DNA from: an uncultured Bdellovibrionales bacterium
GTDB taxonomy: Bacteria > Patescibacteriota > Minisyncoccia > Moranbacterales > UBA1568
Reading direction: 5' to 3'
Length of the DNA stretch: 64,000 nucleotides
Assembly (NCBI GenBank): GCA_964500505.1
Contig: CAZCNN010000002.1
Coordinates: forward strand, 4,081 to 68,080
The notes beneath the pieces were generated by a model. The model saw only the letters and a program-made list of their open reading frames with translations, did not search any database and was not told the DNA's origin. A program made the position numbers and the translations under genes. How positions within the stretch are numbered: the first letter of the stretch is position 1; every line of letters begins with the position of its first letter. Positions 1 through 64,000 of this stretch are shown here, piece after piece.

Positions 1-169
1 TATTTTTTCAAATGTAAAGCCGACTTGCCCGCCTCTGGTGGGTGGTAGCCTCCGGGCAAGAGTAGGTCAGTGCCGGGAACATTCCGCTTCAAATACTTTA
101 CGATTTACCTCGCCGTGGCGGGGTTTTTTCGTGCTATAATTCAAGTATTCAGAAAGTAACGACGCGCGT

Positions 170-982
170 ATGTCACGGATGGTGCGACGGATTATTATTG
201 CTACGGTATTCTTTGTCTTAAACGCTCTGTTTTGGACGGGAGTGTACTATGCTTTCATCAAGGCGCCGGAGACCTGCTTTGATATGAAACAAAATCAGAA
301 CGAAGAGGGAATGGACTGTGGTGGGGTCTGCGCATCCGCCTGCTATGTACCCGTGACTGGCAAGGAATTTGAGAAGCGTGAAGTGGCCTTTGTGCCAGGT
401 GGGGTGGGCCGCTACGATGTCTTTGCGAAGATTGTGAACGGCAACAGTGACGTCGGAGCCTCATCATTTCGTTATACTTTCAATCTCCTTGATGCTTCTG
501 GCCAGGTCATTGCCTCACGCTCTGGCGAGAATTATATCTTGCCTCAGGAGACCAAGACGCTCATGGAGCTCAACCTCGAATCGGGAGTGACGCCGGCTCT
601 CGCTCTCCTCACGATCACTGACGTCAATTGGGAGCGCTTCTCGGGTTACCAGGAGAAGCCGACCGTCAATATTTATCAGAAGCGCTTTGAACAAACGGGC
701 CTCACCTTTGGCTTTGGCAAGGCCTATGGTCTCGTCTCAAACGAAAGTCCCTATGATTTCCGCTCTATCATAGTGACGGTGATTCTCCGGGATGTTGCTG
801 GTCGACCGCTTGCCATGAACAAAACCGAACAAAATACGGTCCGAGCCGGTGATGCTCGGGACTTCTCACTCGTCTTTCCAACGCCTTTCGTCGGGGAGGT
901 AGCCCGCCTCGACATGGAGGTGGACGCTGATGTCTATCACTCCGACAACTTTGTGAACCAATACTTCGAGGTAGGACGATAG
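170..982 (+). CDS. hypothetical membrane-anchored protein (N-terminal TM helix, Cys-rich segment)
   Basis: ATG start. N-terminus has a hydrophobic stretch (IIIATVFFVLNALFWTGVYYAF). No motif recognised. Putative extended -10 (TGcTATAAT) at ~133-141. Confidence 0.5.
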   Translation: MSRMVRRIIIATVFFVLNALFWTGVYYAFIKAPETCFDMKQNQNEEGMDCGGVCASACYVPVTGKEFEKREVAFVPGGVGRYDVFAKIVNGNSDVGASSFRYTFNLLDASGQVIASRSGENYILPQETKTLMELNLESGVTPALALLTITDVNWERFSGYQEKPTVNIYQKRFEQTGLTFGFGKAYGLVSNESPYDFRSIIVTVILRDVAGRPLAMNKTEQNTVRAGDARDFSLVFPTPFVGEVARLDMEVDADVYHSDNFVNQYFEVGR

Positions 983-1010
983 TGGCCGCGAGTGATTGAT
1001 TTCTTACCCT

Positions 1011-2126
1011 ATGACTCGCCTCTTCTCCAAGTTTGACTGGATTCTTGTGACGGTCTCAGCCCTGATTCTTCTGGTGGGACTCTTGGCGCTCTACAGTCTC
1101 TCAGCAGCAGGGGGAACCAACTACTTCCTGAAGCAGGCCCTCTTCGGCATTCTCGGCTTCGGAGCCATGTTTTTTATGGGGTCGCTTGATTACCGCCATA
1201 TCCAGCGATATAGCACGCTTCTTTACTTTGTCACCGTGATCGTCCTTTTCTTGGTGCTCCTCTTTGGGACCACCATCAATGGGACCGCTGGTTGGCTCTC
1301 CTTTGGTTTCTTTCAGGTCCAGCCGGTCGAGGTAGCCAAGGTAACCCTCATCATTTTCCTTGCGAGCTTTATTTCCAAGAAAAAGTCCGAGCTCGGCGAG
1401 TGGACTCGCGTGATTGCTTCGCTCATCCTCTCGGCAGTGCTCATTTTCCTCGTCTTACGTCAGCCTGACCTCGGGTCATCCTTGGTCCTTGCCTCTATCT
1501 GGGGTGGGATGATCCTCGCTTCGGGACTCCACCTCAAGCACTTTGTGGTCCTCAGTATCTTGGGGGCGCTCCTCGTCTCAGGGAGTTGGTTCCTGTTGGC
1601 GGACTATCAGAAGGCTCGCATTGATACTTTTCTTCATCCAGAGAACGATCCACAGGGATCGGGGTACAATGTCCTCCAGGCCATGGTGGCGGTCGGTTCT
1701 GGGGGCGTTTCTGGCAAGGGCCTCGGGTATGGTTCACAGTCTCAGCTGTCGTTTCTCCCCGAGAAGCACACCGACTTTATCTACGCGGTGATAGCGGAAG
1801 AGCTCGGGATGGTAGGGGCGTGGTTTGTGATCGCTCTCTATGCGGTCCTCCTCTACCGGATCAGGCGGATTGGGGTGCTTGCGAGTGACAACTTTGGCTA
1901 TCTTCTCTCTCTTGGTGTGATGATCATGATTTTTGTCCAGATTCTCATCAACCTCGGGATGAATGTAGGTCTCCTCCCGGTGACCGGTCTCCCCGCGCCG
2001 CTTCTCTCGTACGGGGGGAGTTCACTCCTCTCGCTCTCAGCCTCGCTCGGCCTCCTTCTCTCCGTCTACCAGCGCAAAAAAGGGGTTGATGATATGCGTA
2101 TGTCCCTCGAACGGAGTCTCCTCTAA
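1011..2126 (+). CDS. SEDS-family peptidoglycan glycosyltransferase (FtsW/RodA/SpoVE)
   Basis: Multi-TM protein. The C-terminal region NVLQAMVAVGSGGVSGKGLGYGSQSQLSFLPEKHTDFIYAVIAEELG is characteristic of FtsW/RodA. The ORF track starts at a TTG at 996; the first in-frame ATG is 1011. Confidence 0.85.
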   Translation: MTRLFSKFDWILVTVSALILLVGLLALYSLSAAGGTNYFLKQALFGILGFGAMFFMGSLDYRHIQRYSTLLYFVTVIVLFLVLLFGTTINGTAGWLSFGFFQVQPVEVAKVTLIIFLASFISKKKSELGEWTRVIASLILSAVLIFLVLRQPDLGSSLVLASIWGGMILASGLHLKHFVVLSILGALLVSGSWFLLADYQKARIDTFLHPENDPQGSGYNVLQAMVAVGSGGVSGKGLGYGSQSQLSFLPEKHTDFIYAVIAEELGMVGAWFVIALYAVLLYRIRRIGVLASDNFGYLLSLGVMIMIFVQILINLGMNVGLLPVTGLPAPLLSYGGSSLLSLSASLGLLLSVYQRKKGVDDMRMSLERSLL

Positions 2127-2234
2127 ATATGCTTTATCGGTTGACGTTTTTCTCCTTTTTTGCTAGACTAAAAGGGCTTAAAAAAGGGATTATTGACCAA
2201 AAATTGGTCAGTTTTCGGACAAATTTTGTACTCT

Positions 2235-2456
2235 ATGCGTTCGCTCCTCATCGCTCAAACTGTGGTCGCTGTGCTCCTTTCGGTCTCGATTCTCCTACAG
2301 AATCGGGGATCTGGTCTGGGGGCGGCCTTTGGCGGTGATTTTGGTGGGTTTTACACCAAGCGGGGTCTGGAAAAGTTTTTTATCTATGCGACGGTAGTGT
2401 TTGCCGTCGTCTTTCTCGCGCTCGGGATTATCAACGTCCGATTGTCTGTCATTTGA
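2235..2456 (+). CDS. secG: preprotein translocase subunit SecG
   Basis: Small two-TM protein with an LLQ..GSGLGAAFGG glycine-rich loop typical of SecG. The ORF track begins at a TTG at 2193; the ATG at 2235 gives a SecG-sized product (start uncertain). Confidence 0.6.
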   Translation: MRSLLIAQTVVAVLLSVSILLQNRGSGLGAAFGGDFGGFYTKRGLEKFFIYATVVFAVVFLALGIINVRLSVI

Positions 2457-2511
2457 TGAGCGAGGGGTGTAAGAATTAATACCAAGTTTTATTAGTCGCA
2501 TCTTCCGCATC

Positions 2512-4200
2512 TTGAATATCTTACGGAGACGCCAGTGGTTGGCTCTGTTTCAGGCGCTCCAGATTCGTGATCGTATTCTCGTCCTCTTTTTTGCGACTCT
2601 CGGCTTAGGAGCTCTCCTCTTTTGGCTCGGTGCGCTCTATATCGCCTCGACCCAGGCCGTCCCGGATTTTGGAGGGGAGTATACCGAGGGCATCGTTTCA
2701 CAGCCACGCTATATCAACCCGATTCTTTCTCAGACGAGCGAGGCTGATGCTGATATCTCCGGCCTCATTTATGAAGGTCTCTATGGCTATGACCGCGAGG
2801 GGAAACTCGAGAAGCGATTGGCTACGGATTCTACGCTTTCAGAAGACGGGCGTATCTATACTGTGACCTTGAGGCAGGGAATCAAGTGGCATGATGGCGA
2901 AGAATTGACCGCCGATGATGTGCTCTATACGGTCCAGGCTATCCAGGACCCGGCCTACAAGAGCCCACTCCGGGCCAATTGGTTGTCAGTGGAGGCAGGA
3001 GCGGTCGATCGTTATACTCTCACTTTTACCCTCAAAAAGAGCTATTTTGGTTTTCTCGAGAATTTGACCGTCGGCATCCTCCCCAAGCACATCTGGGAAA
3101 ATATTGCTCCAGAAAACTTTCTCCTCGCTGACTATAACTTGGCACCGATAGGGGCTGGTCCCTACCGTTTCTATGATTCCGAAAAGGATTCAAGCGGCAA
3201 TATGTTGACCTATGAGCTCCGTGCCTTTGACGGGTACTATGCTGGTATGCCACATATCGAGAAAATGGCCTTTCATTTTTACCCAGATGAACCTTCACTT
3301 CTCGATGCCTACAACCGGAAAGAAGTCCTCGGGATTAACTCTGTCACGCCAGAAAATATCGCACTCGTAGAAGAACGCAAGAGTGCTCGTGTCTACGAGA
3401 TGGCAATCCCACGTATCTTTGCGGTATTTTTCAACATCACGAAGAGTGCGGTTCTGGCTCACGACGAGGTCCGGGGAGCGCTCTCGTATGCGACTGATCG
3501 TGAAGCTATCATCCGTGAAGTACTCCTCGGCAAGGGAGTGCCTGCTGAGACAGCCCTCCTCCCGTTTATGAATGGCTATGCTACTGATATCACCTTTCCA
3601 CGTTATGATGAGAACCAAGCCAATACCATCCTCGATCAGAATAACTGGAAGCGTGGGGAAGATGGTATCCGAGCCAAAGATGGTACGGTGCTTGCTTTTG
3701 AGCTCAAAGTGCCTGACTGGCCGGAACTCGTCCAAACGGCCGAACTCCTTCGGGCCCAGTGGGAAAAGGTAGGAGCTCGGGTGACCGTGACCGCCGAGAG
3801 CGCGGGGGATCTCCAGCAGAATAGCGTGCGACCACGCGAGTATGGGGCACTCCTCTTTGGTGAGGCAGCGATGATTGATTCGGACCCGTATTCGTTTTGG
3901 CACTCCAGTCAAAAGCATGACCCAGGTCTCAATCTGGCGGTGTTCGATAACAAAGACGTCGATGATATCCTCTTGTCGCTTCGTGAGACGACGGATGTCG
4001 AGAAACGCAAAGAGTACTACCGTTCTTTTCAGGATATCTTGGCGCGAGAGCACCCGGCAGTATTCCTCTATAGTCCGACCTATCTCTATGTGGTGAATAG
4101 CTCGCTCAAGGGCATCGAAGTGAAAAGTATCAATGCTCCAGCTCACCGGTTTAGCACCGTCAAGGACTGGTATATTAAAACGAAGCGCGTAAAAAAATAA
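2512..4200 (+). CDS. ABC transporter substrate-binding protein, family 5 (oligopeptide/nickel OppA/DppA-like)
   Basis: 562 aa with an N-terminal TM/signal anchor. Overall SBP_bac_5 architecture and motifs (YTxGIVSQPRYINP, GIKWHDG). Start is a non-ATG (TTG) in the ORF track. Confidence 0.7.
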   Translation: MNILRRRQWLALFQALQIRDRILVLFFATLGLGALLFWLGALYIASTQAVPDFGGEYTEGIVSQPRYINPILSQTSEADADISGLIYEGLYGYDREGKLEKRLATDSTLSEDGRIYTVTLRQGIKWHDGEELTADDVLYTVQAIQDPAYKSPLRANWLSVEAGAVDRYTLTFTLKKSYFGFLENLTVGILPKHIWENIAPENFLLADYNLAPIGAGPYRFYDSEKDSSGNMLTYELRAFDGYYAGMPHIEKMAFHFYPDEPSLLDAYNRKEVLGINSVTPENIALVEERKSARVYEMAIPRIFAVFFNITKSAVLAHDEVRGALSYATDREAIIREVLLGKGVPAETALLPFMNGYATDITFPRYDENQANTILDQNNWKRGEDGIRAKDGTVLAFELKVPDWPELVQTAELLRAQWEKVGARVTVTAESAGDLQQNSVRPREYGALLFGEAAMIDSDPYSFWHSSQKHDPGLNLAVFDNKDVDDILLSLRETTDVEKRKEYYRSFQDILAREHPAVFLYSPTYLYVVNSSLKGIEVKSINAPAHRFSTVKDWYIKTKRVKK

Positions 4201-4216
4201 TACATCTCCAAATCCT

Positions 4217-5242
4217 ATGACTCATCCACTCGATACCTCCAACCTCCGTCAGATGATTCTGGAAAGCCCGAGCCAGCTCCCCGTGGGTCTTTCACTTGGA
4301 AAAGGCGTGAGCGTGCCGGGCACCTTTCGCTCGATTATGATTTCTGGGATGGGAGGATCTGCTCTTCCGGGCAATCTGTTCCGTATTTACCTCCATGAAT
4401 TGTTCCGCACCGCCGAGTCAGCTCCTCAGCCACTCGCCATTTATCAGAATCGTTCGTATAGCTTACCGCCTGAGAGTTTTGATCAGTGTCTCAATTTTAT
4501 CTGTTCGTATTCAGGTAATACCGAAGAAACCGTCGCTTCGTTTGAAGAAGCTCTCAAGCACAAGCTCCCGTGTATTGCTGTCTCAGCCGGGGGCAAGATA
4601 GAGGCCATGGCCAAAGAGCATGGCATCCCTCATATCAAGCTCCCGATTCCGTTTGAGAATTTTCAACCGCGAGTTGGAACCGGGTATTTCTTTGGAGCGA
4701 TGTTCCAGGTGCTCGTCAATCAGGGACTGGTGCCGGATGTGACCTCGACCCTCATCGCCGAGGCGGAGGCACTCCAGACCCAGATAGGGGCGCTCGAGGA
4801 GCAGGGGAAAGCGCTCGCTGAGAAAATGGCGGGCAAAACCCCGGTTATCTATGCTACCGCCAAGTACAAATCAGTCGCAATGGTCTGGAAAATCAAGCTC
4901 AACGAAAACGCCAAAACCCCAGCTTTTTGGAACTTTTTCCCGGAGCTCAATCATAACGAAATGGTTGGTTGGACCCTCCCACAGAGTCAGTTTTTTGTCC
5001 TCATGCTGCGTGATCTGGCGACCCATCCCCAGAACCTGAAGCGGTTTGAGATAACGGCCGAATTATTGCGCAAACAAGGGGTAGAAGTCGAGATACTTGA
5101 CATGGCAGGCGGAAGCGTGTATAGTAAGGTATTCACAAGTATCGCCTTGGGCGATTTCACTTCTTATCATCTCGCCCTCAAGTATGGGCAGGATCCGACG
5201 CCGGTGGCTATGGTAGAGGAGCTGAAGAAACTACTCGCGTAG
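4217..5242 (+). CDS. bifunctional phosphoglucose/phosphomannose isomerase (SIS domain)
   Basis: SIS-domain signature (CSYSGNTEET) and the C-terminal PMI-type region typical of archaeal/bacterial PGI/PMI. Confidence 0.65.
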   Translation: MTHPLDTSNLRQMILESPSQLPVGLSLGKGVSVPGTFRSIMISGMGGSALPGNLFRIYLHELFRTAESAPQPLAIYQNRSYSLPPESFDQCLNFICSYSGNTEETVASFEEALKHKLPCIAVSAGGKIEAMAKEHGIPHIKLPIPFENFQPRVGTGYFFGAMFQVLVNQGLVPDVTSTLIAEAEALQTQIGALEEQGKALAEKMAGKTPVIYATAKYKSVAMVWKIKLNENAKTPAFWNFFPELNHNEMVGWTLPQSQFFVLMLRDLATHPQNLKRFEITAELLRKQGVEVEILDMAGGSVYSKVFTSIALGDFTSYHLALKYGQDPTPVAMVEELKKLLA

Positions 5243-5418
5243 TTTTGTATTACAGACGGGTGGAGATTTATGATTGCAGAGTGGAGTGTTTGCCCAATTG
5301 GGCAAATCTTCGGTCTTCAGTCCTCAATCTTTGTGGCATGCCCTGGTGACAGGAATTCCTGCCCGCAATGTCTACGCCATAGGCGTTGCAGGCGGGGGGT
5401 AGACGCAAGCAAATAATA

Positions 5419-5505
5419 GCCGACGTGGTGAAATTGGTATACACGCTAGCTTCAGGTGCTAGTTCTCGCAAGGGAGTGAGAGTTCAAGTCTCTCCGTCGG
5501 CACCA
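5419..5505 (+). tRNA. tRNA-Leu (anticodon CAG), class II with long variable arm, encoded CCA
   Basis: Acceptor stem GCCGACG/CGTCGGC. Anticodon stem CTAGC/GCTAG with loop TTCAGGT (anticodon CAG). T-arm GAGAG-TTCAAGT-CTCTC. Discriminator A plus CCA. Long variable arm. The overlapping 177-aa ORF 5386..5919 is spurious. Confidence 0.85.
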
Positions 5506-5669
5506 CGTAAAACGAATCTTGAGAGATTCGTCACGTGGCAAGCAACAAACCATTTTTTGGTGAGGTGTCTGTCATGTGGATATATTTCGTGTAAATCATT
5601 CTTAGTAGGGTTCATGGTGAGCCAGAGGCGGTTTCCGCTTCCGCGCACCTCCGAACCCCAAAACGCAGT

Positions 5670-7793
5670 ATGCAGCAGTATAACAACAATGGAGGAGGCA
5701 ATCGGTCCACACGACCGATGGATGTCTCTCCCCACGGAAGCCAGCCTTCACGTGGTCAACTCGCGAGAAAACCAGCTCCTGTGCTCGGTGTTCCCAAAAC
5801 AAGCGGTATTGGTGCCTTTGAGGGCATCGTCGCTCGTGAGCAGGCACCCAAGGGTACTCCTCGGGGTCCTCTCGGTGGCAAACCCGCTCCGCGTCCGTTT
5901 GTCAAAAAGACGGAGGTAAAAGTAGGGGGCGCACCAGTCGTGGCTGGGAGCAAGTCCGAATCACAGAATCGTACCCACGCTCCACGCCAGGGTGGCGCCA
6001 AAGGAGGACAGCGTGGTGGAGCGCGCGGGGGCCGTGGTGGCAACCGTCGTTTTCAGCAGACCATGCCGAACCGGCTCGAGCCGAAGAAGATAGGCCCAGC
6101 GATCCCGACTATCCCCGAGAAGACACTTCGGATCATTCCACTTGGTGGCCAGGAAGAAGTCGGTCGCAACATGACTGTCTTTGAGTATGGCAACGACATC
6201 GTCATCATCGACATGGGCGTCCAATTCCCCGAAGAGGACATGCCCGGCATCGACTATATCGTGCCAAACGTGAGCTATCTCAAGGGCAAAGAAAAAAATA
6301 TCCGTGGTGTGCTCTTTACTCATGGTCACCTCGACCATATCGGGGCCGCTCCGATACTCTTGAAGCAACTGAATTACCCGACCATTATCGGTCGTGATTT
6401 TACCCTCGCCCTCATCAAACACAAGGTGGAAGACCAGGAAAAGGGTGCAGCCAGCCGTCTCAAGACGGTGCGCGTCAAGTCCCTCGAAGATCGGATCAAG
6501 CTCGGCGTATTCGAGGTCCGTTTCTTTGAAGTGGAGCACTCGATTATGGATGCCATGGGCATCGCGCTCGTGACGCCGAACGGCTCTATTATCCACCTTG
6601 GTGACTGGATGATTAGTAACGAGCCAGTCGAACCAAACGACGTCTCCTACAATCATCTCGAGTCACTCCCACAGCCGACCTTTCTCATGCTCGAGAGCCT
6701 CGGAGCGACCAAGAAGGGGATGCCACCATCAGAGACCGAAGTCCATACCAACCTCCAGAACCTCATCCGGACGGCACCAGGGCGGATCATCATAGGGACC
6801 TTTGCCTCGCAGGTACGTCGTATTGCATACCTCATCGAGTACGCGGAGAAGCAGGGGAAGCGAGTGGCTCTTGAGGGCTACAGCATGAAGATGAACATCG
6901 AAGTAGCCAAAGAACTCGGCTACATCAAGGTGAAGAAGGAGACTCTTATCACCGTAAACGACATCCACAAGTATCCCGACAACCAAATCGTGGTCATCTG
7001 TACCGGTGCTCAGGGCGAGCAAAACGCCGCTCTCTCGCGCATCGTGACCGACAACCACCGGTTCATCAAACTCCAGAAGAACGACACCATCGTCTTTTCG
7101 AGTTCGGTCATCCCCGGGAACGAGCGCAGTATTCAGCGTCTCAAAGACAACCTCTATCGGAAGTGTGACAACGTGATTCATAGTGATATCATGGAGATCC
7201 ACGTCGGTGGTCACGGCACCATCTGGGAAATCGAGGAAATCATCCGTCAGGTCAAAGCGACGTATATCCTCCCAGTCTATGCCAACCACTACTTTATCAA
7301 GGAAGCGGCCAAAATTGCCTATCGCCTGGGATATCCCGATAAGAACGTCTTTGTGATGGACAATGGTCACGTCCTCGAAGTGCCCGCGAAAGACGAGGGC
7401 TTCCCGCATCTCATCGCTGAAAAGGCTGACTCAAGCTATGTCTTTATCGATGGTCTCGGCGTCGGTGATATCGGCCACGTCGTCCTCCGTGATCGTCAGA
7501 TGCTCGCTCAGGATGGGATGGTGGTCGTCACTGTCGTCATCGACAGCAAATCCAAGAAAATTATCGGTACCGTCCAGGTCACCTCACGGGGCTTTATCCA
7601 CGTCAAAGAGAATTTTGACCTGGTGAATGAAGCCAAGCGCAAGGTAGAAAAGGTGGTCAAAGACACGACTTCCAAAGAAACTTCGATTGACTGGGATATG
7701 GTCCGGAATCAAATCCGCGAAGTCCTCGGCCAGTTCCTCTTTACCAAGACGGAGCGCCGTCCGATGATCTTGCCAGTCGTGATTGAAGTGTAA
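5670..7793 (+). CDS. rnj: ribonuclease J (beta-CASP metallo-beta-lactamase RNase) with ~160-aa Arg/Gly-rich N-terminal extension
   Basis: HGHLDHIG metal-binding motif, beta-CASP and C-terminal domains. The canonical RNase J N-terminus (LRIIPLGGQEEVGRNM) begins ~aa 160. Alternative internal starts exist (M17, M132), so the extension is uncertain. Confidence 0.9.
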   Translation: MQQYNNNGGGNRSTRPMDVSPHGSQPSRGQLARKPAPVLGVPKTSGIGAFEGIVAREQAPKGTPRGPLGGKPAPRPFVKKTEVKVGGAPVVAGSKSESQNRTHAPRQGGAKGGQRGGARGGRGGNRRFQQTMPNRLEPKKIGPAIPTIPEKTLRIIPLGGQEEVGRNMTVFEYGNDIVIIDMGVQFPEEDMPGIDYIVPNVSYLKGKEKNIRGVLFTHGHLDHIGAAPILLKQLNYPTIIGRDFTLALIKHKVEDQEKGAASRLKTVRVKSLEDRIKLGVFEVRFFEVEHSIMDAMGIALVTPNGSIIHLGDWMISNEPVEPNDVSYNHLESLPQPTFLMLESLGATKKGMPPSETEVHTNLQNLIRTAPGRIIIGTFASQVRRIAYLIEYAEKQGKRVALEGYSMKMNIEVAKELGYIKVKKETLITVNDIHKYPDNQIVVICTGAQGEQNAALSRIVTDNHRFIKLQKNDTIVFSSSVIPGNERSIQRLKDNLYRKCDNVIHSDIMEIHVGGHGTIWEIEEIIRQVKATYILPVYANHYFIKEAAKIAYRLGYPDKNVFVMDNGHVLEVPAKDEGFPHLIAEKADSSYVFIDGLGVGDIGHVVLRDRQMLAQDGMVVVTVVIDSKSKKIIGTVQVTSRGFIHVKENFDLVNEAKRKVEKVVKDTTSKETSIDWDMVRNQIREVLGQFLFTKTERRPMILPVVIEV

Positions 7794-7833
7794 TTGCCGA
7801 TGAATTATGAATTCTGAAGCATGAATCTTGAGA

Positions 7834-7860
7834 AAAAGCTCCCTTCGGGGAGCTTTTTTC
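7834..7860. terminator. bidirectional rho-independent terminator (GCTCCC-TTCG-GGGAGC flanked by A-run and T-run)
   Basis: Perfect 6-bp GC-rich stem with tetraloop; TTTTTT follows on the + strand and AAAAA precedes it. Lies 40 nt after the RNase J stop. Confidence 0.7.
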
Positions 7861-8040
7861 GAAAACTCCCCACTCCACAAGTAACTTTTTGTCTCTGTTT
7901 CGGACTCAGAAAGGCTCTGGATAAGCAGAAAAAGTCGCCCCCATAGAACGGCGGGCCACAGCTCTTTTTCTGAATCCAGAGCCATTCTTCAGACAACGAA
8001 ACAGTAGCCAAAAAATTCTTGCGAGCAGGGAGTTTTTTGT
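7861..8040 (+). ncRNA. candidate structured ncRNA (6S-like architecture: closing stem, internal bubble, long terminal hairpin, T-run)
   Basis: AAAACTCCC (~7862) pairs with GGGAGTTTT (~8030), followed by TTTTTT. Inner long imperfect hairpin ~7888-7997 (CTGTTTCG/CGAAACAG, CTCTGGAT/ATCCAGAG, CAGAAAAAG/CTTTTTCTG). Unpaired ~20-nt segments on both sides lie between the outer and inner stems. Only spurious antisense ORFs cover the region. Confidence 0.25.
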
Positions 8041-8102
8041 TTCTCTCTCGTTGGAGGGCAAGTATGCTACAATAGAGCTGTTAACCGTTCGAATACACAT
8101 CT

Positions 8103-9083
8103 ATGAAACGGCTTTTTTCGGGCATCCAACCATCGGGCAATCTCCACCTCGGGAACTATCTCGGCGCCATCAAGCAGTGGGTGGACATGCAAAACGACCA
8201 CGAGGCGATATTTTGTATCGTGGATTTGCACGCCATCACTGTAGCCCAGGACCCCGTGGCACTGCGTGCCAAGACCCTGGAGATTGCCAAGATTTATCTC
8301 GCTTCTGGTATCGACCCTGAGAAATCCACACTTTTCATCCAGTCCCACATCCCAGCCCACACCGAGCTCGGGTGGATACTGAATACCATCGCTCGAATGG
8401 CCGAGCTCGAGCGGATGACCCAGTTCAAGGACAAGGCGCAAAAGGGTGGTGCGAGCGAGTCAGGCGTCGGACTTTTTGCTTATCCAGTCCTGATGGCCGC
8501 AGATATTCTCCTCTATGATACCCATGTGGTACCGGTGGGGGATGACCAGATGCAGCATATTGAATTAGCCCGTGATTTAGCCGAGCGCTTCAATAAACGA
8601 TTTGGTGAAACCTTTGTGGTACCAGAGGGCCGGGTGACCAAAGAAGGGGCGCGTATCATGGGACTCGACGACCCGAGCAAAAAAATGTCCAAGTCCGCTC
8701 CGAGCGAGTACAACTATATCGCGCTCACCGATGATGCTGATACCGTGAGACGCAAGATCAAGAAGGCGGTGACGGATTCAGGAAGTGAGATTGTGTATTC
8801 TGATGAGAAACCCGCACTCAAAAACCTCATTAACATCTACACGCTCCTCTCAGGGAAAACCCCACAGGAGATAGAAGCTCTGTATGTGGGCCGAGGGTAT
8901 GGTGATTTCAAGACCGACCTGGCCGAAGTCGTCGTGGGATTCCTCGCTCCCTTTCAGGAGCGCCTCTTGGCCCTCTCTGATGATGATGTCCTCACGATCC
9001 TCCGCGCTGGCGCCAACAAAGTGCGTCCACTGGCCGAGGACAAACTCCGCCAGGTATACGACAAAATGGGTCTGATTGCCTAA
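8103..9083 (+). CDS. trpS: tryptophan--tRNA ligase
   Basis: Class I aaRS motifs: GIQPSGNLHLGNYLGA (HIGH-type) and KMSKS. TrpS-length (326 aa). Putative extended -10 TGcTACAAT ~8063-8075. Confidence 0.95.
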   Translation: MKRLFSGIQPSGNLHLGNYLGAIKQWVDMQNDHEAIFCIVDLHAITVAQDPVALRAKTLEIAKIYLASGIDPEKSTLFIQSHIPAHTELGWILNTIARMAELERMTQFKDKAQKGGASESGVGLFAYPVLMAADILLYDTHVVPVGDDQMQHIELARDLAERFNKRFGETFVVPEGRVTKEGARIMGLDDPSKKMSKSAPSEYNYIALTDDADTVRRKIKKAVTDSGSEIVYSDEKPALKNLINIYTLLSGKTPQEIEALYVGRGYGDFKTDLAEVVVGFLAPFQERLLALSDDDVLTILRAGANKVRPLAEDKLRQVYDKMGLIA

Positions 9084-9094
9084 CACGTTCCGGT

Positions 9095-10069
9095 ATGCGT
9101 CAAAAATTTGACTTTGTCGGTCCAAACATAACTCCCAAGGCTGAAGTACGGGCGACACATGCTCTGGCGTTGGCGCAGAGACAAGAAAATACTTTTCACA
9201 AAGAGGAACTCGAAAAGACTCCTGGTGAGCGAGCCGCTATCGAACTCTTTGATAAATTCCTCAAGCAAGAATTTCTTGAATTGGATATTCCAGAAGTGCC
9301 TGAATTACGTCCTGATCGATTCCATGTCATGTCTGAGGCGTGGTTTAGTAAGCACAGGAATAAGAGTACTCAGGGTTCTTATGTGCACCTCTATGACAAA
9401 ACTCTCATTTCTCGCGAACGTCCCGGGTCCCCGGTGCAGGTATACACGACGATACTCCATGAAGCGATACATTCTGTAGCCAAGCTTAAAATCCGTTTGA
9501 GCGGCGAAGAAGCTATCCCTACGATCTATCGTCTCGGATATGATATAAAAAATACCTCTGATACAGATAACGCGCATGCTCATCTCGTCGGCTTCAATGA
9601 GGGCGTGGTTGAGCTCACGACCCAAGACATTTTTGAAAAACGAGAAAAGGAAATTGCAGCGCGATTGAACCTTTCAAAGCGAGAGATGGAAGAAGCCAAA
9701 TTTTACTATGCGGATGGTCGTGCCGTCACGCGATCACTTTGTCATGGTCTGGGAGAGGCGACAGGTGTAGGTCCCAAAGTGGCTTGGGATAAAATTAAGC
9801 GAGGTCAGTTTACGGGAGAAATGATGCATTTACGCGATATAGAACGCACCTATGGCAAAGGATCTCTACGGATACTAGACGCTCTCGATGTAACGTCGGA
9901 CCTATCAACGGCTCAAACAATTGAACAGGAAAAAATTTCACGCAGAAACGAGCAAATCCGGGCCTATTTTGAGAGTTATGATCGGCCGGGTCAATCACTA
10001 GCTGTTACAAGGAGTCGCCTAGCCATCGCTATCTTGGGGCTTGAGGGCTACAAGCAGTATTGTCAGTAA
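9095..10069 (+). CDS. hypothetical protein with HExxH motif (ILHEAIHSV)
   Basis: ATG start 12 nt after the trpS stop. No family recognised. A single HEAIH motif suggests a possible zinc-dependent hydrolase. Confidence 0.5.
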   Translation: MRQKFDFVGPNITPKAEVRATHALALAQRQENTFHKEELEKTPGERAAIELFDKFLKQEFLELDIPEVPELRPDRFHVMSEAWFSKHRNKSTQGSYVHLYDKTLISRERPGSPVQVYTTILHEAIHSVAKLKIRLSGEEAIPTIYRLGYDIKNTSDTDNAHAHLVGFNEGVVELTTQDIFEKREKEIAARLNLSKREMEEAKFYYADGRAVTRSLCHGLGEATGVGPKVAWDKIKRGQFTGEMMHLRDIERTYGKGSLRILDALDVTSDLSTAQTIEQEKISRRNEQIRAYFESYDRPGQSLAVTRSRLAIAILGLEGYKQYCQ

Positions 10070-10404
10070 AAAAGAAAAAGCCTGCCCGAATCGCATACGC
10101 GAAACGTTGCAGGCGGGCCCGCTGCCAGGTTCTGAGGCGGGTTTTGGCTTTGCAACCTGAGAGGGGCCTAGCGCACGGATGTTTCCGGCGTCTTTTCCTG
10201 TTGTTCCGGGACTGAGGGAGGAGCATTCGTAGTCGGACTTTGAATGACCCATGTCCCGGACGCACGCAGTGGCGGGCGGCCAGATGGGTTGAGAGCACGA
10301 AAGCGCTCCATTCGATGGCTTTCAGCCCCAAGTCTTGGCTCAAATTTTTCGGTGGCCATCGTGTATCTCCTTGAGAAGGTACAGACAAGTGGAGTTTCTG
10401 AACC

Positions 10405-10460
10405 AGAAAAAAACCGCCCCATGGCGGTTGTTCACGCTTTGTGGACGGCGGTTTTTTTGT
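10405..10460. terminator. bidirectional terminator-like hairpins (A-run-AACCGCC-CCAT-GGCGGTT ... ACGGCGG-TTTTTTT)
   Basis: Hairpin AACCGCC/GGCGGTT is preceded by an A9 run (a minus-strand terminator). A second GC stem followed by T7 on the + strand lies at ~10445-10458. Confidence 0.4.
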
Positions 10461-10869
10461 GGGTTGGGTGGTTCATTAGTGGATATGGTACACCTCTTTC
10501 CAAAACCGTGCAACCCCATGATTATATAGGGGAGAAACTTCCCAATCGCTCACTCTACAAACGTGTTTCTTCAAAAATACCTTCCCTTTTCTTACCCTTT
10601 CGTAACTGTCGAACATTTCTTTGCTCGCATTGCCGAACAGGGAGCTCTCGGGTCGAGACCGTCCCTACTCGCTCGACTGTTACCGGCACGCTCACAAGAA
10701 ATGTTACCGACGCTACCCGGAGAAAGAAAATGAAAGGTATTTTCGAGAAACTGCGTTATTCAACATATTCCCCCTCACAAGAATCCTCTCGGGCGAATTT
10801 TGAGCCGAAAGCAGGTCTTTTTGTGAAAGCAAAAAGTTTCGGATCAAACTTCAACAAAAATCTCGCTGG

Positions 10870-10897
10870 CCTGCCTGCCGGTAGGCAGGGATTTTTG
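10870..10897. terminator. bidirectional terminator hairpin CCTGCCT-GCCGGT-AGGCAGG with T-runs on both strands
   Basis: Perfect 7-bp stem. GATTTTTG follows on the + strand and GAGATTTTTG follows on the minus strand. Sits 58 nt beyond the pgm stop (10955). Confidence 0.5.
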
Positions 10898-10954
10898 TGG
10901 CCAGAGAGGGTTGCTTGGGAGTGGAGAACCCTTATGTGTGTAGGTCGAAAGAAG

Positions 10955-12316
10955 CTACCCTCTTATGAGCGCAAGGAGTTCGGCTTGCTTTTCAGCCATG
11001 AGTTCGGGGGTATTGGCCTCGAGGTTGAGGCGGAGGAGTGGCTCGGTATTGGATGGACGGACGTTGAACCACCAGTCGGGATACTCGACTTTGAGACCAT
11101 CAAGTTCGTGCTGTTTGCCATCGGCATACTTGGCCTTGAGCGTGGCGAGGACAACGTCTTTATCCTTCACTTCGCTATTGATTTCGCCTGAGTGAGAGTA
11201 GCGACGTAGTTCGGCGACCAGCTCCGATATGGGCTGGCCGGTTTCGGCCATGAGATTGAGGAGCATGAGGGTGGCGAGGGTACTTGCTTCGGCGTTCGAG
11301 TTTTCTTGGAAGTAGTAGTGACCCGAGAGTTCACCGGCAAAGACGGCCCCTTCCTCGGTCATCTGGCGCTTGATATAGGCGTGGCCGACGCGACATTCTT
11401 TGGCTACCCCGCCATTTTCTTCGATGATTTCTTTGACGGCCTTGGAGGAACGGAGGTCATAGAGGACGGTGCGACCAGGGTAGTGCCGTAGGATAGTCTT
11501 GGCGATGAGGCCAGTAGTGAGGTCCATAGGAATCACGGTCCCAGTTTCGTCGACAAACCCGACTCGGTCAGCGTCTCCGTCATAGGCAATGCCGAGATCG
11601 GCGTTGACCTCGGTCACTTTGGCTCGGAGCTCGTCGAGGGTCTCGGTTTTGAGGGGATTGGCTTCGTGGCACTCAAAGGGGTGGGTGAGATCGTTGTAGA
11701 GATTGACCACCGAGAGGTTGTCGGCGAACTGCTCGTAGATCGGGAGTTCAAACACGCCCATGGAGTTGGCGGTGTCGATGGCGATGGTGAAGTGCTTGTC
11801 CTTGAAGTCGGCAAAGGAGGCAAAGTAGCCGTAGTAGGCGTGTTTGATGTCCTCGCTCGTCATCGTGCCACGCTCGGATACGGGAGCCCATTCCTTGCGG
11901 AGGGCGAGGTCGCGAATCTCTCGGAGACCGGTACTTTCACCGACCGGGACCGCCCCGCGGAGGGCGATCTTGAGGCCATTGTATTCTGGGGGATTGTGGG
12001 AAGCCGTGAGAGAGACCGCAGCGTCAATCTCGAGACGACCAGCGGCAAAGTAGACCATAGGTGTGGTGATCACACCGAGGTCAATGACATCGGCTCCACC
12101 ATCCATCACGCCACGAGCAAAGCTCTCAAAGAGGCTCGGGCTCGAGGCGCGGATATCACGTCCGACACCAAGGACCTTGGGCCGGAGGTGCTCGACGACC
12201 GCTCGTCCGATGTGGTAGGCGTCGTCTTCATTGAGCTCGGAGGGGTAAATACCACGAATATCGTAGGCTTTGAAAATACCTAGTTTCATAAGGGCTTCAT
12301 AGGGATTATTGCCCAT
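10955..12316 (-). CDS. phosphoglucomutase/phosphomannomutase (alpha-D-phosphohexomutase family)
   Basis: N-terminal MKLGIFKAYDIRG and the active-site region SLTASHNPPEYNGLK are typical of PGM/PMM. The ORF track extends to 12466; the first plausible ATG (MGNNPYEALMKLGIF) is at 12316. Confidence 0.85.
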   Translation of the reverse strand: MGNNPYEALMKLGIFKAYDIRGIYPSELNEDDAYHIGRAVVEHLRPKVLGVGRDIRASSPSLFESFARGVMDGGADVIDLGVITTPMVYFAAGRLEIDAAVSLTASHNPPEYNGLKIALRGAVPVGESTGLREIRDLALRKEWAPVSERGTMTSEDIKHAYYGYFASFADFKDKHFTIAIDTANSMGVFELPIYEQFADNLSVVNLYNDLTHPFECHEANPLKTETLDELRAKVTEVNADLGIAYDGDADRVGFVDETGTVIPMDLTTGLIAKTILRHYPGRTVLYDLRSSKAVKEIIEENGGVAKECRVGHAYIKRQMTEEGAVFAGELSGHYYFQENSNAEASTLATLMLLNLMAETGQPISELVAELRRYSHSGEINSEVKDKDVVLATLKAKYADGKQHELDGLKVEYPDWWFNVRPSNTEPLLRLNLEANTPELMAEKQAELLALIRG

Positions 12317-12338
12317 AGTATAGCATCCTGATGAGGTA

Positions 12339-12368
12339 TTGACAAAATACCGAAAAAGGAGTATAATG
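12339..12368 (+). promoter_or_regulatory. sigma70 consensus promoter TTGACA-N18-TATAAT
   Basis: Exact TTGACA (12339-12344) and TATAAT (12363-12368) with an 18-nt spacer, ~90 nt upstream of the lipoprotein gene start (12460). Lies in the divergent region between pgm and the lipoprotein gene. Confidence 0.5.
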
Positions 12369-12459
12369 GTATGTTCAGTGCACTCTGCGCTGATCGCGTT
12401 CTTTCCTATCTGCAACGGCCATTTCGGCCACAACCGGGCTTTTGCCCAAGGAGATAGCC

Positions 12460-13767
12460 ATGACAAAATGGCGTCAGTACCTGGGGGCTTTGCTCCTGGG
12501 AATCTTCCTCGCCGCGTGCGGTGGTGGGGGAGCAGGCGGTCCTGTGCAAGTGGTCGAGAAGGCTACTTCGCTCGGTGATGTCAGTCGTGCGGTGGTGAGC
12601 AAGACGACATTGAGTAGTCGATCGCTGACCACCACTCGCGAGCAGGCGCTCGCCGTGAAGGTGGCGCCGACCATCACAGCCCAGCAGCTCATCTTCTGGG
12701 CACAGGACTGGGCGGCAACACAGAAGCCACCGCTCACTCTCTTCACCCCGAAGTGCTCGAAGGTCGAGCGTGCTGAGTTCGAAGGCACCACCTACGACTT
12801 CTGCTTCTACTCAGTGTCGAATGCCTACCTGGGCGTCGATGCCGGGAATGATCGCGGGGTCTATGTCTACCAGAACAACGTCCTCACCAAGTTCGGGACC
12901 CTCTCGGACTACACGTGTGACGTCGATCCGGGGCAGTGCGGTGGCAATAGCGCCGCTGGTACGCTTGACATATCGGCTACGAGCAAGGTGCTTTTGCCGA
13001 ATTACGTCAACGGCAAGCTCACGTACCTGGGGGCTGCCGATAAGAAGAGCTACGACATCACCCTGGGGCAGACCGCCAAGGTGTGCTGGGTGTCCAACCG
13101 CAAAGGTTGGGGAATCGACGCACAGGCGTGTGCTGTCCCGGCAGTCGATGGCACTCTCCGGATGGCCGGGATGTGCTCGAGCGACAAGGGCTTGGTCACG
13201 GTCTGGCGCAATGACCGGACCAAGCCGGAAGAGGCCGAGCTCTGGGTGGACTTCGCGTCGGCCAAGGGTTGGAAGCTTGCGGGCGACTTGTCGCCCAAGC
13301 TGGTCGGCGGGTTCATCGAGTACGGTGGTTACCGCGCAGCCCAGGTGTCCTACCAGAAGGAAGGTGGCAAGCTCACGGTGCGCTTCGGCTCCGACTGTCT
13401 CGGCGGCTTCGTCTACGAACAGACGCCTGGCGTCTGGAAGTTGGCGACGCTCGTGCCGGGTGACATGCGGTTCCTGTGGAACGGCCAGACCAAGCAGGAG
13501 GGATTCCTGACTTGGGACGACACGACCAAGGAATACGTCGTCGTGTTCTCAGGCATTCCGTGCGGCGAACAAGCCAACGTCTCGCTCTATAAGCTCAAGT
13601 CGAAGACGGGCGACGTGGTGGTTTGGGAAGATCAGCCGTACGCATGGCTTGGCATCCCCGATCCTGGCGCTGTCAACCCGCTTTGGGAACAAGGCACCGG
13701 CTTGAGCTTTTTGGTCAAGAAGCTCATCAACAAGGACGAGCGCTCCATCGTCCTCAGCTGCAACTGA
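12460..13767 (+). CDS. hypothetical lipoprotein (signal peptide + lipobox LAAC), high-GC gene
   Basis: ATG at 12460 preceded by AAGGAG (6-nt spacer). N-terminus MTKWRQYLGALLLGIFLAACGGGG. GC clearly above neighbours, with long shadow ORFs on other frames (12770..13510, 12474..12791). Confidence 0.6.
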   Translation: MTKWRQYLGALLLGIFLAACGGGGAGGPVQVVEKATSLGDVSRAVVSKTTLSSRSLTTTREQALAVKVAPTITAQQLIFWAQDWAATQKPPLTLFTPKCSKVERAEFEGTTYDFCFYSVSNAYLGVDAGNDRGVYVYQNNVLTKFGTLSDYTCDVDPGQCGGNSAAGTLDISATSKVLLPNYVNGKLTYLGAADKKSYDITLGQTAKVCWVSNRKGWGIDAQACAVPAVDGTLRMAGMCSSDKGLVTVWRNDRTKPEEAELWVDFASAKGWKLAGDLSPKLVGGFIEYGGYRAAQVSYQKEGGKLTVRFGSDCLGGFVYEQTPGVWKLATLVPGDMRFLWNGQTKQEGFLTWDDTTKEYVVVFSGIPCGEQANVSLYKLKSKTGDVVVWEDQPYAWLGIPDPGAVNPLWEQGTGLSFLVKKLINKDERSIVLSCN

Positions 13768-14046
13768 CCATCGGCCAACGCGCCAACAGCCCCCTCGTTT
13801 CACGACGAGCGGGGCTTTTTCTTTGACCAAAATGCTATTTTCTGAAAGAATGAAGAACATTCAAGAAATACTCTATGAGCCTCAAAGTTGGTACAGTATG
13901 GACTCTACCAGACATGATTCGAGTGATAGCTCGGTGAAATCAATCCCGTTTTCTTTCGTGATAAAGCTACCGCCTCCACTACAAAGGGGAGTAGACTATG
14001 GCTTCAAGCCATCAAAAAAGACTCCATAATCTCATTGGGATTTTCT

Positions 14047-14496
14047 ATGTACACATCGGAAGAAATTGACTATGAATTAGACGATACCTGCCTTATCGTT
14101 CCCGAACATGCAAGAACTCCTTTAGTAAAGGCTCTATCTTATCTACCAGAAGAGATTATTGATTTTGTGGTTGAAAATTGTGTCTTTGTTTCTCTAGATA
14201 AGGAAACCAGAGGAATGTACATGACAATCAATGATTTTCGTCTTGAAAGTAAGACGGGTTTCATTTTCTTCCCTGCCGAGCTCTGGTCCAAGGATGAAGA
14301 AGCCATAGCGTTTGTAGTGGCTCATGAGGTCGCTCATGCGTATAAAGGACATGGGTTTAAAAGTTTCGAAGACACGGAGGCTACTATTAATGGCAGCAGA
14401 GAAAAAGATGCGGACAAGCAGGCTATTGAATGGCTGAAGCCACATTTCAAGGGATCATTCGAGAAGTACATCTATAAGGACTGGCAATTGTCATAA
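14047..14496 (+). CDS. small HExxH protein (putative zinc metallopeptidase, ImmA/IrrE-like size)
   Basis: AHEVAHAYKGH motif. The ORF track starts at a TTG at 14035; the first ATG is 14047. Confidence 0.45.
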   Translation: MYTSEEIDYELDDTCLIVPEHARTPLVKALSYLPEEIIDFVVENCVFVSLDKETRGMYMTINDFRLESKTGFIFFPAELWSKDEEAIAFVVAHEVAHAYKGHGFKSFEDTEATINGSREKDADKQAIEWLKPHFKGSFEKYIYKDWQLS

Positions 14497-14603
14497 GATT
14501 TATCTAGGTTCATATAGTGGTGGAGTATAACCGTACCGTCAAAGGTGCGGCTTTATTTTTTGTCCCAAATAGTGTAAAGTTGTGTTAAGTTGGTAACTTT
14601 CAT

Positions 14604-14792
14604 ATGACTGAACAGAAAAAGGACGAAATCATCACTTTGGCCGAAGCCTCTGAAATTCTAGGCTTCCATCCCAATACACTCCGTAAATGGGACAACACGG
14701 GATTCTTGAAGGCAATTCGGTTTGGTAGGAGAGGGGATAGGCGATATCGGAAAAGTGATATTTTGAAGCTTCTTGATCAAAAGATGAAATAA
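14604..14792 (+). CDS. MerR/excisionase-family helix-turn-helix DNA-binding protein
   Basis: 62 aa. LAEASEILGFHPNTLRKWDNTGFL resembles the Xis/MerR-type HTH. Stops 12 nt before the next gene. Confidence 0.55.
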   Translation: MTEQKKDEIITLAEASEILGFHPNTLRKWDNTGFLKAIRFGRRGDRRYRKSDILKLLDQKMK

Positions 14793-14804
14793 GTAAGAAA
14801 ACCT

Positions 14805-16928
14805 ATGGCAAAGATATCTAAGCTGTTGGATGCGATTAAAGACAAGGAGATTGTTGTTCCTGAATTCCAGAGAGAGTATGTATGGAGTTTGGAGCAGGCG
14901 AAAGAGCTCATGGCATCCTTGTTTCAGGAATATCCCACAGGAAGCATTTTGATCTGGGAAACAACGACTCCTCCAGAAATCAAAAATGATGCAGTCAAGA
15001 AAGATAAGATGGGTTGGATCAAAGTACTTCTTGATGGACAGCAGCGTCTGACGACTCTCTATCTCCTCATAAAAGGGGATATACCGCCGTACTACAAAGA
15101 ATCTGAGATCACTCATGATCCACGGCATCTGTTTTTTAATCTGAGAACAGCGGAGTTTAATTACTACCAGAAGCAGAAAATGGAGGAGAGCCCTTTCTGG
15201 AAATCGGTCGTGAGCTGCTTTAATGATAAGTTTGATGCCTTTACTCTGGTCGAAGGCCTGCATGTAGAGGATGCTAGGGAAAAACTGGAAATCGGAAGCA
15301 TTGTAAATAAGAATCTTGTCCGATTGCGGGCAATAGCGGATATCGACTATTTTGAACAGTCGGTTCCGCAGGGGCTAGATATTGATAAGGCCATCGATAT
15401 ATTCGACCGGGTTAACTCGATGGGGACGAAGCTTACGGAAGCGGAACTGGTCCTGACACATGTTGCTGGGAGATGGCCACAAGCTCGCCGGGTCATGAAA
15501 GAGAAAATAGATGCCTATGAGAAAGCCGGGTTCTCCTTTGAGTTGGAATTCCTGACCCGTTGCTTTGTTGTGCTTCTCACGAACTCGGCTCTGTACGAAA
15601 AAATGACAGATGAAATTTATAAGAATACGACGGAGGAAATTTACAAGGAGACATGGGAAAAACTGGTGAAGATACTTGACTATATCATTCCTATTCTCAA
15701 GCAGTCTGCCTATATCAGTGGGAGTCGTGATATGAACACGAATAATGTTCTTGTTCCGCTGATTGCTTATTTGTCCAAGAACGGCGGGATCTTTAGCCCT
15801 GAGCTCAAAAATCAATTTTTGCGCTGGATGTTTCTCGCTCTTATCTGGGGTCGGTACAGCGGTCAGACTGATCAGCGTTTGGATAAGGATGTTTATCTGG
15901 CAATCAGTAGTCCACAGCCGGTGTCGGATCTCATCAATGAGATTGAGGACTTGCGAGGAAGGATAGAAATTAAGCCAGCCGATCTCGAAGGCCGTGGCTC
16001 AAGCCATCCGCTCCACCGTATGCTCTATGTGCTGGCGAAATACAACAAAGCGACAGATTGGGCGAATGGCGGTTCGCTACAAGATACAATGGGTGATTAC
16101 TATAGCATCCAGAGTCACCATGTTTTTCCACAAGCATTTTTGTACAAGAACGGATACGACTCAGAAAATCACTTAGACAAGAAAAAGGTGAATGAGATTG
16201 CCAATCGAGCATTCATTACACGAGATACGAATTTTGATATCTCAGACAAACAGCCTGTCGATTATCTGGAAGAAGTTTCTGCGAAATACCCTGAGGCGCT
16301 TGGTCAACAGTTGATACCGACAGAAAAGTCTTTGTGGGAAGTTGGAAAATACAATGAATTTTTGACTGCCCGAAGAAAAATGATTGCGGATTCGGTTAAT
16401 GCCTTTTTAGATCACCTGAAAGGAGTGGAGACTGAAGAGGTGGTTAATTACGAGGAGGACATCAAGGCGGGAGAGAGCGACTACCTTGAATTCAAGTCCT
16501 CGCTTCGTTGGGATTATGAGCAGGGGACAACGAACAAGCTGATGGAGTATGTTGTTGCTAAGACGATAGCGGCATTCATGAATTCCGAGGGCGGGAAGCT
16601 CTTTATCGGAGTGAATGATGCCGGGAAGGTTCTGGGTATTGAAAAGGATTACGAGACATTGAAAAACAAGAATCGAGACAGTTTCTTGCTCCAGCTGACT
16701 CAGGTGATCAATAATTATCTGGGCAGGGAGTTTAATCAGTATGTTGGAATAAAAATTGATCAGGTGGGTGGTAAAGATATATGCATTGTCGATGTGGCCA
16801 ATAGTGCAATGCCGGTGTATCTGAAAAATAATGACAAGGAAGAGTTTTATATCCGAGCGTCCGCTTCCTCGCAGCCGATGAGTATTAGAGAGGCCAATGA
16901 GTATATTCGAACACGCTGGGAGAGCTAG
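14805..16928 (+). CDS. GmrSD-like type IV restriction/defence protein: DUF262 (ParB-like NTPase) + DUF1524 (His-Me/HNH nuclease) fused to C-terminal AlbA_2/Schlafen-like domain
   Basis: DUF262 motifs PEFQREYVW and DGQQRLTT. DUF1524 motif IQSHHVFPQAF. C-terminal ~150 aa (ESDYLEFKSSL...AFMNSEGGKLFIGVNDAGKVLGI) matches the AlbA_2/Schlafen 'putative DNA-binding' domain. Confidence 0.75.
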   Translation: MAKISKLLDAIKDKEIVVPEFQREYVWSLEQAKELMASLFQEYPTGSILIWETTTPPEIKNDAVKKDKMGWIKVLLDGQQRLTTLYLLIKGDIPPYYKESEITHDPRHLFFNLRTAEFNYYQKQKMEESPFWKSVVSCFNDKFDAFTLVEGLHVEDAREKLEIGSIVNKNLVRLRAIADIDYFEQSVPQGLDIDKAIDIFDRVNSMGTKLTEAELVLTHVAGRWPQARRVMKEKIDAYEKAGFSFELEFLTRCFVVLLTNSALYEKMTDEIYKNTTEEIYKETWEKLVKILDYIIPILKQSAYISGSRDMNTNNVLVPLIAYLSKNGGIFSPELKNQFLRWMFLALIWGRYSGQTDQRLDKDVYLAISSPQPVSDLINEIEDLRGRIEIKPADLEGRGSSHPLHRMLYVLAKYNKATDWANGGSLQDTMGDYYSIQSHHVFPQAFLYKNGYDSENHLDKKKVNEIANRAFITRDTNFDISDKQPVDYLEEVSAKYPEALGQQLIPTEKSLWEVGKYNEFLTARRKMIADSVNAFLDHLKGVETEEVVNYEEDIKAGESDYLEFKSSLRWDYEQGTTNKLMEYVVAKTIAAFMNSEGGKLFIGVNDAGKVLGIEKDYETLKNKNRDSFLLQLTQVINNYLGREFNQYVGIKIDQVGGKDICIVDVANSAMPVYLKNNDKEEFYIRASASSQPMSIREANEYIRTRWES

Positions 16929-16943
16929 CACGAGTGAAATTCC

Positions 16944-18521
16944 TTGAGCAAAAAAGAAATAATTATGGCCACCAAGAAAGTCCAAAGTGAAAAATCGCTC
17001 GAGAAGTGGATCTGGGATGCCGCCTGCGCCATCCGGGGTTCAAAAGATGCCAGCAAATTTAAGGACTATATCCTCCCGCTTATCTTCGTGAAGCGGCTCT
17101 GTGATGTCTTTGATGATGAACTTCGGACCAAGATCAAGGCGGCAACGCTCTCTGATGGGAGGAAAAAAGCCAAGCTCGACAACAGCCGGGTGCGTTTCTA
17201 TATTCCTATCACTCCGAAGAATCCAGAGGACGATACTTGGAGTGCAATCAGGTCGCTCTCAAGCAATATTGGTCAGGAGCTCACTCGGATCATCCGGGAA
17301 GTGGCAGCGAGCAACCCCTTGCTCGATGATGTCATTACGAGGGTGGACTACAATGCGACGACCCGGGGAGAGCGAGAAATTGACGACCATCAGCTCTCCA
17401 ACTTGATCGAAGCAGTGAGCCAGAAGCGGCTCGGTTTGAATGATGTCGATCCGGATATCATCGGGCGAGCGTATGAATACCTCATCCGAAAGTTTGCGGA
17501 GAATTCCGGTAAATCCGGGGGCGAGTTCTTCACTCCGCCAGAAGTCGGACAAATCATGGCTCGGATTATGAACCCGGAGCCAGGGATGCATATCTATGAC
17601 CCGACTTGTGGCTCGGCAGGACTCCTCATCAAGTGCGAGTCGGTGTTGAATGACAGAATGCAGAGTGAGGGGAAAAAGGTGTTTACCCCACTTAGTCTCT
17701 ATGGTCAGGAAAAGGAGACGGACAACTGGGCGATGGCCAAGATGAACATGATAATCCATGACATGGAGGGTGATATAGAGACAGGTGACACCTTCAATAA
17801 TCCGAAATTCAAGGATGCAACAGGGCACGGCGTGCGGAAGTTTGATCGGGCGGTAGCTAATCCGATGTGGAATCAACCTGATTTTCGAGAGGAAGTTTAT
17901 ACCGATGATGCTTACCATCGTTTTCCGGCAGGGAATCCTGGCGGTAAAGCGGACTGGGGCTGGGTGCAGCATATCTTCTCAAGTCTAAAAGACGATGGTC
18001 GGGCGGCTGTGGTTCTCGATACGGGTGCTGTTTCTCGGGGAAGTGGAAGTGCTAATACTGACAAAGAGAAAGAGGTTCGGAAATGGTTTATTGAGCACGA
18101 CTTGATCGAGGGTGTTTTATATCTACCAGAGAACTTGTTTTACAACACAACTGCGCCGGGGATCATTCTCTTTCTGAACAAGCAGAAACCCGAAAAGCTC
18201 AAAGACAAGTTACTCCTCATTAATGCCAGTCATGAATTCGAGAAGGGCAATCCAAAGAATTACATTAGCTCGGAGCAGGCACAGAAGATCGCTGATGCTT
18301 TCAATGCAAAAAAAGTGGTAGAGAATTTCAGTGTGTTCGTTTCGAAGTCGGACATAGTGAAAAATGACTACAACATTTCGCCGTCGAGGTATATCCATCT
18401 CGGCGGAGTAGAGGAGTATGTGCCAGTGGAAGATATCTTGAGTGATCTAGTCGAAGTTGAGACTAAGGCAAAAGAAGTGGATAAGAATCTCCAAAAGGTG
18501 CTAAAAGAGCTTGGATTCTAG
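16944..18521 (+). CDS. hsdM: type I restriction-modification system methyltransferase subunit (HsdM, N6-adenine MTase)
   Basis: HsdM N-terminal domain. SAM motif I DPTCGSAGLL. Catalytic motif NPMW (an NPPF variant). The ORF-track start is non-ATG; the first ATG is +21 nt (16965). Confidence 0.9.
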   Translation: MSKKEIIMATKKVQSEKSLEKWIWDAACAIRGSKDASKFKDYILPLIFVKRLCDVFDDELRTKIKAATLSDGRKKAKLDNSRVRFYIPITPKNPEDDTWSAIRSLSSNIGQELTRIIREVAASNPLLDDVITRVDYNATTRGEREIDDHQLSNLIEAVSQKRLGLNDVDPDIIGRAYEYLIRKFAENSGKSGGEFFTPPEVGQIMARIMNPEPGMHIYDPTCGSAGLLIKCESVLNDRMQSEGKKVFTPLSLYGQEKETDNWAMAKMNMIIHDMEGDIETGDTFNNPKFKDATGHGVRKFDRAVANPMWNQPDFREEVYTDDAYHRFPAGNPGGKADWGWVQHIFSSLKDDGRAAVVLDTGAVSRGSGSANTDKEKEVRKWFIEHDLIEGVLYLPENLFYNTTAPGIILFLNKQKPEKLKDKLLLINASHEFEKGNPKNYISSEQAQKIADAFNAKKVVENFSVFVSKSDIVKNDYNISPSRYIHLGGVEEYVPVEDILSDLVEVETKAKEVDKNLQKVLKELGF

Positions 18522-19725
18522 TATGGCAACACGAGTCTCTACAAAGGAATGGAGAAAAACAAGATTGGTAGATGCTTGTGATTTGAACATGGGCCAATCT
18601 CCAGATTCAAAAACATACAATAACACTGGCGAGGGACTACCATTTTTTCAAGGGAAAACAGACTTCGGTCGAAGGCATCCGAGTGTTCGAATATATTGCA
18701 GTGACCCGAAAAAAGTCGTTGATGTGGGCGACATCTTAATTTCTGTACGTGCACCTGTAGGGCCAGTAAACATTGCAGATGCAAAAAGTTGTATTGGCAG
18801 AGGTCTTGCCGGGTTAAGGTCCAAGAATGAAGTACTGGATCAAGATTTTCTGTATTTTGAACTTTTGTTGAACGAAAAAAGCATTGCCTCTCTTGGTTCC
18901 GGAAGTACTTTCCATGCAATCAACAAATCACAATTGGCGGATCTCGAGTTTGATCTCCCGTCATTACCAGAACAAAAGGCCATTGCACGAGTGCTGACAA
19001 CTGTGCAGGATGCGATTGCTGAGCAGGAAAATCTCATTGCAAAGCTCAAGGAGTTGAAGCGGAGCATGATGCAGCATCTGTTTACTCACGGCACTCAAGG
19101 CGAAGTGACCAAAATGACTGAGATAGGGGAGATTCCAGAGAGTTGGGCAATCGAGAAGTTGGGCGATATCTGCGAGACAAGTAGCGGTGGTACTCCGAGT
19201 AGGACTAAAAAGGAATACTACTCAGGACATATCCTATGGGTAAAGTCTGGTGAAATGAACGATGGCTATATTTCTGATTCGGAGGAGAAAATAACTAGAG
19301 AGGCAGTAGAAAATTCATCGGCGAAATTGTTTGAGTCGGGTACTTTATTGATAGCAATGTATGGGGCAACCGCTGGAAAAACAGCAATTATTAGCCGGGA
19401 GGCAACGACGAATCAGGCTGTTTGTGGAATTTTTAAGAACAGTAGGGTAGATCTTGAATTTATTCGTTACGCCTTGATTTTGAGAAGAGGGTTTCTATTG
19501 GATCAGCGGCATGGTGGTGCTCAGCCGAACTTGAGCCAGACTAGTATTAGAAATCTCTACATACCATTACCAAAAATTGAGGAGCAGGAAAAAATCTCCA
19601 ACAGTCTCATTGCAATAGAGAAGAAGATCGTGTCGACACGGGTCAAGCTGGCGTCGTATCAAAGCCTTTTTAAAACACTACTTCATGAGTTGATGAGTGG
19701 AGAAGTGAGAATAAAAAATATATGA
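18511..19725 (+). CDS. hsdS: type I restriction-modification system specificity subunit (HsdS)
   Basis: Two target-recognition domains separated by the conserved central helix LPSLPEQKAIARVLTTVQDAIAEQENLIAKLKELKRSMMQHLFTHG, with a similar C-terminal conserved region. Overlaps hsdM by 11 nt. Confidence 0.85.
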   Translation: MDSSMATRVSTKEWRKTRLVDACDLNMGQSPDSKTYNNTGEGLPFFQGKTDFGRRHPSVRIYCSDPKKVVDVGDILISVRAPVGPVNIADAKSCIGRGLAGLRSKNEVLDQDFLYFELLLNEKSIASLGSGSTFHAINKSQLADLEFDLPSLPEQKAIARVLTTVQDAIAEQENLIAKLKELKRSMMQHLFTHGTQGEVTKMTEIGEIPESWAIEKLGDICETSSGGTPSRTKKEYYSGHILWVKSGEMNDGYISDSEEKITREAVENSSAKLFESGTLLIAMYGATAGKTAIISREATTNQAVCGIFKNSRVDLEFIRYALILRRGFLLDQRHGGAQPNLSQTSIRNLYIPLPKIEEQEKISNSLIAIEKKIVSTRVKLASYQSLFKTLLHELMSGEVRIKNI

Positions 19726-22601
19726 TCAATCCATACCTAAAAGGATCAATATGGCGAAAATGGGACCTGCAAACGCAGACCATTTTGGACGATAGCTATA
19801 TCTCTCTTTCCGAATATAGTGCTGAAATAAAGAAGACGAACCTTGCTGAGTGGCAACGGTATGTTGCCAAAGTTGGAGGCGAAGCCAACGCACTGCTCTA
19901 TGACTCAAAAGCATATTTTAATGACACGAGGATCGCAAAGAGTGATAGATGCGTAAATTATGTAAGGAATTACTTCGCTTTTCTCGAAGTGTTCAACCCT
20001 GATTTGGAGTGTGTGGGAATCACAGATCACAATTATTTTGACGACACCTTACTGGATACTTTCATTGAGTATTCACAACAATCAAAGTGTAGAATCATAC
20101 CGGGGGTAGAGATCAACTGTCAGGGTATTCACATGCTTCTGTTCTTTCCAAACAAGTTATATGGAAAGTCGACCTTCTCAGCTGGCATCCATGCATTTTT
20201 AATGAAGTTTAATATTGATAATCGAACGACTGATGCTGGAGTTCTCACTACTACATCACGAGACATCAAAGAGATTCTTGATGAGGTGAAAAAGAATGGT
20301 GGCATCGTTATATACCCTCACTGCAATAGCAGTAATGGACTCTTTCAAGAAAGAACAGCTAGTGATCGTACATATCTTGCGGACATTTTTAACCATCAGA
20401 AGGTGAACCTCCTGCAATCACAACACAACCAGTCGTCTGTGATATTGAGTGATTACATAAAAACAAATGCATCACTGACTGCAAAGTTCTGTTCGCATAT
20501 CAGCTCTGACGCCCGATCTCTGCGGGACTATGGACGCAGTGATCAAGACAATAACTTTTTATGGATTAAAGCGGATCCAACTTTTGAGGGATTGCGACAG
20601 ATTATTTATGAGCCAGAGCAACGCATCTTTGTTGGCCCACAGAAACCGGAAGAAAAGAAGTCATACTTCGTGATCGATAAGGTTCGCTTCATTGATAACT
20701 CTAGTGATGCAAAATTCACTAGTGATCAAATAGAGGTCAATCAGAATCTGACCACAATCATTGGTGGCAAATCGACTGGTAAATCGCTTCTGCTCTACTA
20801 CATGGCAAAAACGATTGATGGTCAGGAGGTCAAAAATAGGACAACTGATGCAGGCGTATCAATCAAGTATGACTTCGATACATCACCAGACTTCAACTTT
20901 GAGGTACTGTGGAAAGATGGTCAAAAGACACTATTGAAAGTGCCAGAAGGAACAAACGAAGAGGGGTCGAAAGAGCGTAAAATACTATACATACCGCAAA
21001 AGTATCTCAATACTCTCTCTGAAGCAAACATAGCAAGCCGTGAAGCTCTCAACGAGTTTGTTTTGGGCGTCATACTACAAGATGCAACTATTAGGGAAAA
21101 ATATGATGAAACTCTTCAAGAAATAAAAACCAAGACTAAGTCTGTGCCGAATGAGATCAATGAGCTTTTTTCTGACTTGGCGGATATCAAGAAAACTGAG
21201 GAGGAGCTGAAGCAGGCTGGTGATGAGAAAGGTATTGAGAGTTACATAGAGACTCTTCAAAAACGGGCAGACGACATCAAGGCGAAGTCTGGATTGACCG
21301 AGGATCAGATTAATCAATTCGAGGAATTGGTAACAAAGGAAAAAGAGATAAGTACACAGATCTCGAATCTTGAAGAAGACAAGAAAACCATAAAGAACCT
21401 CAATGTCAGTCTAGCTTCTCAAGTAGAAGGCCTTCGTACCACGACCGAAGAGTATGAGGCATACCTCAATGACGCTGACATCAAAACGAAATTTAAAACA
21501 GAGCTGAAAATCATTGACTCTTTTGTGCCAAATATTAAAACTGGTACAACAAATCTCATTACGGTTATAGATGCAAGAATTAAAGTTCACAACTTGGAGT
21601 TGGTAACAATCAAGGCAGGACTTGTACCATTACTGGCGAAAGTGCAAATGCAGACAGAGTTACAGGCACAAACAGATGCAATTAAAAAGGAACAGCAGAA
21701 GTTGAACGAGATAGCACTCAAAGCAAACAATCTCAAGACCAAGAAGGCCTCCTACAAAAAGAAGGCGGACGGAGTCATGGATTCATATAGCCAAATCATT
21801 GCGAAGTACGAGGGCTTAAGGAATGAGTTCAAGAAGTTTGAAAGCAAGTTTGGAGACATAACACTTGGAGTCCATGTCAGTTTTAATGACGATGCTTTTA
21901 ATGCAGAAGTGGTCAAGGAATATATCAACAAAAACGACCTAAAACGAGTGATAGTAGAGGCCGAGTGGGGCGATGAGTTTGTGTATCAATACGATCCGGT
22001 TAAACACTCGGCAAATATTACGACCGTATTCGAAGGTCTTATTGGTGGCACGATCAACACAGTCAAGAATCGTCAGCCCAAAGATGCGGTGGCGAAATTA
22101 CTAGAGAATTACTTCTTTCTCGATTTCCATATCTTCTACAAAAACGACTCGCTAGACAAGATGTCGCCCGGCAAAAAAGGATTGGTACTACTTCAGTTGC
22201 TAATAAACTTGAGCGATGAGGAGTGGCCTATTCTACTTGATCAACCAGAGGATGATCTTGATAACCGCTCGGTATACGACGACCTTGTGGACTTCCTAAA
22301 AAAGAAGAAGTTACAGAGGCAAATAATCATTGTTACCCATAATCCAAACCTTGTTGTTGGCGCTGACGCAGAAGAAACTATCGTTGCAAATCAATCAGGA
22401 CAAGAGGTGGGCAGAGAGAATAAGAAGTTTCGTTTTGAATATGTTACCGGAGCTCTAGAGAATACGTTTGAGGTTGATGTGACAGTCGAGCCAGCAATCC
22501 TGTACCGTAAAGGCATTCGCCAGCATGTTTGTGAGATACTCGAGGGTGGTAAAGAAGCGTTTCAAAAGCGTGAGCAAAAGTATAGTTTTCCACAAGAATA
22601 A
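19722..22601 (+). CDS. PHP-family phosphoesterase domain fused to SMC/Rad50/RecN-like ABC ATPase with long coiled coil (putative defence effector embedded in the type I R-M operon)
   Basis: N-terminal ~300 aa carry PHP-like metal-ligand blocks (GITDHNYFDD, PGVEIN, IHMLLF, IVIYPHC). Walker A IIGGKSTGKS at ~aa 345. About 450 aa of K/E-rich heptad-like sequence follow. Then the ABC signature MSPGKKGLVLLQLL, Walker B ILLDQPEDDLD and H-loop IIIVTHNP. Starts with ATGA overlapping the hsdS stop and ends 8 nt before hsdR. Confidence 0.6.
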   Translation: MINPYLKGSIWRKWDLQTQTILDDSYISLSEYSAEIKKTNLAEWQRYVAKVGGEANALLYDSKAYFNDTRIAKSDRCVNYVRNYFAFLEVFNPDLECVGITDHNYFDDTLLDTFIEYSQQSKCRIIPGVEINCQGIHMLLFFPNKLYGKSTFSAGIHAFLMKFNIDNRTTDAGVLTTTSRDIKEILDEVKKNGGIVIYPHCNSSNGLFQERTASDRTYLADIFNHQKVNLLQSQHNQSSVILSDYIKTNASLTAKFCSHISSDARSLRDYGRSDQDNNFLWIKADPTFEGLRQIIYEPEQRIFVGPQKPEEKKSYFVIDKVRFIDNSSDAKFTSDQIEVNQNLTTIIGGKSTGKSLLLYYMAKTIDGQEVKNRTTDAGVSIKYDFDTSPDFNFEVLWKDGQKTLLKVPEGTNEEGSKERKILYIPQKYLNTLSEANIASREALNEFVLGVILQDATIREKYDETLQEIKTKTKSVPNEINELFSDLADIKKTEEELKQAGDEKGIESYIETLQKRADDIKAKSGLTEDQINQFEELVTKEKEISTQISNLEEDKKTIKNLNVSLASQVEGLRTTTEEYEAYLNDADIKTKFKTELKIIDSFVPNIKTGTTNLITVIDARIKVHNLELVTIKAGLVPLLAKVQMQTELQAQTDAIKKEQQKLNEIALKANNLKTKKASYKKKADGVMDSYSQIIAKYEGLRNEFKKFESKFGDITLGVHVSFNDDAFNAEVVKEYINKNDLKRVIVEAEWGDEFVYQYDPVKHSANITTVFEGLIGGTINTVKNRQPKDAVAKLLENYFFLDFHIFYKNDSLDKMSPGKKGLVLLQLLINLSDEEWPILLDQPEDDLDNRSVYDDLVDFLKKKKLQRQIIIVTHNPNLVVGADAEETIVANQSGQEVGRENKKFRFEYVTGALENTFEVDVTVEPAILYRKGIRQHVCEILEGGKEAFQKREQKYSFPQE

Positions 22602-22609
22602 GTAATCCT

Positions 22610-25486
22610 ATGAAACCATCCGAAGCAAAATCAGTACAAGAGCGAATTATTAAGTATGCGGTCGAGTCCGGGTGGGCACTGGTTTCTCGTGCCGAAAGCG
22701 ACGCCCGCCGTGGTGATGAAATGGTATACAATGGCCAGCCCTACTATTCGGATGTGCTGATGCCAAAACTGCGAGAATTCAACCCATGGCTCCCGGCAGA
22801 CTATAGTGTTCCGACACCGGTCTCAAAGATAGAAGGAAATCGGCAGATACTACTCGCTCTCCGCGGACAGAGTACAGCCTATGATGAGGCAGAAAAACGA
22901 GAGCGCAATGTGAAAGTGATCGATTTTAAGCGCCTGGAGCGCAATGTCTATGAAGTAACGAGCGAGTTTGCTTTCTCGAATGGCCGATACAGTAATCGGC
23001 AGGATATCGTTTTCATGATCAATGGAGTGCCGATTATCGATCTGGAATGCAAGAACCTGACCACAGCGGAAGGGATTGATAAGGCACTGGATCAGATACG
23101 AAGGTATCATCGTGAGACGCCAGAGCTCTTGGTCCTTGAGCAGGGCTATGTTGCTAGTGAGGGGATGCGGCTTGAGTATGGCGTGACTTGGAATACGGTG
23201 AGGCGCAATATCTTCAAGTGGAATGGCGATAAGGTAGGGGAGCTCGAGAACAAGATTAAGACTTTTTTCGATATCAAGCACATTCTCAATTTGGTGGAGA
23301 AATATATCATGTTCATCGAGAAGGATGAAGAATTGACCAAGCTCGTCCTACGGGAGCATCAGGCGAATGCGGTGGAGGCGGTGTTGACCCGGGCATTGAA
23401 AGAAGATGCAACGAGAGGATTGGTCTGGCATACACAGGGCTCAGGGAAGACTTTTACCATGATCAAGACAGCCGAGCTCTTGTTCAAGAGTGATGAGGCA
23501 GACAAGCCGACGGTCATCATGATGCTCGATAGGAATGAGCTCGAGGGACAGATGGAGGGGAATTTGATGGCTGCCGGACTCTCGAATGTCCGAAAGGCGC
23601 TGAGTATTACGGACCTGGTAGAAATACTCCGTTCAGACTATCGGGGTATCGTCATTACCATGATCCATAAATTCCGTGGATTGCCGGCCGATTTGAACAC
23701 CCGAAAGAATATCTTTGTCTTGATTGATGAGGCGCATCGTTCAACTGGGAGCGACCTTGGGACATTTGTAATGGCAGCTATGCCGAATGCGACCTTTGTT
23801 GGGTATACCGGAACGCCGATTGATAAAGCGCAGTACGGCAAGGGGACATTCAAGACTTTTGGAGTGGATGATGCCAAAGGGTATCTGCATAAATACAGTA
23901 TTAGTGAGAGTATCGCTGACGGCACAACATTACCGCTCTACTATAGCTTGGCACCCAATGAGATGCTTGTACCCAAAGAAACGCTTGAAAGGGAGTTTCT
24001 AAACCTCGCCGAGGAGCATGGAGTGACGGATATCGAAGAGTTGAATGCAATTCTCGAGCGAGCGGTGAATACCCGGAACTTTCTCAAGGGTGCCGGACGC
24101 ATCGAAAAGGTAGGTAAGTTTATCGCTGAACACTTCAAGGAATATATCGAGCCGATGAACTATAAGGCATTTGTCGTCGCTGTCGATCGTGAAGCGTGTG
24201 CCTTGTACAAAAAGGAACTAGACAAGTATCTGCCGAAGGCATGGAGCGAGGTGGTCTACACGAGCAATAATAACGATACCGAACTCTTGAAGGAGTTTGA
24301 CCATGATGAGGAGATCGAGAAGAAGATCCGGCGAGACTTCGCCCGATTTGGCGGCACGCCAAAAATCCTTATCGTGACTGAAAAGCTCCTGACGGGTTAT
24401 GATGCACCGATCCTGTACTGCATGTATCTGGATAAGCCGATGCGTGACCATGCATTGCTCCAGACTATCGCTCGAGTGAATCGTCCGTATGAGAATGAAG
24501 AGATGAAAATGATGAAGCCTCACGGTTTTGTGCTCGACTTTGTGGGAATATTCGACAAGCTCGAAAAAGCGCTGTCGTTTGATAGTGATGAAGTGAATGC
24601 CATCGTCAAAGACTTGTCGCTTTTGAAAGAGCGGTTTGTGAAGAAACTAACTGAAGAGGCAAAGCCGTATTCGGATCTCCTTGTTGGTCCGTTTGATGAC
24701 CGGCTCGCAGGGGTCTTGATTGAGCATTTCCGGGATGAAGAAGTGAGGAAAGCATTCTTCAAACTCTACAACGAGATTGAGATGTTCTATGAGATCATTT
24801 CTCCGGATGCGTTCTTACGACCCTATGTGGATCAGTACATGACTCTTTCAAGCGCCTATCAAGTGGTACGAAATGCCTATGCCGACCATGTCTCTATCGA
24901 CCGAGAGTTTCAAAAGAAGACAGCGGCACTGGTGCAGGAACATATTCAGAGTAGTCCGATCAAATTGGGTACGGAGATAGTCCGACTTGATGAGAAGGGG
25001 ATCGCACTGATCAAAGAAAAGAATCAGCCGGATGAGGTGAAGATTATCAACCTGATCAAGAGTATTCAGCGATTGGCTGAGGAGAAGTCCAATGACCCAG
25101 TGCTCATTTCGGTCAAAGAGCGGGCTGAGGATATCTTGGATGCGTACTCAAGCCGACAGATGACCACGCAGGAAGCCTTGAAACAGTTGCTTGCTTTGGC
25201 TGAAGGCGAGGCGGAGCGGAGTGCGGAACAGGAGAAAGAGGGTATTTCTTCGGTAGCTTGGTTTATCCGGGATTTACTGGCGGAGAGCAAGATTATCGAT
25301 ATGCAAGTGGTAAAAGAGCTTGAAACGATAATCGGGCAGTATCCAGAGTTTGCCAAGAGCGAGAAGCTGACTCGTGATCTTCGAAATCATATCTATAGAG
25401 GTCTTGGCGCACTTGATCTTACTCCCACGGAGGAGAAAAGAATAACTGATCAGTTGCTCGAGACTCTCGTGCGAACAAGTCTATGA
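22610..25486 (+). CDS. hsdR: type I restriction enzyme endonuclease/helicase subunit (HsdR)
   Basis: SF2 helicase motifs HTQGSGKTFTM (I) and DEAHRS (II). N-terminal nuclease domain and the characteristic ~950-aa length. Confidence 0.9.
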   Translation: MKPSEAKSVQERIIKYAVESGWALVSRAESDARRGDEMVYNGQPYYSDVLMPKLREFNPWLPADYSVPTPVSKIEGNRQILLALRGQSTAYDEAEKRERNVKVIDFKRLERNVYEVTSEFAFSNGRYSNRQDIVFMINGVPIIDLECKNLTTAEGIDKALDQIRRYHRETPELLVLEQGYVASEGMRLEYGVTWNTVRRNIFKWNGDKVGELENKIKTFFDIKHILNLVEKYIMFIEKDEELTKLVLREHQANAVEAVLTRALKEDATRGLVWHTQGSGKTFTMIKTAELLFKSDEADKPTVIMMLDRNELEGQMEGNLMAAGLSNVRKALSITDLVEILRSDYRGIVITMIHKFRGLPADLNTRKNIFVLIDEAHRSTGSDLGTFVMAAMPNATFVGYTGTPIDKAQYGKGTFKTFGVDDAKGYLHKYSISESIADGTTLPLYYSLAPNEMLVPKETLEREFLNLAEEHGVTDIEELNAILERAVNTRNFLKGAGRIEKVGKFIAEHFKEYIEPMNYKAFVVAVDREACALYKKELDKYLPKAWSEVVYTSNNNDTELLKEFDHDEEIEKKIRRDFARFGGTPKILIVTEKLLTGYDAPILYCMYLDKPMRDHALLQTIARVNRPYENEEMKMMKPHGFVLDFVGIFDKLEKALSFDSDEVNAIVKDLSLLKERFVKKLTEEAKPYSDLLVGPFDDRLAGVLIEHFRDEEVRKAFFKLYNEIEMFYEIISPDAFLRPYVDQYMTLSSAYQVVRNAYADHVSIDREFQKKTAALVQEHIQSSPIKLGTEIVRLDEKGIALIKEKNQPDEVKIINLIKSIQRLAEEKSNDPVLISVKERAEDILDAYSSRQMTTQEALKQLLALAEGEAERSAEQEKEGISSVAWFIRDLLAESKIIDMQVVKELETIIGQYPEFAKSEKLTRDLRNHIYRGLGALDLTPTEEKRITDQLLETLVRTSL

Positions 25487-25812
25487 AAAGAAAAACAGTA
25501 AAAACATGGGAGTCGAAGAAGGAATTTAAGGAGGAGGTATATCTGTGCGCCAATAAAATCAAAGTGAAACTGAAGCAGGTGACACTCCGGCTGATGACTC
25601 GAAAGTGGGCGAGCTGTTCGACTAATGGCTATTTTACTTTCAACACCGAACTCTTGGGTATGGATCGTTCGCTGGGTGAGTATGTGATCATGCATGAGCT
25701 CCTTCATTACCATGTCCCGAACCATGGAAAGCTTTGGAAGAGTCTAATGATGGTACATATGCCGGACCATGAGAAGAGGGCACAGAAGCTGAAAGTCATG
25801 CATAGTAGATAG
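25483..25812 (+). CDS. DUF45/YgjP/WLM-type zinc metallohydrolase commonly linked to type I R-M hsdR
   Basis: HELLHYHVPNHGKLW is the HExxH...H motif of the M48/YgjP family. Start overlaps the hsdR stop by 4 nt. Confidence 0.7.
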   Translation: MKRKTVKTWESKKEFKEEVYLCANKIKVKLKQVTLRLMTRKWASCSTNGYFTFNTELLGMDRSLGEYVIMHELLHYHVPNHGKLWKSLMMVHMPDHEKRAQKLKVMHSR

Positions 25813-26165
25813 AATGCTTTATCTAAGCCACAAGACTGGATTTTTCAGTGAAAATTTGATAATATGTAGAGGTGAGAACAATTTGAAAAAGTAGCCTAAA
25901 CCAGTAGCGATACTGGCATGGTGAAAAAGTCCAGTTAGACATAAAGATCCCATCGTATGGGGTGTCTAACTGGCCGTATCGGGAAACTGGTACGAGGAGC
26001 TTCGGCTTCTACCTATGCGGTGGGTTTTTTGCATTTATTTTTACAAAACTATGAAAGAAGATTTTTTTAATCCATTCGCCATGATATTTGGAGGGATACC
26101 GATTTCACTCGGTATATACGGTCTAATGACAAACGGCGAACAATGGTTCTCCTATATTCTGATTT

Positions 26166-26687
26166 TTGGCGGAGCATATTTTTGGTGGTGGTGGGTCAAG
26201 TAATTCGGTAGAGAACATGAGTGAATTTTGCTCAAAATGCGGAGTCGAAACAAGTGATAGTGATGACCTACACTGTCGCAGAGTATTTGTTGATGAAATG
26301 AATAAACTCCTGTCGTTGCAGGACTTTGAAAAAGCGCAGGCCCTCTACCTTTCAGTATCGTTCGATGACGTGTGGAAGGAGCACTTTTTACACAGTAAGG
26401 GAGGCAGTTTAGGTCGACTGATACTAAATGAGGTAAAGAGAACAAAAACTAAACAACGCCATCGAGAACTACTAACTTCTTCAGGTATAGCCTACAAAGG
26501 GGTATCAGCTATTTCAGCGATGAAGAAACATCGTATTACTCATTGTTACGAATGCAAGGAATCTTTAGATAACTCAAGCGATATCGAGTGCAATATCTGT
26601 GGATGGATTATCTGTGATCTTGGTCACTGTGACTGTGTGCGCCGAGAAAATCAGAGACAACTAAGTAGTGTAGATATAAGCATATGA
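26166..26687 (+). CDS. hypothetical Cys-rich protein (multiple CxxC zinc-ribbon-like motifs)
   Basis: CSKCG...HC and CYECKE...CNICGWIICDLGHCDC clusters. No family recognised. Confidence 0.4.
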   Translation: MAEHIFGGGGSSNSVENMSEFCSKCGVETSDSDDLHCRRVFVDEMNKLLSLQDFEKAQALYLSVSFDDVWKEHFLHSKGGSLGRLILNEVKRTKTKQRHRELLTSSGIAYKGVSAISAMKKHRITHCYECKESLDNSSDIECNICGWIICDLGHCDCVRRENQRQLSSVDISI

Positions 26688-27289
26688 AAAACAAACTTCT
26701 CTATATCGCGGTATCAGTCTTTCTCTTCATCGGAGTCTTTTATCTTGTCTGGCAAAGGCTTCACTCCGAACGAGCACCCACAACAGAAGCTGTCGCACCT
26801 ACTGTCCAAGATCAAGTAGTCGAGGCAGTAGCAGAAGAGAATTACCCTGTAGCCGAAGAAATCACTTTTACTGCAGATCAACTGAAATCCTACTATGCCG
26901 TCTACGATGATTCATTTGTTATCCATATTAGGAAAGCCTTGAATGGGTATCTCTCAGGAACGAATGAGGGGATGGAGATACCGGCTGCCGTCATAGAAAA
27001 ACATGATATGACCAGTGGCTCTCTTGGGGGACTGGCAGCGTTTGAGAAAGACTACTATCAGAGCAAGTTCGTCGTGGTAGCCCTAGAAGATGCCCTGATG
27101 GGAGGGAAGACGGCAACCATCATCTTTCAGGATAGGCCGGACCGAGTCTTTACCGCCTGGGTATACAAGCTAGGTGAGGATCAATATGACCTCCGAGGAT
27201 TCTGGGAAGACGGAAAAGCTACTCAGAATATCGACGAAACCCTCAAGACTCTTGGAAAATTCGTTTTTGATAAAGAGCACAGTCTATAA
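26684..27289 (+). CDS. hypothetical membrane-anchored/secreted protein
   Basis: N-terminal TM helix LLYIAVSVFLFIGVFYLVW. Start overlaps the previous stop by 4 nt. Confidence 0.45.
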   Translation: MKNKLLYIAVSVFLFIGVFYLVWQRLHSERAPTTEAVAPTVQDQVVEAVAEENYPVAEEITFTADQLKSYYAVYDDSFVIHIRKALNGYLSGTNEGMEIPAAVIEKHDMTSGSLGGLAAFEKDYYQSKFVVVALEDALMGGKTATIIFQDRPDRVFTAWVYKLGEDQYDLRGFWEDGKATQNIDETLKTLGKFVFDKEHSL

Positions 27290-27311
27290 GTAATTACTCT
27301 AAAGTAACACT

Positions 27312-27485
27312 ATGACATCGAGAGGAATGTTTTTCGCATCAGCCCTTGTCTATTTTGTAGCGACAGCCCTGAGAGAGTACGGTTACGATGTTTTAGCGAG
27401 CGGTCTGAGCGTGAGTGGACTCGTTATGCTGTTGGCTGGGGGTCTTGTGTATTCCAGAGAAAAGCGAGCTGAGAAAAATGTCTAA
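27312..27485 (+). CDS. possible small membrane protein (57 aa, two hydrophobic helices)
   Basis: ATG..TAA ORF below the ORF-track size cut-off (MTSRGMFFASALVYFVATAL...LVMLLAGGLVYSREKRAEKNV). Its last 10 codons lie inside the left direct repeat. Confidence 0.3.
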   Translation: MTSRGMFFASALVYFVATALREYGYDVLASGLSVSGLVMLLAGGLVYSREKRAEKNV

Positions 27486-27499
27486 GGTCTTATGTGGGC
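27456..27499. repeat. left copy of imperfect ~45-bp direct repeat (AGAGAAAAGCGAGCTGA...CTAA..CTTATGTGGG) flanking the AT-rich glycosyltransferase locus
   Basis: Matches 31807-31849 (16/17 identical in the first block, 10/10 in CTTATGTGGG, shared CTAA). Confidence 0.5.
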
Positions 27500-28101
27500 A
27501 GGAACTTTTAGTGAGAACATCCTGTTTCCTCAAGGCTACAACCATCCTATGGCTTCCATGGTCTGGGGGTGGAAAGCGTGACTATGTGACGTGGTTTAGT
27601 GGGAGCCGAACGGATCTTGCCCATAGCCGTGAAACAGCCAACGATCAAATCCGGTGTTTTACTCTATCAAACTGTATACCAGACTAAAAGTAGAGTTGAC
27701 AGGAAGCAGCCAATTCTGTATTATAATTAGGCCTTTTTGATGTATTCTTGGAGGTTTATGATTAAGAAAGATGTAGTTCATTCGGATAACGAGCAGAAAG
27801 GGGAGGATCGTGTAGAGGACAGTGTTCTTGTGGACAGATCGCTTGAGAGGATTCCTCCAGGAAGATCAGTTGAGGAAGGACGCCTGTTCGACTCCTTGGC
27901 TAGGTATCCTCACAAGTGGGATTCAAAATCAGATGTACTGTAGCCAAGAGCGTTTGGTTGTATGGCGAGAGAAATCTCGCCTTTTCTACTCTAAAGAATT
28001 CGGATGAGACACTCACATTTGCTAGAATTCATGAGAATATTATTCATTACTAGCGGCAGAAAAAGCCTTTCAAGGCTTTTTATTGTCTAATATAGGTTTT
28101 T

Positions 28102-29334
28102 ATGAGTATAGATTTGAGCCAGTTTTTTTTCTTGATTCTCACGATTCTACTTATTTCACTCATTGATTTTGTTGTCTTAGTACGAGCACGTTTAAAAGAT
28201 CATCATACTGTTGAGGAATACACCAAATCAGACCTGAATTATACTATTCTCGTTCCTATATTTGGTAATATTTCTTACCTCAGAAATATAGATTTTCTTA
28301 AGCAATACGCTAAACACGTTGTTCTTTGTACGACCACTAAAGAAAATGCGGAATTTGATGAAGCGATTAACAACATTGCTTCTGAACATGGATTCCGAGT
28401 CTTTCGCTCAGAGGTTCCGATTGCTTCTGCTTCACATAGACCAAATCCCTGGCGTCTTTTTACTCATACGTTGCATGGCAAAGGAAATTTACACGTAACA
28501 GAAGATGTTTCTTCGGTTGGCGATAGGTTTAACAGAGAAATTGCACGAGATGAAATCATCAAAGATAGTTTTTCTGCCATTGAGACAGACTACTGTATCT
28601 TTTTGGATGGAGATACTACTGCTAAAGAGAAGCTTTTCAAATTAGTGCATCTTGTTAGGGAACTTGACTTTGATTTAGCCTCTGTTCGGGTGCTTGCATC
28701 CAAGCAAGAAACTATAATGGAAAAACTCCAGGCTGTCGAATACGATCTAGCTATGGATGCACGGAAGATCTATCCTTGGCTGACATCGGGTGCTTGCATG
28801 GTTGCCAAGACAGAAGTAATTAAAGACATTATGCAGCACCATTCCTTGTTCTTTTCGGGTGGAGATATTGAAATAGGGAAGCTTGCTGGTATATTAAAAT
28901 ACAAAGTAGGGCACGTAAGGTTTGAATTTTATACAGATGTGCCATCTACATTTAAATCTTGGTTTAAACAAAGAATGGCCTGGTTTGGGGGGGGATTTAG
29001 ACATGCTGTTGTGAACTTGCATAGATATGCATGGAGACACCCTCTTTTCTATTTCTATACAACAATTCTGGTCTATCTTTTGACTCCTCTCCGGTGGTAC
29101 GAAGTAGTGAAGCATCCCGAAGCCTTACCTATTGTGATTGTTCTCTATTGGTTTCTTATCTTTGCTTTTCACTGGAAAACAAAAAAATGGTTTTATTTTC
29201 TCTTCCCTTTCTATGCGTTACTTCAAATTCTGATTCTCATTCCGTTAGGAGTTTTGACTTATATAAGAATGGCATTCAGTACGAGTAATATTGGGATGAT
29301 TCGATTGCGGGGGAAGCTTAGAAATAATATGTAA
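28102..29334 (+). CDS. membrane glycosyltransferase family 2 (DxD motif, C-terminal TM bundle; PgaC/IcaA/cellulose-synthase-like)
   Basis: N-terminal TM. DxD motif FLDGDTT. QRMAW resembling the Q(R/Q)xRW motif. Multiple C-terminal TM helices. Strongly AT-rich codon usage. Confidence 0.65.
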   Translation: MSIDLSQFFFLILTILLISLIDFVVLVRARLKDHHTVEEYTKSDLNYTILVPIFGNISYLRNIDFLKQYAKHVVLCTTTKENAEFDEAINNIASEHGFRVFRSEVPIASASHRPNPWRLFTHTLHGKGNLHVTEDVSSVGDRFNREIARDEIIKDSFSAIETDYCIFLDGDTTAKEKLFKLVHLVRELDFDLASVRVLASKQETIMEKLQAVEYDLAMDARKIYPWLTSGACMVAKTEVIKDIMQHHSLFFSGGDIEIGKLAGILKYKVGHVRFEFYTDVPSTFKSWFKQRMAWFGGGFRHAVVNLHRYAWRHPLFYFYTTILVYLLTPLRWYEVVKHPEALPIVIVLYWFLIFAFHWKTKKWFYFLFPFYALLQILILIPLGVLTYIRMAFSTSNIGMIRLRGKLRNNM

Positions 29335-29340
29335 ATTATC

Positions 29341-30384
29341 ATGAAGAACATTTTTCTCTTCTCTTTATTTCTGATAATTTCTTTAGTCTTTGTAGTATCT
29401 AGGTACTTTATTAATGTTGTTCCAAACGAAAATATAGTGGAAGAAAATAAAGTTGTTGAAAGAAAGACCTTAGCCAAGGAATACGGAAATGCTGTATGGG
29501 ATTGGCAGCCTCTAAAAAGAGAAGACACGGATACTTTTTTCTCTGATCTTCAGGCAAGAGGAGTCAATTCTGTCTACATGAACATAGGGGATTATGTGGA
29601 TATTCATGAAATAAAAGATGATACGAAAAAGGGGGAAAAAACTGAAGAATTTAATACAAAGGTAGAGGAATATATAAATACTGCTCAAGAGTATGGGATT
29701 TCCGTGCACGCCCTAGCGGGTAACGTAGACTGGGGGAACTCCTCTCATCGTTACCTGAACGAAGTTGTTATTGAATATACTAGGAGTTTTAACAAAAATA
29801 ATCCTGAAATAAAGTTTCAAGGAGTACAGTTTGATATTGAACCATATAGCCAGGAGGGTTTTGCTACGAAAAATAGAGAAGCTATTTTCCTAGACTACCT
29901 CGATACTGTTTCTGGTATTGTTTCAATATTCGACAAGTATCAAGGACAAGATTCGGAGTTTAAAGGGATGAAACTAGGTTTTGTTATACCGTACTGGTTC
30001 GATGGTGAGACAGAGTACTCAAAAAAGATTATTTGGAATGGGGAGGAGAAATACCTTTTCTATCACATTTTGAATAGGATTAATAGGATTCAAGATGGCT
30101 ACCTTGTAATAATGGCCTACAGAAATTTTGCTGAAGGATCAGGAGGATCTATTGAGCATAGTTTGGAGGAGGTAAAGTTTGCGCAACAGAATACCCCGAG
30201 GGTGAGGATTGTTATTGGTCAAGAAACTTCAGATGTAGAACCGGAGAGGATCACATTCTTTACCATGCCATTTAATAATATGGTTGACGAGGTAAAAAAA
30301 ATTAGCACAAGGTACGAAATATTCCCAAACTTCGGAGGTTTCGCTTTCAACAATGCTGATTCTTTCCTGGGGTTGGATTGGTAA
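29341..30384 (+). CDS. hypothetical exported protein (possible polysaccharide-active enzyme partner)
   Basis: N-terminal signal/TM helix. Lies between two GT2 genes in the same AT-rich block. No motif recognised. Confidence 0.5.
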   Translation: MKNIFLFSLFLIISLVFVVSRYFINVVPNENIVEENKVVERKTLAKEYGNAVWDWQPLKREDTDTFFSDLQARGVNSVYMNIGDYVDIHEIKDDTKKGEKTEEFNTKVEEYINTAQEYGISVHALAGNVDWGNSSHRYLNEVVIEYTRSFNKNNPEIKFQGVQFDIEPYSQEGFATKNREAIFLDYLDTVSGIVSIFDKYQGQDSEFKGMKLGFVIPYWFDGETEYSKKIIWNGEEKYLFYHILNRINRIQDGYLVIMAYRNFAEGSGGSIEHSLEEVKFAQQNTPRVRIVIGQETSDVEPERITFFTMPFNNMVDEVKKISTRYEIFPNFGGFAFNNADSFLGLDW

Positions 30385-30449
30385 GTAACTTTGAAATAAG
30401 CGTGTTAAAACAAAAACATTTTTGACTCCTCTTTTGTTTTGATACGCTT

Positions 30450-31808
30450 ATGAGCTTTGCCAAAGTTTCTATATTTGCTAGTAAGTCGAAAGGGTATTTC
30501 GGCTCTTTCTTTGCTGCGTTATTTGTAGTCGCTACGACTGGGTATTTTTATACGCAGATTATTGCTCAAGAGAATATCTTCGATTCTTTTCTCATCGGTG
30601 TCGTCTTCTTATCTGCTTCCACTGACGGTTTTTTCCTTTTGCTGAACATATTTAGAAAGTCAAAAAAATCGAGTAACCTCAGCTTCGACCCTTCTAAGCT
30701 GAGTATTCTTATTGCTTGCTATAATGGCGAGCAAATAATTGGAGAAACCATCAGGCAAGTATTAACAAAAGTTCCAAAAGAACAAGTCTTTGTTGTTTCT
30801 GATGCTTCAACAGACCAAACCGGAGTGGTGGTTAAGCAGTGGGGTGTGAATCTCATCGAAAATGAAGTGAATAAAAATAAGGCACTGAGTATTAGCCATG
30901 CTATTGAACAAGTTAAAACCCCTTACGTGCTTATTTTGGATGATGACACTCATATCGAAAGTACTTTCATCCCCACTAGTCTTATAGATGACGGTTATGC
31001 AGCCGTTGCTTTTAATGTCATGCCGGAACCGCATCCCTCACTTATTAATAGGTTACAACAATTTGAGTATAGAAAAAGCATGGTTTTAGGGAAAGAACTG
31101 AGAGCAGCGGTAGGTGCGATAGGCAATGTATCGGGGGCTATAGGACTTTTTAAGACCCGAGATCTTGTTGCCCAAATACGGAAACATTCGGGACAATTTG
31201 GCGGAGAAGACCAGCAGAGGACCATGATGGTGCATTTGGAGAGTACTGGTAAAGGGATTGCTTATACCGATTCGACTGTACTCACCGAACCACCGAGTAC
31301 CTTTTATAAGGTATTCAGGCAAAGATATAGGAGTTGGAATTGCTCTACTCATGAAACTTTTTTTCTTTGCTGGAAAATAATTCTGTCACCAAAATTGCAT
31401 TACATGCTTAAGCTTGAGAGGGCGTACCTGATTTTCATTTTACTTACAGACCCTATAAGGATGCTATTCTTTTTCAGCATCCTTTTCTATCCGATAAATC
31501 TTGTTATTTTATACTGCCTATATTTATTTCTAGAGACTTGTTGCTGGTTAAAGACAGGGAGGAAAGACAGTTTTTTTATTGTGATTCTCACTCCCTTTTA
31601 CGGCATGTTTAAAACTTTTGCAAGATTCATAGCTCACTTTTGGTGGTTCAAACTAAAATATGACTACCTTTTTAGGAAGAAGTTTCATGTATATATTACG
31701 GAACGAGCGTTGATTTTAGAGTATGCTGGCATTGCAATTGCTCTGGTATTTGTTTGGTATTATGCCTTTTTGCAATTTTCAAGTCATATTAGTGAGTTAT
31801 CCCGTTAG
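30450..31808 (+). CDS. processive family-2 glycosyltransferase (beta-glycan synthase type; DxD and QxxRW motifs, TM-rich)
   Basis: GT2 N-terminal block ILIACYNGEQ. DxD motif LILDDDT. FRQRYRSW is the Q(Q/R)xRW processivity motif. Four or more C-terminal TM helices. Confidence 0.7.
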   Translation: MSFAKVSIFASKSKGYFGSFFAALFVVATTGYFYTQIIAQENIFDSFLIGVVFLSASTDGFFLLLNIFRKSKKSSNLSFDPSKLSILIACYNGEQIIGETIRQVLTKVPKEQVFVVSDASTDQTGVVVKQWGVNLIENEVNKNKALSISHAIEQVKTPYVLILDDDTHIESTFIPTSLIDDGYAAVAFNVMPEPHPSLINRLQQFEYRKSMVLGKELRAAVGAIGNVSGAIGLFKTRDLVAQIRKHSGQFGGEDQQRTMMVHLESTGKGIAYTDSTVLTEPPSTFYKVFRQRYRSWNCSTHETFFLCWKIILSPKLHYMLKLERAYLIFILLTDPIRMLFFFSILFYPINLVILYCLYLFLETCCWLKTGRKDSFFIVILTPFYGMFKTFARFIAHFWWFKLKYDYLFRKKFHVYITERALILEYAGIAIALVFVWYYAFLQFSSHISELSR

Positions 31809-31849
31809 AGAGAAGCGAGCTGACAATCTACTAAAACCTTATGTGGGAA
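31807..31849. repeat. right copy of imperfect direct repeat (AGAGAGAAGCGAGCTGA...CTAA..CTTATGTGGG)
   Basis: See 27456-27499. Begins 1 nt before the stop codon of the GT2 gene. Confidence 0.5.
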
Positions 31850-32005
31850 AAGATCGTAGAATTCTTGATAGCATCACAGACCTTTGTATCAGCTTCCCTT
31901 TGTCGTGCCCGAGCCGCCAGTCATAATAGACCAAACATTGCTTTTAGGGGGTAAAAGTGAGATATTCGTATCATAAAGGACAAAAGTAGTTAAGATTGCA
32001 TACCT

Positions 32006-32356
32006 ATGAAAGAACAGGAAGAGCAAGATCCTGATTACATCAAGAACTTACTTTCTCGAGTGAAGCTTTCGCCTGAAAACGAAAAAGACTTCGATAGTTT
32101 CGTTCAGGCATCTGTTGATAGTCTAAATAGGAGTTCTGGTGAAAGTGTTGAGAGGAGCAATCGATATGACAAGATATATGCTGTCGAACGGAAAAAGTGG
32201 CCGCATGGGATGGGGAGTATGAAAACTAGAGATGATGTACCAGAACATCTACAGGATGAGCTCGAGAAGTGTATCATCAGATCGCAAATTGTTGCTCGTG
32301 ACGCCTGTCAGACTCAAGAGCTAACAGACAAGTATCTAGCGGAAAACCTAGGATAG
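32006..32356 (+). CDS. hypothetical protein
   Basis: ATG-start ORF with no recognisable motif. Confidence 0.35.
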   Translation: MKEQEEQDPDYIKNLLSRVKLSPENEKDFDSFVQASVDSLNRSSGESVERSNRYDKIYAVERKKWPHGMGSMKTRDDVPEHLQDELEKCIIRSQIVARDACQTQELTDKYLAENLG

Positions 32357-32419
32357 ATATTCCTAACAAAAAACGGCGAAACCTCACTTAGGAATCGCCG
32401 TCTTGAGTGTCCGTTGCCA

Positions 32420-33103
32420 TTATCGATGCGCTGGCATGAGGAAGGATGAAATCAGTTCCGAAGCATCGTACTTCGAACATGACTCAGCCTCTTGAAGCCA
32501 CTTCTCCCTCTCTCGTGGGTTATAGATCTTCTCAGCTATAAGGGAATAGAGTAGAGTTTTCTGCTTTTCCGTGATTGGCTCGTCCCCGGGTTGGTACGGA
32601 CCTTTCGGGGGAATGCCATTGGTAGCCTCAGCCGGAGCCTCCTGAATCTTCTCAATAGGCATATCCTCCAGATCACTGGTGAATATATCGGAGAGCCCTG
32701 TGGATCGGATGACGCCGGAGATATAGGCAGATTTCTCCGACATCTTGATCGTCTTATTGGGGTCATTTCCATTGTCCATGAGCGTGGCGGCACCTCGACC
32801 CTGCCCAACTATCTCACCGAAGCGTGTGAGTGTGCAGGTATAGGCAATCAACCCATCTATGCTTCGAAATGAATCCATGGTTTCGGTATCTTTTTCGAAG
32901 GTAGCAACGAGTGAATAGATTGCTGCTAGTTTTTCGGCACCGGACTTCCCGAGGCTCTTCCGGTTTTTGATGATGTAGTAGTCTCTGTTTTCCTCTAGTT
33001 TCGGGAGAATCTTCTGAATGAAGTAATCCCGTTTCTGGAGCAGAGTATCGACACCAGCTTTGAACTGGTCGACACTGTCCGATATGGTCAACGCTGTCGT
33101 CAT
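32420..33103 (-). CDS. hypothetical phage-associated protein (weak resemblance to single-strand annealing/ERF-like proteins; unverified)
   Basis: 227 aa, acidic C-terminus. Lies in the phage-like block. No firm motif. Confidence 0.4.
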   Translation of the reverse strand: MTTALTISDSVDQFKAGVDTLLQKRDYFIQKILPKLEENRDYYIIKNRKSLGKSGAEKLAAIYSLVATFEKDTETMDSFRSIDGLIAYTCTLTRFGEIVGQGRGAATLMDNGNDPNKTIKMSEKSAYISGVIRSTGLSDIFTSDLEDMPIEKIQEAPAEATNGIPPKGPYQPGDEPITEKQKTLLYSLIAEKIYNPREREKWLQEAESCSKYDASELISSFLMPAHR

Positions 33104-33120
33104 AATTTTGAATAAAAGAA

Positions 33121-33327
33121 TTAGTATTCTTCGGGGAGCATAGCCGTGTAGCCAAACTCGCCGTTATCAGCGACAAAGTACTTTTTGCCGTTGATTTCGA
33201 CTGAATAGAACCAGTCGTCTTGCGCCTTCGCTAATGCATGGAAGGCGACTTCTACTTGTTCTCGAATCTTTGATGGCTGATCCATCATGCCTTGGGTCCA
33301 GATGCCGATGAATTTTTGGCTACACAT
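33121..33327 (-). CDS. small hypothetical protein
   Basis: 68-aa ORF 17 nt downstream of 32420..33103 on the same strand. Confidence 0.3.
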   Translation of the reverse strand: MCSQKFIGIWTQGMMDQPSKIREQVEVAFHALAKAQDDWFYSVEINGKKYFVADNGEFGYTAMLPEEY

Positions 33328-34028
33328 ATTTCATAGACGCATGTGATGGCAACGCATGTTCGACGAGGCACGCAGAGGGTGAATGTTGCGAGAATTAATA
33401 ACCTCTACATGATCAAGTGGTAAGCGAACGAAAAAGAGTGGAGGTGAGTAGTCTTGAGGGTGTATAGGGGCGTATTTGGGTACTCTTTGGTATGAGCGGG
33501 TCCCTTTGAGTAAGGGTACTGACACGGGGGATTTCTTAGATACCGCTTTAGTCTTATCGGCATTATTCTGACTCTTTGGATACAAGTCAGTCTTTTGAAG
33601 TATTTTTTAGCACAGTTCAGTCTCAAGATCAGCTGCTTGCTAATTAAGAGAGCTCTGTTTACTGGATCAGTTTCCTAATTCTTCGTGCAGGTTTTTAAAA
33701 AATTCCGTATTGCTCTGATTCTATCGACCAATGCTTGACAAGGGGTTGTGGACACATCTTTTTATTTGCCAATTCAAAAATCGTGGCTTATTAGAGCCGC
33801 TTTAAAGCTATTTTTTTGAAAGTTGATGGAAAAAGTGGTTCAAAAATAACCAGTTTTATGGCTCAGATAAGCCATCATAAATCATTAGTACTGAGATAAT
33901 CTGAAAATGTTAGGTGAGTATCGCCTAATGGACACCACAAATACGGCGCATACCCTTTTTGTGGAAGCCGTCTCAGCGAAAGCTGGGGTGGTGTCCAGAA
34001 AAAGGGTTTTATTTTTTATCAGTAACAT

Positions 34029-35021
34029 ATGAAAAAACGAAGAGTCATAGACAAACGGGAGAAAGCAAAATTCATGGTGGATGATGCCTTTTTGGAGAAG
34101 ATGGCTAGGCTTTGCGGATGGCAGGGGACGATTGTGTACGCGAGTCTCTGTCGGCACGCCAACAAGGATCAAGAGTGCTTTCCCTCGATAGGGTTGATGG
34201 CTGCACAGCATCGTGTGAGTCGGACCACTGTGCTGAAGGGTATCAGGGCACTAGAAGAGAGATGTGTGATCTATGTGAACAAAGCAAGGTCGAAAGGCGG
34301 CAAATGGCTGAACAACACCTATATCTTATTAGATAAAGCTGAATGGGATTACCAAGTCCACAAGGTAGACATGGAGAGTAGTAAAAATGAGGCGATAACC
34401 GAGTCCATGTCAGATACGCTGCCAAGTCCATCAGGTGTACCTAGCCAAGTCCATTCGGGCGACACTAAGGAAGCACATGGTAAGGAAACACATGAACTCA
34501 AGGAAACACATCTTTTGCAAAACGGGGTTTTGCAGAATGGTAGTTTTTCTGGTCGAGCCTTAAAAGATTCTTTGCCATTGGAGAAGAAGAGGGTAGATAT
34601 TTTTTTATGCGGCGAAGTTGAATCACCTACTAGTGCAAAGTTGAGTGAAGTAATCAGACTCTTCGAACCAATTCTCCCGGGTGACTTTGTCGGGTCTCGG
34701 TCGGCTTTACTCAACAGTACTACTCGAGAAGCTGTAGCGGCCTTGCTCCAGAGAAAGAGTGTTGATCAAGTGGCAGAGCTAATCTGGCGTTACTACAACG
34801 CGAGAGAGGACCCTTACCGTCCGAAAGTTGGTAAGGTCTACCATTTCTGCACTTCCAGACTGGCTGATATCGAGCATCATGTCATGCAGGAGACTGCTAC
34901 CCATACGGTAGGTGATTGGGATAGCTCCAAGAAGGTGACATGGGAGTTAATCAAGAAGGACGAAGAAGAACATCGAAGGTTGACGGAAGAATGGCAGGCT
35001 TTTATAGAAAATCATAAATGA
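34029..35021 (+). CDS. replication initiator/replisome-organizer-like protein with N-terminal winged-helix HTH (phage/plasmid type)
   Basis: N-terminal region GWQGTIVYASLCRHANKD...SIGLMAAQHRVSRTTVLKGIRALEE resembles DnaD/RepA-like phage replication proteins. Preceded by a ~700-bp non-coding region with inverted repeats. Confidence 0.5.
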   Translation: MKKRRVIDKREKAKFMVDDAFLEKMARLCGWQGTIVYASLCRHANKDQECFPSIGLMAAQHRVSRTTVLKGIRALEERCVIYVNKARSKGGKWLNNTYILLDKAEWDYQVHKVDMESSKNEAITESMSDTLPSPSGVPSQVHSGDTKEAHGKETHELKETHLLQNGVLQNGSFSGRALKDSLPLEKKRVDIFLCGEVESPTSAKLSEVIRLFEPILPGDFVGSRSALLNSTTREAVAALLQRKSVDQVAELIWRYYNAREDPYRPKVGKVYHFCTSRLADIEHHVMQETATHTVGDWDSSKKVTWELIKKDEEEHRRLTEEWQAFIENHK

Positions 35022-35028
35022 ACCCTAT

Positions 35029-35259
35029 ATGGACCAATCGACCAAAGACGAGCTAAGACTGTTACGCAGAGTGGTTTGCTCGGAATGCCAAAGCAGGAAG
35101 AGTTATCTGAATCCAATGGGGAAATGTTGGGAGTGCAAAAAGAAATATTGCTTCGACCACCTGTACTCCTTGCAGGTTAATGCCGGAATGTCGGAAAACG
35201 AAGAAGTGCGATCAGTCTGCAAAGATTGCAGAAAGAAGCATGGTTACTGGACGCTGTGA
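35029..35259 (+). CDS. small zinc-ribbon protein (CxxC-N-CxxC, second CxxC pair)
   Basis: CSECQ...CWECKKKYC...CKDCRKKHG. Confidence 0.35.
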   Translation: MDQSTKDELRLLRRVVCSECQSRKSYLNPMGKCWECKKKYCFDHLYSLQVNAGMSENEEVRSVCKDCRKKHGYWTL

Positions 35260-35388
35260 TGCCTGTTTTGGCTCGTACCTGACAGTCTAGAAGCATTAAA
35301 AAGAAGGAAGTGGGGTAAATGTAGAGCTCAGAGAGAAAAGCGTGCAGGTGAAGGGACGCTTATTATTATCAATTACTAATTCAACCCT

Positions 35389-35904
35389 ATGAAGGCAACA
35401 AAGAAAGTTTCGAAGAAAGTCGTTCAAGGAAAACCGGTGTACGCGATCATCTTTTGTCGGACAAGTTCGAGACGGGGGAGTGAGCAAAAAATGAGGCAGC
35501 AAGAGCAGCGGTGCGTGAAGTTCGCTCAGGCAGAAGGGTACATTGTGAAAGAAGATGCGATATTTCGGGAGATAGCTTCTGGAACAGAGCGATACCAGAA
35601 GCGTCCTGTACTCGTCAAAATACTCGAGTATATTGAGCGGTTTCATAAAAAGCAATTTATTCTGATTGTTACTGATACGCAACGCATTAGCCGTGATAAA
35701 CGCAATGTCTCTGCTTATAGGAAAGCACTTTTCGTAAGAACGGCTTTGGTTGAGTCACTGAATTGTCTTGCAAAGCAATCAATTGAGGATCAAATGAGAA
35801 AAATAGAAGATTATCTTTTCAAATGCCACGAGCGCAATGTTGTATATGGATGGTGGGAGGAAGTGACGCCAGAGCAAGATCGCTCCGGTGTCGACCCTAA
35901 GTAA
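35389..35904 (+). CDS. serine recombinase catalytic-domain protein (resolvase N-terminal domain only, 171 aa)
   Basis: YAIIFCRTSS..GSEQ...Q...C..FA...GY......E..SGT.....RP.L..IL..I......ILIVTDTQRISRD follows the resolvase/invertase catalytic-domain pattern. Lacks a C-terminal HTH. Confidence 0.55.
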   Translation: MKATKKVSKKVVQGKPVYAIIFCRTSSRRGSEQKMRQQEQRCVKFAQAEGYIVKEDAIFREIASGTERYQKRPVLVKILEYIERFHKKQFILIVTDTQRISRDKRNVSAYRKALFVRTALVESLNCLAKQSIEDQMRKIEDYLFKCHERNVVYGWWEEVTPEQDRSGVDPK

Positions 35905-36180
35905 CGGTTACGAGTATGTCATCGCCTATGAAGCCAATGGTGGGGAGCATTATTCTGCTAGCCGTGTCTGACGGGATTCTTGTTTCTGAGACATTTGAAT
36001 CGACATCTTGCTCGTTTGTTCTTATTGACGGCATCAGTTTTGGTTATCGGTATGTCGGCGACGATAAGGCCGGTGATGCCCTTAGCCGAGTCTATGGCGC
36101 CCTGTTTGACGATGCCCTAAGAGAATTAAGGGCTGAGAATAGCCAATTTATGTTATAGACAATTAAGTACAAATAGGTAT

Positions 36181-36378
36181 ATGATAGATAATATGAAACT
36201 CCTTACGAGACAAGAAGTCGCAGCGCTGTTGCGAGTTGATCCTCGAACTGTTGAGCGATGGCTCCGAAGTGGGAAACTGAAGGGCTATAAGCTCGGTGAT
36301 GGTAAAACCGCTCCGTGGCGAATTGATGAAGCAGAGGTACAAAGGTTTCTGGAGAAAAATAATGGAAGAGACCTATGA
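36181..36378 (+). CDS. excisionase/MerR-type HTH protein (putative recombination directionality factor)
   Basis: LTRQEVAALLRVDPRTVERWLRSGKLKGYKLG matches the Xis-type HTH. Immediately upstream of, and overlapping by 4 nt, the large serine recombinase gene. Confidence 0.6.
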   Translation: MIDNMKLLTRQEVAALLRVDPRTVERWLRSGKLKGYKLGDGKTAPWRIDEAEVQRFLEKNNGRDL

Positions 36379-38033
36379 AAGAAAGGGTCCAAAAAGAAGG
36401 TAAATTGGTTGCCGTCTACGGTAGAGTCTCAACTTCAAATCAGGAGAATGAGAAGACCATTGAGACGCAGCTTTTGGCTGTCCACGAACTTGCCGAAAAA
36501 GAAAATTACACTATTGTGCAAGAATATCTTGATGAGGGTTGGAGCGGAGATAATCTCGCAAGACCAGGCCTCGATCAACTTCGCATCGATGCAAAGAAGA
36601 AGAATTGGGAAGCCGTATTGATTTATGACCCAGATAGATTGGCTCGGCGGGGAGCGTGGCAAGAAGTAGTGATGGAGGAGTTAAAAGAACTAGAGATCGA
36701 TGTTCTTTTTGTCACTATTCCAAAACCAAAAACCGACGAGGATGTCATCATGTATAAAATGAGAGGTGTGTTCGCTGAATATGAAAGAATGAAAATAGCG
36801 GAGCGTTTTCGGCTCGGAAAGAAGCGGAAAGTAGAAGAGGGACATGTTCTTACCACGGAAGCTCCTTATGGTTATCGCTACATCCGAAATGACAAGGATA
36901 AAAAGCAGCATGGATATTATGAGATCGTTGAAGAAGAAGCAAGAGTGGTGAGGATGATGTTCACTTGGATTGGTGAACATGGCTTCACTATTCGGCAAGT
37001 AGTTCGGAAGTTGCAGGAGCTCGGTATCAAACCGAAGAGGAGCAAGCGAGGAGTGTGGAATACGAGCACATTGTCTACATCGCTTCGCAATAAGACCTAT
37101 ATCGGAGAGGCTCACTACGGGAGTACTTATGCAGTAGTGCCCAAAAATCCCCAAAGCAAAGAAAAGTTTCGCAAAGTAAAAAAGAGTAGCCGAAAGAATA
37201 GACCAGAGGAGGAGTGGATAGCATCGAAAATCCCTGTACCGGCAATTATCGATAAGCCACTTTTTGCGAAAGTGCGCGCCCAATTAGAGGCGAATTTTGC
37301 TCTGTGTCAGCGTAATGCGAAGAACGAGTATTTGCTTGGAAGCAAAATATTCTGCTCTTGTGGTACAAAACGGAATGGTGAGGGTCCCCAACATGGCAAG
37401 CACCTGTATTACCGCTGTAGCAATCGGGTGTATAGTTTTCCGTTGCCTCGCACATGCCATGAAGGTGGGATTAATGCGAGAATTACTGATCGGTTGGTAT
37501 GGGAAGGAATCGACAGACTGCTGACTTCTCCGGATTTGTTACTGGCACAGATAGATCAGTGGAAGAAGAATCAAAAACATGAATCTCAGTCCGTCTTTGG
37601 GGATATTGAGGTAATAAAGAAGGAAATAGCAAAACTGAAAACGCAACAGGACCGATATAATAGAGCATACGGAGCCGAAGTCCTGACGTTAGAGCAGTTG
37701 AAGGGGTACACTGCATCCATAAGGAGTGATATTGCAGCGCTTGAGTCACAGATAAGAATGGCGGAACAGCAAGAGGGTCAGTCGAAGGTTGGTCGTGAGC
37801 CAACAAGGGAGGAGATAGAGGCCTTGGCAGAAAGAGCGACAAAAAATCTCAGGGACTTGAATTTTAACGGAAAAAGAGGGATAGTAAGAGACATTGTAGA
37901 AAAAGTCATTGGTACCCAATTGCAGGTAGAAGTATCCGGAGCTATTCCTTTAACGACACTAAACTATGTCGAGTACAAAACTGAAAGTCGGAATCGTAGG
38001 ACTGCCAAACGTCGGGAAATCGACGCTGTTTAA
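36375..38033 (+). CDS. large serine recombinase (phage-type serine integrase)
   Basis: N-terminal catalytic domain (LVAVYGRVSTSNQ...LIYDPDRLARR), recombinase domain, Cys-rich zinc ribbon (CSCG...YYRC) and coiled-coil region. 3' end overlaps the ychF start by 68 nt. Confidence 0.85.
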   Translation: MKERVQKEGKLVAVYGRVSTSNQENEKTIETQLLAVHELAEKENYTIVQEYLDEGWSGDNLARPGLDQLRIDAKKKNWEAVLIYDPDRLARRGAWQEVVMEELKELEIDVLFVTIPKPKTDEDVIMYKMRGVFAEYERMKIAERFRLGKKRKVEEGHVLTTEAPYGYRYIRNDKDKKQHGYYEIVEEEARVVRMMFTWIGEHGFTIRQVVRKLQELGIKPKRSKRGVWNTSTLSTSLRNKTYIGEAHYGSTYAVVPKNPQSKEKFRKVKKSSRKNRPEEEWIASKIPVPAIIDKPLFAKVRAQLEANFALCQRNAKNEYLLGSKIFCSCGTKRNGEGPQHGKHLYYRCSNRVYSFPLPRTCHEGGINARITDRLVWEGIDRLLTSPDLLLAQIDQWKKNQKHESQSVFGDIEVIKKEIAKLKTQQDRYNRAYGAEVLTLEQLKGYTASIRSDIAALESQIRMAEQQEGQSKVGREPTREEIEALAERATKNLRDLNFNGKRGIVRDIVEKVIGTQLQVEVSGAIPLTTLNYVEYKTESRNRRTAKRREIDAV

Positions 38034-39024
38034 GGCGCTCACGCGGAAGCAGGTGGATATCAACAACTATCCTTTTTGTACCATCGAGCCCAATATCGGC
38101 ATCGTCGAGGTGCCAGACGAGCGTCTAGCCAAGCTCTCTACTCTCTCCGGGAGTAAGAAAATCATTCCAGCCGTGATCGAGTTTGTCGATATTGCCGGTC
38201 TTGTAAAGGGTGCGAGCGAAGGGGAGGGTCTCGGCAACAAGTTTCTCCAGAATATCCGAGAAGTGGATGCCATCGTCGAGGTAGTACGCGTGTTTCAGAA
38301 TCCAGACATCATCCACGTCCACAACCGGGTGGAACCCAAAGAGGATATCGAAATCATCAATACCGAACTCATCCTCGCTGACCTGGAGACCGTGACCAAA
38401 CGGAAATTGAAGACCGTGAAAGAAGCCCGAGCCGGGCACAAGGCGGCGCTCGCGGAGATGACGGTCCTTGAAAAGCTTGAGACAGAGTTTCAGGCCGCGC
38501 GACTCCCGCATGCCATGATCGAATCACTCTCCGACGAAGAGCAGAAAATCGTGCGAGAGCTCCAGCTCCTCACCACCAAGCCCTTTCTCTATGTGTACAA
38601 TGTGTCGGATGTCGAGGTGACGCTCGCGCCGGAACTTGAGATGCGTCCTCATGTGAAGCTTGATATCAAGATCGAGGAGGAGCTCATCGAGATGACGGAG
38701 GAGGAAATTGCCGAGATGGGGCTGGTCTCACACCTCGGTGACCTGGCGCGAGGGGCCTATGCGCTCCTCGGGCTCATGACCTATTTCACGACTGGCGAGA
38801 TGGAGACCCGGGCCTGGACGGTCAAGCAGGGCTCGACGGCGCCACAGGCAGGGGCGGCTATCCATGGAGATTTCGAAGAAAAGTTCATCCGGGCGGAGAT
38901 TATCCACTTTACCAAACTGATCGAAGCGGGGTCTTGGAGTGCTGCCAGAGACCTGGGGACACTGCGTCTTGAGGGGCGGGAATATGTCGTCCAGGATGGG
39001 GACGTCATCGTGTTCAAAATCTAG
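37966..39024 (+). CDS. ychF: ribosome-binding ATPase YchF (Obg-family GTPase with TGS domain)
   Basis: G1 motif [15 protein letters not shown]-terminal TGS-like [14 protein letters not shown]. Confidence 0.9.
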
Positions 39025-39108
39025 TAGGAAATCCCCAGACTTTGTGGTATAATACATCCGTCTGCAAGGCGGATTTTTTGTCCATGCCGAGCGTTTAATG
39101 AAGGGAAC

Positions 39109-42100
39109 ATGACACAACTCGTGCAGTCAAAACAAAAGGAGAAAACACAATCAATTTTTCGGCGCTTTTTTACCAAGAAAGTGCTCGTTTTGCGTTGGCA
39201 GTTCAATCTCCTCAGTCTCGTGTTCTTGGGTGTCGGTGCGCTCGCGGGATTCTATCTGACCCTCTCGGGGGTTATCCCACATATCCTCGCTGCCGATACG
39301 ACGGATACCTGGGACTTCTCTGTCAGTGGGGACTATACCCCATCTGACTCGTCACTCCTTGAGGTGACATCATCGACTGCGCGACTCAAGGTCCAGAACT
39401 ATGCGACAGACGCGAATACCGCGGCCCTCTGGCACCTCGATGAATCAAGTGGCAACGCGACGGATAGCTCTGGCAATAGTAATACGGGGACAGTGGCCAA
39501 TGGCACCTATACCACCGGCAGTCTCAACAATGGACTGACATTCAACGGCTCCACGGCATCGCTTACGGCTGCGGACTCGAGCTCACTTTCACTCACTGGT
39601 GACTTTACTGTTGAGGCCTGGACCAAGTTTTCTTCATCATTCAGTACGACATCCAATCGGAACCGACAGGGCATCCTCGACAAGGGACCATATCAGATGT
39701 ACTACGATAACGAGTCGGGGAAAGTTGTGTTTGAGATGGCACCATCGTCAGCGAACGGCTGGGCTCAGGTGGCGGGGCCGGATATGCTCAACAACAACGG
39801 TGTATCGATCAACACCGAAACCAACCAAAGTTGGGATGCGAACAGTAAGAACTTCGTGTGGAAGCAGGTGGTGGTAGGGAGTGATATCTACGTCGCGCTC
39901 GGTAGTGCGACCACGGGGACGACGGTGACCGGTGACGCTGAAGTCTGGAAGTGTACCAGCTGTGATACCAGTCCGGCATGGTCCAAGATTGGTGGGGACG
40001 GACTGAACAGTAGTTGGGCCGATGGGACATACGAAGATGCATCGTCGATTGTCTCGGACGGGACCAATATCTATACCGGTATCGGTAACAGTTCGGGTGA
40101 AGCAGAAGTGTGGCGGTACGATGGATCATCGTGGACCAAAGTAGGAGGTGATACCGTCAACTCGAGCTGGCTCATCGTGGCTCCTGGTCCTTATGAGCGC
40201 GTGACGAGTATGGTCGCGGATGGGACCACCATTTATGCTGGCTTAGGAACGACAGCAAGCGACGCTGAAGTCTGGCGCTGTACAAATTGTGATAGTAGCC
40301 CGAGCTGGTCGAAGATTGGTGGTGATGGGACAGGATCTGGTGGGCAATCCTGGGCTACGGGATATGAAGAAGTGTCGGCTCTCACCATCGTGAATAGCAC
40401 GACACTTGCCGTTGGCCTCGGGACATCAGCTGGGGACGCCGAAGTTTGGACCTGTGCGACATCGTCGTGCGCGGTGACTTCTGGTTGGACCAAGCGTGGT
40501 GGGGACGCGACTGGCTCCGGTGGCCAGTCCTGGTCAAACGTGACAGATGAAATTCGCAGTCTCGCATCAAGTGGCACCGTCATCTATGTGGGTACGGGTG
40601 TGACAGCTGGCGAGGCCGATGTATGGCGCTGTGACCTCGGTGGTACCTGCACGACGACTTCGGGGTGGACTCAAGTCGGTGGCGATGCACTGAACTCGAG
40701 CTGGGCAGCCTCAACATATGAGCGGGTCTGGTCTCTGCTTGCCAGTGGCACGACTGTCTATGCGGGTCTAGGTGATACGGCCGGTGATGCTGAAGTTTGG
40801 CAGTGTACAAGCTGTGATGGTGGTAGTCCTGTATGGACGAAACTCGGTGGTGACGGTACCGGTATCAGTGGTCAGTCTTGGGGAAATACGACCGGTGCGT
40901 CATTTTTGTACGCAGCGAGCTTGTCGATGATCGGCAATAATATCTTTGTGGGAGCGAGCTCCGGAGCCGGGACCAGTGGCGCTGAGATGTGGCGTTGTGA
41001 TACGAGCGGGACCTGTAGTAACTCAGCTGGCTGGACAAGAATAGCTGGCGACTACCTCAATGCTAGTTGGGGAGTATATGGATTGAATGGTGTCATATCT
41101 ATGACCACAACGGGTGGTAAACTGTATGCCGGAACTGGAGATGATCAGGCGGCTGCAACATCCAATGGCAACGCGACGGTATGGGAATATGACGGTACGA
41201 GCTGGACCATGATTGGTGGTCAAGGAAAAAATAGTTCGTGGGCGTATGGCCACCCCACATCAACCGCACAGACAATCCGCTCGGTGACATCGATGACAGG
41301 ATACAATGGGACACTCATCGTGGGGCTCGGTGGTGGTACCGCTGGTGATGCCGAGGTCTGGAGCTGGAATGGGAGCGCCTGGACCAAGATTGGTGGCGAC
41401 GGGACCGGGACGGGCGGTCAATCCTGGGCTACTGGAACCAAACGTTCAGTCCCAGCGATGACAGTCGTCGGCTCGACTCTCTACGCGGGACTCCAAGGGA
41501 CGGCGGCCGGTGATGGCGAGATGTGGACCTGCGATCTCGCGGTCTCGTGTACGACGACCGCTGGTTGGACGCTCCGGGGCGGTGATGCGACGGGTGCTGG
41601 TGGGCAGAGTTGGAACAACACGACGTTTGAGGCCGTATGGAGCATGGCGGTCCGAGGTACGAGTCTGTATATCGGACTCGGCTCAAGTGCGGGGGACGCC
41701 GAAGTTTGGACCTGTGATACGGGCGCATCCTGCACTCAGACGGCTGGCTGGACCAAGCTCGGTGGCGATACCGTCAATTCAAGTTGGGCCAATAGTACGT
41801 ACGAGGAAGTGACGGCGCTCACATGGTACCGGGGCGAGCTCTATGCTGGTCTCGGAGCGAGTACGGGTGATGCCGAACTCTGGAAGTATAATGGGACCAA
41901 CTGGGGGAGTGCTGCCGTCGCTGGTGACGGACTGAATGGGAGTTGGACCGATACTCTCTACGAGCGAGTGAAGTCGCTTACCACGTATAATGGAGACCTT
42001 ATAGTGAGCTTGGGTGATGGTACCGGAGAAGGTGAAGTATGGCGGTACAATACGAGCACTTGGTCACGTATCGGTGGTGATGGTGCCAATTCCGGTTGGA

Positions 42101-45100
42101 CCAATATCGTCGAGCGCATCAGTGCTCTGGCAGTGTATAAAGGCAAACTCTATGCTGGGACAGGGCTGACCGCCAATAGCGATGCAACGATTTGGGCGTA
42201 TGGCGGAAATATTGTTCTTGAGTCGACCACAACGAGTCAAGATACCAGCTGGCACCATATTGCCGTGACGTATGAGGGGAGTGAACTGACGCTCTTTATC
42301 GATGGCATTGAAGATACGAGTGTGGCGACCACGGCTACGATGTCTGATACGGTCCATCCACTCCTCCTTGGGACCCAAGCGGGGTCGACCGTAGCGGGTC
42401 GTGCTCCCTCTAGCTTCACTGGAATGCTTGATGAGGTGCGCATTAGCAATATTGCCCGCTCGTCATTTACGACGACGCCATATACGAGTAGTCGAGTAGC
42501 AGTGAGACCGTCCTCGGCTGTGCGCCTCTCTGGAATCAAATCATGGGACACATTTACTACCACAGAGACAGCGAATGGGGGCACGATTACCTATCGACTT
42601 TCGGATGATGGTGGTACGACCTGGAAGTATTGGAATGGATCGGCGTGGGCCACATCATCAGGACTGACCGATGCGAATAGTGCGAGCACGGTCAACACCA
42701 ATATCGGTACTTTTCCGGTAACTGATGATGGATTTATGTGGCAGGCCGTCCTCCTCGGCAATGGCAATCAGTTGGTGACTTTAAATGAAGTGGTAATGGA
42801 GTCAACCTCTGATATTGTGGCTCCGACGGCGCCAGATACGCTCACGGCGCTCAATCAGAACGGGGGATTGACTTCACTCACGACCAATACCTGGTACACG
42901 TATACGGCACCGTACTTTAGCTGGAGCGGAGCGACGGATACCGGTGGATCAGGAGTCGGTGGGTACTATGTCTATTTTGGGACAGACAATACTGCTGAGC
43001 CATCGACCGCTGGGACCTTTCAGGTGGCAAGTACCTACGAACCCTCAAGTATGACCAGTGGTCAGACCTACTATCTCCGGATTCGAGCACGGGACAATGC
43101 TCAGAATACGAGCTCAGTCTACGCTGCTTTTATCTACAAACTCGACAGTACCGGACCACAGAATCCGACTGGTGTGACGGTGGCGCCGACGGGATATTCA
43201 CCGACCAATGATTTTACTTTCTTCTGGACTGCGACTGCGAGCGATGCCGCCTCTGGTGTCGCTGGCTACCAGTATCAGGTGGGAGCGTCGGTTAATCCGG
43301 GGAGCTGGTCATCAACGACGTCGAGTACGAGCGTCAATCTGCCAGGGGCGGCGTACCAGACTGGCGAAAACTTCTTTTACCTCCGGACCCTTGATAACGC
43401 CGGGAACGTGGCAAGTGTCAATGTCCAGGTTGCCTTTTACTATGCGGGGAGTGGCCCGACCGCTCCACAAAATGTCGATGTCACACCGGAAACGAATACC
43501 GCGAACTCCTTTGCCTTTTCCTGGGATGCCCCATCGAGTTATTCGGGTGATGCCGCTGATTTGACCTATTGTTACACCATCAATACCCTTCCATCAGAGA
43601 TTACCTGTAGTTTTACTTCAGCGGGAGCGACATCGCTCTCTGCTTCGGCTTTTGCCACCCAGGTAGGTGCCAACACGTTCTATGTGGTAGCTAAAAATGA
43701 TGATAGCGTCGGTGGAGCCATCAACTATGGAGCCTATGACAGCGTGACCTTTACGGCCAACACCAGTGCCCCGGGTATTCCCCTTAACGTGGAAATAGCT
43801 GATGTGTCGGTGAAGAGTACCAGCTCCTGGAAGATTGCCCTCTCGTGGGAGCCACCCTCGTCTGGGACGGTTGAGGATTATGAGATCTACCGCTCAACTG
43901 ATGGCACGACCTATACCTATTCGGCTGCGACCACCGGTATCGCTTTTGTAGACACCGGACTGGATCAGACCACCTACTACTACAAGGTCCGGGCCTGCGA
44001 CAACGTTCACAACTGTGGTTCGTTTAGTACCGCGGTTGAGCTTCTGCCGAGTGGTCGTTTTACCACGGCTCCAGAGCTCTCCTCTGAGCCAAAAGTAACT
44101 GCCATCACCACCCGGGCCGCGACCATCACCTGGAGCACGGATCGTACTTCAGATAGTAAGATTCAATATGGCAAGAGTGCCCGCTCATACCTGAGTGAAG
44201 AACCGAGCAATTCGGACCAACTCACTGATCACGAGATCCATCTGACCAACTTGTCACCAGGAACCAAGTACTATTTCAAAGCCAAGTGGACCGACGAAGA
44301 CGGTAACACCGGGGTATCATCGGAAGATAGTTTTGAGACCGCTCCGGCCCCAACTGTCACGGACCCGACCTTGAAGACCGCCGGACTTGAGGACGCGGTA
44401 CTTGAGTTTACGGTGCAAGACGCGAGTTCGGTCAAAATCTACTACGGCACGACGGCCGCTTTTGGTAGTATCAAAGAAATCGCCACCTCGACCACCAAGA
44501 CCACCTACAATGTCACCCTCGACAACCTCCTTGATGGGACCAAATATTACTACAAGATTAATACCCTTGATACTGAAGAAGAAGAGTATGATGGGAGCAC
44601 CCTCTCGTTTGAGACCTTGCCTCGACCAAAGATCTCCAACGTCCGGATTCAGCAGGTACGGGGATCAGCTCAGACTATTGTGCTTGTCACCTGGTCGACC
44701 AATACGGACACTTCGTCCATTGTGAGTTACTATCCCGAGGGCAAGCCAGAGGAACTCCTTGATGAGGTCAATGTGAAACTTCAGAAAGGGGAGCACCGGG
44801 TCCTGGTGCGTAATCTTCTCCCCCAGACTCCATACGTGCTCGTGGTGAAAGGACGAGATCGAGCGGGTAATGAAGCGGCGAGTGATTCTCAGCGTTTCAC
44901 GACGGCGACAGATACTCGAGCGCCCCAGGTGTCCGAGGTCAATGTCGAAGGAACAGTCTCGACCCGTGGCGGAGACAATACCGAAGCTGAAGCCGAAGCA
45001 CAACTGGTCATCTCGTGGACTACTGACGAACAATCGACTTCTCAGGTAGAATATGGAGAGGGGACTGGTTCGACGTATGCTCAGAAATCTCAAGAAGACA

Positions 45101-45294
45101 CGGGACTCGTCACTAACCACACTGTTATCATCTCCGGACTCACTCCTTCCAAGGTGTATCACCTCCGCATTGTTTCGCGTGATAAAGCAGGCAATGTAGG
45201 CAACTCTATCGATACAGTCGCGATTACACCCAAAGCCACCGCCAATGCCCTCGATCTCGTCATCACCAGCCTCCGCTCTATCCTCGGACAATAA
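39109..45294 (+). CDS. giant surface/secreted protein (2061 aa): N-terminal TM anchor, ~12 propeller-like repeats, LamG/concanavalin-like domain, multiple fibronectin type III domains
   Basis: N-terminal TM (LLSLVFLGVGALAGFYLTL). Repeated ~58-aa units carry GDAEVW(R/T)C...GGD....SW. LamG-like block LTLFIDGIEDT...LDEVRISN. FN3-like blocks YYLRIRARDNAQN, YYYKVRACDNVHN and KYYFKAKWTDEDGN. Putative extended -10 TGgTATAAT ~39045-39053. Confidence 0.75.
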   Translation: MTQLVQSKQKEKTQSIFRRFFTKKVLVLRWQFNLLSLVFLGVGALAGFYLTLSGVIPHILAADTTDTWDFSVSGDYTPSDSSLLEVTSSTARLKVQNYATDANTAALWHLDESSGNATDSSGNSNTGTVANGTYTTGSLNNGLTFNGSTASLTAADSSSLSLTGDFTVEAWTKFSSSFSTTSNRNRQGILDKGPYQMYYDNESGKVVFEMAPSSANGWAQVAGPDMLNNNGVSINTETNQSWDANSKNFVWKQVVVGSDIYVALGSATTGTTVTGDAEVWKCTSCDTSPAWSKIGGDGLNSSWADGTYEDASSIVSDGTNIYTGIGNSSGEAEVWRYDGSSWTKVGGDTVNSSWLIVAPGPYERVTSMVADGTTIYAGLGTTASDAEVWRCTNCDSSPSWSKIGGDGTGSGGQSWATGYEEVSALTIVNSTTLAVGLGTSAGDAEVWTCATSSCAVTSGWTKRGGDATGSGGQSWSNVTDEIRSLASSGTVIYVGTGVTAGEADVWRCDLGGTCTTTSGWTQVGGDALNSSWAASTYERVWSLLASGTTVYAGLGDTAGDAEVWQCTSCDGGSPVWTKLGGDGTGISGQSWGNTTGASFLYAASLSMIGNNIFVGASSGAGTSGAEMWRCDTSGTCSNSAGWTRIAGDYLNASWGVYGLNGVISMTTTGGKLYAGTGDDQAAATSNGNATVWEYDGTSWTMIGGQGKNSSWAYGHPTSTAQTIRSVTSMTGYNGTLIVGLGGGTAGDAEVWSWNGSAWTKIGGDGTGTGGQSWATGTKRSVPAMTVVGSTLYAGLQGTAAGDGEMWTCDLAVSCTTTAGWTLRGGDATGAGGQSWNNTTFEAVWSMAVRGTSLYIGLGSSAGDAEVWTCDTGASCTQTAGWTKLGGDTVNSSWANSTYEEVTALTWYRGELYAGLGASTGDAELWKYNGTNWGSAAVAGDGLNGSWTDTLYERVKSLTTYNGDLIVSLGDGTGEGEVWRYNTSTWSRIGGDGANSGWTNIVERISALAVYKGKLYAGTGLTANSDATIWAYGGNIVLESTTTSQDTSWHHIAVTYEGSELTLFIDGIEDTSVATTATMSDTVHPLLLGTQAGSTVAGRAPSSFTGMLDEVRISNIARSSFTTTPYTSSRVAVRPSSAVRLSGIKSWDTFTTTETANGGTITYRLSDDGGTTWKYWNGSAWATSSGLTDANSASTVNTNIGTFPVTDDGFMWQAVLLGNGNQLVTLNEVVMESTSDIVAPTAPDTLTALNQNGGLTSLTTNTWYTYTAPYFSWSGATDTGGSGVGGYYVYFGTDNTAEPSTAGTFQVASTYEPSSMTSGQTYYLRIRARDNAQNTSSVYAAFIYKLDSTGPQNPTGVTVAPTGYSPTNDFTFFWTATASDAASGVAGYQYQVGASVNPGSWSSTTSSTSVNLPGAAYQTGENFFYLRTLDNAGNVASVNVQVAFYYAGSGPTAPQNVDVTPETNTANSFAFSWDAPSSYSGDAADLTYCYTINTLPSEITCSFTSAGATSLSASAFATQVGANTFYVVAKNDDSVGGAINYGAYDSVTFTANTSAPGIPLNVEIADVSVKSTSSWKIALSWEPPSSGTVEDYEIYRSTDGTTYTYSAATTGIAFVDTGLDQTTYYYKVRACDNVHNCGSFSTAVELLPSGRFTTAPELSSEPKVTAITTRAATITWSTDRTSDSKIQYGKSARSYLSEEPSNSDQLTDHEIHLTNLSPGTKYYFKAKWTDEDGNTGVSSEDSFETAPAPTVTDPTLKTAGLEDAVLEFTVQDASSVKIYYGTTAAFGSIKEIATSTTKTTYNVTLDNLLDGTKYYYKINTLDTEEEEYDGSTLSFETLPRPKISNVRIQQVRGSAQTIVLVTWSTNTDTSSIVSYYPEGKPEELLDEVNVKLQKGEHRVLVRNLLPQTPYVLVVKGRDRAGNEAASDSQRFTTATDTRAPQVSEVNVEGTVSTRGGDNTEAEAEAQLVISWTTDEQSTSQVEYGEGTGSTYAQKSQEDTGLVTNHTVIISGLTPSKVYHLRIVSRDKAGNVGNSIDTVAITPKATANALDLVITSLRSILGQ
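39900..42100 (+). repeat. tandem degenerate ~175-nt (≈58-aa) coding repeats, ~12 copies, within the giant protein gene
   Basis: Recurrent GDAEVW-encoding 21-mers (ggtgacgctgaagtctgg / ggggacgccgaagtttgg ...) at ~175-nt intervals from ~39937 to ~42030. Confidence 0.6.
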
Positions 45295-45305
45295 ACACAA
45301 ACACC

Positions 45306-46214
45306 ATGGCCTCTCCTGTTTTGCGTAAGCAAACAACACCCGCGCCGACGCTCACCCCGCCGCTCCCTGATCCGGCGCCGGTGGTTTCGGATGCAGCACC
45401 GATGCCGGCTCCGATAGCGAAGACGCCACTTATCTCAACCAAGGCGCCCATCGGTCTCGGTGAAGAGATTATCCACGCCGAGGGAGTGATTAAGGCTTTT
45501 GATATCGGGACCCAAATGGTGCTTGTTTTGAAGGGAGTGACGTTTTCGGTAACGCGAGGGGATTTCGCGGTCCTCTTTGGATCCTCTGGTTGCGGCAAGT
45601 CGACGCTCCTCCATATTCTTCTCGGTCTTGAGCCACCGACCAAGGGCACCATCACATTCCTTGGAGAAGATATGTACGCGGGTCGGACTGAGGACGAACG
45701 AGCTCAGTTCCGCAAGCACCACATCGGGATGGTCTATCAGCAGTCAAACTGGGTCAAATCGCTCTCGGTTCTTGAGAATGTCGCGTTTCCCCTCATGCTC
45801 CTCGGCAAAGAAAAGACTGAGTGTCTGGAAAAAGCTTACGAAACCCTCAAGCTCATGAAGATGGAGAACTGGGCCCACTATCACCCGATGGAACTCTCCG
45901 GAGGACAGCAGCAACGTGTGTCGGTAGCGCGGGCTATCATCACTGATCCGGAGGTCCTCGTCGCGGATGAGCCGACTGGTAACCTCGACTATGAAGCAGG
46001 TCAGAACCTCATGTACCTCCTAAATGACCTGAACAATATGGGCAAGACCATCATCATGGTGACTCACGACCTCGAGTATATCCGCTATTCCAAAACCGCC
46101 CTCAATATGAAAGATGGCCGGATCGAAGGTATTTACCGTGATGGCGACAAAGACATCCTCGAATCAAAACTGACGTACAAGAAAGCTGACTTGAGCGTAC
46201 TCAACAAGAAATAA
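45306..46214 (+). CDS. ABC transporter ATP-binding protein (MacB/LolD/FtsE-like) with ~50-aa Pro/Ala-rich N-terminal extension
   Basis: Walker [10 protein letters not shown], signature [14 protein letters not shown], Walker [12 protein letters not shown]. Confidence 0.85.
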
Positions 46215-46217
46215 CCT

Positions 46218-48344
46218 ATGAAATTTTGGCCCTTCAACAAAAAAGAGACGAACACGCCGGCACCTCTCGCTAACGAGGTTCCGTCTGTACCACGACACTG
46301 GGGCGTCATGGGCTGGCTGAGGCATGCTGGAGACTTCTTCCGCCACAGTTTCATGCGGATTTTCATGTTTATCCTCCTCATTCTGGTTTATATTTTTGCC
46401 AAGATTGCCTTTCATATCTGGTACTTCCGAGTCCTGTGGCGTGAAAAGCATAGCTCGAATCAGGATGCGGATGCGATGGGGACACCCTCGGAAATACTCT
46501 TTTCTCGTTTTTCGAGTCGACTTTTTCGGTTCTTTCATACGGCGAGTGGGGAGAGTATCGACAAGATTAATCTCATAGAGATTGCTATCCGCAACATGAA
46601 AGGAAAAAAGACTCGTACGGCGGTCACGATTGGTGGTATGGCCATAGGTATCGGGTCTATTGTGTTCCTCGTCTCTATCGGCTATGGTCTCCAGCGGTTA
46701 GTGATTTCTCAGGTGGCCAAACTGGAAGAAATGCAACAGGCCGATGTCTCGCTCCAACCTGGGGGCAAGATCAAAATCAGTGACGACACCATCAATGATT
46801 TTGCGCAAATTCCCAATGTACGGTCGGTGGCGCCACTTATTGGCGTCGTCGGCAGGGTCAACTATCAGAATTCTATCTCAGATATGGCGGTCTATGGTGT
46901 CACAGGAGAATACCTCAAGCAGTCCGCTATCAGACCAGTGCAAGGGAAGTTCTTTGAGAGTAATGACCTAGTCCTCTCATCGGGCGGAAGTGAGAGCGTG
47001 ACGCCAACTCGAGAGATTCCCAAAAAATCAGGCGATACGATCGGTGACATCGCTTTTTCTGGCAATGGACTCAATTGGGTACGGTTGAGAGAGGATCCAG
47101 ATTCGGATGCTCCGCTTTTGGGGTACGGCAAGGTAGAAACTTCCGAAGTGTTTGGGGCGATGGTGTGGGGTGGGAGCTACACCGCCAAGGACGAGTTCGG
47201 GAATGCTGCGACCGATGCCAATGGCAAAGCGCTTGGCAAGTGGGTTCGCGCGAGCTTCTCGGTGTTCGAAGAAACAGCGTGTTCCGAGACCGAGACAGAC
47301 TGTGTCGGGGGTACCTATCTCCTCCTTCGTGATGAAAACAATGACCCAGTGGTGAAGCAGGGTTACTTTGCGGTGACTGATGATTGGCTGGTTCTTCGTG
47401 AGCCGACCGCCAAGGAACTGGCGGAGCTCTCACAAGGGGGCGGTACTCTCCCGACGCTCAATATCAAGGATTCGGGTGACGGCTGGGTAGAGGTCGAAGG
47501 TGAGGGTGAAGTCACTGCCGAAGAAGCCGTTGAGCGCGTCGCTCTCTCATCGAGTGCTAAGCGCGAGGCCGTCGTCAGTCGGGCGATGCTCCGTATCCTC
47601 TCCATTGATGAGGCGACGGCAGTGGGGCAGACGTTCAATACCAGTTTTGTGATTACGAGTTCTCTCCTCCCGGACAGTCAGAAAAAAGTCGAGTCGGTTT
47701 CAGCTGATTATACGATTGTCGCCGTGATTCCTGAGGACAAAAGCCCGATATTTTATGTGCCCTTTATTGATCTCCGAGGTCTCGGTATCGAGTACTACTC
47801 TCAGGTCAAGATCACCGCAGCGAGCCAGGAAGTGCTCTCTGATGTACGGAAGCAGGTGGAGGGTATGGGCTATGTCACCACATCGGTCGCTGATACCGTC
47901 AGTCAGATTAATTCTTTTTTTGCCAGTGCTCGCATCATCCTCGGACTCCTCGGCATGGTGGCGCTTGGGGTGGCGGCGCTCGGAATGTTTAACACTCTCA
48001 CCGTGTCGCTCCTCGAGCGTACCCGTGAAGTTGGTCTCATGAAGGCTATCGGGATGAAATCAGTTGAGGTGCAGGAACTCTTTTTGACCGAGTCGATGGT
48101 AATGGCGTTCTTCGGTGGTATCTTGGGTCTCTTGGTCGGGCTCATTGGGGGCAAGGCCCTCGGGGCTGGACTCTCACTCCTCGCCATCTTCAAGGGAGCG
48201 GGAGCTATCGATGTCTCTTATATCCCACCATCGTTTATCGTGGCTATTCTGATTTTCTCCCTCATCGTCGGTATCGTCACTGGTATCTATCCAGCAAGAA
48301 GAGCGACCAGTATCTCAGCCTTGAATGCCCTCCGGTATGAATAA
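46218..48344 (+). CDS. ABC transporter permease, FtsX/MacB-like with large extracytoplasmic domain
   Basis: N-terminal TM, ~400-aa periplasmic-type domain, and C-terminal FtsX-like 3-TM bundle (MKAIGMKSVEVQELFLTESM...). Starts 4 nt after the ABC ATPase gene. Confidence 0.75.
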   Translation: MKFWPFNKKETNTPAPLANEVPSVPRHWGVMGWLRHAGDFFRHSFMRIFMFILLILVYIFAKIAFHIWYFRVLWREKHSSNQDADAMGTPSEILFSRFSSRLFRFFHTASGESIDKINLIEIAIRNMKGKKTRTAVTIGGMAIGIGSIVFLVSIGYGLQRLVISQVAKLEEMQQADVSLQPGGKIKISDDTINDFAQIPNVRSVAPLIGVVGRVNYQNSISDMAVYGVTGEYLKQSAIRPVQGKFFESNDLVLSSGGSESVTPTREIPKKSGDTIGDIAFSGNGLNWVRLREDPDSDAPLLGYGKVETSEVFGAMVWGGSYTAKDEFGNAATDANGKALGKWVRASFSVFEETACSETETDCVGGTYLLLRDENNDPVVKQGYFAVTDDWLVLREPTAKELAELSQGGGTLPTLNIKDSGDGWVEVEGEGEVTAEEAVERVALSSSAKREAVVSRAMLRILSIDEATAVGQTFNTSFVITSSLLPDSQKKVESVSADYTIVAVIPEDKSPIFYVPFIDLRGLGIEYYSQVKITAASQEVLSDVRKQVEGMGYVTTSVADTVSQINSFFASARIILGLLGMVALGVAALGMFNTLTVSLLERTREVGLMKAIGMKSVEVQELFLTESMVMAFFGGILGLLVGLIGGKALGAGLSLLAIFKGAGAIDVSYIPPSFIVAILIFSLIVGIVTGIYPARRATSISALNALRYE

Positions 48345-48386
48345 TTCATGTTAGAATAAGAGTAACTCGTGTAATATCTATTTTCT

Positions 48387-48833
48387 ATGGAAGTCCGCGA
48401 TATCATGACGACCAATATCATCTCCGTCAAGCCGACCAGTTCGGCTCAGGCGGTAGCTGACCTCATTACCCAGCACAAGATTCATGCTGTGCCTATCGTG
48501 AATGAACTCTTTGAACTGCAGGGTATCGTGGCGGAAGGAGACTTTTTTTATGGCCGGTCGGGTCCAGTATCGATGGCGTCGTACCTCGTGGGTCGGCTGA
48601 CCGCCAAAAAGGGGACGGTTGAGGGCAAGTCTCTGTCCGAGATCACCGTGGGAGAGATTATGACATCGCCCTGCATCTCTATCCTCCCAACCCTCTCGGT
48701 TGAGGAGGCAGGATGTCTCTGTGTCGAGAAGAATTTTAATACTATCCCCGTGGCCGATGAGGGTGGTACGCTCCTTGGTATCGTGACGGCTCACGATATC
48801 TTGAAAGCGCTCCTTCCCCAGTGCCAACGTTGA
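48387..48833 (+). CDS. CBS domain pair protein
   Basis: Two CBS-like repeats (IMTTNIISVKPTSS...HAVPIV; IMTSPCISI...IPVADEGGTLLGIVTAHDILKAL). Confidence 0.7.
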   Translation: MEVRDIMTTNIISVKPTSSAQAVADLITQHKIHAVPIVNELFELQGIVAEGDFFYGRSGPVSMASYLVGRLTAKKGTVEGKSLSEITVGEIMTSPCISILPTLSVEEAGCLCVEKNFNTIPVADEGGTLLGIVTAHDILKALLPQCQR

Positions 48834-50257
48834 TATTTATAGATTATTTTATGAAGCTTTCATTTCGGACCAAAATATACGGGAGTATCATTGTAACGGC
48901 GACATTCGCCTTCTCGGTGCTTTGTCTTTACCTGTGGTTTGCTGAAGAAAAAACCCTTGAGGAGCTTCAGGTATCCGATGCCAAGAATCGTTTGGCCACG
49001 CTGAGTCGTCTTGTTGAAAACGAGCTAGAACATCAGGTGAAGAAGCAAGCGGACTGGGCTCGTTGGGATGATACGTATCAGTTTGTGACAGACAAAAACG
49101 ACGCCTTTATTCTCTCCAACATGAACGATGAGTCGCTCAAGCTGATTGAGATTAACATGATGGCGTTTGTGAACAATGCTGGCGAGCTCGTCTATGGGAA
49201 GCAAGTCTACTCTGGCGAGCCAGGGGTACGGAGCATACCTGAAGAGTTCTCCAAGATGTTTACTGGCGAGAGCGCCCTTCTTGATTTTGACGAACTTATT
49301 TCTGACAAAAAGGGAATTCTGGTGACGCCTGATCATTTGCTCCTCGTGACGGCTCAGCCGATTACCACGAGTGATGGCAAGGGAGCAAGACGAGGGACGC
49401 TCATCTTTGCTCGTTATATTGATGACCAATATATTGACTCACTCAGTCAACTTTCGGGGCTCAATGTCTCGTTTCGGCCGTATGGATTCACGTCTCAGGC
49501 TGGAGATGCGATGCTTCGACGTGGCGTGCCGTTAGTGACGGTCAAGGAAGAGTTGGTAGAGGGGAGCCTCCTTATGGACAATATATTTGGCAATCCTTCG
49601 CTCACGCTTGGTGTCACGTATCCGGGCGAGATAATCGAAGGTGGGCACACCACAGTAGCACGGACGTTGGGGTCGCTCTTTCCTGGATTTCTCGTGTATC
49701 TGAGTCTTACCCTTTTGTGCATTGAAGTCTTTCTCGTTCGGCGTATTGAGCGTATTCGTGAGACGGTACGTCAGGTCAATGCCCTTCATCCTGGTGGGGC
49801 CGAGAAAGGTGACCTCGAGGATTTCTCATATCTGGCGACCGTCATGGCGGGTGCGATCGAAAAAGTTCGTCAGTCAGATGAACTCGCTGACGTCACGTGG
49901 AACGAAATTGCCAAGTTCCGCGTGGCTCTTGACCAGAGTTTTGATCACATGGTCATCACTGATGTAGACGGCAAGATCCTCTATGCCAACACCGCGGCCG
50001 AAAAGTTGACGGGGTACTCTCGTATTGAGATGCAGGGGAAGACGCCGGCCCTCTGGGGGCGCCAGATGCCACGGGAGTTCTATGAGAAATTTTGGGATTT
50101 GATCCGACGAGAAAAAAAGCCTTTTGAGGGTGTGGTCAAGAATAAACGAAAGGACGGGACGATTTATCAGGCCGAAGTGCGAGTAACGCCGGTCCTCGAT
50201 GATAAGAAACGAATTCTCTATTTTATTGGTGTCGAGCGTCCAGCCAAGCCGTGTTGA
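48821..50257 (+). CDS. membrane sensor protein with extracytoplasmic domain and C-terminal PAS domain (no kinase/output domain)
   Basis: N-terminal TM; second TM at ~aa 280. PAS-like block MVITDVDGKILYANTAAEKLTGYSRIEMQGKTPALWG. Ends after the PAS domain. Confidence 0.55.
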   Translation: MPTLIFIDYFMKLSFRTKIYGSIIVTATFAFSVLCLYLWFAEEKTLEELQVSDAKNRLATLSRLVENELEHQVKKQADWARWDDTYQFVTDKNDAFILSNMNDESLKLIEINMMAFVNNAGELVYGKQVYSGEPGVRSIPEEFSKMFTGESALLDFDELISDKKGILVTPDHLLLVTAQPITTSDGKGARRGTLIFARYIDDQYIDSLSQLSGLNVSFRPYGFTSQAGDAMLRRGVPLVTVKEELVEGSLLMDNIFGNPSLTLGVTYPGEIIEGGHTTVARTLGSLFPGFLVYLSLTLLCIEVFLVRRIERIRETVRQVNALHPGGAEKGDLEDFSYLATVMAGAIEKVRQSDELADVTWNEIAKFRVALDQSFDHMVITDVDGKILYANTAAEKLTGYSRIEMQGKTPALWGRQMPREFYEKFWDLIRREKKPFEGVVKNKRKDGTIYQAEVRVTPVLDDKKRILYFIGVERPAKPC

Positions 50258-50308
50258 GTACCAAATATTTGAAGGCCCAAGGGAGACTCTCGGGTTGTTT
50301 TGCGTATC

Positions 50309-50349
50309 TTGACGACATAAATTTAGCAATCTATAATTGAGAGTGCTAA
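50309..50349 (+). promoter_or_regulatory. groEL promoter (TTGACG-N18-TATAAT) overlapping CIRCE operator TTAGCAATC-N9-GAGTGCTAA (HrcA site)
   Basis: CIRCE halves at 50323-50331 and 50341-50349 match the consensus TTAGCACTC-N9-GAGTGCTAA at 17/18. The -10 TATAAT lies inside the 9-nt spacer. 18 nt upstream of the groEL ATG. Confidence 0.75.
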
Positions 50350-50367
50350 TGAAGTAATGATAAACAC

Positions 50368-52020
50368 ATGTCCAAACAGATAGCATATGGTGTCGATGCT
50401 CGTAAGAAAATCAAAGCAGGCATTGATCAGGTAGCGGAAGCGGTCAAAGTGACGCTTGGTCCGAAAGGACGTAACGTGATTTTGGGTAAGAGCTATGGTG
50501 GTCCGACTATCACCAATGATGGTGTTTCAATCGCCAAAGAAATAGAATTGGCCGATAAGCTCGAGAACCTCGGGGCCAGTCTCGTGAAGCAGGTAGCCGA
50601 AAAGACGAACGATGTCGCTGGTGATGGGACGACCACGGCGACTGTCATCACCCAGGCTCTCGTCCGGGATGGCCTCCGTGCGGTGGAAGCCGGGGCCAAT
50701 CCGGTCTCAGCACGCCATGGTATGGAAGAGGCCAAGGATGACTTGGTAACGCTCCTTAAGGGGAGTCGCAAGACGATGAACTCCAAAAAGGAAGTAGCTC
50801 AGGTGGCGACTATCTCTGCCGAATCAGCTGAGATGGGCAATCTCATCGCCGAAGTGATGGATATGGTAGGGCAGGATGGTGTGGTCACTACGGAAGAGTC
50901 GCAAACCTTTGGATTGTCCAAAGAAGTGGTTGAGGGAATGAATTTTGACAAGGGCTATATCTCACCGTATTTCATGACCAATGCAGAGGATCAACGGGCA
51001 GAGCTCATGAGTCCTACTATCCTCATAACGGATAAAAAGATTTCGGCCATAGCTGAGATTGTCCCGGTCCTCAATGAACTGGCCAAGACTGGTAAAAAGG
51101 ATATCGTCATCATTGCCGAAGACGTGGATGGGGAGGCCTTGGCCACACTCGTGGTGAACAAGCTCCGGGGAGTACTCAACGTATTGGCGCTCAAAGCACC
51201 GGACTATGGCGAAACGCGCAAAGCGATCCTTGAGGATATCGCCATTTTGACCGGGGCTCAAGTCATATCGGGAGACAAGGGGATGAAGCTTGAGGCAACC
51301 ACGCTCTCGATGCTCGGTTCTGCCCAAAAGGTCATCGCCACCAAGGACGACACTACCATTGTCGGAGGCAAAGGTACCAAGAAGGCCATCTCGAGACGGA
51401 TTGAAGAGCTGAAGGCACTGGTTGCGAAAGCCAAGAATGAGTACGAAGGTGAGAAATTACGCAAGCGCTTGGCCAAACTCACTGGTGGCGTAGCAGTCAT
51501 CCGAGTAGGGGCCGCGACTGAGACCGAACTCACCTACATGAAGCACAAGATGGAAGACGCGGTGGCCGCGACCAAGGCTGCTATCGAAGAGGGAATTGTC
51601 GCAGGCGGTGGGACTGCCCTTGTCAAAGCCTCCGTCAAAGCGCTTGAGGCGGTGAAGAAGCGTCGGGAATTTTCCGATCCAGACTACGCAGATTGGAAAG
51701 CGGGATACCTCGCGGTCCTCTCGGCCGTCAATGAACCACTCATGCAGATGGTGCGAAACGCTGGTGGTCATGAGCAAGTGGTGTTTGATAGAGTTGCTTC
51801 GGCCAAGACGGCCTACAGTGGGTATAATGTCCTCTCCGCTACGTATGAGGATGACATGCTCAAGGCGGGCATCATTGATCCGCTCAAGGTCACTCGTTCG
51901 GCTCTCGAGAATGCTGTCTCGGTGGCAGCGCTCCTCCTCACCACGGAAGCAGCCGTGGTCGAAGAAGAGAAGCCAGAGTCGCCGGCCCCGAGTATTCCCG
52001 GGATGGGTATGGGGATGTAG
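50368..52020 (+). CDS. groL: chaperonin GroEL (60 kDa)
   Basis: AVKVTLGPKGRNVIL, ATP-binding DGTTTATV, C-terminal GMGMGM tail. 550 aa. Confidence 0.95.
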   Translation: MSKQIAYGVDARKKIKAGIDQVAEAVKVTLGPKGRNVILGKSYGGPTITNDGVSIAKEIELADKLENLGASLVKQVAEKTNDVAGDGTTTATVITQALVRDGLRAVEAGANPVSARHGMEEAKDDLVTLLKGSRKTMNSKKEVAQVATISAESAEMGNLIAEVMDMVGQDGVVTTEESQTFGLSKEVVEGMNFDKGYISPYFMTNAEDQRAELMSPTILITDKKISAIAEIVPVLNELAKTGKKDIVIIAEDVDGEALATLVVNKLRGVLNVLALKAPDYGETRKAILEDIAILTGAQVISGDKGMKLEATTLSMLGSAQKVIATKDDTTIVGGKGTKKAISRRIEELKALVAKAKNEYEGEKLRKRLAKLTGGVAVIRVGAATETELTYMKHKMEDAVAATKAAIEEGIVAGGGTALVKASVKALEAVKKRREFSDPDYADWKAGYLAVLSAVNEPLMQMVRNAGGHEQVVFDRVASAKTAYSGYNVLSATYEDDMLKAGIIDPLKVTRSALENAVSVAALLLTTEAAVVEEEKPESPAPSIPGMGMGM

Positions 52021-52055
52021 TATGTAGAATGTTGAATGAAGAGAAATGGTAAAAA

Positions 52056-52081
52056 GAGGCTCAGTAGAGCCTCTTTTCTGT
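52056..52081 (+). terminator. rho-independent terminator after groEL (AGAGGCTC-AGTA-GAGCCTCT + TTTCT)
   Basis: Perfect 8-bp stem 35 nt after the groEL stop. Confidence 0.7.
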
Positions 52082-52186
52082 ATCATTTGGCAAAAATACT
52101 ACAACAGTATACAGTAGAAATGTTTTGGGAAACTCCCAAACCGTTCAGTGATGGACGAAACGCACGTTTGAAAAGGAGACTTTCTC

Positions 52187-52801
52187 ATGACTCCCTCGAC
52201 TCCTCCTGATACAGCGTACTTCACCTGCAAGCAGGTGGTGCTACTGCCGTCTGGTCGGGTGCATCGGGGCATCACAGCCAAGCTTTTTCCAAGTACCTAC
52301 TTCAGTGCCTGGAGCAGAAAGGAACTCACTCCCGATCTGCGACTCGACATCGGTACTCGCGTGTCGCGCTTGGTGCTACCGACCCTTGACCCAGTCGAGG
52401 TCACTCATATCCCTGTTCGGCGGGCAGCCTTCTGCTGGTGGCCCCGTCAGGGCGTTCCGGTGACCTGGGGCGATGTCTATCGGAGTTTCCCGCGGCACGG
52501 TGTGAAGCCCGACGATCACCAGGTGACTCCTTGGCAGTATCTTCAGGAACTCGCCTTCGGCTGGGACTCTGTTCCAGCTATTATCCCACGCAACGATCGT
52601 GGGGCACTGTTTATGCTCGGCGATGCTGGCTGTGACAAGCCCACGCCATCGGGAGCAATGGTCAGGGGGAAGGAAAAATTTCTGGTACAACTCAGTTTCT
52701 TCACCCCGGTGAGCGTGGCTACTTGGACGCTGGGATTGCCGGATCGAGAGACGAGTGACCAGATTCTGCCCCCAGATATGACTATCATCACTGTTGAATG
52801 A
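52187..52801 (+). CDS. hypothetical protein, high-GC orphan gene
   Basis: ATG preceded by AAAGGAG (8-nt spacer). 204 aa with no recognisable motif. Multiple shadow ORFs reflect local GC richness. A hairpin + T-run follows at ~52816-52860. Confidence 0.35.
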   Translation: MTPSTPPDTAYFTCKQVVLLPSGRVHRGITAKLFPSTYFSAWSRKELTPDLRLDIGTRVSRLVLPTLDPVEVTHIPVRRAAFCWWPRQGVPVTWGDVYRSFPRHGVKPDDHQVTPWQYLQELAFGWDSVPAIIPRNDRGALFMLGDAGCDKPTPSGAMVRGKEKFLVQLSFFTPVSVATWTLGLPDRETSDQILPPDMTIITVE

Positions 52802-53037
52802 GTGATGGGTCGCCACTCCTCCTCCTTGTCTGCGGACCGGGCAGGAGTTTTTTCTTTTTTTGGCTCTGTTCCTATGCTATACTTGAAACAAATACAGATA
52901 CAAAACCATGCCCGGTAGTGAGATTTCGACCAAGCATCTTTTGTTGATTACCTATCGCGAGCATGTCTGTAAAAATAAAGTAAACAGGTAGTTTTTGACA
53001 TTTCGTTTTGAAACTGTCGAAATTCTACTGACCGGGT

Positions 53038-54786
53038 ATGCGCATTGAACTCAAACAACTGGAGCAGTTTTTGCTTGATTCGAGTCTCGTCCCGAAGGAT
53101 AGTCTGACGGAGGCGGTGGTGCTTGCCCAAAAAGAACAAAAAGACTTGGGAGCGCTCCTCCTCGAAAAAAATCTCATCAAAGAGGCGGATCTCCAAAAGA
53201 CCTACGCCTATATTCTCGGGTTTCCGTTTGTTGATCTCTCCCGTGAGGCCGTCCCGATTGAGATTCTTCAGATTGTCCCAGAGCTGATTGCCAAAAAATA
53301 CAATATTGTTTCGTTTGAAAAGAGCGGGACCAATTTGAAGGTGGCCATGCTCAATCCTGATGACCTCCAGACAATCGATTTCATCAAGAAAAAAACGGGA
53401 CTCAAGATTGTGCCGTGCCTCACCAGTCGGGAGAGTATCCAGAGTGTCCTCCGGCAGTACGGCAAGAGTCTCGAGGCCGAGTTCGGCGATATTTTGACTG
53501 CCGATGTGAAGACTGAGGGAGAAGGAGAGGATGGACAGAACCTCGAGGCAGTCGCAGCCGGACTCCCAGTCATCCGAGTCGTTGATACGCTCCTGAAGCA
53601 CGCCATCCTCCAGTCGGCGAGTGATATTCATATCGAACCTGAAGAAAAAGAGGTCCACGTGCGCTACCGCATCGATGGAGTGCTCCACGATGCGATGACC
53701 CTTCCCAAGGATGTGGCGCTCGGGCTCGTGGCTCGTATTAAGGTCCTTTCCAATCTGAAACTCGATGAGCATCGACTGCCTCAGGACGGTCGCTTCAAGA
53801 TTGAAAAGGACGATTACAAGATTTCCTTTCGGGTGAGCATCCTCCCAGTGTTTGATGGTGAGAAGATCGTCATGCGTCTCCTCGATGAATCCTCCAAGGG
53901 ACTGACACTTGAGAAGATGGGACTGAACGGTCAGGCACTCGAAGCCGTGCATCGGGAAATCAACAAGCCAAACGGCATGATCCTCGTGACTGGTCCGACC
54001 GGTTCCGGGAAGACGACGACCTTGTATACGGTCATGGATATCCTGAACACGCCCGAGGTCAATGTCTCGACCGTTGAAGACCCAGTCGAATATCGGATGC
54101 CTCGGGTCAACCAGACTCAGATTCAGCCCAAAGTTGGCATGACCTTTGCCGCTGCGCTCCGGGCTCTCCTCCGGCAGGACCCGGATATCATCATGGTCGG
54201 TGAAATCCGTGACCAGGAGACGCTTGAGATCGCTATGCATGCCGCGATGACTGGTCACCTCGTCCTCTCGACTCTCCACACCAACTCGGCCGCGGCTACC
54301 CTCCCACGTATGCTCGATATGGGAGCGGAGCCGTTTCTCATTGCCTCGACCGTAAACGTCATCATCGCTCAGCGTCTGGTTCGTCGTCTCTGCCCCGAAT
54401 GTCGGGCCGAGTACAAGCTCGAGAAGAAAGAAATTGAGTTACTTGGTAAGTCCTACAATTTGGATGCGGTCTTTGAATACCTGAAAAAAGCCCCGGAGAG
54501 CAAGAAGTTTGTGGAAGCAGCTAAGTCTTGGGAAGAGGTGTCGTTTTACAAGGCGGCCGGGTGTGACCAGTGTGGCGGTGAGGGGTACCGGGGACGAAAC
54601 GGTATCTATGAGGTGCTCGCTATGGATACCAATATCCGCAAACTCGTGACCCAGGCCGCGACGACCGAAGAGATAGAGACGGAAGCGCGCAAGACCGGTA
54701 TGGCTACTATGGTCGAAGATGGATTCTCCAAAATTGTTCAGGGAGTGACCTCACTCGAAGAAGTGATGCGTGCGACGAAAGAGTAG
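53038..54786 (+). CDS. type II secretion/type IV pilus assembly ATPase (GspE/PilB family)
   Basis: N-terminal T2SSE_N domain. Walker A GPTGSGKTTT. Asp and His boxes. C-terminal tetracysteine CPEC...CDQCGG. Confidence 0.85.
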   Translation: MRIELKQLEQFLLDSSLVPKDSLTEAVVLAQKEQKDLGALLLEKNLIKEADLQKTYAYILGFPFVDLSREAVPIEILQIVPELIAKKYNIVSFEKSGTNLKVAMLNPDDLQTIDFIKKKTGLKIVPCLTSRESIQSVLRQYGKSLEAEFGDILTADVKTEGEGEDGQNLEAVAAGLPVIRVVDTLLKHAILQSASDIHIEPEEKEVHVRYRIDGVLHDAMTLPKDVALGLVARIKVLSNLKLDEHRLPQDGRFKIEKDDYKISFRVSILPVFDGEKIVMRLLDESSKGLTLEKMGLNGQALEAVHREINKPNGMILVTGPTGSGKTTTLYTVMDILNTPEVNVSTVEDPVEYRMPRVNQTQIQPKVGMTFAAALRALLRQDPDIIMVGEIRDQETLEIAMHAAMTGHLVLSTLHTNSAAATLPRMLDMGAEPFLIASTVNVIIAQRLVRRLCPECRAEYKLEKKEIELLGKSYNLDAVFEYLKKAPESKKFVEAAKSWEEVSFYKAAGCDQCGGEGYRGRNGIYEVLAMDTNIRKLVTQAATTEEIETEARKTGMATMVEDGFSKIVQGVTSLEEVMRATKE

Positions 54787-54789
54787 AGA

Positions 54790-56289
54790 CTATTCTTTGC
54801 CGAATTCCGTGTGACGGAGTTCACGCCGGATGTGATATTTGGCCGCTGAGGTCTTCACAAAGTCGAGCCAATCCCGGCTCGGCTTTTTTTTGTCTTTGAC
54901 GGTAAGAATCTGGACGACCTGACCATTTTCGATGTGATGATCGAGGGGGACCATCTTGCCGTCGACTTTGGCGCCCGTGGCCCGATGACCGATTTCACTG
55001 TGGATAGCATAGGCGAAGTCAATCGGCGTCGCCTCTTCGGGGAGCTCGATGATATCGCCCTTTGGGGTAAAGGCAAAGATGTGGTTTTTGAAGAATTCAA
55101 TCTTGAGACCCTCAGCAAACTCCTGGTCATCGCGACCGATATCTTTTTGCCATTCTTTGAGCTGGTTTACCCAAGTCAGTTCGCGTGGTGGGGGCGTGCC
55201 AGCTACTTTGCGTCGTGAGAAAATATTGCGCCAGATGGAGCGGGATTTCTCGGTGTAGAGCCAGTGGGCAGCGATACCGTACTCAGCCTCGTCGTGCATC
55301 TTTTGAGTGCGGATCTGGACCTCGAGGATGCGCCCATCTGGACCAAAAATGGTGGTATGGAGCGACTGGTAGCCGTTCGGTTTGGGGAGTGAAATATAGT
55401 CCTTGATGCGACCGACCATAGGACGATACTCACGGTGGATGATACCAAGCGCCTCGTAGCAATCTGCGATCTCAGGGACGATGATGCGGACAGCGACCAG
55501 GTCATAGATACGGGTGATGTCCATATCATGACGCTTGAGCTTTTGGTAGAGTCGATAGAGGTGTTTGGTCCGGCCGGAGATATCAGTGACGCGGATCTTT
55601 TGTTTGGTGAGGACATCTCGGAAGAGGGCAATGGTTTTTTCCATATAGGAGTGACCCTCGTGGAGGTAGGTTTCTTCGAGTTGTCTTGTTTCCTCGTAGT
55701 GGAGAGGGTCGAGGTACTTGAAGCACAGATCCTCGAGCTCGCCTTTGATCTCGCCGATACCGAGACGGTTGGCGATGGGGGCATAGATCTCGAGGGTCTC
55801 GCGCGCGATGCGCTCTTGTTTCTCGGGGGGGAGATGCTCGAGAGTGCGCATATTGTGGAGGCGATCGGCGAGCTTGATGATGACGACCCGGATGTCCTCG
55901 GCCATGGCGAGAAACATCTTGCGCAGATTCTCGAGATAATACTCTTCCTTGGAGCCACGGAGTTTGATCTTGCCGAGTTTGGTGATGCCATCGACGAGGA
56001 GTCCGATATCAGCGCCAAATTTCTCGCGGACTTCGTCAAGCGTGATAGCAGTGTCTTCGGGGACGTCGTGGAGGAGACCAGCGGCGAGCGTTTTTTCGTC
56101 CATGCCGATTTCAGCCAGAATCTTGGCCACATGGAGCGAGTGGATGATATAGTCTTCGCCGGATTTGCGCTTTTGACCACGGTGGGCCAGTTCAGCAAAG
56201 CTGTAGGCAGACACGATGAACTTTTCCGCCTCCCCCGAGAAGGGGTGGGGAGCTGCCTTGAGTACATCTGTGATGGAGATGGAAGTCAT
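54790..56289 (-). CDS. (p)ppGpp synthetase/hydrolase Rel/SpoT-family protein (HD + synthetase + TGS; lacks C-terminal ACT/RRM)
   Basis: HD motif HDVPEDT. RelA/SpoT synthetase block. TGS-like C-terminus (GDIIELPEEATPIDFAYAIHSEIG). 499 aa. Confidence 0.85.
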   Translation of the reverse strand: MTSISITDVLKAAPHPFSGEAEKFIVSAYSFAELAHRGQKRKSGEDYIIHSLHVAKILAEIGMDEKTLAAGLLHDVPEDTAITLDEVREKFGADIGLLVDGITKLGKIKLRGSKEEYYLENLRKMFLAMAEDIRVVIIKLADRLHNMRTLEHLPPEKQERIARETLEIYAPIANRLGIGEIKGELEDLCFKYLDPLHYEETRQLEETYLHEGHSYMEKTIALFRDVLTKQKIRVTDISGRTKHLYRLYQKLKRHDMDITRIYDLVAVRIIVPEIADCYEALGIIHREYRPMVGRIKDYISLPKPNGYQSLHTTIFGPDGRILEVQIRTQKMHDEAEYGIAAHWLYTEKSRSIWRNIFSRRKVAGTPPPRELTWVNQLKEWQKDIGRDDQEFAEGLKIEFFKNHIFAFTPKGDIIELPEEATPIDFAYAIHSEIGHRATGAKVDGKMVPLDHHIENGQVVQILTVKDKKKPSRDWLDFVKTSAAKYHIRRELRHTEFGKE

Positions 56290-56437
56290 AGGGAGAGTAT
56301 CAGAGTATCCTCAGTATAACGGGTATTTGTCTCAGGGCAAGCCCTGGCCTAGAGAGCAGGTTCAACGCTAGGTTGCGCGCCTCGCGTTGGGATGAGACTA
56401 TATAGTATACTAAAGGAGGTTCTCATGACCACTCTCC

Positions 56438-57451
56438 ATGAACAATCACGTATTTTCCAGGAATCACTTTCTTCCCTTTACGACACTTATACTCTGTATC
56501 GGAGGCATGGTGATTTTCCGGTATTTTGAGAGCCCATCTTTTGTGTTTTCTCTCAAGATGCATGATATTATCACGGTTTTCCTCAGCGTTGTTATTGAAG
56601 CCTCGCCTTTTCTTCTCCTCGGATCACTGGTAGCGGTAATAGTGAGGAGAACATCTCTTATCTCTATCCTGCTCAGACGTATCCCGAAGAACCCTCTCTG
56701 GGGGCTTCCTGTTTCTGCCGCGCTCGGAACCCTCTTGCCAGTCTGCGAGTGTGGTAATATGCCGATTGCCCGTTCTCTGGTAAAAAGGGGGTTTCCGGCA
56801 CCCTACGCCACCACGTTTCTTTTTGCGGCCCCCATCCTGAACCCGGCGGTCTTCTTTTCTACCTGGGTCGCCTTTCGGGGTCAGCCAATATTCATAGCAG
56901 CTCGTTTTGCCTTGGGCTTTATCGTGGCTGTGGCAGTTGGTGCCTATGTCCTCTTCCAAGAAAAGCGAGGGGTCAAGATATGGAACGTGTCCTGCGACCT
57001 TTCACAGAAGATGCCTGCCGAAAAGGGCCACGATCACACCCATGAACATGGCACCTCGTTCTCTTCCCAGGTGTTCGGTGAGTTTCTTGCCATCTTTCCT
57101 TATCTTGTTATCGGAGCGTTGTTCACTGCTCTCTTCCAGGCCTACGTTCCAAGAGAGGTCTTTTTCAACTCTGATTTCGGCATCGCAATCGCCATTCTCT
57201 TCATGATGCTCTTTGCTTTCGTTATTTCTGTTTGCTCCAATACTGATGCTTTTCTCGCCCTTGGTTTTACCGGTATCATGCCAGGGGCTGCCCTCATCAG
57301 TTTCTTGGTTTTTGGAGCCATGATCGACGCCAAAAATGTCCTCATTTATAGTCGGATCTTCACTGTCCGGGGACTCTTACTCGTCTCCTTTTTTGTCGCC
57401 GAGCTGGTTTTTCTCCTCTCCCTTATTCTGCATAAGTTGAGCATCGTATGA
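56438..57451 (+). CDS. DUF318-family permease (PF03773-like, CxxC-containing)
   Basis: Multi-TM protein with LLPVCECGNMPIA. Start uncertain: a strong RBS AAAGGAGG serves an ATG at ~56426 in another frame (a 34-codon uORF). Confidence 0.6.
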   Translation: MNNHVFSRNHFLPFTTLILCIGGMVIFRYFESPSFVFSLKMHDIITVFLSVVIEASPFLLLGSLVAVIVRRTSLISILLRRIPKNPLWGLPVSAALGTLLPVCECGNMPIARSLVKRGFPAPYATTFLFAAPILNPAVFFSTWVAFRGQPIFIAARFALGFIVAVAVGAYVLFQEKRGVKIWNVSCDLSQKMPAEKGHDHTHEHGTSFSSQVFGEFLAIFPYLVIGALFTALFQAYVPREVFFNSDFGIAIAILFMMLFAFVISVCSNTDAFLALGFTGIMPGAALISFLVFGAMIDAKNVLIYSRIFTVRGLLLVSFFVAELVFLLSLILHKLSIV

Positions 57452-58128
57452 AATCAGAACGCGTACATTTTTTTCTTGCCTTGGCCGCGATCAACCTGTT
57501 CGGTCTGGCGCTTTTGTACCTTGCGAGTATCGAGAAACTTGGTATCTACATCCATCCATCTTCGCAGTGGTTTGTGGTGCTGACCGGCCTCATGTTTCTT
57601 TTTCTCAGTCTCCGCGGTCTTCCCAGAAGAGAAGCACTGGTTTTCGAACGGAGTAGTCTTTTTGGCATTCTCTTTCTGCTTGGGGTCGCCGTACTCATCT
57701 TGACAGTCAAGCCTGTTCCGCTTTCGGTTGAAACAGCGAAGACTAGGATCTCAAATGGTAGCAGTCCAGTCAGCGCTAAAAATGCGGAGCGCTTTGCTAC
57801 TCGGAAGACTTCGGACTTCGGGATTATCGATTGGCTCGCGGCCTTCTCCAGTCCAGAGACAGCGTATCGTTATGAAGATACGCCAGCTGATATCACGGGC
57901 TTTTTATTGGTGCAGGACAATCAGCCGATGGTGGGTCGGCTGGTTATTACCTGCTGCGGAGCAGATGCCCAACCGGCCGTTATTCCATTTCGTTATACCG
58001 GAGTTCTCCCAAAAGAGAATACGTGGATTCGTGTCAGTGGTACGATGCATGTCGTGGACACGAAACCTGTTCTCGAAGCGACTCGCCTTGAGATAATTCC
58101 TGAACCGAAGAATCCCTATGCCGAGTAG
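57448..58128 (+). CDS. TIGR03943-like partner protein of DUF318 permeases (N-terminal TM helices + C-terminal extracytoplasmic domain)
   Basis: Overlaps the permease stop by 4 nt. Two N-terminal TM helices and a C-terminal CCGAD-containing soluble domain, as in the two-gene DUF318/TIGR03943 arrangement. Confidence 0.5.
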   Translation: MKSERVHFFLALAAINLFGLALLYLASIEKLGIYIHPSSQWFVVLTGLMFLFLSLRGLPRREALVFERSSLFGILFLLGVAVLILTVKPVPLSVETAKTRISNGSSPVSAKNAERFATRKTSDFGIIDWLAAFSSPETAYRYEDTPADITGFLLVQDNQPMVGRLVITCCGADAQPAVIPFRYTGVLPKENTWIRVSGTMHVVDTKPVLEATRLEIIPEPKNPYAE

Positions 58129-59485
58129 AGTACTTGCCTCCATCGTGGTCGTTTTGCCACATCTCTTCCTGATGGGGCTGATTTTCTTGTTTCTTGCATT
58201 GCCGGAAGTCCCGCCGAGAGTCATCGCTGTGAAAGAGATGATTCGTGCAAACGAGTCGTTCTCGATTACCTTCAACAAACCGATTCGAACAGAGGGTTCG
58301 GAGGATAGGTTGGCCGTCTTAAAAAATGGAGAGAGGGTAGCCGGTACACTCAAAACGACGGCCACGACACTGTTTTTTTCTCCAGAAGAATCGTGGGAGA
58401 GTGGCCAAGAATATCGAGTCAAAATAGCGCCACTGCCAGCAGAACGTGGCGGTACTACGACGGAACCGATTGACCTCAGTCTGAGAATCGAAAAGGCAAG
58501 AGTCCTCTTTCTCAGTCCAGATAGTCGTCTTATGGAAGGCAATCCGGAAACAGGAGTAGCAGAACCAGTGACTCCCGAAGGTATCAATATCTTTTCTTTT
58601 TCTACGGGTATCAATGGCCATGTGGTCGCCCTGTATGGATTGAATGGAGATCGCTACAAGACCGGGGTCCTTTTGGGTGAGAAACAGGGTACTCATTATC
58701 GTCTCATGATGTCTCCAGTGGTTGAAACCCCGAGGTATTCCCAGGCCCTCCTCTGCGATGGGAGTCGGGCGCTTCTCCTGGTGTCCCAGGGTAGCCAGGG
58801 CGATCCCAGAGTCGAATATTTCACTCTTGATTGGGAGCGCCCGTTGAGTAAGGAGTCGCTTCAGGAATGGAAAATAGAAGAGACCGCGCTCTATAACGAC
58901 GGCGACCTCGCCTGTTCGGAGGATACCGCCCGTGTTCTCTATCGGAAATCAAGCGGTGCCTACGTGACGAACTTCTTAGGGGAGGAGGATGAGGATATCA
59001 TCGGTGTTTTCGATTCCGCCATCGGCTTTACTCCGAAAGATACGTCGATGCTGCTCCAGAAATCAATTACAGAAACCACGGCTGATGCCGACTATCGTTC
59101 GGAGCTTACCCTGTACCGGTCGGATGGTGCCAGCGTCACCCTCTCGACCCCAGATTCGCTCTTTGAGGAATCAAGTCTCAGTGGTACTGGTACATCCCTG
59201 TCCGTCTTATCCATCGAGGGTGAGAGCTATACGTCACGCATCGAAACCTACACGCTTGACGGAATGGCGTGGACTCCCAGAGAAACCGTGTCTCCTCCGC
59301 AGGGCAAGCGCATTCTCCATCACGATCTTTCTCTTGATGGGAATCTGGTCGCACTTCAAATTGAGCCTGGAGAAATGATGACGCGGGTTCCTATGGATTC
59401 TTCGCAGATTGTGCTGTGGGACTTCCGAAAAAAGCAATATCTTCCCTTTGAGTGGACGGGTAGGGAACCACAGTGGGAGCAGTAG
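58118..59485 (+). CDS. hypothetical membrane-anchored extracytoplasmic protein
   Basis: N-terminal TM (VVLPHLFLMGLIFLFLAL). No motif recognised. Overlaps the upstream gene by 11 nt. Confidence 0.45.
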   Translation: MPSRVLASIVVVLPHLFLMGLIFLFLALPEVPPRVIAVKEMIRANESFSITFNKPIRTEGSEDRLAVLKNGERVAGTLKTTATTLFFSPEESWESGQEYRVKIAPLPAERGGTTTEPIDLSLRIEKARVLFLSPDSRLMEGNPETGVAEPVTPEGINIFSFSTGINGHVVALYGLNGDRYKTGVLLGEKQGTHYRLMMSPVVETPRYSQALLCDGSRALLLVSQGSQGDPRVEYFTLDWERPLSKESLQEWKIEETALYNDGDLACSEDTARVLYRKSSGAYVTNFLGEEDEDIIGVFDSAIGFTPKDTSMLLQKSITETTADADYRSELTLYRSDGASVTLSTPDSLFEESSLSGTGTSLSVLSIEGESYTSRIETYTLDGMAWTPRETVSPPQGKRILHHDLSLDGNLVALQIEPGEMMTRVPMDSSQIVLWDFRKKQYLPFEWTGREPQWEQ

Positions 59486-59534
59486 TGCTGTTTGCGACCA
59501 ACAGTCTGAGAGAAATGGGGTTTGCTAAGGTGTC

Positions 59535-60560
59535 TCAGTGATGATGCTGATGGTCATGCGCTGGGGTGTATCGAATAATGTCACGACTGCTGCCAAATAC
59601 CTCTCGTACCAGTTCTTGGTATGATCCGATGTGTTCGCCCATAAAAACAAGTCGTGGAGTAATGTTTTGTTGTTTCAGAGGAAAGAGTCGAAATTCACCG
59701 TATGCATAGTTGAGGACGAATAATGATCCGTCAATATTGAGAATACCTTTGATCCGGTAGAATTTCTTTGCCGGGAACGATTCGAGTGAATACGTGATTG
59801 CTTCAAGTCGGAATTGTCGTGTCGGCTCTAGCTCGATGAGATCTACCTCGAATGACTGATGGTTTTCCTCGACTTCTTTTTCCTCTTCCTTCACGCTTTC
59901 AGCTGTTATGAAGAGTTTGCTGTCGAGTCCGAAGATAACTTGAGGCGATACGTATCCCTCAGCAGTCTTGATCTTTGGGGCATCAGGATTGAGTTCGTAG
60001 ACATCATCCAAAGTATCTTCGAGGGTGCTTTCTGGGATGCCCTCATGCTTATTGATGAGGATCATGTCGGTATATTTCGCCTGGAGCTTGGCTGTGTAGC
60101 TCTTGTCTTTGTAGCCGGAGAAGTTCTTAGCGTCAATTACTGTGATGACACCATCCACATAGAGCTTTTTATTTTTTCGGATTTCCCAGACAATCGGTGC
60201 AGGTGCGGCCGACCCGGAAGTTTCGATGATGATTCGGCCTGGATTTGTGAGGAGAAGCTCCTCGAGAGCCTGTTGTAACTGTCCAACGAGAACATGACAG
60301 ATACAGCCCTGAAGCATCTCTTTGGTCGTAGCGACATGAGTCTCTTGTCCGAGAAGCGAATCAACCTCGGTGTTGCCGAACTCATTCTTAAGCCACGCAA
60401 TTCGATATTCTTTTGGTAGATCTTTGATGAGATTGAGGATGAGTGTTGTTTTTCCAGCCCCGAGAAAGCCTGTGATAATAGTGACAGGGATCGCTCCTTG
60501 ATAGGCGATTTTCGGTTGCGTCAACAGTGCTTTTATATCTTGTTCCGTAGGCATAGGCAT
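59535..60560 (-). CDS. COG0523 (CobW/YjiA/ZigA-like) G3E-family GTPase with His-rich C-terminus
   Basis: Walker [19 protein letters not shown]-type motif GCICHV. C-terminal HDHQHHH. Confidence 0.75.
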   Translation of the reverse strand: MPMPTEQDIKALLTQPKIAYQGAIPVTIITGFLGAGKTTLILNLIKDLPKEYRIAWLKNEFGNTEVDSLLGQETHVATTKEMLQGCICHVLVGQLQQALEELLLTNPGRIIIETSGSAAPAPIVWEIRKNKKLYVDGVITVIDAKNFSGYKDKSYTAKLQAKYTDMILINKHEGIPESTLEDTLDDVYELNPDAPKIKTAEGYVSPQVIFGLDSKLFITAESVKEEEKEVEENHQSFEVDLIELEPTRQFRLEAITYSLESFPAKKFYRIKGILNIDGSLFVLNYAYGEFRLFPLKQQNITPRLVFMGEHIGSYQELVREVFGSSRDIIRYTPAHDHQHHH

Positions 60561-60564
60561 GTTG

Positions 60565-61947
60565 TTATTTTTCTAATGGAGGGTTTTGACACGAAAGAAA
60601 CCCCTGAGTGAGTAGGATGCGGTTGAGATTTTTTCCAATGAAAACAATAGTGCTTTTTCGGTCTTCGTCGGCTTTCCAGGCTCGTCCCGGTTGGATCGTA
60701 AAAAGCATATGAACCCCTTGGAGCACGACCTGTCGATGTTCGCCGGCAATGGACAGGATACCTTTGTATCGGTACAAATCATTTCCGAACATTCGGATGA
60801 TGCTTTCGATATAGTAGATGAAGTTTTCTGCAAGCAAAGGAGCGGTGGTTTCAGCACCGACCGAAGAGACAGTGCTATCGTGCTCATGCTGTGGCCTGAA
60901 CGTATGGCTCATGGTTGAGGCAAGAGGAGTATGGCCATGAGTGAGTTTAAGACTGAATTCTTCTGGGAGGTGTTCAGTGAAGAGGAGGTATGCTCCGGTG
61001 CTTGATATTTCGAGTGGGTAAGATGATTGTTTCGAGAAATCAAGTATGAACGGGGCTTGGCGTGGCGTGAGCGCGTTGACGGTCTCGTTTGCATCGGTGG
61101 GCATTGAAAAGAGTACAGCAGCGGGATTTGCGATGGCTGTGAGTTTCTCAAGTGAAGTGACCTCATCAGCTTTCAGGCAGAGTATACGCATCTTGGTCTC
61201 CTCTCCATGTGGCTGACCGGAGAGACTGTAGGTTCCGGTCTCAAGTTGGTAGATCCCGGCCCACTCGAACGGGTATTCGATTTCAAGAAAACGAGGATCG
61301 ATTTCAAGTGCTCGCTGGACATCGAAACCGCCGACGGTGAAGATTTTTTCGATTGGGATATCGGCATTTCTCGTTTCGTAGATGGTTGCAAATTTATTGA
61401 TGCCGGCAATTTTTTCTCGGACTGCGGCGAGCTCTTCATCTGAAACGAGGTCAATTTTATTAATGATGATGATGTCTGCAAAGGCAATCTGATCCTTAGC
61501 CTCTGGTGTTGAATCAAGATGGCCGGGGGTGTGTTTGGCATCGACGAGCGCGATAATAGCATCGAGATCCACGTGCTTGGAGAGATCAGGATCTGTCATA
61601 AATGTCTGTGCGACGGGCGATGGATCTGCCAGACCAGTAGTCTCAATCAGTATGTGTTCCGGGGGATTGGGGAGAGCGAGGAGCTGTTTAATAATTCGAA
61701 TTAAGTCGCCACGTACAGTGCAGCAAATGCAGCCATTGTTCATTTCCACCACTTCTTCGTTTTCACGGATAACTAAGTCTTGATCAATTCCAACTTCCCC
61801 AAATTCATTTTCGATTACGGCGATTCGTTTTCCGTGCTGTTCCTTGAGGATGCGGTTGAGGAGCGTCGTCTTGCCGGCGCCAAGAAAGCCCGTTAATACA
61901 GTGATGGGAATTTTCTGCGATTGACGATTATGTGCTTGGTTGTTCAT
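60565..61947 (-). CDS. COG0523 (CobW-like) G3E-family GTPase with CobW_C domain
   Basis: [15 protein letters not shown]. Canonical [11 protein letters not shown]. Long C-terminal domain. Confidence 0.8.
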
Positions 61948-61981
61948 ATATGTAGGACTGTCTCTAGTAAATCAGAGAATT

Positions 61982-63010
61982 TTAATGATGAGCGGAAAGG
62001 GCATCCTGTATTGACTGAAGCTGTGTCAGGAGAACGTCATGAAATTGAACTTTCTCTGAAGGACTCAGTCTCTGCTTTGACTGGTCAAGATGTGTCCAAT
62101 AGGTGAGCAGAGGATCTTGAACAGCTCTTGAAAAAGATGCTGTAACCGGCCAAGGAAAGGGTCTGTGGGAAACTATTGAACGTAGATGGATGATGGCATC
62201 TTCCGATGATTGTCCCCCGGAGAGAAAAACAATGCCGCCGGTAGTAGGGGGGACAAATGCCTGCAAGCAAGTAGCCGTCGTTTTGCCAATCAATGTCGCA
62301 CTTGCTTTTTCAACACCATCTTTTCCTGGTAGGGCCATAGATGTTTTGAGTATGAGTCCTGGGAGGAGAATCTCTGATGTCTTGAGAGTGAAAAAGAGTT
62401 TTTCCAAGACATGTTCCATGGTTTCTCTCGTATTCTCTAATAAGTGCTCTCCTTCGAAGAGTACCTCTGGTTCAACGATGGGCACCATACCATGCTTTTG
62501 TGACAGTTCGGCAAAGCGTGCGAGGTCGCCAATATTTTTCTCCCAAATCACCTGCGGCGATAAGAGGGTTTTGTTCATTTCGTCGACACGTACCGGAAAA
62601 ACTGATCGCCATTTTGTAAAATGTACTCCGGCGCGTGACCATCGTTTGAGGCGATCATCGAGGTCTTCGATACCTACAGTATACTGCTCAGTATTAAATC
62701 CAGGATAGGGAGCAAGGCCACGATCGACTTTGAGTCCAATAAGAATATTTTGATCCTGGCAATATTTAGGGACGGCTTGTCCATGTATTTCCTGCTCTAG
62801 AGTTTCCTCATGGAAGATAATGCCACTGACAAAATCACAAAGACCAGGTGTCTCAAGTATTTGAGACCGATATGACATTCTCTCCTCGGTAGTTGAATGC
62901 AATAGACCGAATTGAGCACAGCGTCGTTGAAATGATTGAGGGCTTTCGTCGAGCGCGAGTAGCATACGGTTTGGACGCATGAGCTCTCGAGTAGTAGCGA
63001 TAATTTCCAT
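61982..63010 (-). CDS. fructose-bisphosphate aldolase, class I (Schiff-base, metal-independent)
   Basis: LLALDES, IIFHEETL, GLKVDRG, FTKWR, GMVPIVEPEVL and FLSGGQS blocks match class I FBA. The ORF track extends to 63184; the ATG at 63010 (MEIIATTREL) matches the family N-terminus. Confidence 0.8.
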   Translation of the reverse strand: MEIIATTRELMRPNRMLLALDESPQSFQRRCAQFGLLHSTTEERMSYRSQILETPGLCDFVSGIIFHEETLEQEIHGQAVPKYCQDQNILIGLKVDRGLAPYPGFNTEQYTVGIEDLDDRLKRWSRAGVHFTKWRSVFPVRVDEMNKTLLSPQVIWEKNIGDLARFAELSQKHGMVPIVEPEVLFEGEHLLENTRETMEHVLEKLFFTLKTSEILLPGLILKTSMALPGKDGVEKASATLIGKTTATCLQAFVPPTTGGIVFLSGGQSSEDAIIHLRSIVSHRPFPWPVTASFSRAVQDPLLTYWTHLDQSKQRLSPSEKVQFHDVLLTQLQSIQDALSAHH

Positions 63011-63014
63011 ACTC

Positions 63015-64000
63015 TTATTCCTTTGCATTTGTTGGTTTGACCAAGGCAGCATTGAGTTCGGCGGCAATCGTCGCTTCATCCATATCAATGCCAATAAAGA
63101 CGATGCTTTGCTCCGGATGAATTTCTCCGTCTGGACTCTGTTCCCAGTGGCCATAGGGCTCGAGATGAATAATGTTGCCTGCATGATTCCAAAGGAGGGC
63201 TACATCGGGCTTGGCATCGGTCCAGGCGAATCCTTTTGACCGCAGAACTGATCGTAGCTTCCCTCCATTCAGTAACTCCATGAGTGCTCCGTCGTGGAAC
63301 GGTTGTTTGGATGTGAAGACGAAGCTCTTGATTCCGTACGATTCGGTTTCTGGAGTATGTTCGCCGCGAATCTCCTTGAGCCACCCAGGGTTTTGAGAGG
63401 CTTTTTCCATATCAAAGAGCTGGGTATTCAGGATTGATTTCAGATCAATATCACCCTGACGAATAGGATAGATGATAGCGTCCGGGTTGAGTTGTTTTAT
63501 CACGGCTTTAACTCGGCTGAGTTCACTTTCTGATACGAGATCGGTTTTCGAAAGGAGAATAATATTGGCAAACTCAATCTGATCAGTCAGAAGATGAACG
63601 ATAGGTCGGTCATCTTCATTTGATACTCCGAGTTTTCTTTCGGCGAGCGTTGATTCATCACCATAATGGTGAAAGAAATTTTTGGCATCAACAACTGTTA
63701 CCATAGTGTCGAGGCGCGCGATATCATTGAGAGAGTGACCATCTTCATCGGTAAAGGTAAATGTTTCAGCGACTGGGAGCGGCTCGGATATGCCGCTTGA
63801 TTCGATAAGGATAGCGTCAAAACGGTCGGCTTGAGCGAGTTTCGTCACTTCTTCCAAGAGATCTTCTCGGAGAGTGCAGCAGATGCAGCCGTTAGACATT
63901 TCGACTAACTTTTCCTCAACACGATCCAGCTGAGCTTCGCCTTGTTTGACAATAGCAGCATCGATGTTGATAACGCTCATGTCATTGACGATAACGGCGA
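63015..64000 (-). CDS. COG0523 (CobW-like) GTPase, third paralogue, N-terminus beyond window
   Basis: NGCICCTLREDL motif. C-terminal CobW_C-like domain. The ORF runs off the window end. Confidence 0.7.
   Translation of the reverse strand, partial: AVIVNDMSVINIDAAIVKQGEAQLDRVEEKLVEMSNGCICCTLREDLLEEVTKLAQADRFDAILIESSGISEPLPVAETFTFTDEDGHSLNDIARLDTMVTVVDAKNFFHHYGDESTLAERKLGVSNEDDRPIVHLLTDQIEFANIILLSKTDLVSESELSRVKAVIKQLNPDAIIYPIRQGDIDLKSILNTQLFDMEKASQNPGWLKEIRGEHTPETESYGIKSFVFTSKQPFHDGALMELLNGGKLRSVLRSKGFAWTDAKPDVALLWNHAGNIIHLEPYGHWEQSPDGEIHPEQSIVFIGIDMDEATIAAELNAALVKPTNAKE

What the first reader, a model, noticed from the sequence alone, without database searches (positions are those of the whole stretch)
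14604..16928. GmrSD-type (DUF262-DUF1524) protein fused to a C-terminal AlbA_2/Schlafen-like domain, preceded by a small Xis/MerR-like HTH gene
DUF262 (DGQQRLTT) + DUF1524 (SHHVFPQAF) is the GmrSD/BrxU/SspE type IV restriction architecture. The extra ~150-aa tail (ESDYLEFKSSL...GGKLFIGVNDAGKVLGI) resembles the AlbA_2 'divergent AAA/Schlafen' DNA-binding module, an unusual three-domain arrangement. The 62-aa HTH gene 12 nt upstream may be a dedicated regulator.
Basis: partly seen in the sequence, partly recalled or inferred. Interest (0 to 1): 0.6.

Follow-up and report, generated by a model that had tools for sequence, protein, structure and literature searches.

The report
BrxU-like restriction protein fused to Schlafen
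This is an intact anti-phage gene that joins a BrxU/GmrSD-type DNA restriction module to a Schlafen-type RNA-cutting domain; the architecture is already described and widespread, so it is a new example of a known kind, and the small gene in front of it is a general operon leader, not its own regulator.

Summary
A 62-aa HTH gene (14604-14792) lies 12 nt before an intact 707-aa ORF (14805-16928). That ORF has a DUF262/GmrSD_N domain (E=8e-31) and a Schlafen/AlbA_2 domain (E=5e-20). Between them is a divergent DUF1524-type HNH region. Pfam does not detect it directly; motif, the BrxU-family profile and transitive homology support it.

The arrangement is not unusual. More than 120 protein clusters and at least 42 genome loci across bacterial and archaeal phyla share it. 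GmrSD proteins with C-terminal AlbA_2 were noted in 2017. "DUF262-Slfn" is a named class of prokaryotic Schlafens (Nat Microbiol 2026), and an E. coli member cut T7 plating about 500-fold.

The Schlafen motif E-x4-E-x-K is kept in 43/43 members. The tail is therefore probably an RNase effector and not just a DNA-binding module. The HNH site has decayed in 6/43.

The HTH is not a dedicated regulator. It is absent beside every other homologue, and its close relatives head unrelated defence operons. A sister contig has the same type I R-M operon with HTH abutting hsdM, so the GmrSD-Slfn gene is a separable cassette. The host is a Moranbacteria-like CPR bacterium, and the locus sits on a ~24-kb serine-recombinase island.

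Verdict: new member of a known kind, modest interest.

The parts
14531..14550 (+). Terminator-like hairpin plus T-run that closes the upstream peptidase-like gene. It marks the start of the HTH-led transcription unit.
   Evidence: 7-bp stem, 5 GC pairs, CTTTATTTTT tail. The hairpin is conserved in L090 and L093.
14551..14603 (+). Conserved leader/promoter region upstream of the HTH gene (…TTGTCC.AAATAGTGTAAAGTTGTGTTAAGTTGGTAA…ATG). It contains a candidate operator, AGTTGGTAAC.
   Evidence: aligned across five otherwise different operons. GTGTAAA and TAAGT are invariant.
14604..14792 (+). 62-aa HTH_17/MerR-like ('excisionase family') DNA-binding protein. It is a portable leader gene of defence operons, weakly similar to mad1.
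   Evidence: HTH_17 5.5e-11; mad1 1.7e-7; TIGR01764 below cutoff. Searches give the contexts of its relatives.
14805..16928 (+). 707-aa GmrSD/BrxU-like protein fused to a Schlafen domain (DUF262-Slfn class).
14814..15461 (+). DUF262/GmrSD_N ParB-like NTPase domain (res 4-219). Motifs: FQR (21-23), S38 and DGQQR (77-81).
   Evidence: DGQQR is kept in 43/43 and S38 in 42/43 members. Aligns to BrxU res 8-363.
15462..15989 (+). Alpha-helical linker region (res 220-395), as in BrxU/GmrSD.
   Evidence: AF2 model helices 225-394. BrxU alignment.
15990..16424 (+). Divergent DUF1524-type His-Me (HNH) nuclease region (res 396-540). Motif: S-H438-H439-V-F-P … N463-E464 … N467 … N476.
   Evidence: HEC-05 profile spans it. 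The family consensus is (D/H)-H-I-F-P, compared with BrxU DHIYP. 34% identity (E=5e-29) to L059, whose aligned stretch passes the Pfam GmrSD_C cutoff. A Nostoc homologue is annotated DUF1524. Direct Pfam, PDB-profile and isolated-domain tests were negative.
16473..16883 (+). Schlafen/AlbA_2 domain (res 557-693) with catalytic-type E557-x4-E562-x-K564 and D605.
   Evidence: E=5e-20. Aligns to the SLFN11 'ESQSIEFK … GVDD' segment. Foldseek matches 3lmm, the SAMD9 tRNase domain and SLFN5/11/12/13/14. Motif kept in 43/43.
16935..16962 (+). Degenerate relic of the HTH gene's 3' end, just before hsdM. It is the right-hand junction of the inserted GmrSD-Slfn cassette.
   Evidence: Its best match in the whole window is 14764-14792 (10/1000 shuffles reach the score). 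Peptide relic KFLEQK vs KLLDQK. L090 has this sequence once, at a direct HTH-hsdM junction.
16944..18521 (+). Type I R-M methyltransferase HsdM. The true start may be the ATG at 16965.
18511..19725 (+). Type I specificity subunit HsdS.
19722..22601 (+). TrlF-family AAA-like ATPase embedded between hsdS and hsdR. This is a variable cargo slot.
   Evidence: NF045780, 7e-144. The slot holds other genes in L001 and L090.
22610..25486 (+). Type I restriction subunit HsdR.
   Evidence: TIGR00348, 3e-136.
25483..25812 (+). YgjP-like metallopeptidase-domain protein, a common companion of HsdR.
   Evidence: 6.5e-23.
36375..38033 (+). Large serine recombinase at the right end of the ~24-kb low-GC island (about 13.8-38.0 kb) that carries the locus.
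   Evidence: The flanking ychF is a host gene.

Best explanation
The 707-aa gene encodes a self-contained, single-polypeptide anti-phage protein of the DUF262-Schlafen class. Its first ~540 residues form a BrxU/GmrSD-like module: a ParB-like NTPase (DGQQR), a helical linker and a divergent HNH nuclease. The last ~160 residues are a Schlafen (AlbA_2) nuclease domain. The most likely mechanism is as follows. As in BrxU, the protein rests as an intertwined dimer. NTP binding and hydrolysis in DUF262 drive a dimer/monomer cycle that is coupled to recognition of invading DNA. On activation the HNH site cuts DNA and the Schlafen site cuts tRNA or other RNA, which shuts down translation. Dimerisation would pair two single AlbA_2 lobes, mimicking the two-lobed eukaryotic Schlafen core. 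What is shown here: the domains, the catalytic motifs and their conservation, the defence-island and mobile-element context, and the separability of the gene. What is inferred: the NTP-gated cycle, the triggers, the substrates and the coupling of the two nucleases. In this genome the gene sits as a separable cassette between a portable HTH leader gene and hsdM of a type I R-M operon, on a serine-recombinase island of a Moranbacteria-like CPR bacterium. The HTH most likely controls the operon promoter.
For: Domains. Structure: AF2 pLDDT 85. Foldseek gives BrxU E=5.5e-14 over 612 columns, SspE 1e-5, and AlbA_2/SAMD9-tRNase/SLFN hits for the tail. Conservation in 43 members at 32-80% identity: DGQQR 43/43, E-x4-E-x-K 43/43, D605 42/43, HNH His 37/43. 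Published function: DUF262-Slfn is 1.8% of 5,930 pSlfns, EcoSlfn7 reduces T7 EOP ~538-fold, and another pSlfn is a phage-activated tRNase (PMC13056530). BrxU mechanism and motifs: PMC8565348. Autonomy: homologues stand alone in defence islands or beside other R-M types. Only ~1/5 of 86 loci have type I R-M-like genes within 8 kb. Cassette: L090 has the same operon (HsdM 87%, HsdR 96%) without the gene, and the window keeps a junction relic. HTH as generic leader.
Against: There is no experiment on this protein or on any CPR homologue. The HNH region is not recognised by Pfam in this protein. The PDB profile search and the isolated-domain fold search were negative. The long Foldseek alignment to BrxU has a low TM-score (0.35-0.42), and its E-value may be driven by the N-terminal half. 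The sequence of EcoSlfn7 could not be obtained, so orthology to the tested protein is unproven. Six family members have lost the HNH catalytic His, so DNA cleavage is not essential to the family as a whole. The direction of the cassette event (insertion here, or deletion in L090) is not resolved.
Confidence: 0.6

Rival explanations
1. Sensor-effector reading: the whole GmrSD-like part only senses infection and regulates, its HNH contributes nothing, and the Schlafen RNase is the sole effector. This is the general model proposed for prokaryotic Schlafens.
For: The Schlafen motif is kept in 43/43 members. The HNH site has decayed (H->Y, N476->P/D/E, E464->A) in 6/43. The authors' model treats fused domains as sensors. 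EcoSlfn7 acts best on T7, whose DNA is unmodified, which is unlike a classical type IV enzyme.
Against: In this protein and in 37/43 members the (D/H)-H-I-F-P…N…N pattern is intact. H438, N463 and N467 are invariant, and H439 and N476 at least 90% conserved, in the closer 35-member set. That argues for selection on catalysis.
Confidence: 0.2
2. One reading: a classical modification-dependent type IV restriction enzyme whose AlbA_2 tail is only an extra, non-catalytic nucleic-acid-binding module.
For: The AlbA superfamily domains bind DNA/RNA, and the 2017 His-Me finger survey described the AlbA_2 tail of GmrSD proteins this way. The SAMD9 AlbA_2 domain was crystallised with DNA (7ksp). BrxU and GmrSD cut modified DNA.
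Against: The complete Schlafen catalytic signature E-x4-E-x-K plus D605 is invariant across 32-80% identity. The same domain is a proven tRNase in SLFN11/13, SAMD9 and a bacterial pSlfn. The tail is retained where the HNH has decayed.
Confidence: 0.12
3. R-M-dependent back-up effector, on the PrrC/EcoprrI model: the protein is held latent by the neighbouring type I R-M complex and fires when a phage inhibits it.
For: It is co-transcribed at the head of the hsdM-hsdS-hsdR operon, with 12-36-nt gaps and no terminator. About 20% of family loci have type I R-M-like genes nearby. A tRNase effector embedded in a type I R-M has a precedent in PrrC, cited in PMC13056530.
Against: Most homologues have no type I R-M-like gene within 8 kb, or sit beside other systems. 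The same R-M backbone exists without the gene (L090). The identical protein persists while HsdS and the embedded cargo change (L001).
Confidence: 0.08

Closest known systems
EcoSlfn7 / 'DUF262-Slfn' class of prokaryotic Schlafens (Perez Taboada et al., Nat Microbiol 2026, PMC13056530)
   Same: Same Pfam composition used to define the class (PF03235 + PF04326). Same E-x4-(E/D)-x-K motif. Located in a defence island.
   Different: That paper does not mention an HNH/DUF1524 region or a GmrSD relationship and gives no mechanism for this class. The present gene is from a CPR bacterium and sits at the head of a type I R-M operon.
BrxU (E. fergusonii pEFER; PDB 7p9k) = PADLOC HEC-05, a GmrSD-family type IV restriction enzyme
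   Same: DUF262 with DGQQR and the dimer-switch serine (S38 here, S42 in BrxU). Helical linker. HNH motif (HHVFP here, DHIYP in BrxU). It is the best profile, sequence and fold match.
   Different: Only ~18% identity in the structural alignment. The R of RLFDS is not kept (E34). The HNH domain is too divergent for Pfam. There is an extra 160-aa Schlafen domain that BrxU lacks.
GmrSD proteins with C-terminal AlbA_2 noted in the His-Me finger survey (Jablonska et al., NAR 2017, PMC5714182, Group 3)
   Same: The same three-domain architecture is described there.
   Different: In that survey the tail was treated as a DNA/RNA-binding module, and no catalytic role or defence test was proposed.
Eukaryotic Schlafens (SLFN11/12/13/14) and the SAMD9 tRNase domain
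   Same: AlbA_2 fold and the catalytic E…E.K…D signature. The nuclease is fused to a nucleic-acid- or NTP-sensing module.
   Different: Eukaryotic SLFN cores have two AlbA_2-like lobes in one chain plus a helicase. Here a single lobe is fused to a ParB-like NTPase/HNH module.
SspE (PDB 6jiv/7drr) and HEC-06
   Same: DUF262-linker-DUF1524 organisation with NTPase-coupled nuclease.
   Different: Much weaker similarity (PADLOC E~1e-4 to 1e-8, N-terminus only). No association with phosphorothioate (Ssp) genes here.

Membership tests
GmrSD/BrxU family (type IV restriction enzymes) | N-terminal DUF262 (ParB/Srx-like) domain with the DGQQR NTP-hydrolysis motif | tested here: met
   PF03235 E=8.3e-31. 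DGQQR at res 77-81, kept in 43/43 family members. Aligns to BrxU res 8-363.
GmrSD/BrxU family (type IV restriction enzymes) | Nucleotide-binding/dimer-switch motif RLFDS (BrxU R38, S42) | tested here: inconclusive
   The aligned segment is ELMAS. The serine is conserved (S38, 42/43), but the arginine is replaced by E34.
GmrSD/BrxU family (type IV restriction enzymes) | C-terminal DUF1524 domain detected directly (Pfam PF07510 at or above threshold) | tested here: not met
   No hit at E<=1 for this protein. Only 4/35 close relatives give weak hits, best E=0.0013. The region profile vs PDB and the isolated-domain model vs PDB were both negative.
GmrSD/BrxU family (type IV restriction enzymes) | His-Me/HNH nuclease motif (D/E/H)-H-I-x-P followed by conserved Asn residues, homologous to DUF1524 | tested here: met
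   S-H438-H439-V-F-P…N463…N467…N476. The family consensus is (D/H)-H-I-F-P, compared with BrxU DHIYP. The HEC-05 (BrxU) profile is matched in one stretch over res 3-536. Res 385-538 are 34% identical (E=5e-29) to L059, whose stretch 394-485 passes the PF07510 cutoff at 28 vs 23 bits. A Nostoc homologue fragment is annotated DUF1524.
GmrSD/BrxU family (type IV restriction enzymes) | NTP-dependent cleavage of modified (5mC/5hmC/glucosyl-hmC) DNA | not testable with these tools
   Needs biochemistry. EcoSlfn7's strongest effect was on T7, which has unmodified DNA, so modification dependence should not be assumed.
Prokaryotic Schlafen, DUF262-Slfn composition (PMC13056530) | Schlafen nuclease domain PF04326 | tested here: met
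   E=5e-20, 72.6 bits vs cutoff 25.3, profile 1-118/118. Kept in 35/35 relatives.
Prokaryotic Schlafen, DUF262-Slfn composition (PMC13056530) | Catalytic E-x4-(E/D)-x-K motif | tested here: met
   E557-SDYL-E562-F-K564, kept in 43/43 members. Aligns to the SLFN11 ESQSIEFK segment.
Prokaryotic Schlafen, DUF262-Slfn composition (PMC13056530) | Fusion partner is a Pfam DUF262 domain (the paper's classification criterion) | tested here: met
Prokaryotic Schlafen, DUF262-Slfn composition (PMC13056530) | Orthology to the tested protein EcoSlfn7, anti-phage activity, and tRNA cleavage | not testable with these tools
   Supplementary tables are not held. There was no E. coli match with a gammaproteobacterial probe and no full-length fusion on E. 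coli plasmids.
Type I restriction-modification operon (the neighbours) | HsdM, HsdS and HsdR encoded together | tested here: met
   MTase_I 2e-153, Specificity_I 2.5e-74, REase_I 1.4e-85, TIGR00348 3e-136.
MADS (methylation-associated defence system) | Mandatory MAD6, MAD7 and MAD8 proteins (MacSyFinder model in bioRxiv 10.1101/2023.03.30.534895) | tested here: not met
   Only mad1-, mad2- and mad5-like hits were found, all weaker than the type I R-M models. No mad6-8 hit appears among the operon proteins. Those accessory components are described as homologous to R-M parts and widespread regulators.
   The HTH is found only in the near-identical contigs L001-L003 and in 0 of 86 other loci. No comparable HTH gene was called immediately upstream. 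Its relatives head other operons.

The most novel reading that the evidence does not exclude
The protein is a two-nuclease immune enzyme in which a BrxU-like, NTP-gated DNA sensor licenses a Schlafen tRNase. That would be a prokaryotic counterpart of SLFN11, where DNA sensing triggers tRNA cleavage. The HNH DNase would be an optional second effector that some lineages have already discarded. It would also be one of the interchangeable cargoes that CPR bacteria plug in behind a portable HTH/promoter leader on serine-recombinase elements.
Probability: 0.35. Interest if true: 0.55.

Novelty: new member of a known kind. Interest (0 to 1): 0.3.

Why it matters
The gene itself is not a discovery. 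The architecture was catalogued in 2017 and an E. coli member of the class was shown to defend against phages in 2026. Three points add modest value. First, the 'DUF262' partner of this Schlafen class is a complete BrxU-like module with a cryptic HNH nuclease that Pfam misses, so these proteins probably carry two nucleases. Second, conservation is asymmetric: the Schlafen site is always kept and the HNH site is lost in a subclade, which gives a testable hierarchy of effectors. Third, the locus shows clearly how defence genes are swapped in and out of one type I R-M backbone in CPR bacteria, behind a conserved HTH leader module. The mechanism of the DUF262-Slfn class is still open, so mutational dissection would be informative. 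E. coli EcoSlfn7 is a more practical model for that work than this uncultured-organism gene.

Tried and rejected
1. A direct Pfam/NCBIfam hit for DUF1524 in the window protein: none.
2. A profile of the HNH region alone against PDB sequences: only chance-level carboxypeptidase hits, E>=0.13.
3. AF2 of the isolated HNH region (pLDDT 74, beta-hairpin not formed), then Foldseek: nothing below E=2.7. This is inconclusive, not negative evidence.
5. Obtaining the EcoSlfn7 sequence: no supplements are held, blastn of a gammaproteobacterial homologue against E. coli genomes gave no match, and no E. coli plasmid carries the full fusion.
6. Phage-borne copies: only partial, tail-less or tail-only matches at 22-30% identity.
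7. MADS membership suggested by the mad1/mad2/mad5 hits: rejected, since mad6-8 are absent and HsdR is bona fide.
8. The HTH as excisionase/RDF of the island: not excluded, but not favoured. It scores below the TIGR01764 cutoff. It lies 21 kb from the recombinase here. In every context seen it is the first gene of a co-oriented defence-type operon.
9. A sigma-70 promoter scan of the region: no more sites than in shuffles.
10. A first literature query on 'mad1' returned only mitotic-checkpoint papers.
Full report
1. OBSERVATION

A 62-aa ORF lies at 14604..14792, followed by a 12-nt gap and an uninterrupted 707-aa ORF at 14805..16928, all on the + strand. Every quoted peptide motif is present.

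Pfam assigns two domains to the large protein. GmrSD_N (DUF262) covers residues 4-219 at E=8.3e-31. SLFN_AlbA_2 covers residues 557-693 at E=5e-20, across the whole 118-position profile. The small protein matches HTH_17 (5.5e-11) and MerR_1 (4.9e-9).

The ORF is not a frameshift artefact. More than 100 database clusters are colinear over 99-100% of the query and are 703-720 aa long.

The one weak spot is DUF1524. Pfam GmrSD_C does not hit this protein even at E<=1.

2. WHAT THE PROTEIN IS

The best defence-system model is PADLOC HEC-05 (E=6.6e-49). It matches in a single stretch from residue 3 to 536, against profile positions 27-594 of 600. HEC-05 is the BrxU family (bioRxiv 10.1101/2024.01.29.577857).

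The best solved structure by sequence is BrxU 7p9k. The E-value is 1e-11 with the single sequence and 1.7e-20 with a 35-sequence profile, but those alignments cover only residues 3-327.

An AlphaFold model built on 35 homologues is confident (mean pLDDT 85). Foldseek ranks BrxU first (E=5.5e-14, 612 aligned columns, TM 0.35-0.42) and SspE next (1e-5). For the tail it finds AlbA_2 proteins: 3lmm, the SAMD9 DNA-binding/tRNase domain, and SLFN5/11/12/13/14.

2a. The nuclease region (residues ~396-540)

The family consensus is (D/H)-H-I-F-P … N/Q-E … N … N. This is directly comparable to BrxU's DHIYP HNH motif, whose D474, H475, N485 and N519 were probed by mutagenesis (PMC8565348).

Residues 385-538 are 34% identical (E=5e-29) to a tail-less relative, L059. 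The aligned stretch of L059 passes Pfam's GmrSD_C cutoff at 28 vs 23 bits. A Nostoc plasmid homologue of the same region is annotated "DUF1524 domain-containing protein".

Against this, a profile of the region alone finds nothing in PDB. An isolated-domain model was poor and matched nothing.

I conclude that the region is a divergent DUF1524-type His-Me finger. This is established by motif and transitive homology, not by a direct hit.

2b. The tail

E557-SDYL-E562-F-K564 is the Schlafen catalytic motif E-x4-E-x-K (PMC13056530). It aligns to the ESQSIEFK segment of SLFN11, and D605 aligns to the GVDD segment.

3. CONSERVATION

I aligned 43 full-length members taken from species-representative genomes, at 32-80% identity to the window (median 38%).

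| Site | Conservation |
|---|---|
| DGQQR | 43/43 |
| S38 | 42/43 |
| E557, E562, K564 | 43/43 |
| D605 | 42/43 |
| HNH catalytic His (H439) | 37/43 |

Six members replace the catalytic His with Tyr: L021, L037, L046, L050, L051 and L052. Most of them have also lost N476 and E464, yet their Schlafen motif is intact.

So the Schlafen site is the universally maintained centre, and the HNH is dispensable in one subclade. In the window protein both sites are intact.

4. HOW COMMON IT IS, AND WHAT IS PUBLISHED

All but one of the top 120 clusters of the homologue search carry PF03235 plus PF04326; the exception is a truncated 534-aa protein. They come from Patescibacteria, Dehalococcoidales, Deltaproteobacteria, Omnitrophota, Nitrospina, KSB1 and others.

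A scan of GTDB species representatives returned at least 42 full-length loci in many bacterial and archaeal phyla. It also returned tail-less relatives matching residues 1-538 at 30-34% identity. Haloarchaeal and Sinorhizobium replicons carry the full fusion at 36-41% identity.

The literature already covers the architecture:
- Jablonska et al. [quoted passage not shown]
- Perez Taboada et al. 2026 list DUF262 fusions as 1.8% of 5,930 prokaryotic Schlafens.
- The same paper shows that the E. coli DUF262-Slfn protein EcoSlfn7 lowers plating of a broad range of phages, T7 by ~538-fold (PMC13056530).
- That paper demonstrates phage-triggered tRNA cleavage for a different Schlafen fusion and gives no mechanism for the DUF262 class. 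It never mentions HNH, DUF1524 or GmrSD. Its Pfam-based classification would not see the cryptic HNH region.

5. CONTEXT AND THE HTH GENE

5a. The operon. Downstream follow HsdM, HsdS, a TrlF-family ATPase, HsdR and a YgjP-like protein. The gaps are 12-36 nt and there is no terminator. A terminator-like hairpin lies just upstream of the HTH.

5b. The island and host. The block from ~13.8 to 38.0 kb has low GC. It ends with a large serine recombinase next to the host ychF. The host is a Moranbacteria/Moraniibacteriota-like CPR bacterium from wastewater, because the flanking RNase J is 83% identical to named MAG proteins.

5c. The HTH is not a partner of the fusion gene.
- tblastn finds it only in the near-identical contigs L001-L003 and in none of 86 other family loci.
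- Distant homologues stand alone in defence islands (AbiEii, HipA, DarTG, Fic) or follow an SNF2/MTase/ResIII system.
- About one fifth of the loci (17 of 86) have type I R-M-like genes within 8 kb.

5d. What the HTH's own relatives do. HTH proteins at 78-85% identity are always the first gene of a co-oriented defence-type operon, and in three of the four contexts a large serine recombinase gene lies nearby:
- HsdM-HsdS-SMODS-SLATT-HsdR (L090)
- SNF2 + DUF2779 (L091)
- a 1,588-aa helicase + WYL protein (L093)
- a type ISP-like R-M (L095)

The ~60 nt upstream of the start codon is conserved across all five operons. In MADS, the weakly similar mad1 had limited effect on defence when deleted and is described as a widespread regulator.

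5e. The cassette. L090 carries the same R-M backbone (HsdM 87%, HsdR 96%), with the HTH stop codon 2 nt from the hsdM start. In the window, the 28 nt before hsdM (16935-16962) are a degenerate copy of the HTH 3' end. This is the best match anywhere in the window. Ten of 1000 shuffles score as high. The peptide relic is KFLEQK vs KLLDQK.

The GmrSD-Slfn gene is therefore a separable cassette lying between the leader and hsdM. Whether it was inserted here or deleted in L090 is not resolved.

The hsdS-hsdR slot of the same backbone is also variable. It holds TrlF here and in L002, an AAA_13 protein in L001, and SMODS+SLATT_4 in L090.

6. MECHANISM

Shown:
- three modules with intact catalytic signatures
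- strong conservation of the NTPase and Schlafen sites
- genetic autonomy of the gene
- defence-island and mobile-element context

Inferred from BrxU (PMC8565348) and from Schlafen biology (PMC13056530):
- an NTP-driven dimer/monomer cycle coupled to recognition of foreign DNA
- DNA cleavage by the HNH site
- tRNA/RNA cleavage by the Schlafen domain
- dimerisation supplying the two-lobed Schlafen arrangement

I put about 0.85 on "anti-phage protein of the DUF262-Slfn class" and about 0.45 on "both nucleases are active and coupled".

Rivals:
- Schlafen-only effector, with the GmrSD part as sensor (0.2)
- an R-M-dependent PrrC-like back-up (0.08)

7. VERDICT

The architecture is known and common, and a member of the class has been tested experimentally. 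The gene is a new member of a known kind.

The added points are modest and remain predictions:
- a cryptic HNH region in the "DUF262" partner
- asymmetric conservation of the two nuclease sites
- cassette insertion behind a portable HTH leader in CPR elements

Interest: 0.3.

Noticed in passing
window 19722-22601; L001 14966-17134; L090 7517-8968: The slot between hsdS and hsdR of one and the same type I R-M backbone (HsdR 95-96% identical) holds different cargo in sister contigs. It is a TrlF-family ATPase here, a 722-aa AAA_13 protein in L001, and SMODS + SLATT_4 (CBASS-like) in L090. HsdS also differs (35-36% identity).
   Followed up: partly
window 14551-14603 (and L090, L091, L093, L095 upstream of their HTH genes): About 60 nt upstream of the HTH start codon is conserved across five unrelated operons. 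The motif AGTTGGTAAC recurs a second time further upstream in L091 and L095. This may be the promoter/operator of a portable leader module.
   Followed up: partly
L021, L037, L046, L050, L051, L052 (family members in other genomes): A subset of the fusion family has lost the HNH catalytic His (H->Y), and most of these have also lost N476 and E464. All keep the Schlafen E-x4-E-x-K motif intact.
   Followed up: partly
window 14035-14496: A 153-aa gene with an HExxH motif (AHEVAH) gives weak hits to Peptidase_U49/Lit, M48 and SprT-like families. It sits immediately upstream of the HTH leader and is conserved in L001-L003. It may be another defence or anti-defence gene.
   Followed up: no
window ~13820-38033: A ~24-kb low-GC island (0.36-0.48, against 0.51-0.58 in the flanks) lies between a 441-aa hypothetical gene and ychF. 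It ends with a large serine recombinase (36375-38033) and also carries an HTH_36 protein (34029-35021). The att sites were not determined.
   Followed up: partly
window 28102-31808: The lowest-GC part of the island (0.36-0.39) encodes two family-2 glycosyltransferases flanking a weak metallophosphoesterase-like protein. This is possibly a surface- or DNA-modification cargo.
   Followed up: no
window 15600-15647: A tandem 24-nt duplication inside the helical-linker coding region encodes KMTDEIYK / NTTEEIYK.
   Followed up: no
window 39109-45294: A 2,061-aa protein with fn3, laminin-G/ConA-like and Ig-like domains. It is a giant surface protein of the kind typical of CPR bacteria.
   Followed up: no
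window 16944 vs 16965: The hsdM start is ambiguous. The mechanical ORF starts at TTG 16944 (525 aa), inside the HTH-relic sequence. Gene calls in the near-identical contig L002 use the ATG equivalent to 16965 (518 aa).
   Followed up: no

Follow-up and report, generated by a model that had tools for sequence, protein, structure and literature searches.

Between hsdS and hsdR of a type I restriction-modification (R-M) operon lies a large ATPase gene, and the locus raises the question of what this gene encodes and whether it is tied to restriction. The window is the whole stretch of 64,000 nucleotides analysed here. An earlier note, made from the sequence alone, had read the gene as a PHP-type metal phosphoesterase fused to a Rad50/SMC-like ABC ATPase, placed in the slot where PrrC and RloC sit in other type I loci.

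The operon and its gene junctions

The unit and its neighbour at the 5' end comprise the following genes.

14805-16928, + strand: protein with GmrSD_N (8.3e-31) and Schlafen/AlbA_2 (SLFN_AlbA_2, 5e-20) domains, directly 5' of hsdM
16944-18521, + strand: hsdM (N6_Mtase 1.4e-90, HsdM_N 1.1e-18)
18511-19725, + strand: hsdS (Methylase_S 1.6e-46), its stop overlapping the trlF start
19722-22601, + strand: trlF-family gene of 959 aa, an ORF with an ATG start encoding a PHP domain and a Rad50/SMC-like ABC ATPase with a coiled-coil insert
22610-25486, + strand: hsdR (SWI2_SNF2 1e-57, HSDR_N 5.6e-22, ResIII and T1R_D3-like domains), 8 nt past the trlF stop
25483-25812, + strand: short YgjP-like metallopeptidase gene (PF01863, 6.5e-23), overlapping the hsdR stop, the final gene of the unit

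The position of the gene between hsdS and hsdR was confirmed. As the earlier note had described, the 959-aa ORF is coupled on both sides, and both junctions were read directly in the sequence: the hsdS stop overlaps the trlF start via ATGA, and the 8-nt spacer GTAATCCT separates the trlF stop from the hsdR ATG at 22610. The N6_Mtase, Methylase_S, SWI2_SNF2 and HSDR_N profiles upheld the naming of the flanking genes, and the gene is co-expressed with R-M genes as part of their operon. One Logan contig encodes a protein identical to the window TrlF and has its genes in the same order. GC3 was 0.44 in trlF versus 0.57 in hsdM and 0.56 in hsdR.

The true start of hsdM is likely the ATG at 16965, to which the called hsdM gene of locus L037 maps. 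The PF01863 match of the YgjP-like gene covers profile positions 111-205 only; such a gene also follows hsdR in locus L006 (75% identity). Terminator-like sites lie downstream of it (26008-26024) and upstream of the GmrSD_N-AlbA_2 gene (14531-14550). The latter gene, whose product is a PADLOC HEC-05-like protein (HEC-05 6.6e-49), may be part of the hsd/trlF unit.

The gene encodes a TrlF-family homologue of Ppl

The protein scored 481.7 bits against the NCBIfam model NF045780 (TrlF_fam_ATP, "TrlF family AAA-like ATPase"; cutoff 350) and 105 bits against the Ppl model NF042955 (cutoff 1000). The gene encodes a TrlF-family protein carrying both folds, and this protein is homologous along its length to Ppl, an anti-phage protein. 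In BLASTP against Ppl, the PHP part matched at E 2e-8 and the ATPase C-lobe at 2e-18, and for residues 7-363 hhalign gave a probability of 99.5%. Both proteins have the same domain order, and their homology extends over the PHP domain, the linker and Walker A as well as the ATPase C-lobe, with an identical LLDQPEDDLD and the C-terminal EGG..AF. Ppl is likewise plasmid- and island-borne. However, the two proteins are only 22-28% identical, and ppl was solitary in the one Ppl locus examined, whereas the window gene is translationally coupled within a type I operon.

E. coli Ppl is a validated single-gene defence (PMC12904381). By the account of papers that cite the primary study, it acts as a 3'-5' exonuclease on ssDNA, is inhibited by NTPs and senses 3'-OH DNA ends (PMC12904381; Xu et al., Mol Cell 2026, via PMC13434339). 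The earlier note's view that the fusion was without precedent among characterised defence systems did not hold, since Ppl is homologous, has the same PHP and ABC-ATPase architecture and has been characterised, and the cutoff of the NCBIfam TrlF model was passed.

The TrlF family is large (about 1148 clusters at 50% identity, E<=1e-30) and frequent on enterobacterial plasmids. A tblastn search matched 1064 plasmid records; among the matches listed, the PGAP name was mostly TrlF and in some cases Ppl. The family takes its name from trlF of the Photorhabdus laumondii temperature-restriction locus trlR-trlF-trlG (Hapeshi et al. 2020, PMC7554251). Like other members, the window protein has a PHP domain followed by an ABC head with coiled coil and the DQPEDDLDN motif. 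Unlike its namesake, it has no trlR/trlG pair beside it, the sole nearby AlbA_2 domain being fused to the GmrSD_N protein, and, judging by its best named relatives, its source is probably of Patescibacteria/CPR type and not a proteobacterium.

The PHP domain has a remodelled metal centre

19722-20636, + strand: PHP (polymerase/histidinol-phosphatase) domain, residues 1-305
19770-19778, + strand: Q17-T-Q19 at the canonical PHP motif I (HxH) position, from alignment with HNH of Ppl
20508-20516, + strand: D263-A-R265 at the last PHP motif (DxH) position, with Arg for the metal-binding His

The N-terminal 305 residues were assigned with confidence to the PHP fold. All the motifs quoted in the earlier note were found at their expected positions in the 959-aa protein, including the four of this domain, GITDHN (99-104), PGVEIN (127-132), IHMLLF (136-141) and IVIYPHC (195-201), which are intact. 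The expectation of an intact ligand set fell short: the window protein retains six of the nine canonical PHP metal ligands, while Ppl has nine of nine. The motif list had missed the first and last motifs, QTQ and DAR. Q17-T-Q19 pairs with HNH in Ppl and differs from the HxH of most other TrlF subfamilies; Q/Q at this position is kept across the window's clade (39 of the 87 sequences in alignment A3, and 33 loci). E130 and D263 are invariant in the 87 sequences, and at position 265, 51 of them have R, 33 have H and 3 have K.

The replacements at Q17, Q19 and R265 indicate a remodelled active centre, possibly binuclear, with Arg standing in for the third metal. Because three ligands are replaced in the window's clade (H→Q, H→Q, H→R), nuclease activity is uncertain and the exonuclease chemistry of Ppl may not carry over; the catalytic competence of the PHP domain in this clade is unproven. 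A helical insert of roughly 50-70 residues follows PHP strand 1; it is additional relative to Ppl and is missing from a second TrlF clade (alignment A1). EndoQ, the PHP exonucleases of Pol X and Pol III alpha, and RNase AM share only 10-20% identity with the window PHP domain. Unlike in EndoQ and other PHP nucleases, the HxH/DxH histidines are replaced and the domain is fused to an ABC ATPase.

The ATPase head and coiled coil resemble Rad50 and SMC proteins

20763-20786, + strand: Walker A GGKSTGKS, residues 348-355; K354 and S355 invariant in 87 sequences
21030-21833, + strand: antiparallel coiled coil, residues 437-704, apex near Y581-LND; AF2 helices, no Cys
22161-22346, + strand: MSPGKKG (ABC signature), LLDQPEDDLD (Walker B/D-loop) and VTHNP (H-loop), positions confirmed
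22395-22598, + strand: conserved C-terminal tail (…RQHVCEILEGGKEAFQKREQKY), of low model confidence

The AF2 model and Foldseek support the reading of the C-terminal part as a Rad50/SMC-like ABC ATPase with a coiled coil, in agreement with the SbcC/Rad50-like ATPase first proposed. The best Foldseek matches were MukB, Smc, JetC, Rad50, LmuB and RecN. The head fold and antiparallel coiled coil are shared with Rad50/SbcC-Mre11/SbcD, JetC (Wadjet) and LmuB (Lamassu), with E values of 2e-10 to 2e-6. The helices of the coiled coil span residues 437-451, 455-499, 502-522, 527-581, 585-639 and 644-704. It is thus about 270 aa long instead of the 450 aa estimated earlier, and the remaining interval between Walker A and the signature is globular head. 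A search for Cys within residues 437-704 found none, so the coiled coil has no zinc hook. In contrast to Rad50/SbcC, JetC and LmuB, the window protein has a short coiled coil, of about 130 residues per arm, with no hook or hinge, and its nuclease-like domain is a covalently fused PHP domain, not a separate Mre11/SbcD, TOPRIM or Cap4 effector.

MSPGKKG, LLDQPEDDLD and VTHNP occupy residues 814-820, 838-847 and 871-875, and S815, D840, Q841, D847 and H873 are invariant in the 87 sequences. Gln841 stands at the place of the catalytic Glu of Walker B, another difference from the Rad50/SMC-like ATPases. All the TrlF-family sequences examined carry this Gln, as does Ppl, and DQPE[DG][DNS]LD was present in all 12 TrlF-family sequences compared, Ppl among them. 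In other ABC ATPases, a Glu to Gln change in Walker B shifts the balance from fast hydrolysis towards stable nucleotide binding. The C-terminal tail is kept within the family and pairs with the C-terminus of Ppl; pLDDT of residues 891-959 was 44-60 (ten-residue block means).

TrlF genes recur in and beside R-M operons

The context census covered 72 non-redundant relatives/loci. An R-M gene stood at -1 in 20 of 61 loci (33%), co-oriented in every case, and at -2 in 17 of 51. At +1 the count was 4/65, and five or more genes away it was 3/234. The bias of R-M genes toward upstream over other positions was strong (Fisher p = 4e-16 and 1e-7). Spacing to the R-M gene at -1 had a median of 4 nt and was <=30 nt in 37 of 43 gaps. 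The partners were of type I, type II (CfrBI, MvaI/BcnI), type III (Mod+Res) and type IIG/ISP. The survey agreed with the earlier note in that relatives recur in or beside R-M operons, type I included.

A TrlF gene with 81% identity lies between hsdM and hsdS of an unrelated type I operon, whose HsdM/HsdR are 28% identical to those of the window; relatives with 80-83% identity are preceded by type II R-M genes or by others. A type I R-M link was noted for Yersinia ruckeri pYR3 (PMC7554251) and the present survey showed one on a K. pneumoniae plasmid, where TrlF-TrlG and an AAA_13 (PrrC/RloC-type) ATPase lie among hsd genes. TrlF-TrlG pairs recur (loci L094, L106 and L118). In about half of the informative loci no R-M gene was recognised nearby, and on plasmids many copies were solitary, so any coupling to restriction is facultative. 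The type I-embedded arrangement is a recurrent minority with more than one origin. Most often, a TrlF gene either closes an R-M operon, whatever its type, or is solitary on a plasmid. TrlF is not a dedicated Hsd subunit but an autonomous cassette that R-M operons have captured repeatedly; the lower GC3 of the window trlF fits this behaviour.

Discussion

From Ppl and the Rad50-like anatomy, the head would dimerise on nucleotide and read the cellular NTP state. Falling NTPs together with free DNA 3'-OH ends would then lead the PHP domain to attack DNA from such ends. The gene-neighbourhood census suggests that, for R-M-linked TrlF, the partner restriction enzyme would supply these ends by cutting invading DNA. 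In such a "cut, then shred" operon, TrlF would serve in post-cleavage degradation or as a back-up under partial restriction. Points against this account are the three substituted PHP ligands, the Photorhabdus suppressors, none of which fell in trlF, and the many loci that lack an R-M neighbour. Taken as a whole, this account of a Ppl-homologous TrlF using R-M-supplied ends is our best explanation, and we give it an even chance of being right.

TrlF may instead be an autonomous Ppl-like single-gene defence for which the R-M operon is a site for expression or mobilisation, with no interplay with the restriction enzyme. Ppl is described as acting as a single gene, near-identical TrlF genes occur in very different contexts, solitary plasmid copies lie beside unrelated defence genes (Gabija-like ATPase + UvrD, Abi), and embedded genes are general in type I R-M, BREX and DISARM (bioRxiv 10.1101/2024.01.29.577857). 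However, the directional bias, the co-oriented partner at -1/-2 and the gaps of a few nt are tighter than loose defence-island clustering, and 3'-OH ends, which R-M enzymes produce, are the reported Ppl ligand; we consider this alternative somewhat unlikely. A housekeeping SbcC/RecN-like repair paralogue that reached the hsd operon by chance would account for the structural resemblance of head and coiled coil to Rad50, RecN, RecF and SMC (Foldseek), but it is very hard to reconcile with the patchy mobile distribution (conjugative plasmids, neighbouring serine recombinases, defence islands), the lack of both an SbcD/Mre11 partner and a zinc hook, the Gln in Walker B, and scores that exceeded the TrlF cutoff and reached no repair-family cutoff.

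Two further readings assign TrlF a partner. The substituted PHP domain could be non-catalytic, with TrlF sensing nucleotides or DNA ends and acting via an AlbA_2/Schlafen partner as in TrlF-TrlG, here the GmrSD_N-AlbA_2 protein (14805-16928) at the head of the operon. The only TrlF phenotype is that of the Photorhabdus trlRFG locus, which restricts growth at 36 C, and the suppressors of its toxicity all fell in trlG (AlbA_2 + HATPase_c_4) and none in trlF (PMC7554251); the missing PHP ligands and the recurring TrlF-TrlG pairs, one within the K. pneumoniae type I operon, point the same way. Yet AlbA_2 was not among the recurrent families of the 124 nearest neighbours, and the AlbA_2 of the window is only weakly similar to TrlG (E 2e-6 over 72 aa) in a protein otherwise of HEC-05/GmrSD type. 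The PHP ligand pattern is also uncorrelated with TrlG presence, and with E130 and D263 invariant the Q/Q/R pattern is conserved, not decayed, which leaves this reading improbable. A PrrC-like guard, kept latent by contact with the Hsd complex and freed for abortive infection when a phage anti-restriction protein disables R-M, is likewise improbable. The gene does sit in the same kind of type I slot, tightly coupled on both sides, with an ABC ATPase head as in PrrC and RloC, the latter also reported with a Rad50-like coiled coil (PMC3458546), and the K. pneumoniae operon holds genes of both kinds. But the TrlF clade is also joined to type II, III, IIG and unrelated type I families, which makes a specific protein-protein latch unlikely, whereas PrrC is almost exclusively type I-embedded. 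The effector of the window protein is an N-terminal PHP domain in place of a C-terminal anticodon nuclease, and it has no zinc hook. Profile searches found no HEPN/anticodon-nuclease domain in it, and domain, NCBIfam and PADLOC profile searches gave no match to the PrrC/RloC families. The analogy with the PrrC/RloC slot is a loose one, as TrlF genes are not specific to type I systems.

The preferred reading remains that of a Ppl-homologous TrlF acting on ends made by its partner enzyme. The gene is of a known kind and already named, and its tie to restriction is worth testing.

Organization of the trlF operon

The trlF gene occupies the interval between hsdS and hsdR of a type I R-M operon. 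As read in the sequence of the junction, its start codon ATG shares bases with the hsdS stop codon TGA (…AATATATGATCAAT…), and its TAA is followed by 8 nt and the ATG of hsdR. The ORF, its limits and its coupling to both neighbours were real and correctly delineated in the earlier note, and all motifs quoted there were found at their positions. The three hsd genes flanking trlF were unambiguous.

Features of the trlF region
14531-14550, terminator-like hairpin
14805-16928, +, GmrSD_N and Schlafen/AlbA_2 gene (PADLOC HEC-05-like, E 6.6e-49)
16944/16965-18521, +, hsdM
18511-19725, +, hsdS
19722-22601, +, trlF, 959 codons
22610-25486, +, hsdR
25483-25812, +, YgjP-like metallopeptidase gene (PF01863), 109 aa, overlapping the hsdR stop by 4 nt
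26008-26024, terminator-like hairpin

Among the large genes of the block, the GmrSD_N and AlbA_2 gene comes first and lies just 5' of hsdM. The GmrSD_C/HNH nuclease domain was not detected in its product. Only the C-terminal half of the profile was matched by the YgjP-like protein, and its gene is found in the same place in a related locus (L006, 75% identity). The two hairpins bracket the block and could tentatively be taken as the operon boundaries; taken as a whole, the scans for promoters and terminators did no better than chance. GC3 changed stepwise within the operon, being 0.44 in trlF and 0.41 in hsdS versus 0.57 in hsdM and 0.56 in hsdR. The low values of trlF and hsdS fit cassette exchange of trlF and of the hsdS target-recognition regions.

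Precomputed Pfam annotation of the identical contig (L037) gave two small genes upstream of the block, an ORF at 14035-14496 (+) with a weak match to Peptidase_U49 (Lit-like) and a gene at 14604-14792 (+) for a 62-aa HTH_17/MerR-type protein. Their presence suggests a larger defence island. A 2061-aa ORF was located elsewhere in the window at 39109-45294 (+).

Family assignment of the protein

The protein belongs to the known, named TrlF family and is related to the characterised defence protein Ppl. It matched the NCBIfam model NF045780 (TrlF family AAA-like ATPase) with 481.7 bits against a curated equivalog cutoff of 350 (E 7.3e-144), residues 89-954 covering profile positions 37-943 of 944, and, as expected of the family, a PHP-like domain at its N-terminus is fused to an ABC-type ATPase bearing a long helical insert. 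Weaker matches below threshold were obtained with the Spaf_1101 family and with Ppl; the Ppl model NF042955 gave 105.3 bits, under its 1000-bit cutoff. The best PADLOC match was Ppl (E 1e-15), confined to the C-terminal part. With Pfam alone, SMC_N and AAA_21 stayed below threshold and the PHP domain was not hit, so that the fold had to come from structure prediction. Neither sequence nor profile searches against the PDB copy returned a structure of a PHP protein or of Ppl. Membership of the OLD/Gabija group was rejected for lack of a TOPRIM domain, that of PrrC/RloC for lack of an anticodon-nuclease domain, and the SbcC/RecN housekeeping family was also considered and rejected.

The family was named after the temperature-restriction locus trlR-trlF-trlG of Photorhabdus laumondii, which blocks growth at 36 C (PMC7554251). 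All suppressors in Photorhabdus fell in trlG (AlbA_2 and HATPase_c_4) and none in trlF, and on a Yersinia ruckeri plasmid type I methylase genes are interspersed among the trl genes (PMC7554251). Ppl is a validated single-gene defence (PMC11482910) with the same PHP and ABC ATPase architecture, so the statement that no characterised defence system carries this fusion was wrong. In PMC12904381, Ppl is described as a 3'-5' ssDNA exonuclease that is inhibited by NTPs bound to both its PHP and NTPase domains and activated by 3'-OH DNA ends; the primary study is given as Xu et al., Mol Cell 2026;86:180, as cited in PMC13434339.

Predicted structure

A model of the full protein was built with AF2 from an alignment of 87 close relatives (A3), with a mean pLDDT of 82.3. 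Foldseek against the PDB returned the heads, with coiled coils, of MukB, Smc, JetC, Rad50, LmuB, RecN and RecF. Matches to PHP proteins are listed below.

Structural matches to PHP proteins, with their values
PfuEndoQ (PHP endonuclease), 15.7
PsfC, 13.9
TM0559 PHP phosphoesterase, 13.5
Pol III alpha PHP domains, 10-12
RNase AM, 10.9
YcdX, 7.6
Pol X, 7.2

These matches confirm both folds that had been proposed from motifs, namely an N-terminal PHP fold (PF02811 superfamily) and a Rad50/SMC-like head with an antiparallel coiled coil. The coiled-coil helices span residues 437-704 in the model, about 270 aa and not the approximately 450 aa claimed before. The C-terminus consists of the ABC C-lobe and a conserved tail. 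As in Rad50/SbcC, the ABC head is split by the antiparallel coiled coil. Rad50/SbcC, however, carry a CxxC zinc hook at the apex of the coiled coil; no Cys occurs within residues 437-704, and the hook is therefore absent. Rad50/SbcC also act with a separate Mre11/SbcD nuclease partner, whereas the window operon has no such gene.

ABC motifs and PHP ligands

Homology to Ppl, for which we used the sequence from E. coli plasmid pEC14III, extends over both domains. BLASTP aligned the PHP region with E 2e-8 and the ATPase C-lobe with E 2e-18, and the Walker B/D-loop LLDQPEDDLD is identical in the two proteins. With hhalign, the family profile matched Ppl at 99.5% probability over residues 7-363, pairing W-D-L-Q-T-Q-T of the window protein with F-D-F-H-N-H-T of Ppl.

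The comparison of motifs took in the 87 close relatives and, from distant subfamilies, 12 representatives. No variation was seen in Walker A, Q-loop, signature, D-loop and H-loop, and Gln always followed the Walker B Asp (DQPE). In the window protein this is Gln841 (codon 22242-22244) of the D840-Q841 motif. The Gln (DQPEDDLDN) was present in all 87 close relatives and in the 11 other TrlF-family sequences compared, Ppl (L041) among them. In ABC ATPases the catalytic glutamate stands here, and mutants with Gln in its place still bind ATP but hydrolyse it poorly. Rad50/SbcC have the Walker B hhhhDE with this glutamate, whereas the window protein and Ppl have Gln instead. Judged from the motif, the TrlF ABC head is a natural 'EQ' variant, which would fit a nucleotide-sensing switch better than a motor.

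In the PHP centre, the invariant ligands were E130 and D263 only. The window protein has Q17, Q19, D24, H103, E130, H137, H200, D263 and R265 (Q,Q,D,H,E,H,H,D,R, as in its clade). The corresponding residues are H,H,D,H,E,H,H,D,H in Ppl and Q,H,D,Y,E,Q/N,G,D,H in another large clade. Over the alignment of close relatives and the collected loci L001-L125, two classes of PHP domain were distinguished. Class 1 keeps H103, H137 and H200, often with Q at HxH and R/K at the last His. Class 2 has Y103, N/Q137 and G/A/V200 and keeps the second HxH His and the DxH His. All nine ligands occur in few sequences only, including Ppl. The expectation of intact metal ligands was thus not borne out for the window protein, in which two PHP motifs are non-canonical and three ligands substituted. 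Each substitution is specific to a clade and conserved within it, a pattern suggestive of remodelling of the metal sites and not of decay. For the mechanism proposed below, the substituted centre of this clade is the main weakness.

Linkage of trlF to R-M genes

The family is large: at 50% identity, 1148 clusters fall within E<=1e-30 and 4091 within E<=1e-10. Matches by tblastn fell on 1064 plasmid records, mainly conjugative Klebsiella and E. coli plasmids; among the matches listed, the PGAP name was TrlF for most and Ppl for some. The viral contig collection yielded no relatives with the patterns used. ORFs were called in 36 genome loci and 79 metagenome loci, neighbours were labelled by means of R-M and other reference proteins whose own identities had been checked against Pfam, and TrlF genes were collapsed at 90% identity into 72 groups.

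R-M genes by position relative to trlF; fractions are lower bounds because unrecognised restriction enzymes were counted as unknown
Position -1, 20/61 (33%), all co-oriented
Position -2, 17/51 (33%), 15 co-oriented
Position -3, 6/41 (15%)
Position +1, 4/65 (6%)
Position +2, 4/51 (8%)
At least 5 genes away, 3/234

The excess upstream was significant by Fisher's test against both distant (p = 4e-16) and downstream (p = 1e-7) positions. The gap to the R-M gene at -1 had a median of 4 nt and was at most 30 nt in 37 of 43 cases. A near absence of R-M linkage, obtained by tblastn with the window's Hsd proteins only, was an artefact of divergent R-M families, and the wider query panel with Pfam annotation reversed that picture. 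The partners were type I systems; an HsdR-like helicase with an M/S fusion protein (L007, L019, L045); type II systems of CfrBI type, of MvaI/BcnI type or with an EcoRI-like methylase and a GmrSD_N/HNH protein; type III Mod and Res (L053-L055, L065, L016, L022); and type IIG/ISP enzymes (L029, L092, L117).

Some relatives stand alone, and in other loci the genes nearby include serine recombinases, a reverse transcriptase, HerA, or Abi and Gabija-like genes. The reverse transcriptase (RVT_1, 319 aa) of loci L087/L089, itself no R-M gene, lies upstream of TrlF in the same orientation (5870-6829) and could represent a partner of retron, DRT or Abi type. In locus L001, a 564-aa ORF at 7390-9084 (-) combines LexA DNA-binding, S24 peptidase and D12-class adenine methyltransferase domains; it could be a true fusion or two genes joined by ORF calling.

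Embedding of trlF inside type I operons

That defence genes are embedded in type I R-M, BREX and DISARM loci is a general phenomenon; PrrC is near-exclusively type I-embedded, and Ppl is counted among the ABC-ATPase defences (bioRxiv 10.1101/2024.01.29.577857). For trlF, recurrence inside type I operons, flanked by hsd genes on either side and raised in the earlier note, was found and arose more than once, but it is a minority arrangement.

Gene order of type I operons containing trlF
Window, hsdM-hsdS-TrlF-hsdR-ygjP
L006/L061, order as in the window (TrlF 72% identical, HsdM 74%, HsdR 77%)
L050/L126, hsdM-TrlF-hsdS-x-Fic-hsdR
L114, hsdR-TrlF-hsdS-hsdM
K. pneumoniae plasmid (L042), hsdR-TrlF-TrlG-hsdS-AAA_13-hsdM

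TrlF of L126 was 81% identical to that of the window, whereas HsdM and HsdR were only 28% identical and the insertion point differed. This indicates that one TrlF lineage was captured independently by unrelated type I operons. Relatives at 80-83% identity sit after type II R-M or other genes, and these varied contexts, with the low GC3 of trlF, are consistent with cassette behaviour. Two of the operons hold a further gene: a Fic/DOC protein between hsdS and hsdR (L126/L127, 12721-13866) and an AAA_13 (PrrC/RloC-type) ATPase between hsdS and hsdM (L042, 8824-9939).

Discussion

We infer that TrlF acts in a Ppl-like manner: its PHP nuclease, built on a Rad50-like scaffold, would be gated by nucleotides and would sense DNA ends. 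In R-M-linked members, the partner endonuclease would supply 3'-OH ends on foreign DNA, and the R-M and TrlF operon would cut and then degrade. A wider proposal is put forward tentatively, and we consider it rather unlikely to hold in full. TrlF would be a general accessory module of R-M systems, transcribed together with type I, II, III and IIG genes from an internal or terminal place in their operons, licensed by the 3'-OH ends of the partner enzyme and gated by NTP level, and would destroy the cut DNA or kill the cell (two-stage "restrict, then shred"). In the Patescibacteria-type clade, the PHP centre would be rebuilt, with Gln, Gln and Arg for three His, giving a metal site of another kind that retains catalysis.

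A protein latch to Hsd, as in PrrC, would fit the position within the window operon. PrrC is near-exclusively associated with type I systems, whereas TrlF relatives follow type I, II, III or IIG/ISP genes or stand alone, and this diversity of partners argues against such a latch. PrrC/RloC also carry a C-terminal anticodon-nuclease (HEPN-like) domain; none was detected in the window protein by Pfam, NCBIfam and PADLOC scans. Mere co-location in a defence island is argued against by the strong directionality of the linkage and the gaps of few nucleotides. A housekeeping role in DNA repair is very unlikely.

Perhaps TrlF is a sensor only, with an AlbA_2 protein as effector as in TrlF-TrlG, and the substituted PHP centre of the window's clade speaks for this. 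The Photorhabdus trl locus has TrlG and TrlR as partners, whereas the window has no TrlG-type gene; most surveyed members also lack TrlG, which is therefore not required family-wide. The sole AlbA_2 domain of the window operon forms the C-terminus of the GmrSD_N protein. AlbA_2 is also found at the N-terminus of TrlG, which accompanies TrlF in Photorhabdus and on a K. pneumoniae plasmid; similarity of the window's domain to TrlG was weak (E 2e-6 over 72 aa). AlbA_2 neighbours were not recurrent among close relatives, which weakens the sensor-only role, and the upstream AlbA_2 was rejected as a conserved TrlG-like partner for the same reason.

The reading of this locus is corrected to a Ppl-related TrlF, from a large family already annotated on many clinical plasmids. 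In about one third of non-redundant loci, TrlF lies co-oriented directly 3' of an R-M gene of any type. As far as we found, the literature describes neither the general association with R-M operon tails nor how the PHP metal centre varies in nature. The linkage, together with the sensing of 3'-OH ends and NTP depletion reported for Ppl, gives a testable model of cooperation between restriction and a Ppl-like end-sensing nuclease. For mechanistic studies, the TrlF family offers PHP metal centres that vary in nature and an ABC head that is "EQ-like" without mutation.

Follow-up and report, generated by a model that had tools for sequence, protein, structure and literature searches.

Inside a mobile island of a Ca. 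Moranbacteria (Patescibacteria) genome, a 4.3-kb fragment of a polysaccharide cluster lies between two copies of a duplicated target. We consider it probable that this arrangement goes back to an old, one-off illegitimate insertion into the island and that the resulting module later spread by homologous recombination. Filled alleles, empty alleles and a donor-like locus make this a documented case of a single insertion. All coordinates refer to the window, the whole stretch of 64,000 nucleotides that was analysed, and loci used for comparison carry L numbers.

Empty and filled sites define a duplicated target

The island, the two repeat copies and their immediate neighbours are as follows.

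13892 to 37990, + strand: integrated island, 24.1 kb, in the 5' end of ychF; GC 0.435 vs 0.521
27312 to 27485, + strand: open reading frame of a 57-aa two-helix membrane protein; its last 30 nt lie within the duplicated target
27456 to 27498, + strand: left duplicated target, covering both the stop codon of the 57-aa gene and the ATG at which the next ancestral gene starts
31807 to 31847, + strand: right duplicated target, 41 bp, drifted in the middle; its first 2 nt are also the final two of the GT2 stop codon
31842 to 31921, + strand: remnant (first ~80 nt) of a 146/149-aa gene; in empty islands this gene comes after the target

The left copy (43 bp) reads AGAGAAAAGCGAGCTGAGAAAAATGTCTAAGGTCTTATGTGGG and the right copy reads AGAGAGAAGCGAGCTGACAATCTACTAAAACCTTATGTGGG; 34 of 44 aligned columns are identical (77%), with indels. 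Both are located where the initial annotation had reported imperfect direct repeats of about 45 bp, although its end positions, 27499 and 31849, overshoot by 1-2 nt. Taken alone, the similarity of the copies is marginal: among direct local alignments within the island of 24 kb they tie for first place (blastn score 20, E = 0.25), and of 40 sequences obtained from the island by block-wise dinucleotide shuffling, 3 score as high as the pair. Self-comparison, which had been proposed as a check on the repeats, thus yields a borderline result, and it is the empty sites that establish them as real.

Four related islands (L008, L009, L010 and L012) have the same flanking genes, lack the GT2 block and contain the 43-mer as a single copy, which is the empty site with one repeat that the initial annotation had proposed to search for. 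The insert is not present in the empty sites L008-L010. In L009 the single site occupies positions 924-966. Copy 1 is identical to it at 39 of 43 positions (91%) and copy 2 at 36 of 44 (82%), so that each copy is nearer to the single-copy site than the copies are to each other. Copy 1 aligns to the empty site together with the left flank (window 26683-27498, L009 154-966) and copy 2 together with the right flank (window 31807-31921, L009 924-1039), and left-flank homology to the empty sites stops exactly at 27498. Since both copies fall on one single-copy stretch of 43 bp with their flanks on opposite sides, they represent a true target duplication of 41-43 bp around a 4308-bp insert. The empty sites thereby bear out the proposal that an insertion is flanked by duplicated target and that the duplication takes in the 3' end of the gene for the small membrane protein, and the imperfect repeats around the block are real.

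The 57-aa gene is kept in L003, L008 and L009, and its product differs from that of L009 at 3 of 57 residues, while the surrounding DNA is ~78% identical. The overlap of copy 1 with the 3' end of this frame had been described correctly, and what was listed as a possible open reading frame is a conserved gene. On the other side, the 146/149-aa gene begins with ATGTGGGAAAAG, encoding a conserved MWEK. About 367 bp of this gene are deleted in the window, where the alignment skips from L009 position 1039 to 1407, and L003 shows the same truncated state.

Filled copies of the site were seen in the window, L003-L006 and L013. Their junctions are identical in all cases, which documents one event; site reuse was judged within this sample, a handful of related islands. 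A pattern scan of metagenome contigs for the target returned one sequence, the further filled copy L013. The 43-mer was not found in L007 or in L014-L022, which include the other cassette contexts (L007, L014-L016), and L020-L022, which carry remoter relatives of the 201-aa gene, are without the 57-aa gene. Two scans of genome contigs, one using the 201-aa alignment and the other the 347-aa protein, confirmed no relatives, and neither did a scan of viral contigs with the 201-aa protein. Megablast of positions 26000-33500 against plasmid and phage collections gave no matches, and literature searches turned up nothing specific.

The insert encodes a predicted polysaccharide synthase cassette

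The insert contains the following features.

27499 to 31806, + strand: insert, 4308 bp, GC 0.384
27499 to 27506: filler, ~7-8 nt between the left copy and the GH81 remnant
27507 to 27688, + strand: GH81 (endo-beta-1,3-glucanase family) pseudogene remnant, C-terminal end, frameshifted, with a ~180-nt internal deletion
27696 to 27724, + strand: promoter-like site TTGACA-17-TATTAT, 11/12 consensus match
27737 to 27943, + strand: small conserved open reading frame, ~60-68 aa, aligning to a 67-aa frame of L007
28102 to 29334, + strand: GT2 glycosyltransferase, 410 aa, membrane-embedded synthase type (Pfam Glyco_trans_2_3, 8e-12)
29341 to 30384, + strand: 347-aa protein whose N terminus is a membrane anchor or signal sequence
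30450 to 31808, + strand: GT2 glycosyltransferase, 452 aa, membrane-embedded synthase type (Pfam Glycos_transf_2, 2.5e-16)

The initial annotation had assigned two genes to GT2, and Pfam confirms both, the GT2 domains exceeding their own cut-offs. The 410-aa protein has DxD and QRMAW motifs, C-terminal hydrophobic helices by sequence reading, and weak similarity to PgaC_IcaA far under the family cut-off. The 452-aa protein also matches PgaC_IcaA under the cut-off (7e-22), and it has 233 homologues, for which all organism names given are Patescibacteria. With 77.8 and 20.9 bits for the two proteins and a cut-off of 422, the PgaC_IcaA scores support placement in the GT2 superfamily, not membership of the PgaC_IcaA family. 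QxxRW-like motifs (QRMAW, QRYRSW) and hydrophobic C-terminal segments can be read from the sequences, and the two proteins are candidates for processive synthases, in which polymerisation would be coupled to export through the enzyme's own membrane channel.

The protein encoded between them has no sequence match in Pfam, NCBIfam or PDB. Its single-sequence AlphaFold model (pLDDT 56) alternates strands and helices, and a Foldseek search with this model retrieved TIM barrels, many of them glycoside hydrolases, with TM-scores of just 0.25-0.4. On this weak evidence, the protein is probably a (beta/alpha)8 barrel and possibly a glycosidase. Judging from these protein families, the probable role of the cassette is the synthesis and trimming of a surface polysaccharide or exopolysaccharide. 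Upstream, the promoter-like arrangement is also kept in L007 (TTGACA...TACTAT), and the insert appears to carry its own putative promoter at 27696-27724. The small frame that follows has the motif EEGxxFDxxxxYPxKWDxKS in common with the 67-aa frame of L007, and a terminator-like hairpin (27964-27981) lies downstream of it.

The block is AT-rich relative to its surroundings, as noted initially (GC 0.377 for the three genes, 0.435 and 0.445 for the flanks). This composition is not a sign of insertion, since the cassette is also AT-rich in L007 (0.406 vs 0.50). The five open reading frames and remnants between the repeats contain no recombinase domain, in agreement with the initial annotation. 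No transposase was found within the insert, and its ends have no terminal inverted repeats (score 8, equalled by 60% of shuffles).

A broken GH81 gene forms the left end of the insert

Blastn and global alignments show collinearity of the insert with a chromosomal polysaccharide cluster that is intact in L007 and in which the cassette genes are linked to a gene for a GH81 glucanase and to additional GT2 genes. The collinear stretch begins at about codon 529 of the GH81 gene and extends through the second GT2 gene to its stop codon, where L007 homology ceases; it ends 0-8 nt from the repeat edges. The GH81 gene is full length in L007 and a frameshifted stub in the window. The full-length L007 protein matches the GH81 entry 6FOP in PDB (1.4e-69), which places it in this family; tblastn with it recovers residues 529-551, 549-560 and 621-648 in three frames of the window (E 5e-6, 8e-6 and 6e-7), and blastn aligns window 27512-27602 to L007 6868-6957. 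Because the insert breaks off on the left within a gene that L007 has in full, this is not the natural end of an element.

At the right junction, donor-like and target sequence overlap by AG, and at the left junction by TGG with ~7 nt unmatched, the exact bases being uncertain as the nearest donor-like locus, L007, is only ~76% identical. In L014, the same three genes stand in circularly permuted order beside another serine recombinase, and this permutation would fit a circular intermediate. No flanking repeats stand out around the cassette in L007 or L014.

The module has probably moved between diverged islands

The host belongs to Ca. Moranbacteria: its TrpRS is 98% identical to Ca. Moraniibacteriota, and a protein whose Cpn60_TCP1 hit might suggest an archaeon is GroEL. 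Comparison with the island-free strain L023 defined the island junctions, and a Logan contig of 24,189 bp corresponds to the island, which a large serine recombinase integrated into ychF. Its cargo comprises, by Pfam, GmrSD, a type I restriction-modification system, the GT2 cassette and a large serine recombinase gene (36375-38033); a small serine recombinase gene (35389-35904) is also present. The recombinase genes nearest to the insert are of the serine type and at least 3.5 kb away. The island's own attL and attR, taken as the serine-recombinase junctions relative to L023, have only ~8 imperfect bp in common, unlike the 43-bp duplication, which makes the large serine recombinase an unlikely agent of the GT2 insertion.

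Between the window and L003, the module at 26743-31964 is 94.6% identical, whereas the remaining island is 71-87% identical. At another module swap between these two islands there are no flanking repeats. Copy 2 has diverged ~18-21% from the empty site, filled islands 20-22% from empty islands, and the cassette 24% from L007. These values are about equal, and the insertion is old, in line with the initial suggestion that it may be ancient.

Origin of the duplication

We favour the following course of events. A single insertion in the distant past would have placed a fragment in the cargo region of a serine-recombinase island in a Ca. Moranbacteria lineage. The donor fragment would have consisted of the 3' part of a GH81 gene, the small frame with its promoter, a GT2 gene, the gene of the membrane-anchored TIM-barrel-like protein and a second GT2 gene, and it would have landed between the 57-aa membrane-protein gene and the 146/149-aa gene. 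If its two junctions formed 41-43 bp apart on the target, the stretch between them would be present at both sides. We infer recombinase-independent illegitimate joining, either through fill-in and joining of the ends of a staggered break or by a replication template switch to the donor and back, with joins via 2-3 nt of microhomology (AG right, TGG left) and a few filler bases. Later, the GH81 stub would have decayed, the downstream 149-aa gene would have lost ~367 bp, and copy 2 would have drifted because it was no longer coding. Homologous recombination would then have spread the module 26743-31964 among islands that are diverged elsewhere. The original duplication could have been longer, or a longer insert could once have included a recombinase, with later deletions trimming either.

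The repeats can also be read as attL and attR of a small integrative element whose integrase, tyrosine-type or other, acted in trans or was lost, and whose attP contained ~43 bp like the end of the 57-aa gene. The copies are direct repeats of att-core size and single-copy at empty sites, the duplication preserves the gene on either side, a frequent effect of gene ends carried by elements, and the cassette occurs elsewhere on recombinase-bearing elements in permuted gene order. We nevertheless regard this reading as unlikely: the left end is a random break in the GH81 gene that is intact in L007, no integrase lies in or beside the insert or among the island open reading frames scanned, the 43-mer is missing from L007, L014 and other cassette loci, no dyad symmetry was found in the 43-bp site, and just one insertion event was seen. 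With the GH81 gene broken, a single event and the 43-mer missing from other cassette contexts, the site-specific islet with att-like sites proposed in the initial annotation is not supported. Nor is its suggestion that serine recombinases acted in trans, given the island junctions with only ~8 imperfect bp in common. More generally, we think it very improbable that these recombinases (35389-35904, 36375-38033) or a long-duplication transposase inserted the block in trans. The recombinase genes are 3.5-6 kb away, and some IS families, such as IS1634-like elements, duplicate tens to hundreds of bp of their target; against this, strand exchange by serine recombinases has a stagger of 2 bp and creates no long duplication, and the insert lacks terminal inverted repeats and a transposase and starts within a gene fragment.

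A single homologous crossover of the Campbell type, by a circle carrying the cassette and target homology, would yield exactly the observed target-insert-target topology, perhaps with a duplicated stretch longer than 43 bp that was later trimmed, and the islands clearly swap modules by homologous recombination. We judge this quite unlikely, given that such a circle must already have joined the GT2 stop codon, island sequence and the GH81 stub, so that an earlier illegitimate event is still needed; moreover, 43 bp is short for RecA-type recombination and such a junction was in none of the fetched loci. It is highly improbable, in our estimate, that the boundary between the 57-aa and 149-aa genes is a dedicated cargo-capture site, at which an unrecognised element-encoded staggered cut of ~43 nt lets arbitrary fragments be taken up. 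If true, this would explain both the clean, long duplication without a known recombinase signature and the permuted GT2 cassette on the serine-recombinase element of L014. The chance of a merely coincidental similarity between the repeats, with the block as ordinary, vertically inherited island DNA, is negligible. The weak intrinsic statistics would allow it, but three independent empty-site sequences put both copies on one 43-bp stretch with opposite flanks and L007 homology stops at the repeat edges; the empty-site alignments refute this reading.

Significance and comparison with known systems

Under the favoured reading of an illegitimate insertion, the mobile island of a CPR bacterium acquired part of a chromosomal surface-polysaccharide cluster in functional form, and sister islands later received it as well. 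Patescibacteria/CPR bacteria live attached to host cells, and given this lifestyle, islands with polysaccharide synthases beside defence genes may change the properties of the cell surface. As to mechanism, the event resembles ordinary illegitimate recombination, and the value of the locus is therefore that of an example and an annotation correction, not of a new system.

The cassette resembles synthase-dependent exopolysaccharide modules (PgaC/IcaA, cellulose, curdlan) in its two membrane-embedded GT2 proteins with DxD and QxxRW-like motifs, its putative TIM-barrel glycosidase, and the linkage to GH81 and further GT2 genes in L007. It differs in that scores are far under every curated family cut-off and the middle protein has no recognisable family.

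As in transposon target-site duplications, duplicated target surrounds the insert, but its 43 bp compare with 2-14 bp in those cases, there are no inverted repeats and no transposase, and the insert begins in a gene fragment. Large-serine-recombinase integration is expected to leave a short core, unlike the flanks of 41-43 bp around the GT2 insert. The att cores of prophages, genomic islands and archaeal SSV-type elements are ~15-60 bp long, and 43 bp is typical of integrase cores. Elements bounded by attL and attR are similar in repeat size, in the single copy at the empty site and in covering a 3' gene end such that the gene stays intact; here, however, there is no integrase, no discrete terminus, no attP-like copy in other cassette contexts and no sign of site reuse, and the copies are not identical.

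Double and homology-facilitated illegitimate recombination are known from naturally transformable bacteria, and insertion by end joining leaves the target with short deletions or duplications. Our case differs from these in its uncultured patescibacterial host, its target inside a mobile island and its clean 41-43-bp duplication, which exceeds the usual reported length. It agrees with them in the absence of a recombinase and of defined ends, in the truncated gene at one end, in its single occurrence, and in an apparent microhomology of at most 2-3 nt with possible filler, as read from old, drifted junctions.

Target duplication around the GT2 block

The two repeat copies that the initial annotation placed on either side of the GT2 block (two GT2 synthase genes and the gene for a 347-aa protein) are present.

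Repeat copies in the window
27456-27498, copy 1, AGAGAAAAGCGAGCTGAGAAAAATGTCTAAGGTCTTATGTGGG
31807-31847, copy 2, AGAGAGAAGCGAGCTGACAATCTACTAAAACCTTATGTGGG

They are identical in 34 of 44 aligned columns, with indels mid-repeat, and no marked dyad symmetry was found in the 43-mer. The similarity by itself is marginal: the pair ties for the top direct local alignment in a blastn self-comparison of the 24-kb island (score 20, E = 0.25), an equal or higher score came from 3 of 40 block-wise dinucleotide shuffles, and a repeat search ranked it amid many families at chance level. Sequence statistics alone would not have settled whether the repeat is real.

Related islands were reached via homologues of the 201-aa protein (26684-27289, secreted or anchored, no Pfam family) encoded directly upstream. 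In one of these islands, L009, the 201-aa gene is followed by a small membrane-protein gene, a 149-aa gene, a 116-aa gene and, on the opposite strand, a 227-aa gene; the last two are those found 3' of the GT2 block in the window, and the block itself is missing. L010, L011 and L012 are additional copies of this arrangement, and L008 is a third, more diverged island that contains a 146-aa gene. By blastn, window 26683-27498 corresponds to L009 154-966 and window 31807-31921 to L009 924-1039; L009 924-966 (AGAGAGAAGCGAGCTGAGAAAAATGTCTAAAGCCATATGTGGG) aligns with both window copies, as does L008 8292-8334. Beyond the L009 match, the left flank runs on from copy 1 and the right flank from copy 2. 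A scan of all fetched loci found the 43-mer twice in the window, L001/L002 and L003-L005, and not at all in L007 or L014-L022; L006 and L013 are short contigs that each extend to one junction only. Empty sites with a single copy, for which the initial annotation had suggested a search, exist in L008, L009, L010 and L012.

The single-copy site matches copy 1 at 39 of 43 positions and copy 2 at 36 of 44, both above the identity between the copies, as expected of two descendants of one sequence. Shared single-copy sites, with flanks continuing on opposite sides, bear out the proposed insertion with target duplication: the repeat is a genuine 41-43-bp target duplication that flanks an insert of 4308 bp (27499-31806). 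Both the stop codon of the small membrane-protein gene (57 aa) and the ATG of the 146/149-aa gene lie within the target; copy 1 leaves the former complete, and copy 2 retains the start of the latter.

Origin of the inserted DNA

Outside these islands, the closest relative of the cassette lies in L007, a chromosomal polysaccharide cluster (GC 0.50) with 85% protein identity for the second GT2. There, a full-length 652-aa GH81 gene, whose product matches the solved GH81 structure 6FOP (1.4e-69), and a 67-aa ORF precede the three cassette genes, and the cluster includes two further GT2 genes and an HlyD-like gene.

Elements at the left end of the insert
27507-27688, GH81 C-terminal remnant, residues 529-551, 549-560 and 621-648 seen in three different frames
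27696-27724, promoter-like site, near-consensus, conserved with L007
27737-27943, small ORF, motif EEGxxFDxxxxYPxKWDxKS common to the window and L007

About 180 nt are missing between the recognisable residue stretches of the GH81 remnant. Homology to L007 is unbroken through the promoter-like site, the small ORF, a terminator-like hairpin and the three genes, and its right limit is the second GT2 stop codon (CGTTAG), 3' of which lie the target sequence in the window and unrelated sequence in L007. L007-like DNA thereby spans the interval between the repeats, stopping 0-8 nt short of each. With an identity of only about 76% between L007 and the insert, junction readings are approximate. On the right, donor-like TTAG abuts target AGAGAG, with 2 nt assignable to either side; on the left, the target (...TATGTGGG) is followed by CAGGAAC and then by GH81 codons for FSEN. 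Since GH81 proteins read YWF ungapped at this position, the 7-8 nt at the left junction are filler or donor-specific sequence, and TGG may be common to target and donor there.

No recombinase or transposase domain occurs in the five ORFs or remnants of the insert, in line with the initial reading that no recombinase lies between the repeats, and terminal inverted repeats were not found at its ends (best score 8, reached by 60% of shuffles). The block is AT-rich as described (GC 0.377), but the L007 cassette is AT-rich as well (0.406 vs 0.50 in its flanks), so low GC belongs to the cassette itself and is no marker of this insertion. The three-gene cassette in L007 (7001-11400, GC 0.41 within GC-0.50 flanks) may itself stem from an older acquisition at that locus, and repeats flanking it were not found.

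Mechanism of insertion

The pattern is that of a single insertion with a 41-43-bp target duplication and one end inside a donor gene, without a recombinase or element termini and with no target copy in other cassette contexts. We favour illegitimate joining at two junctions as the probable explanation. Either a linear fragment would have been joined to a staggered break after fill-in, or replication would have switched template out to the donor and returned 43 bp upstream. The initial annotation had instead proposed a site-specific islet with att-like sites; recombination of this kind, by an integrase now absent, would fit the repeat size and the occurrence of the cassette in permuted order on a second recombinase element (L014), but with a breakpoint inside the GH81 gene and no attP-like copy we consider it unlikely. 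A Campbell-type single crossover, which would still require a prior illegitimate event, ranks next and is improbable. The serine recombinases of the island acting in trans, as also suggested initially, or a long-duplication transposase would be very improbable agents, given that the island's own junctions share only ~8 bp and that inverted repeats are lacking. Chance origin of the repeat is excluded by the empty sites and has a negligible likelihood.

In L014 (3444-9278; also L015 and L016), the cassette genes are circularly permuted: second GT2 (GT2-465), first GT2 (GT2-411) and a 344-aa protein, directly upstream of a large serine recombinase (591 aa). They lie on an AT-rich element with primase-like and SNase genes, and DNA identity is ~70%, in coding regions only.

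The ychF island and probable spread of the filled allele

The window comes from the chromosome of a Patescibacteria bacterium: the TrpRS encoded at 8103-9083 shares 98% identity with a protein named Candidatus Moraniibacteriota by NCBI, and the next named matches are Ca. Moranbacteria. An archaeal host, raised by a Cpn60_TCP1 Pfam match, was rejected; the matching protein is GroEL. Between 13.9 and 38.0 kb, GC drops to 0.435 from about 0.52 in the rest of the window. In L023, an island-free strain with 96-98% identical flanks, the site is uninterrupted within the first codons of ychF. Comparison of the junctions places the island (about 13892-37990) in ychF, to which it supplies a new N-terminus (MSSTKLKVG replacing MSLKVG).

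Island junctions (slash, junction)
L023 15724-15745, island-free site, CTCTATGAGCCTCAAAGTTGG/AATCGTGGGACTGCC
window 13884-13892, left junction, CAAAGTTGG/TACAGT
window 37983-37991, right junction, GAAAGTCGG/AATCGT

The island ends have only about 8 imperfect bp in common; short shared ends of about this length are expected when a large serine recombinase has acted. One 24,189-bp Logan contig matches the island alone. Besides the GT2 block, the island carries GmrSD, a type I restriction-modification system, an SMC-like gene, an HTH_36 protein, a small resolvase-like protein and a large serine recombinase of 552 aa. The ORF of the latter (36375-38033) extends past the right junction and has a 68-nt overlap with ychF. 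The cargo at 14805-25812 comprises a GmrSD-Schlafen/AlbA_2 fusion (707 aa) and HsdM, HsdS and HsdR; an insertion separating hsdS from hsdR encodes a 959-aa SMC-like protein, and a YgjP-like metalloprotease gene comes next. Just left of the island, a second variable spot adjoins the integration site (12405-13771 vs L023 13160-15620): an rve-type insertion sequence and a 431-aa gene occupy it in L023, and an unrelated 441-aa ORF (12442-13767, GC 0.57) in the window.

All filled loci (window, L003-L006 and L013) have identical junctions. L003 is a different island in the same ychF site, with other cargo upstream (helicase, WYL and DUF2130 proteins) and downstream (SNase and bPH_3/SHOCT proteins). 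Window 26743-31964 and L003 6298-11516 are 94.6% identical, and the remaining shared island parts 71-87%; one breakpoint falls within the 201-aa gene and the other between genes. These identities point to a later, recent spread of the module between islands by homologous recombination. At the other module swap between the window and L003, conserved intergenic sequence forms the boundaries, and no flanking repeat was found.

Divergence is about 18-21% between copy 2 and the empty site, 20-22% between filled and empty islands and 24% between the cassette and L007, so the duplication is about as old as the latter two splits; the insertion is probably old, one of the options raised initially. In the filled allele, a ~367-bp deletion has reduced the 149-aa gene to its first ~80 nt, and extant empty sites therefore cannot be excision products of the extant filled allele.

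Cargo and significance

Both GT2 proteins score above the Pfam GT2 cut-offs, weakly resemble PgaC/IcaA and, as read from their sequences, display hydrophobic termini together with DxD and QxxRW-like motifs. For the 347-aa protein, which carries an N-terminal anchor, no family could be assigned; its low-confidence model (pLDDT 56) alternates strands and helices, and its Foldseek matches are TIM barrels, many of them glycoside hydrolases, at TM-scores of only 0.25-0.4. The cassette can reasonably be read as putatively encoding membrane polysaccharide synthases together with a trimming enzyme. All named GT2 homologues are Patescibacteria, and of the 201-aa protein homologues one is named Patescibacteria and a second is labelled only 'bacterium'; the named homologues thus give no sign of cross-phylum transfer. 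Among the sampled metagenomic contigs, L008, L009 and L020-L022 again place members of the 201-aa family on serine-recombinase islands whose cargo includes defence genes (GmrSD, AAA_11/12 helicases).

The GT2 block can inform annotation as well as the study of cargo acquisition by these islands. It represents no new system, and is a well-documented case of a known type of event in a poorly studied lineage.
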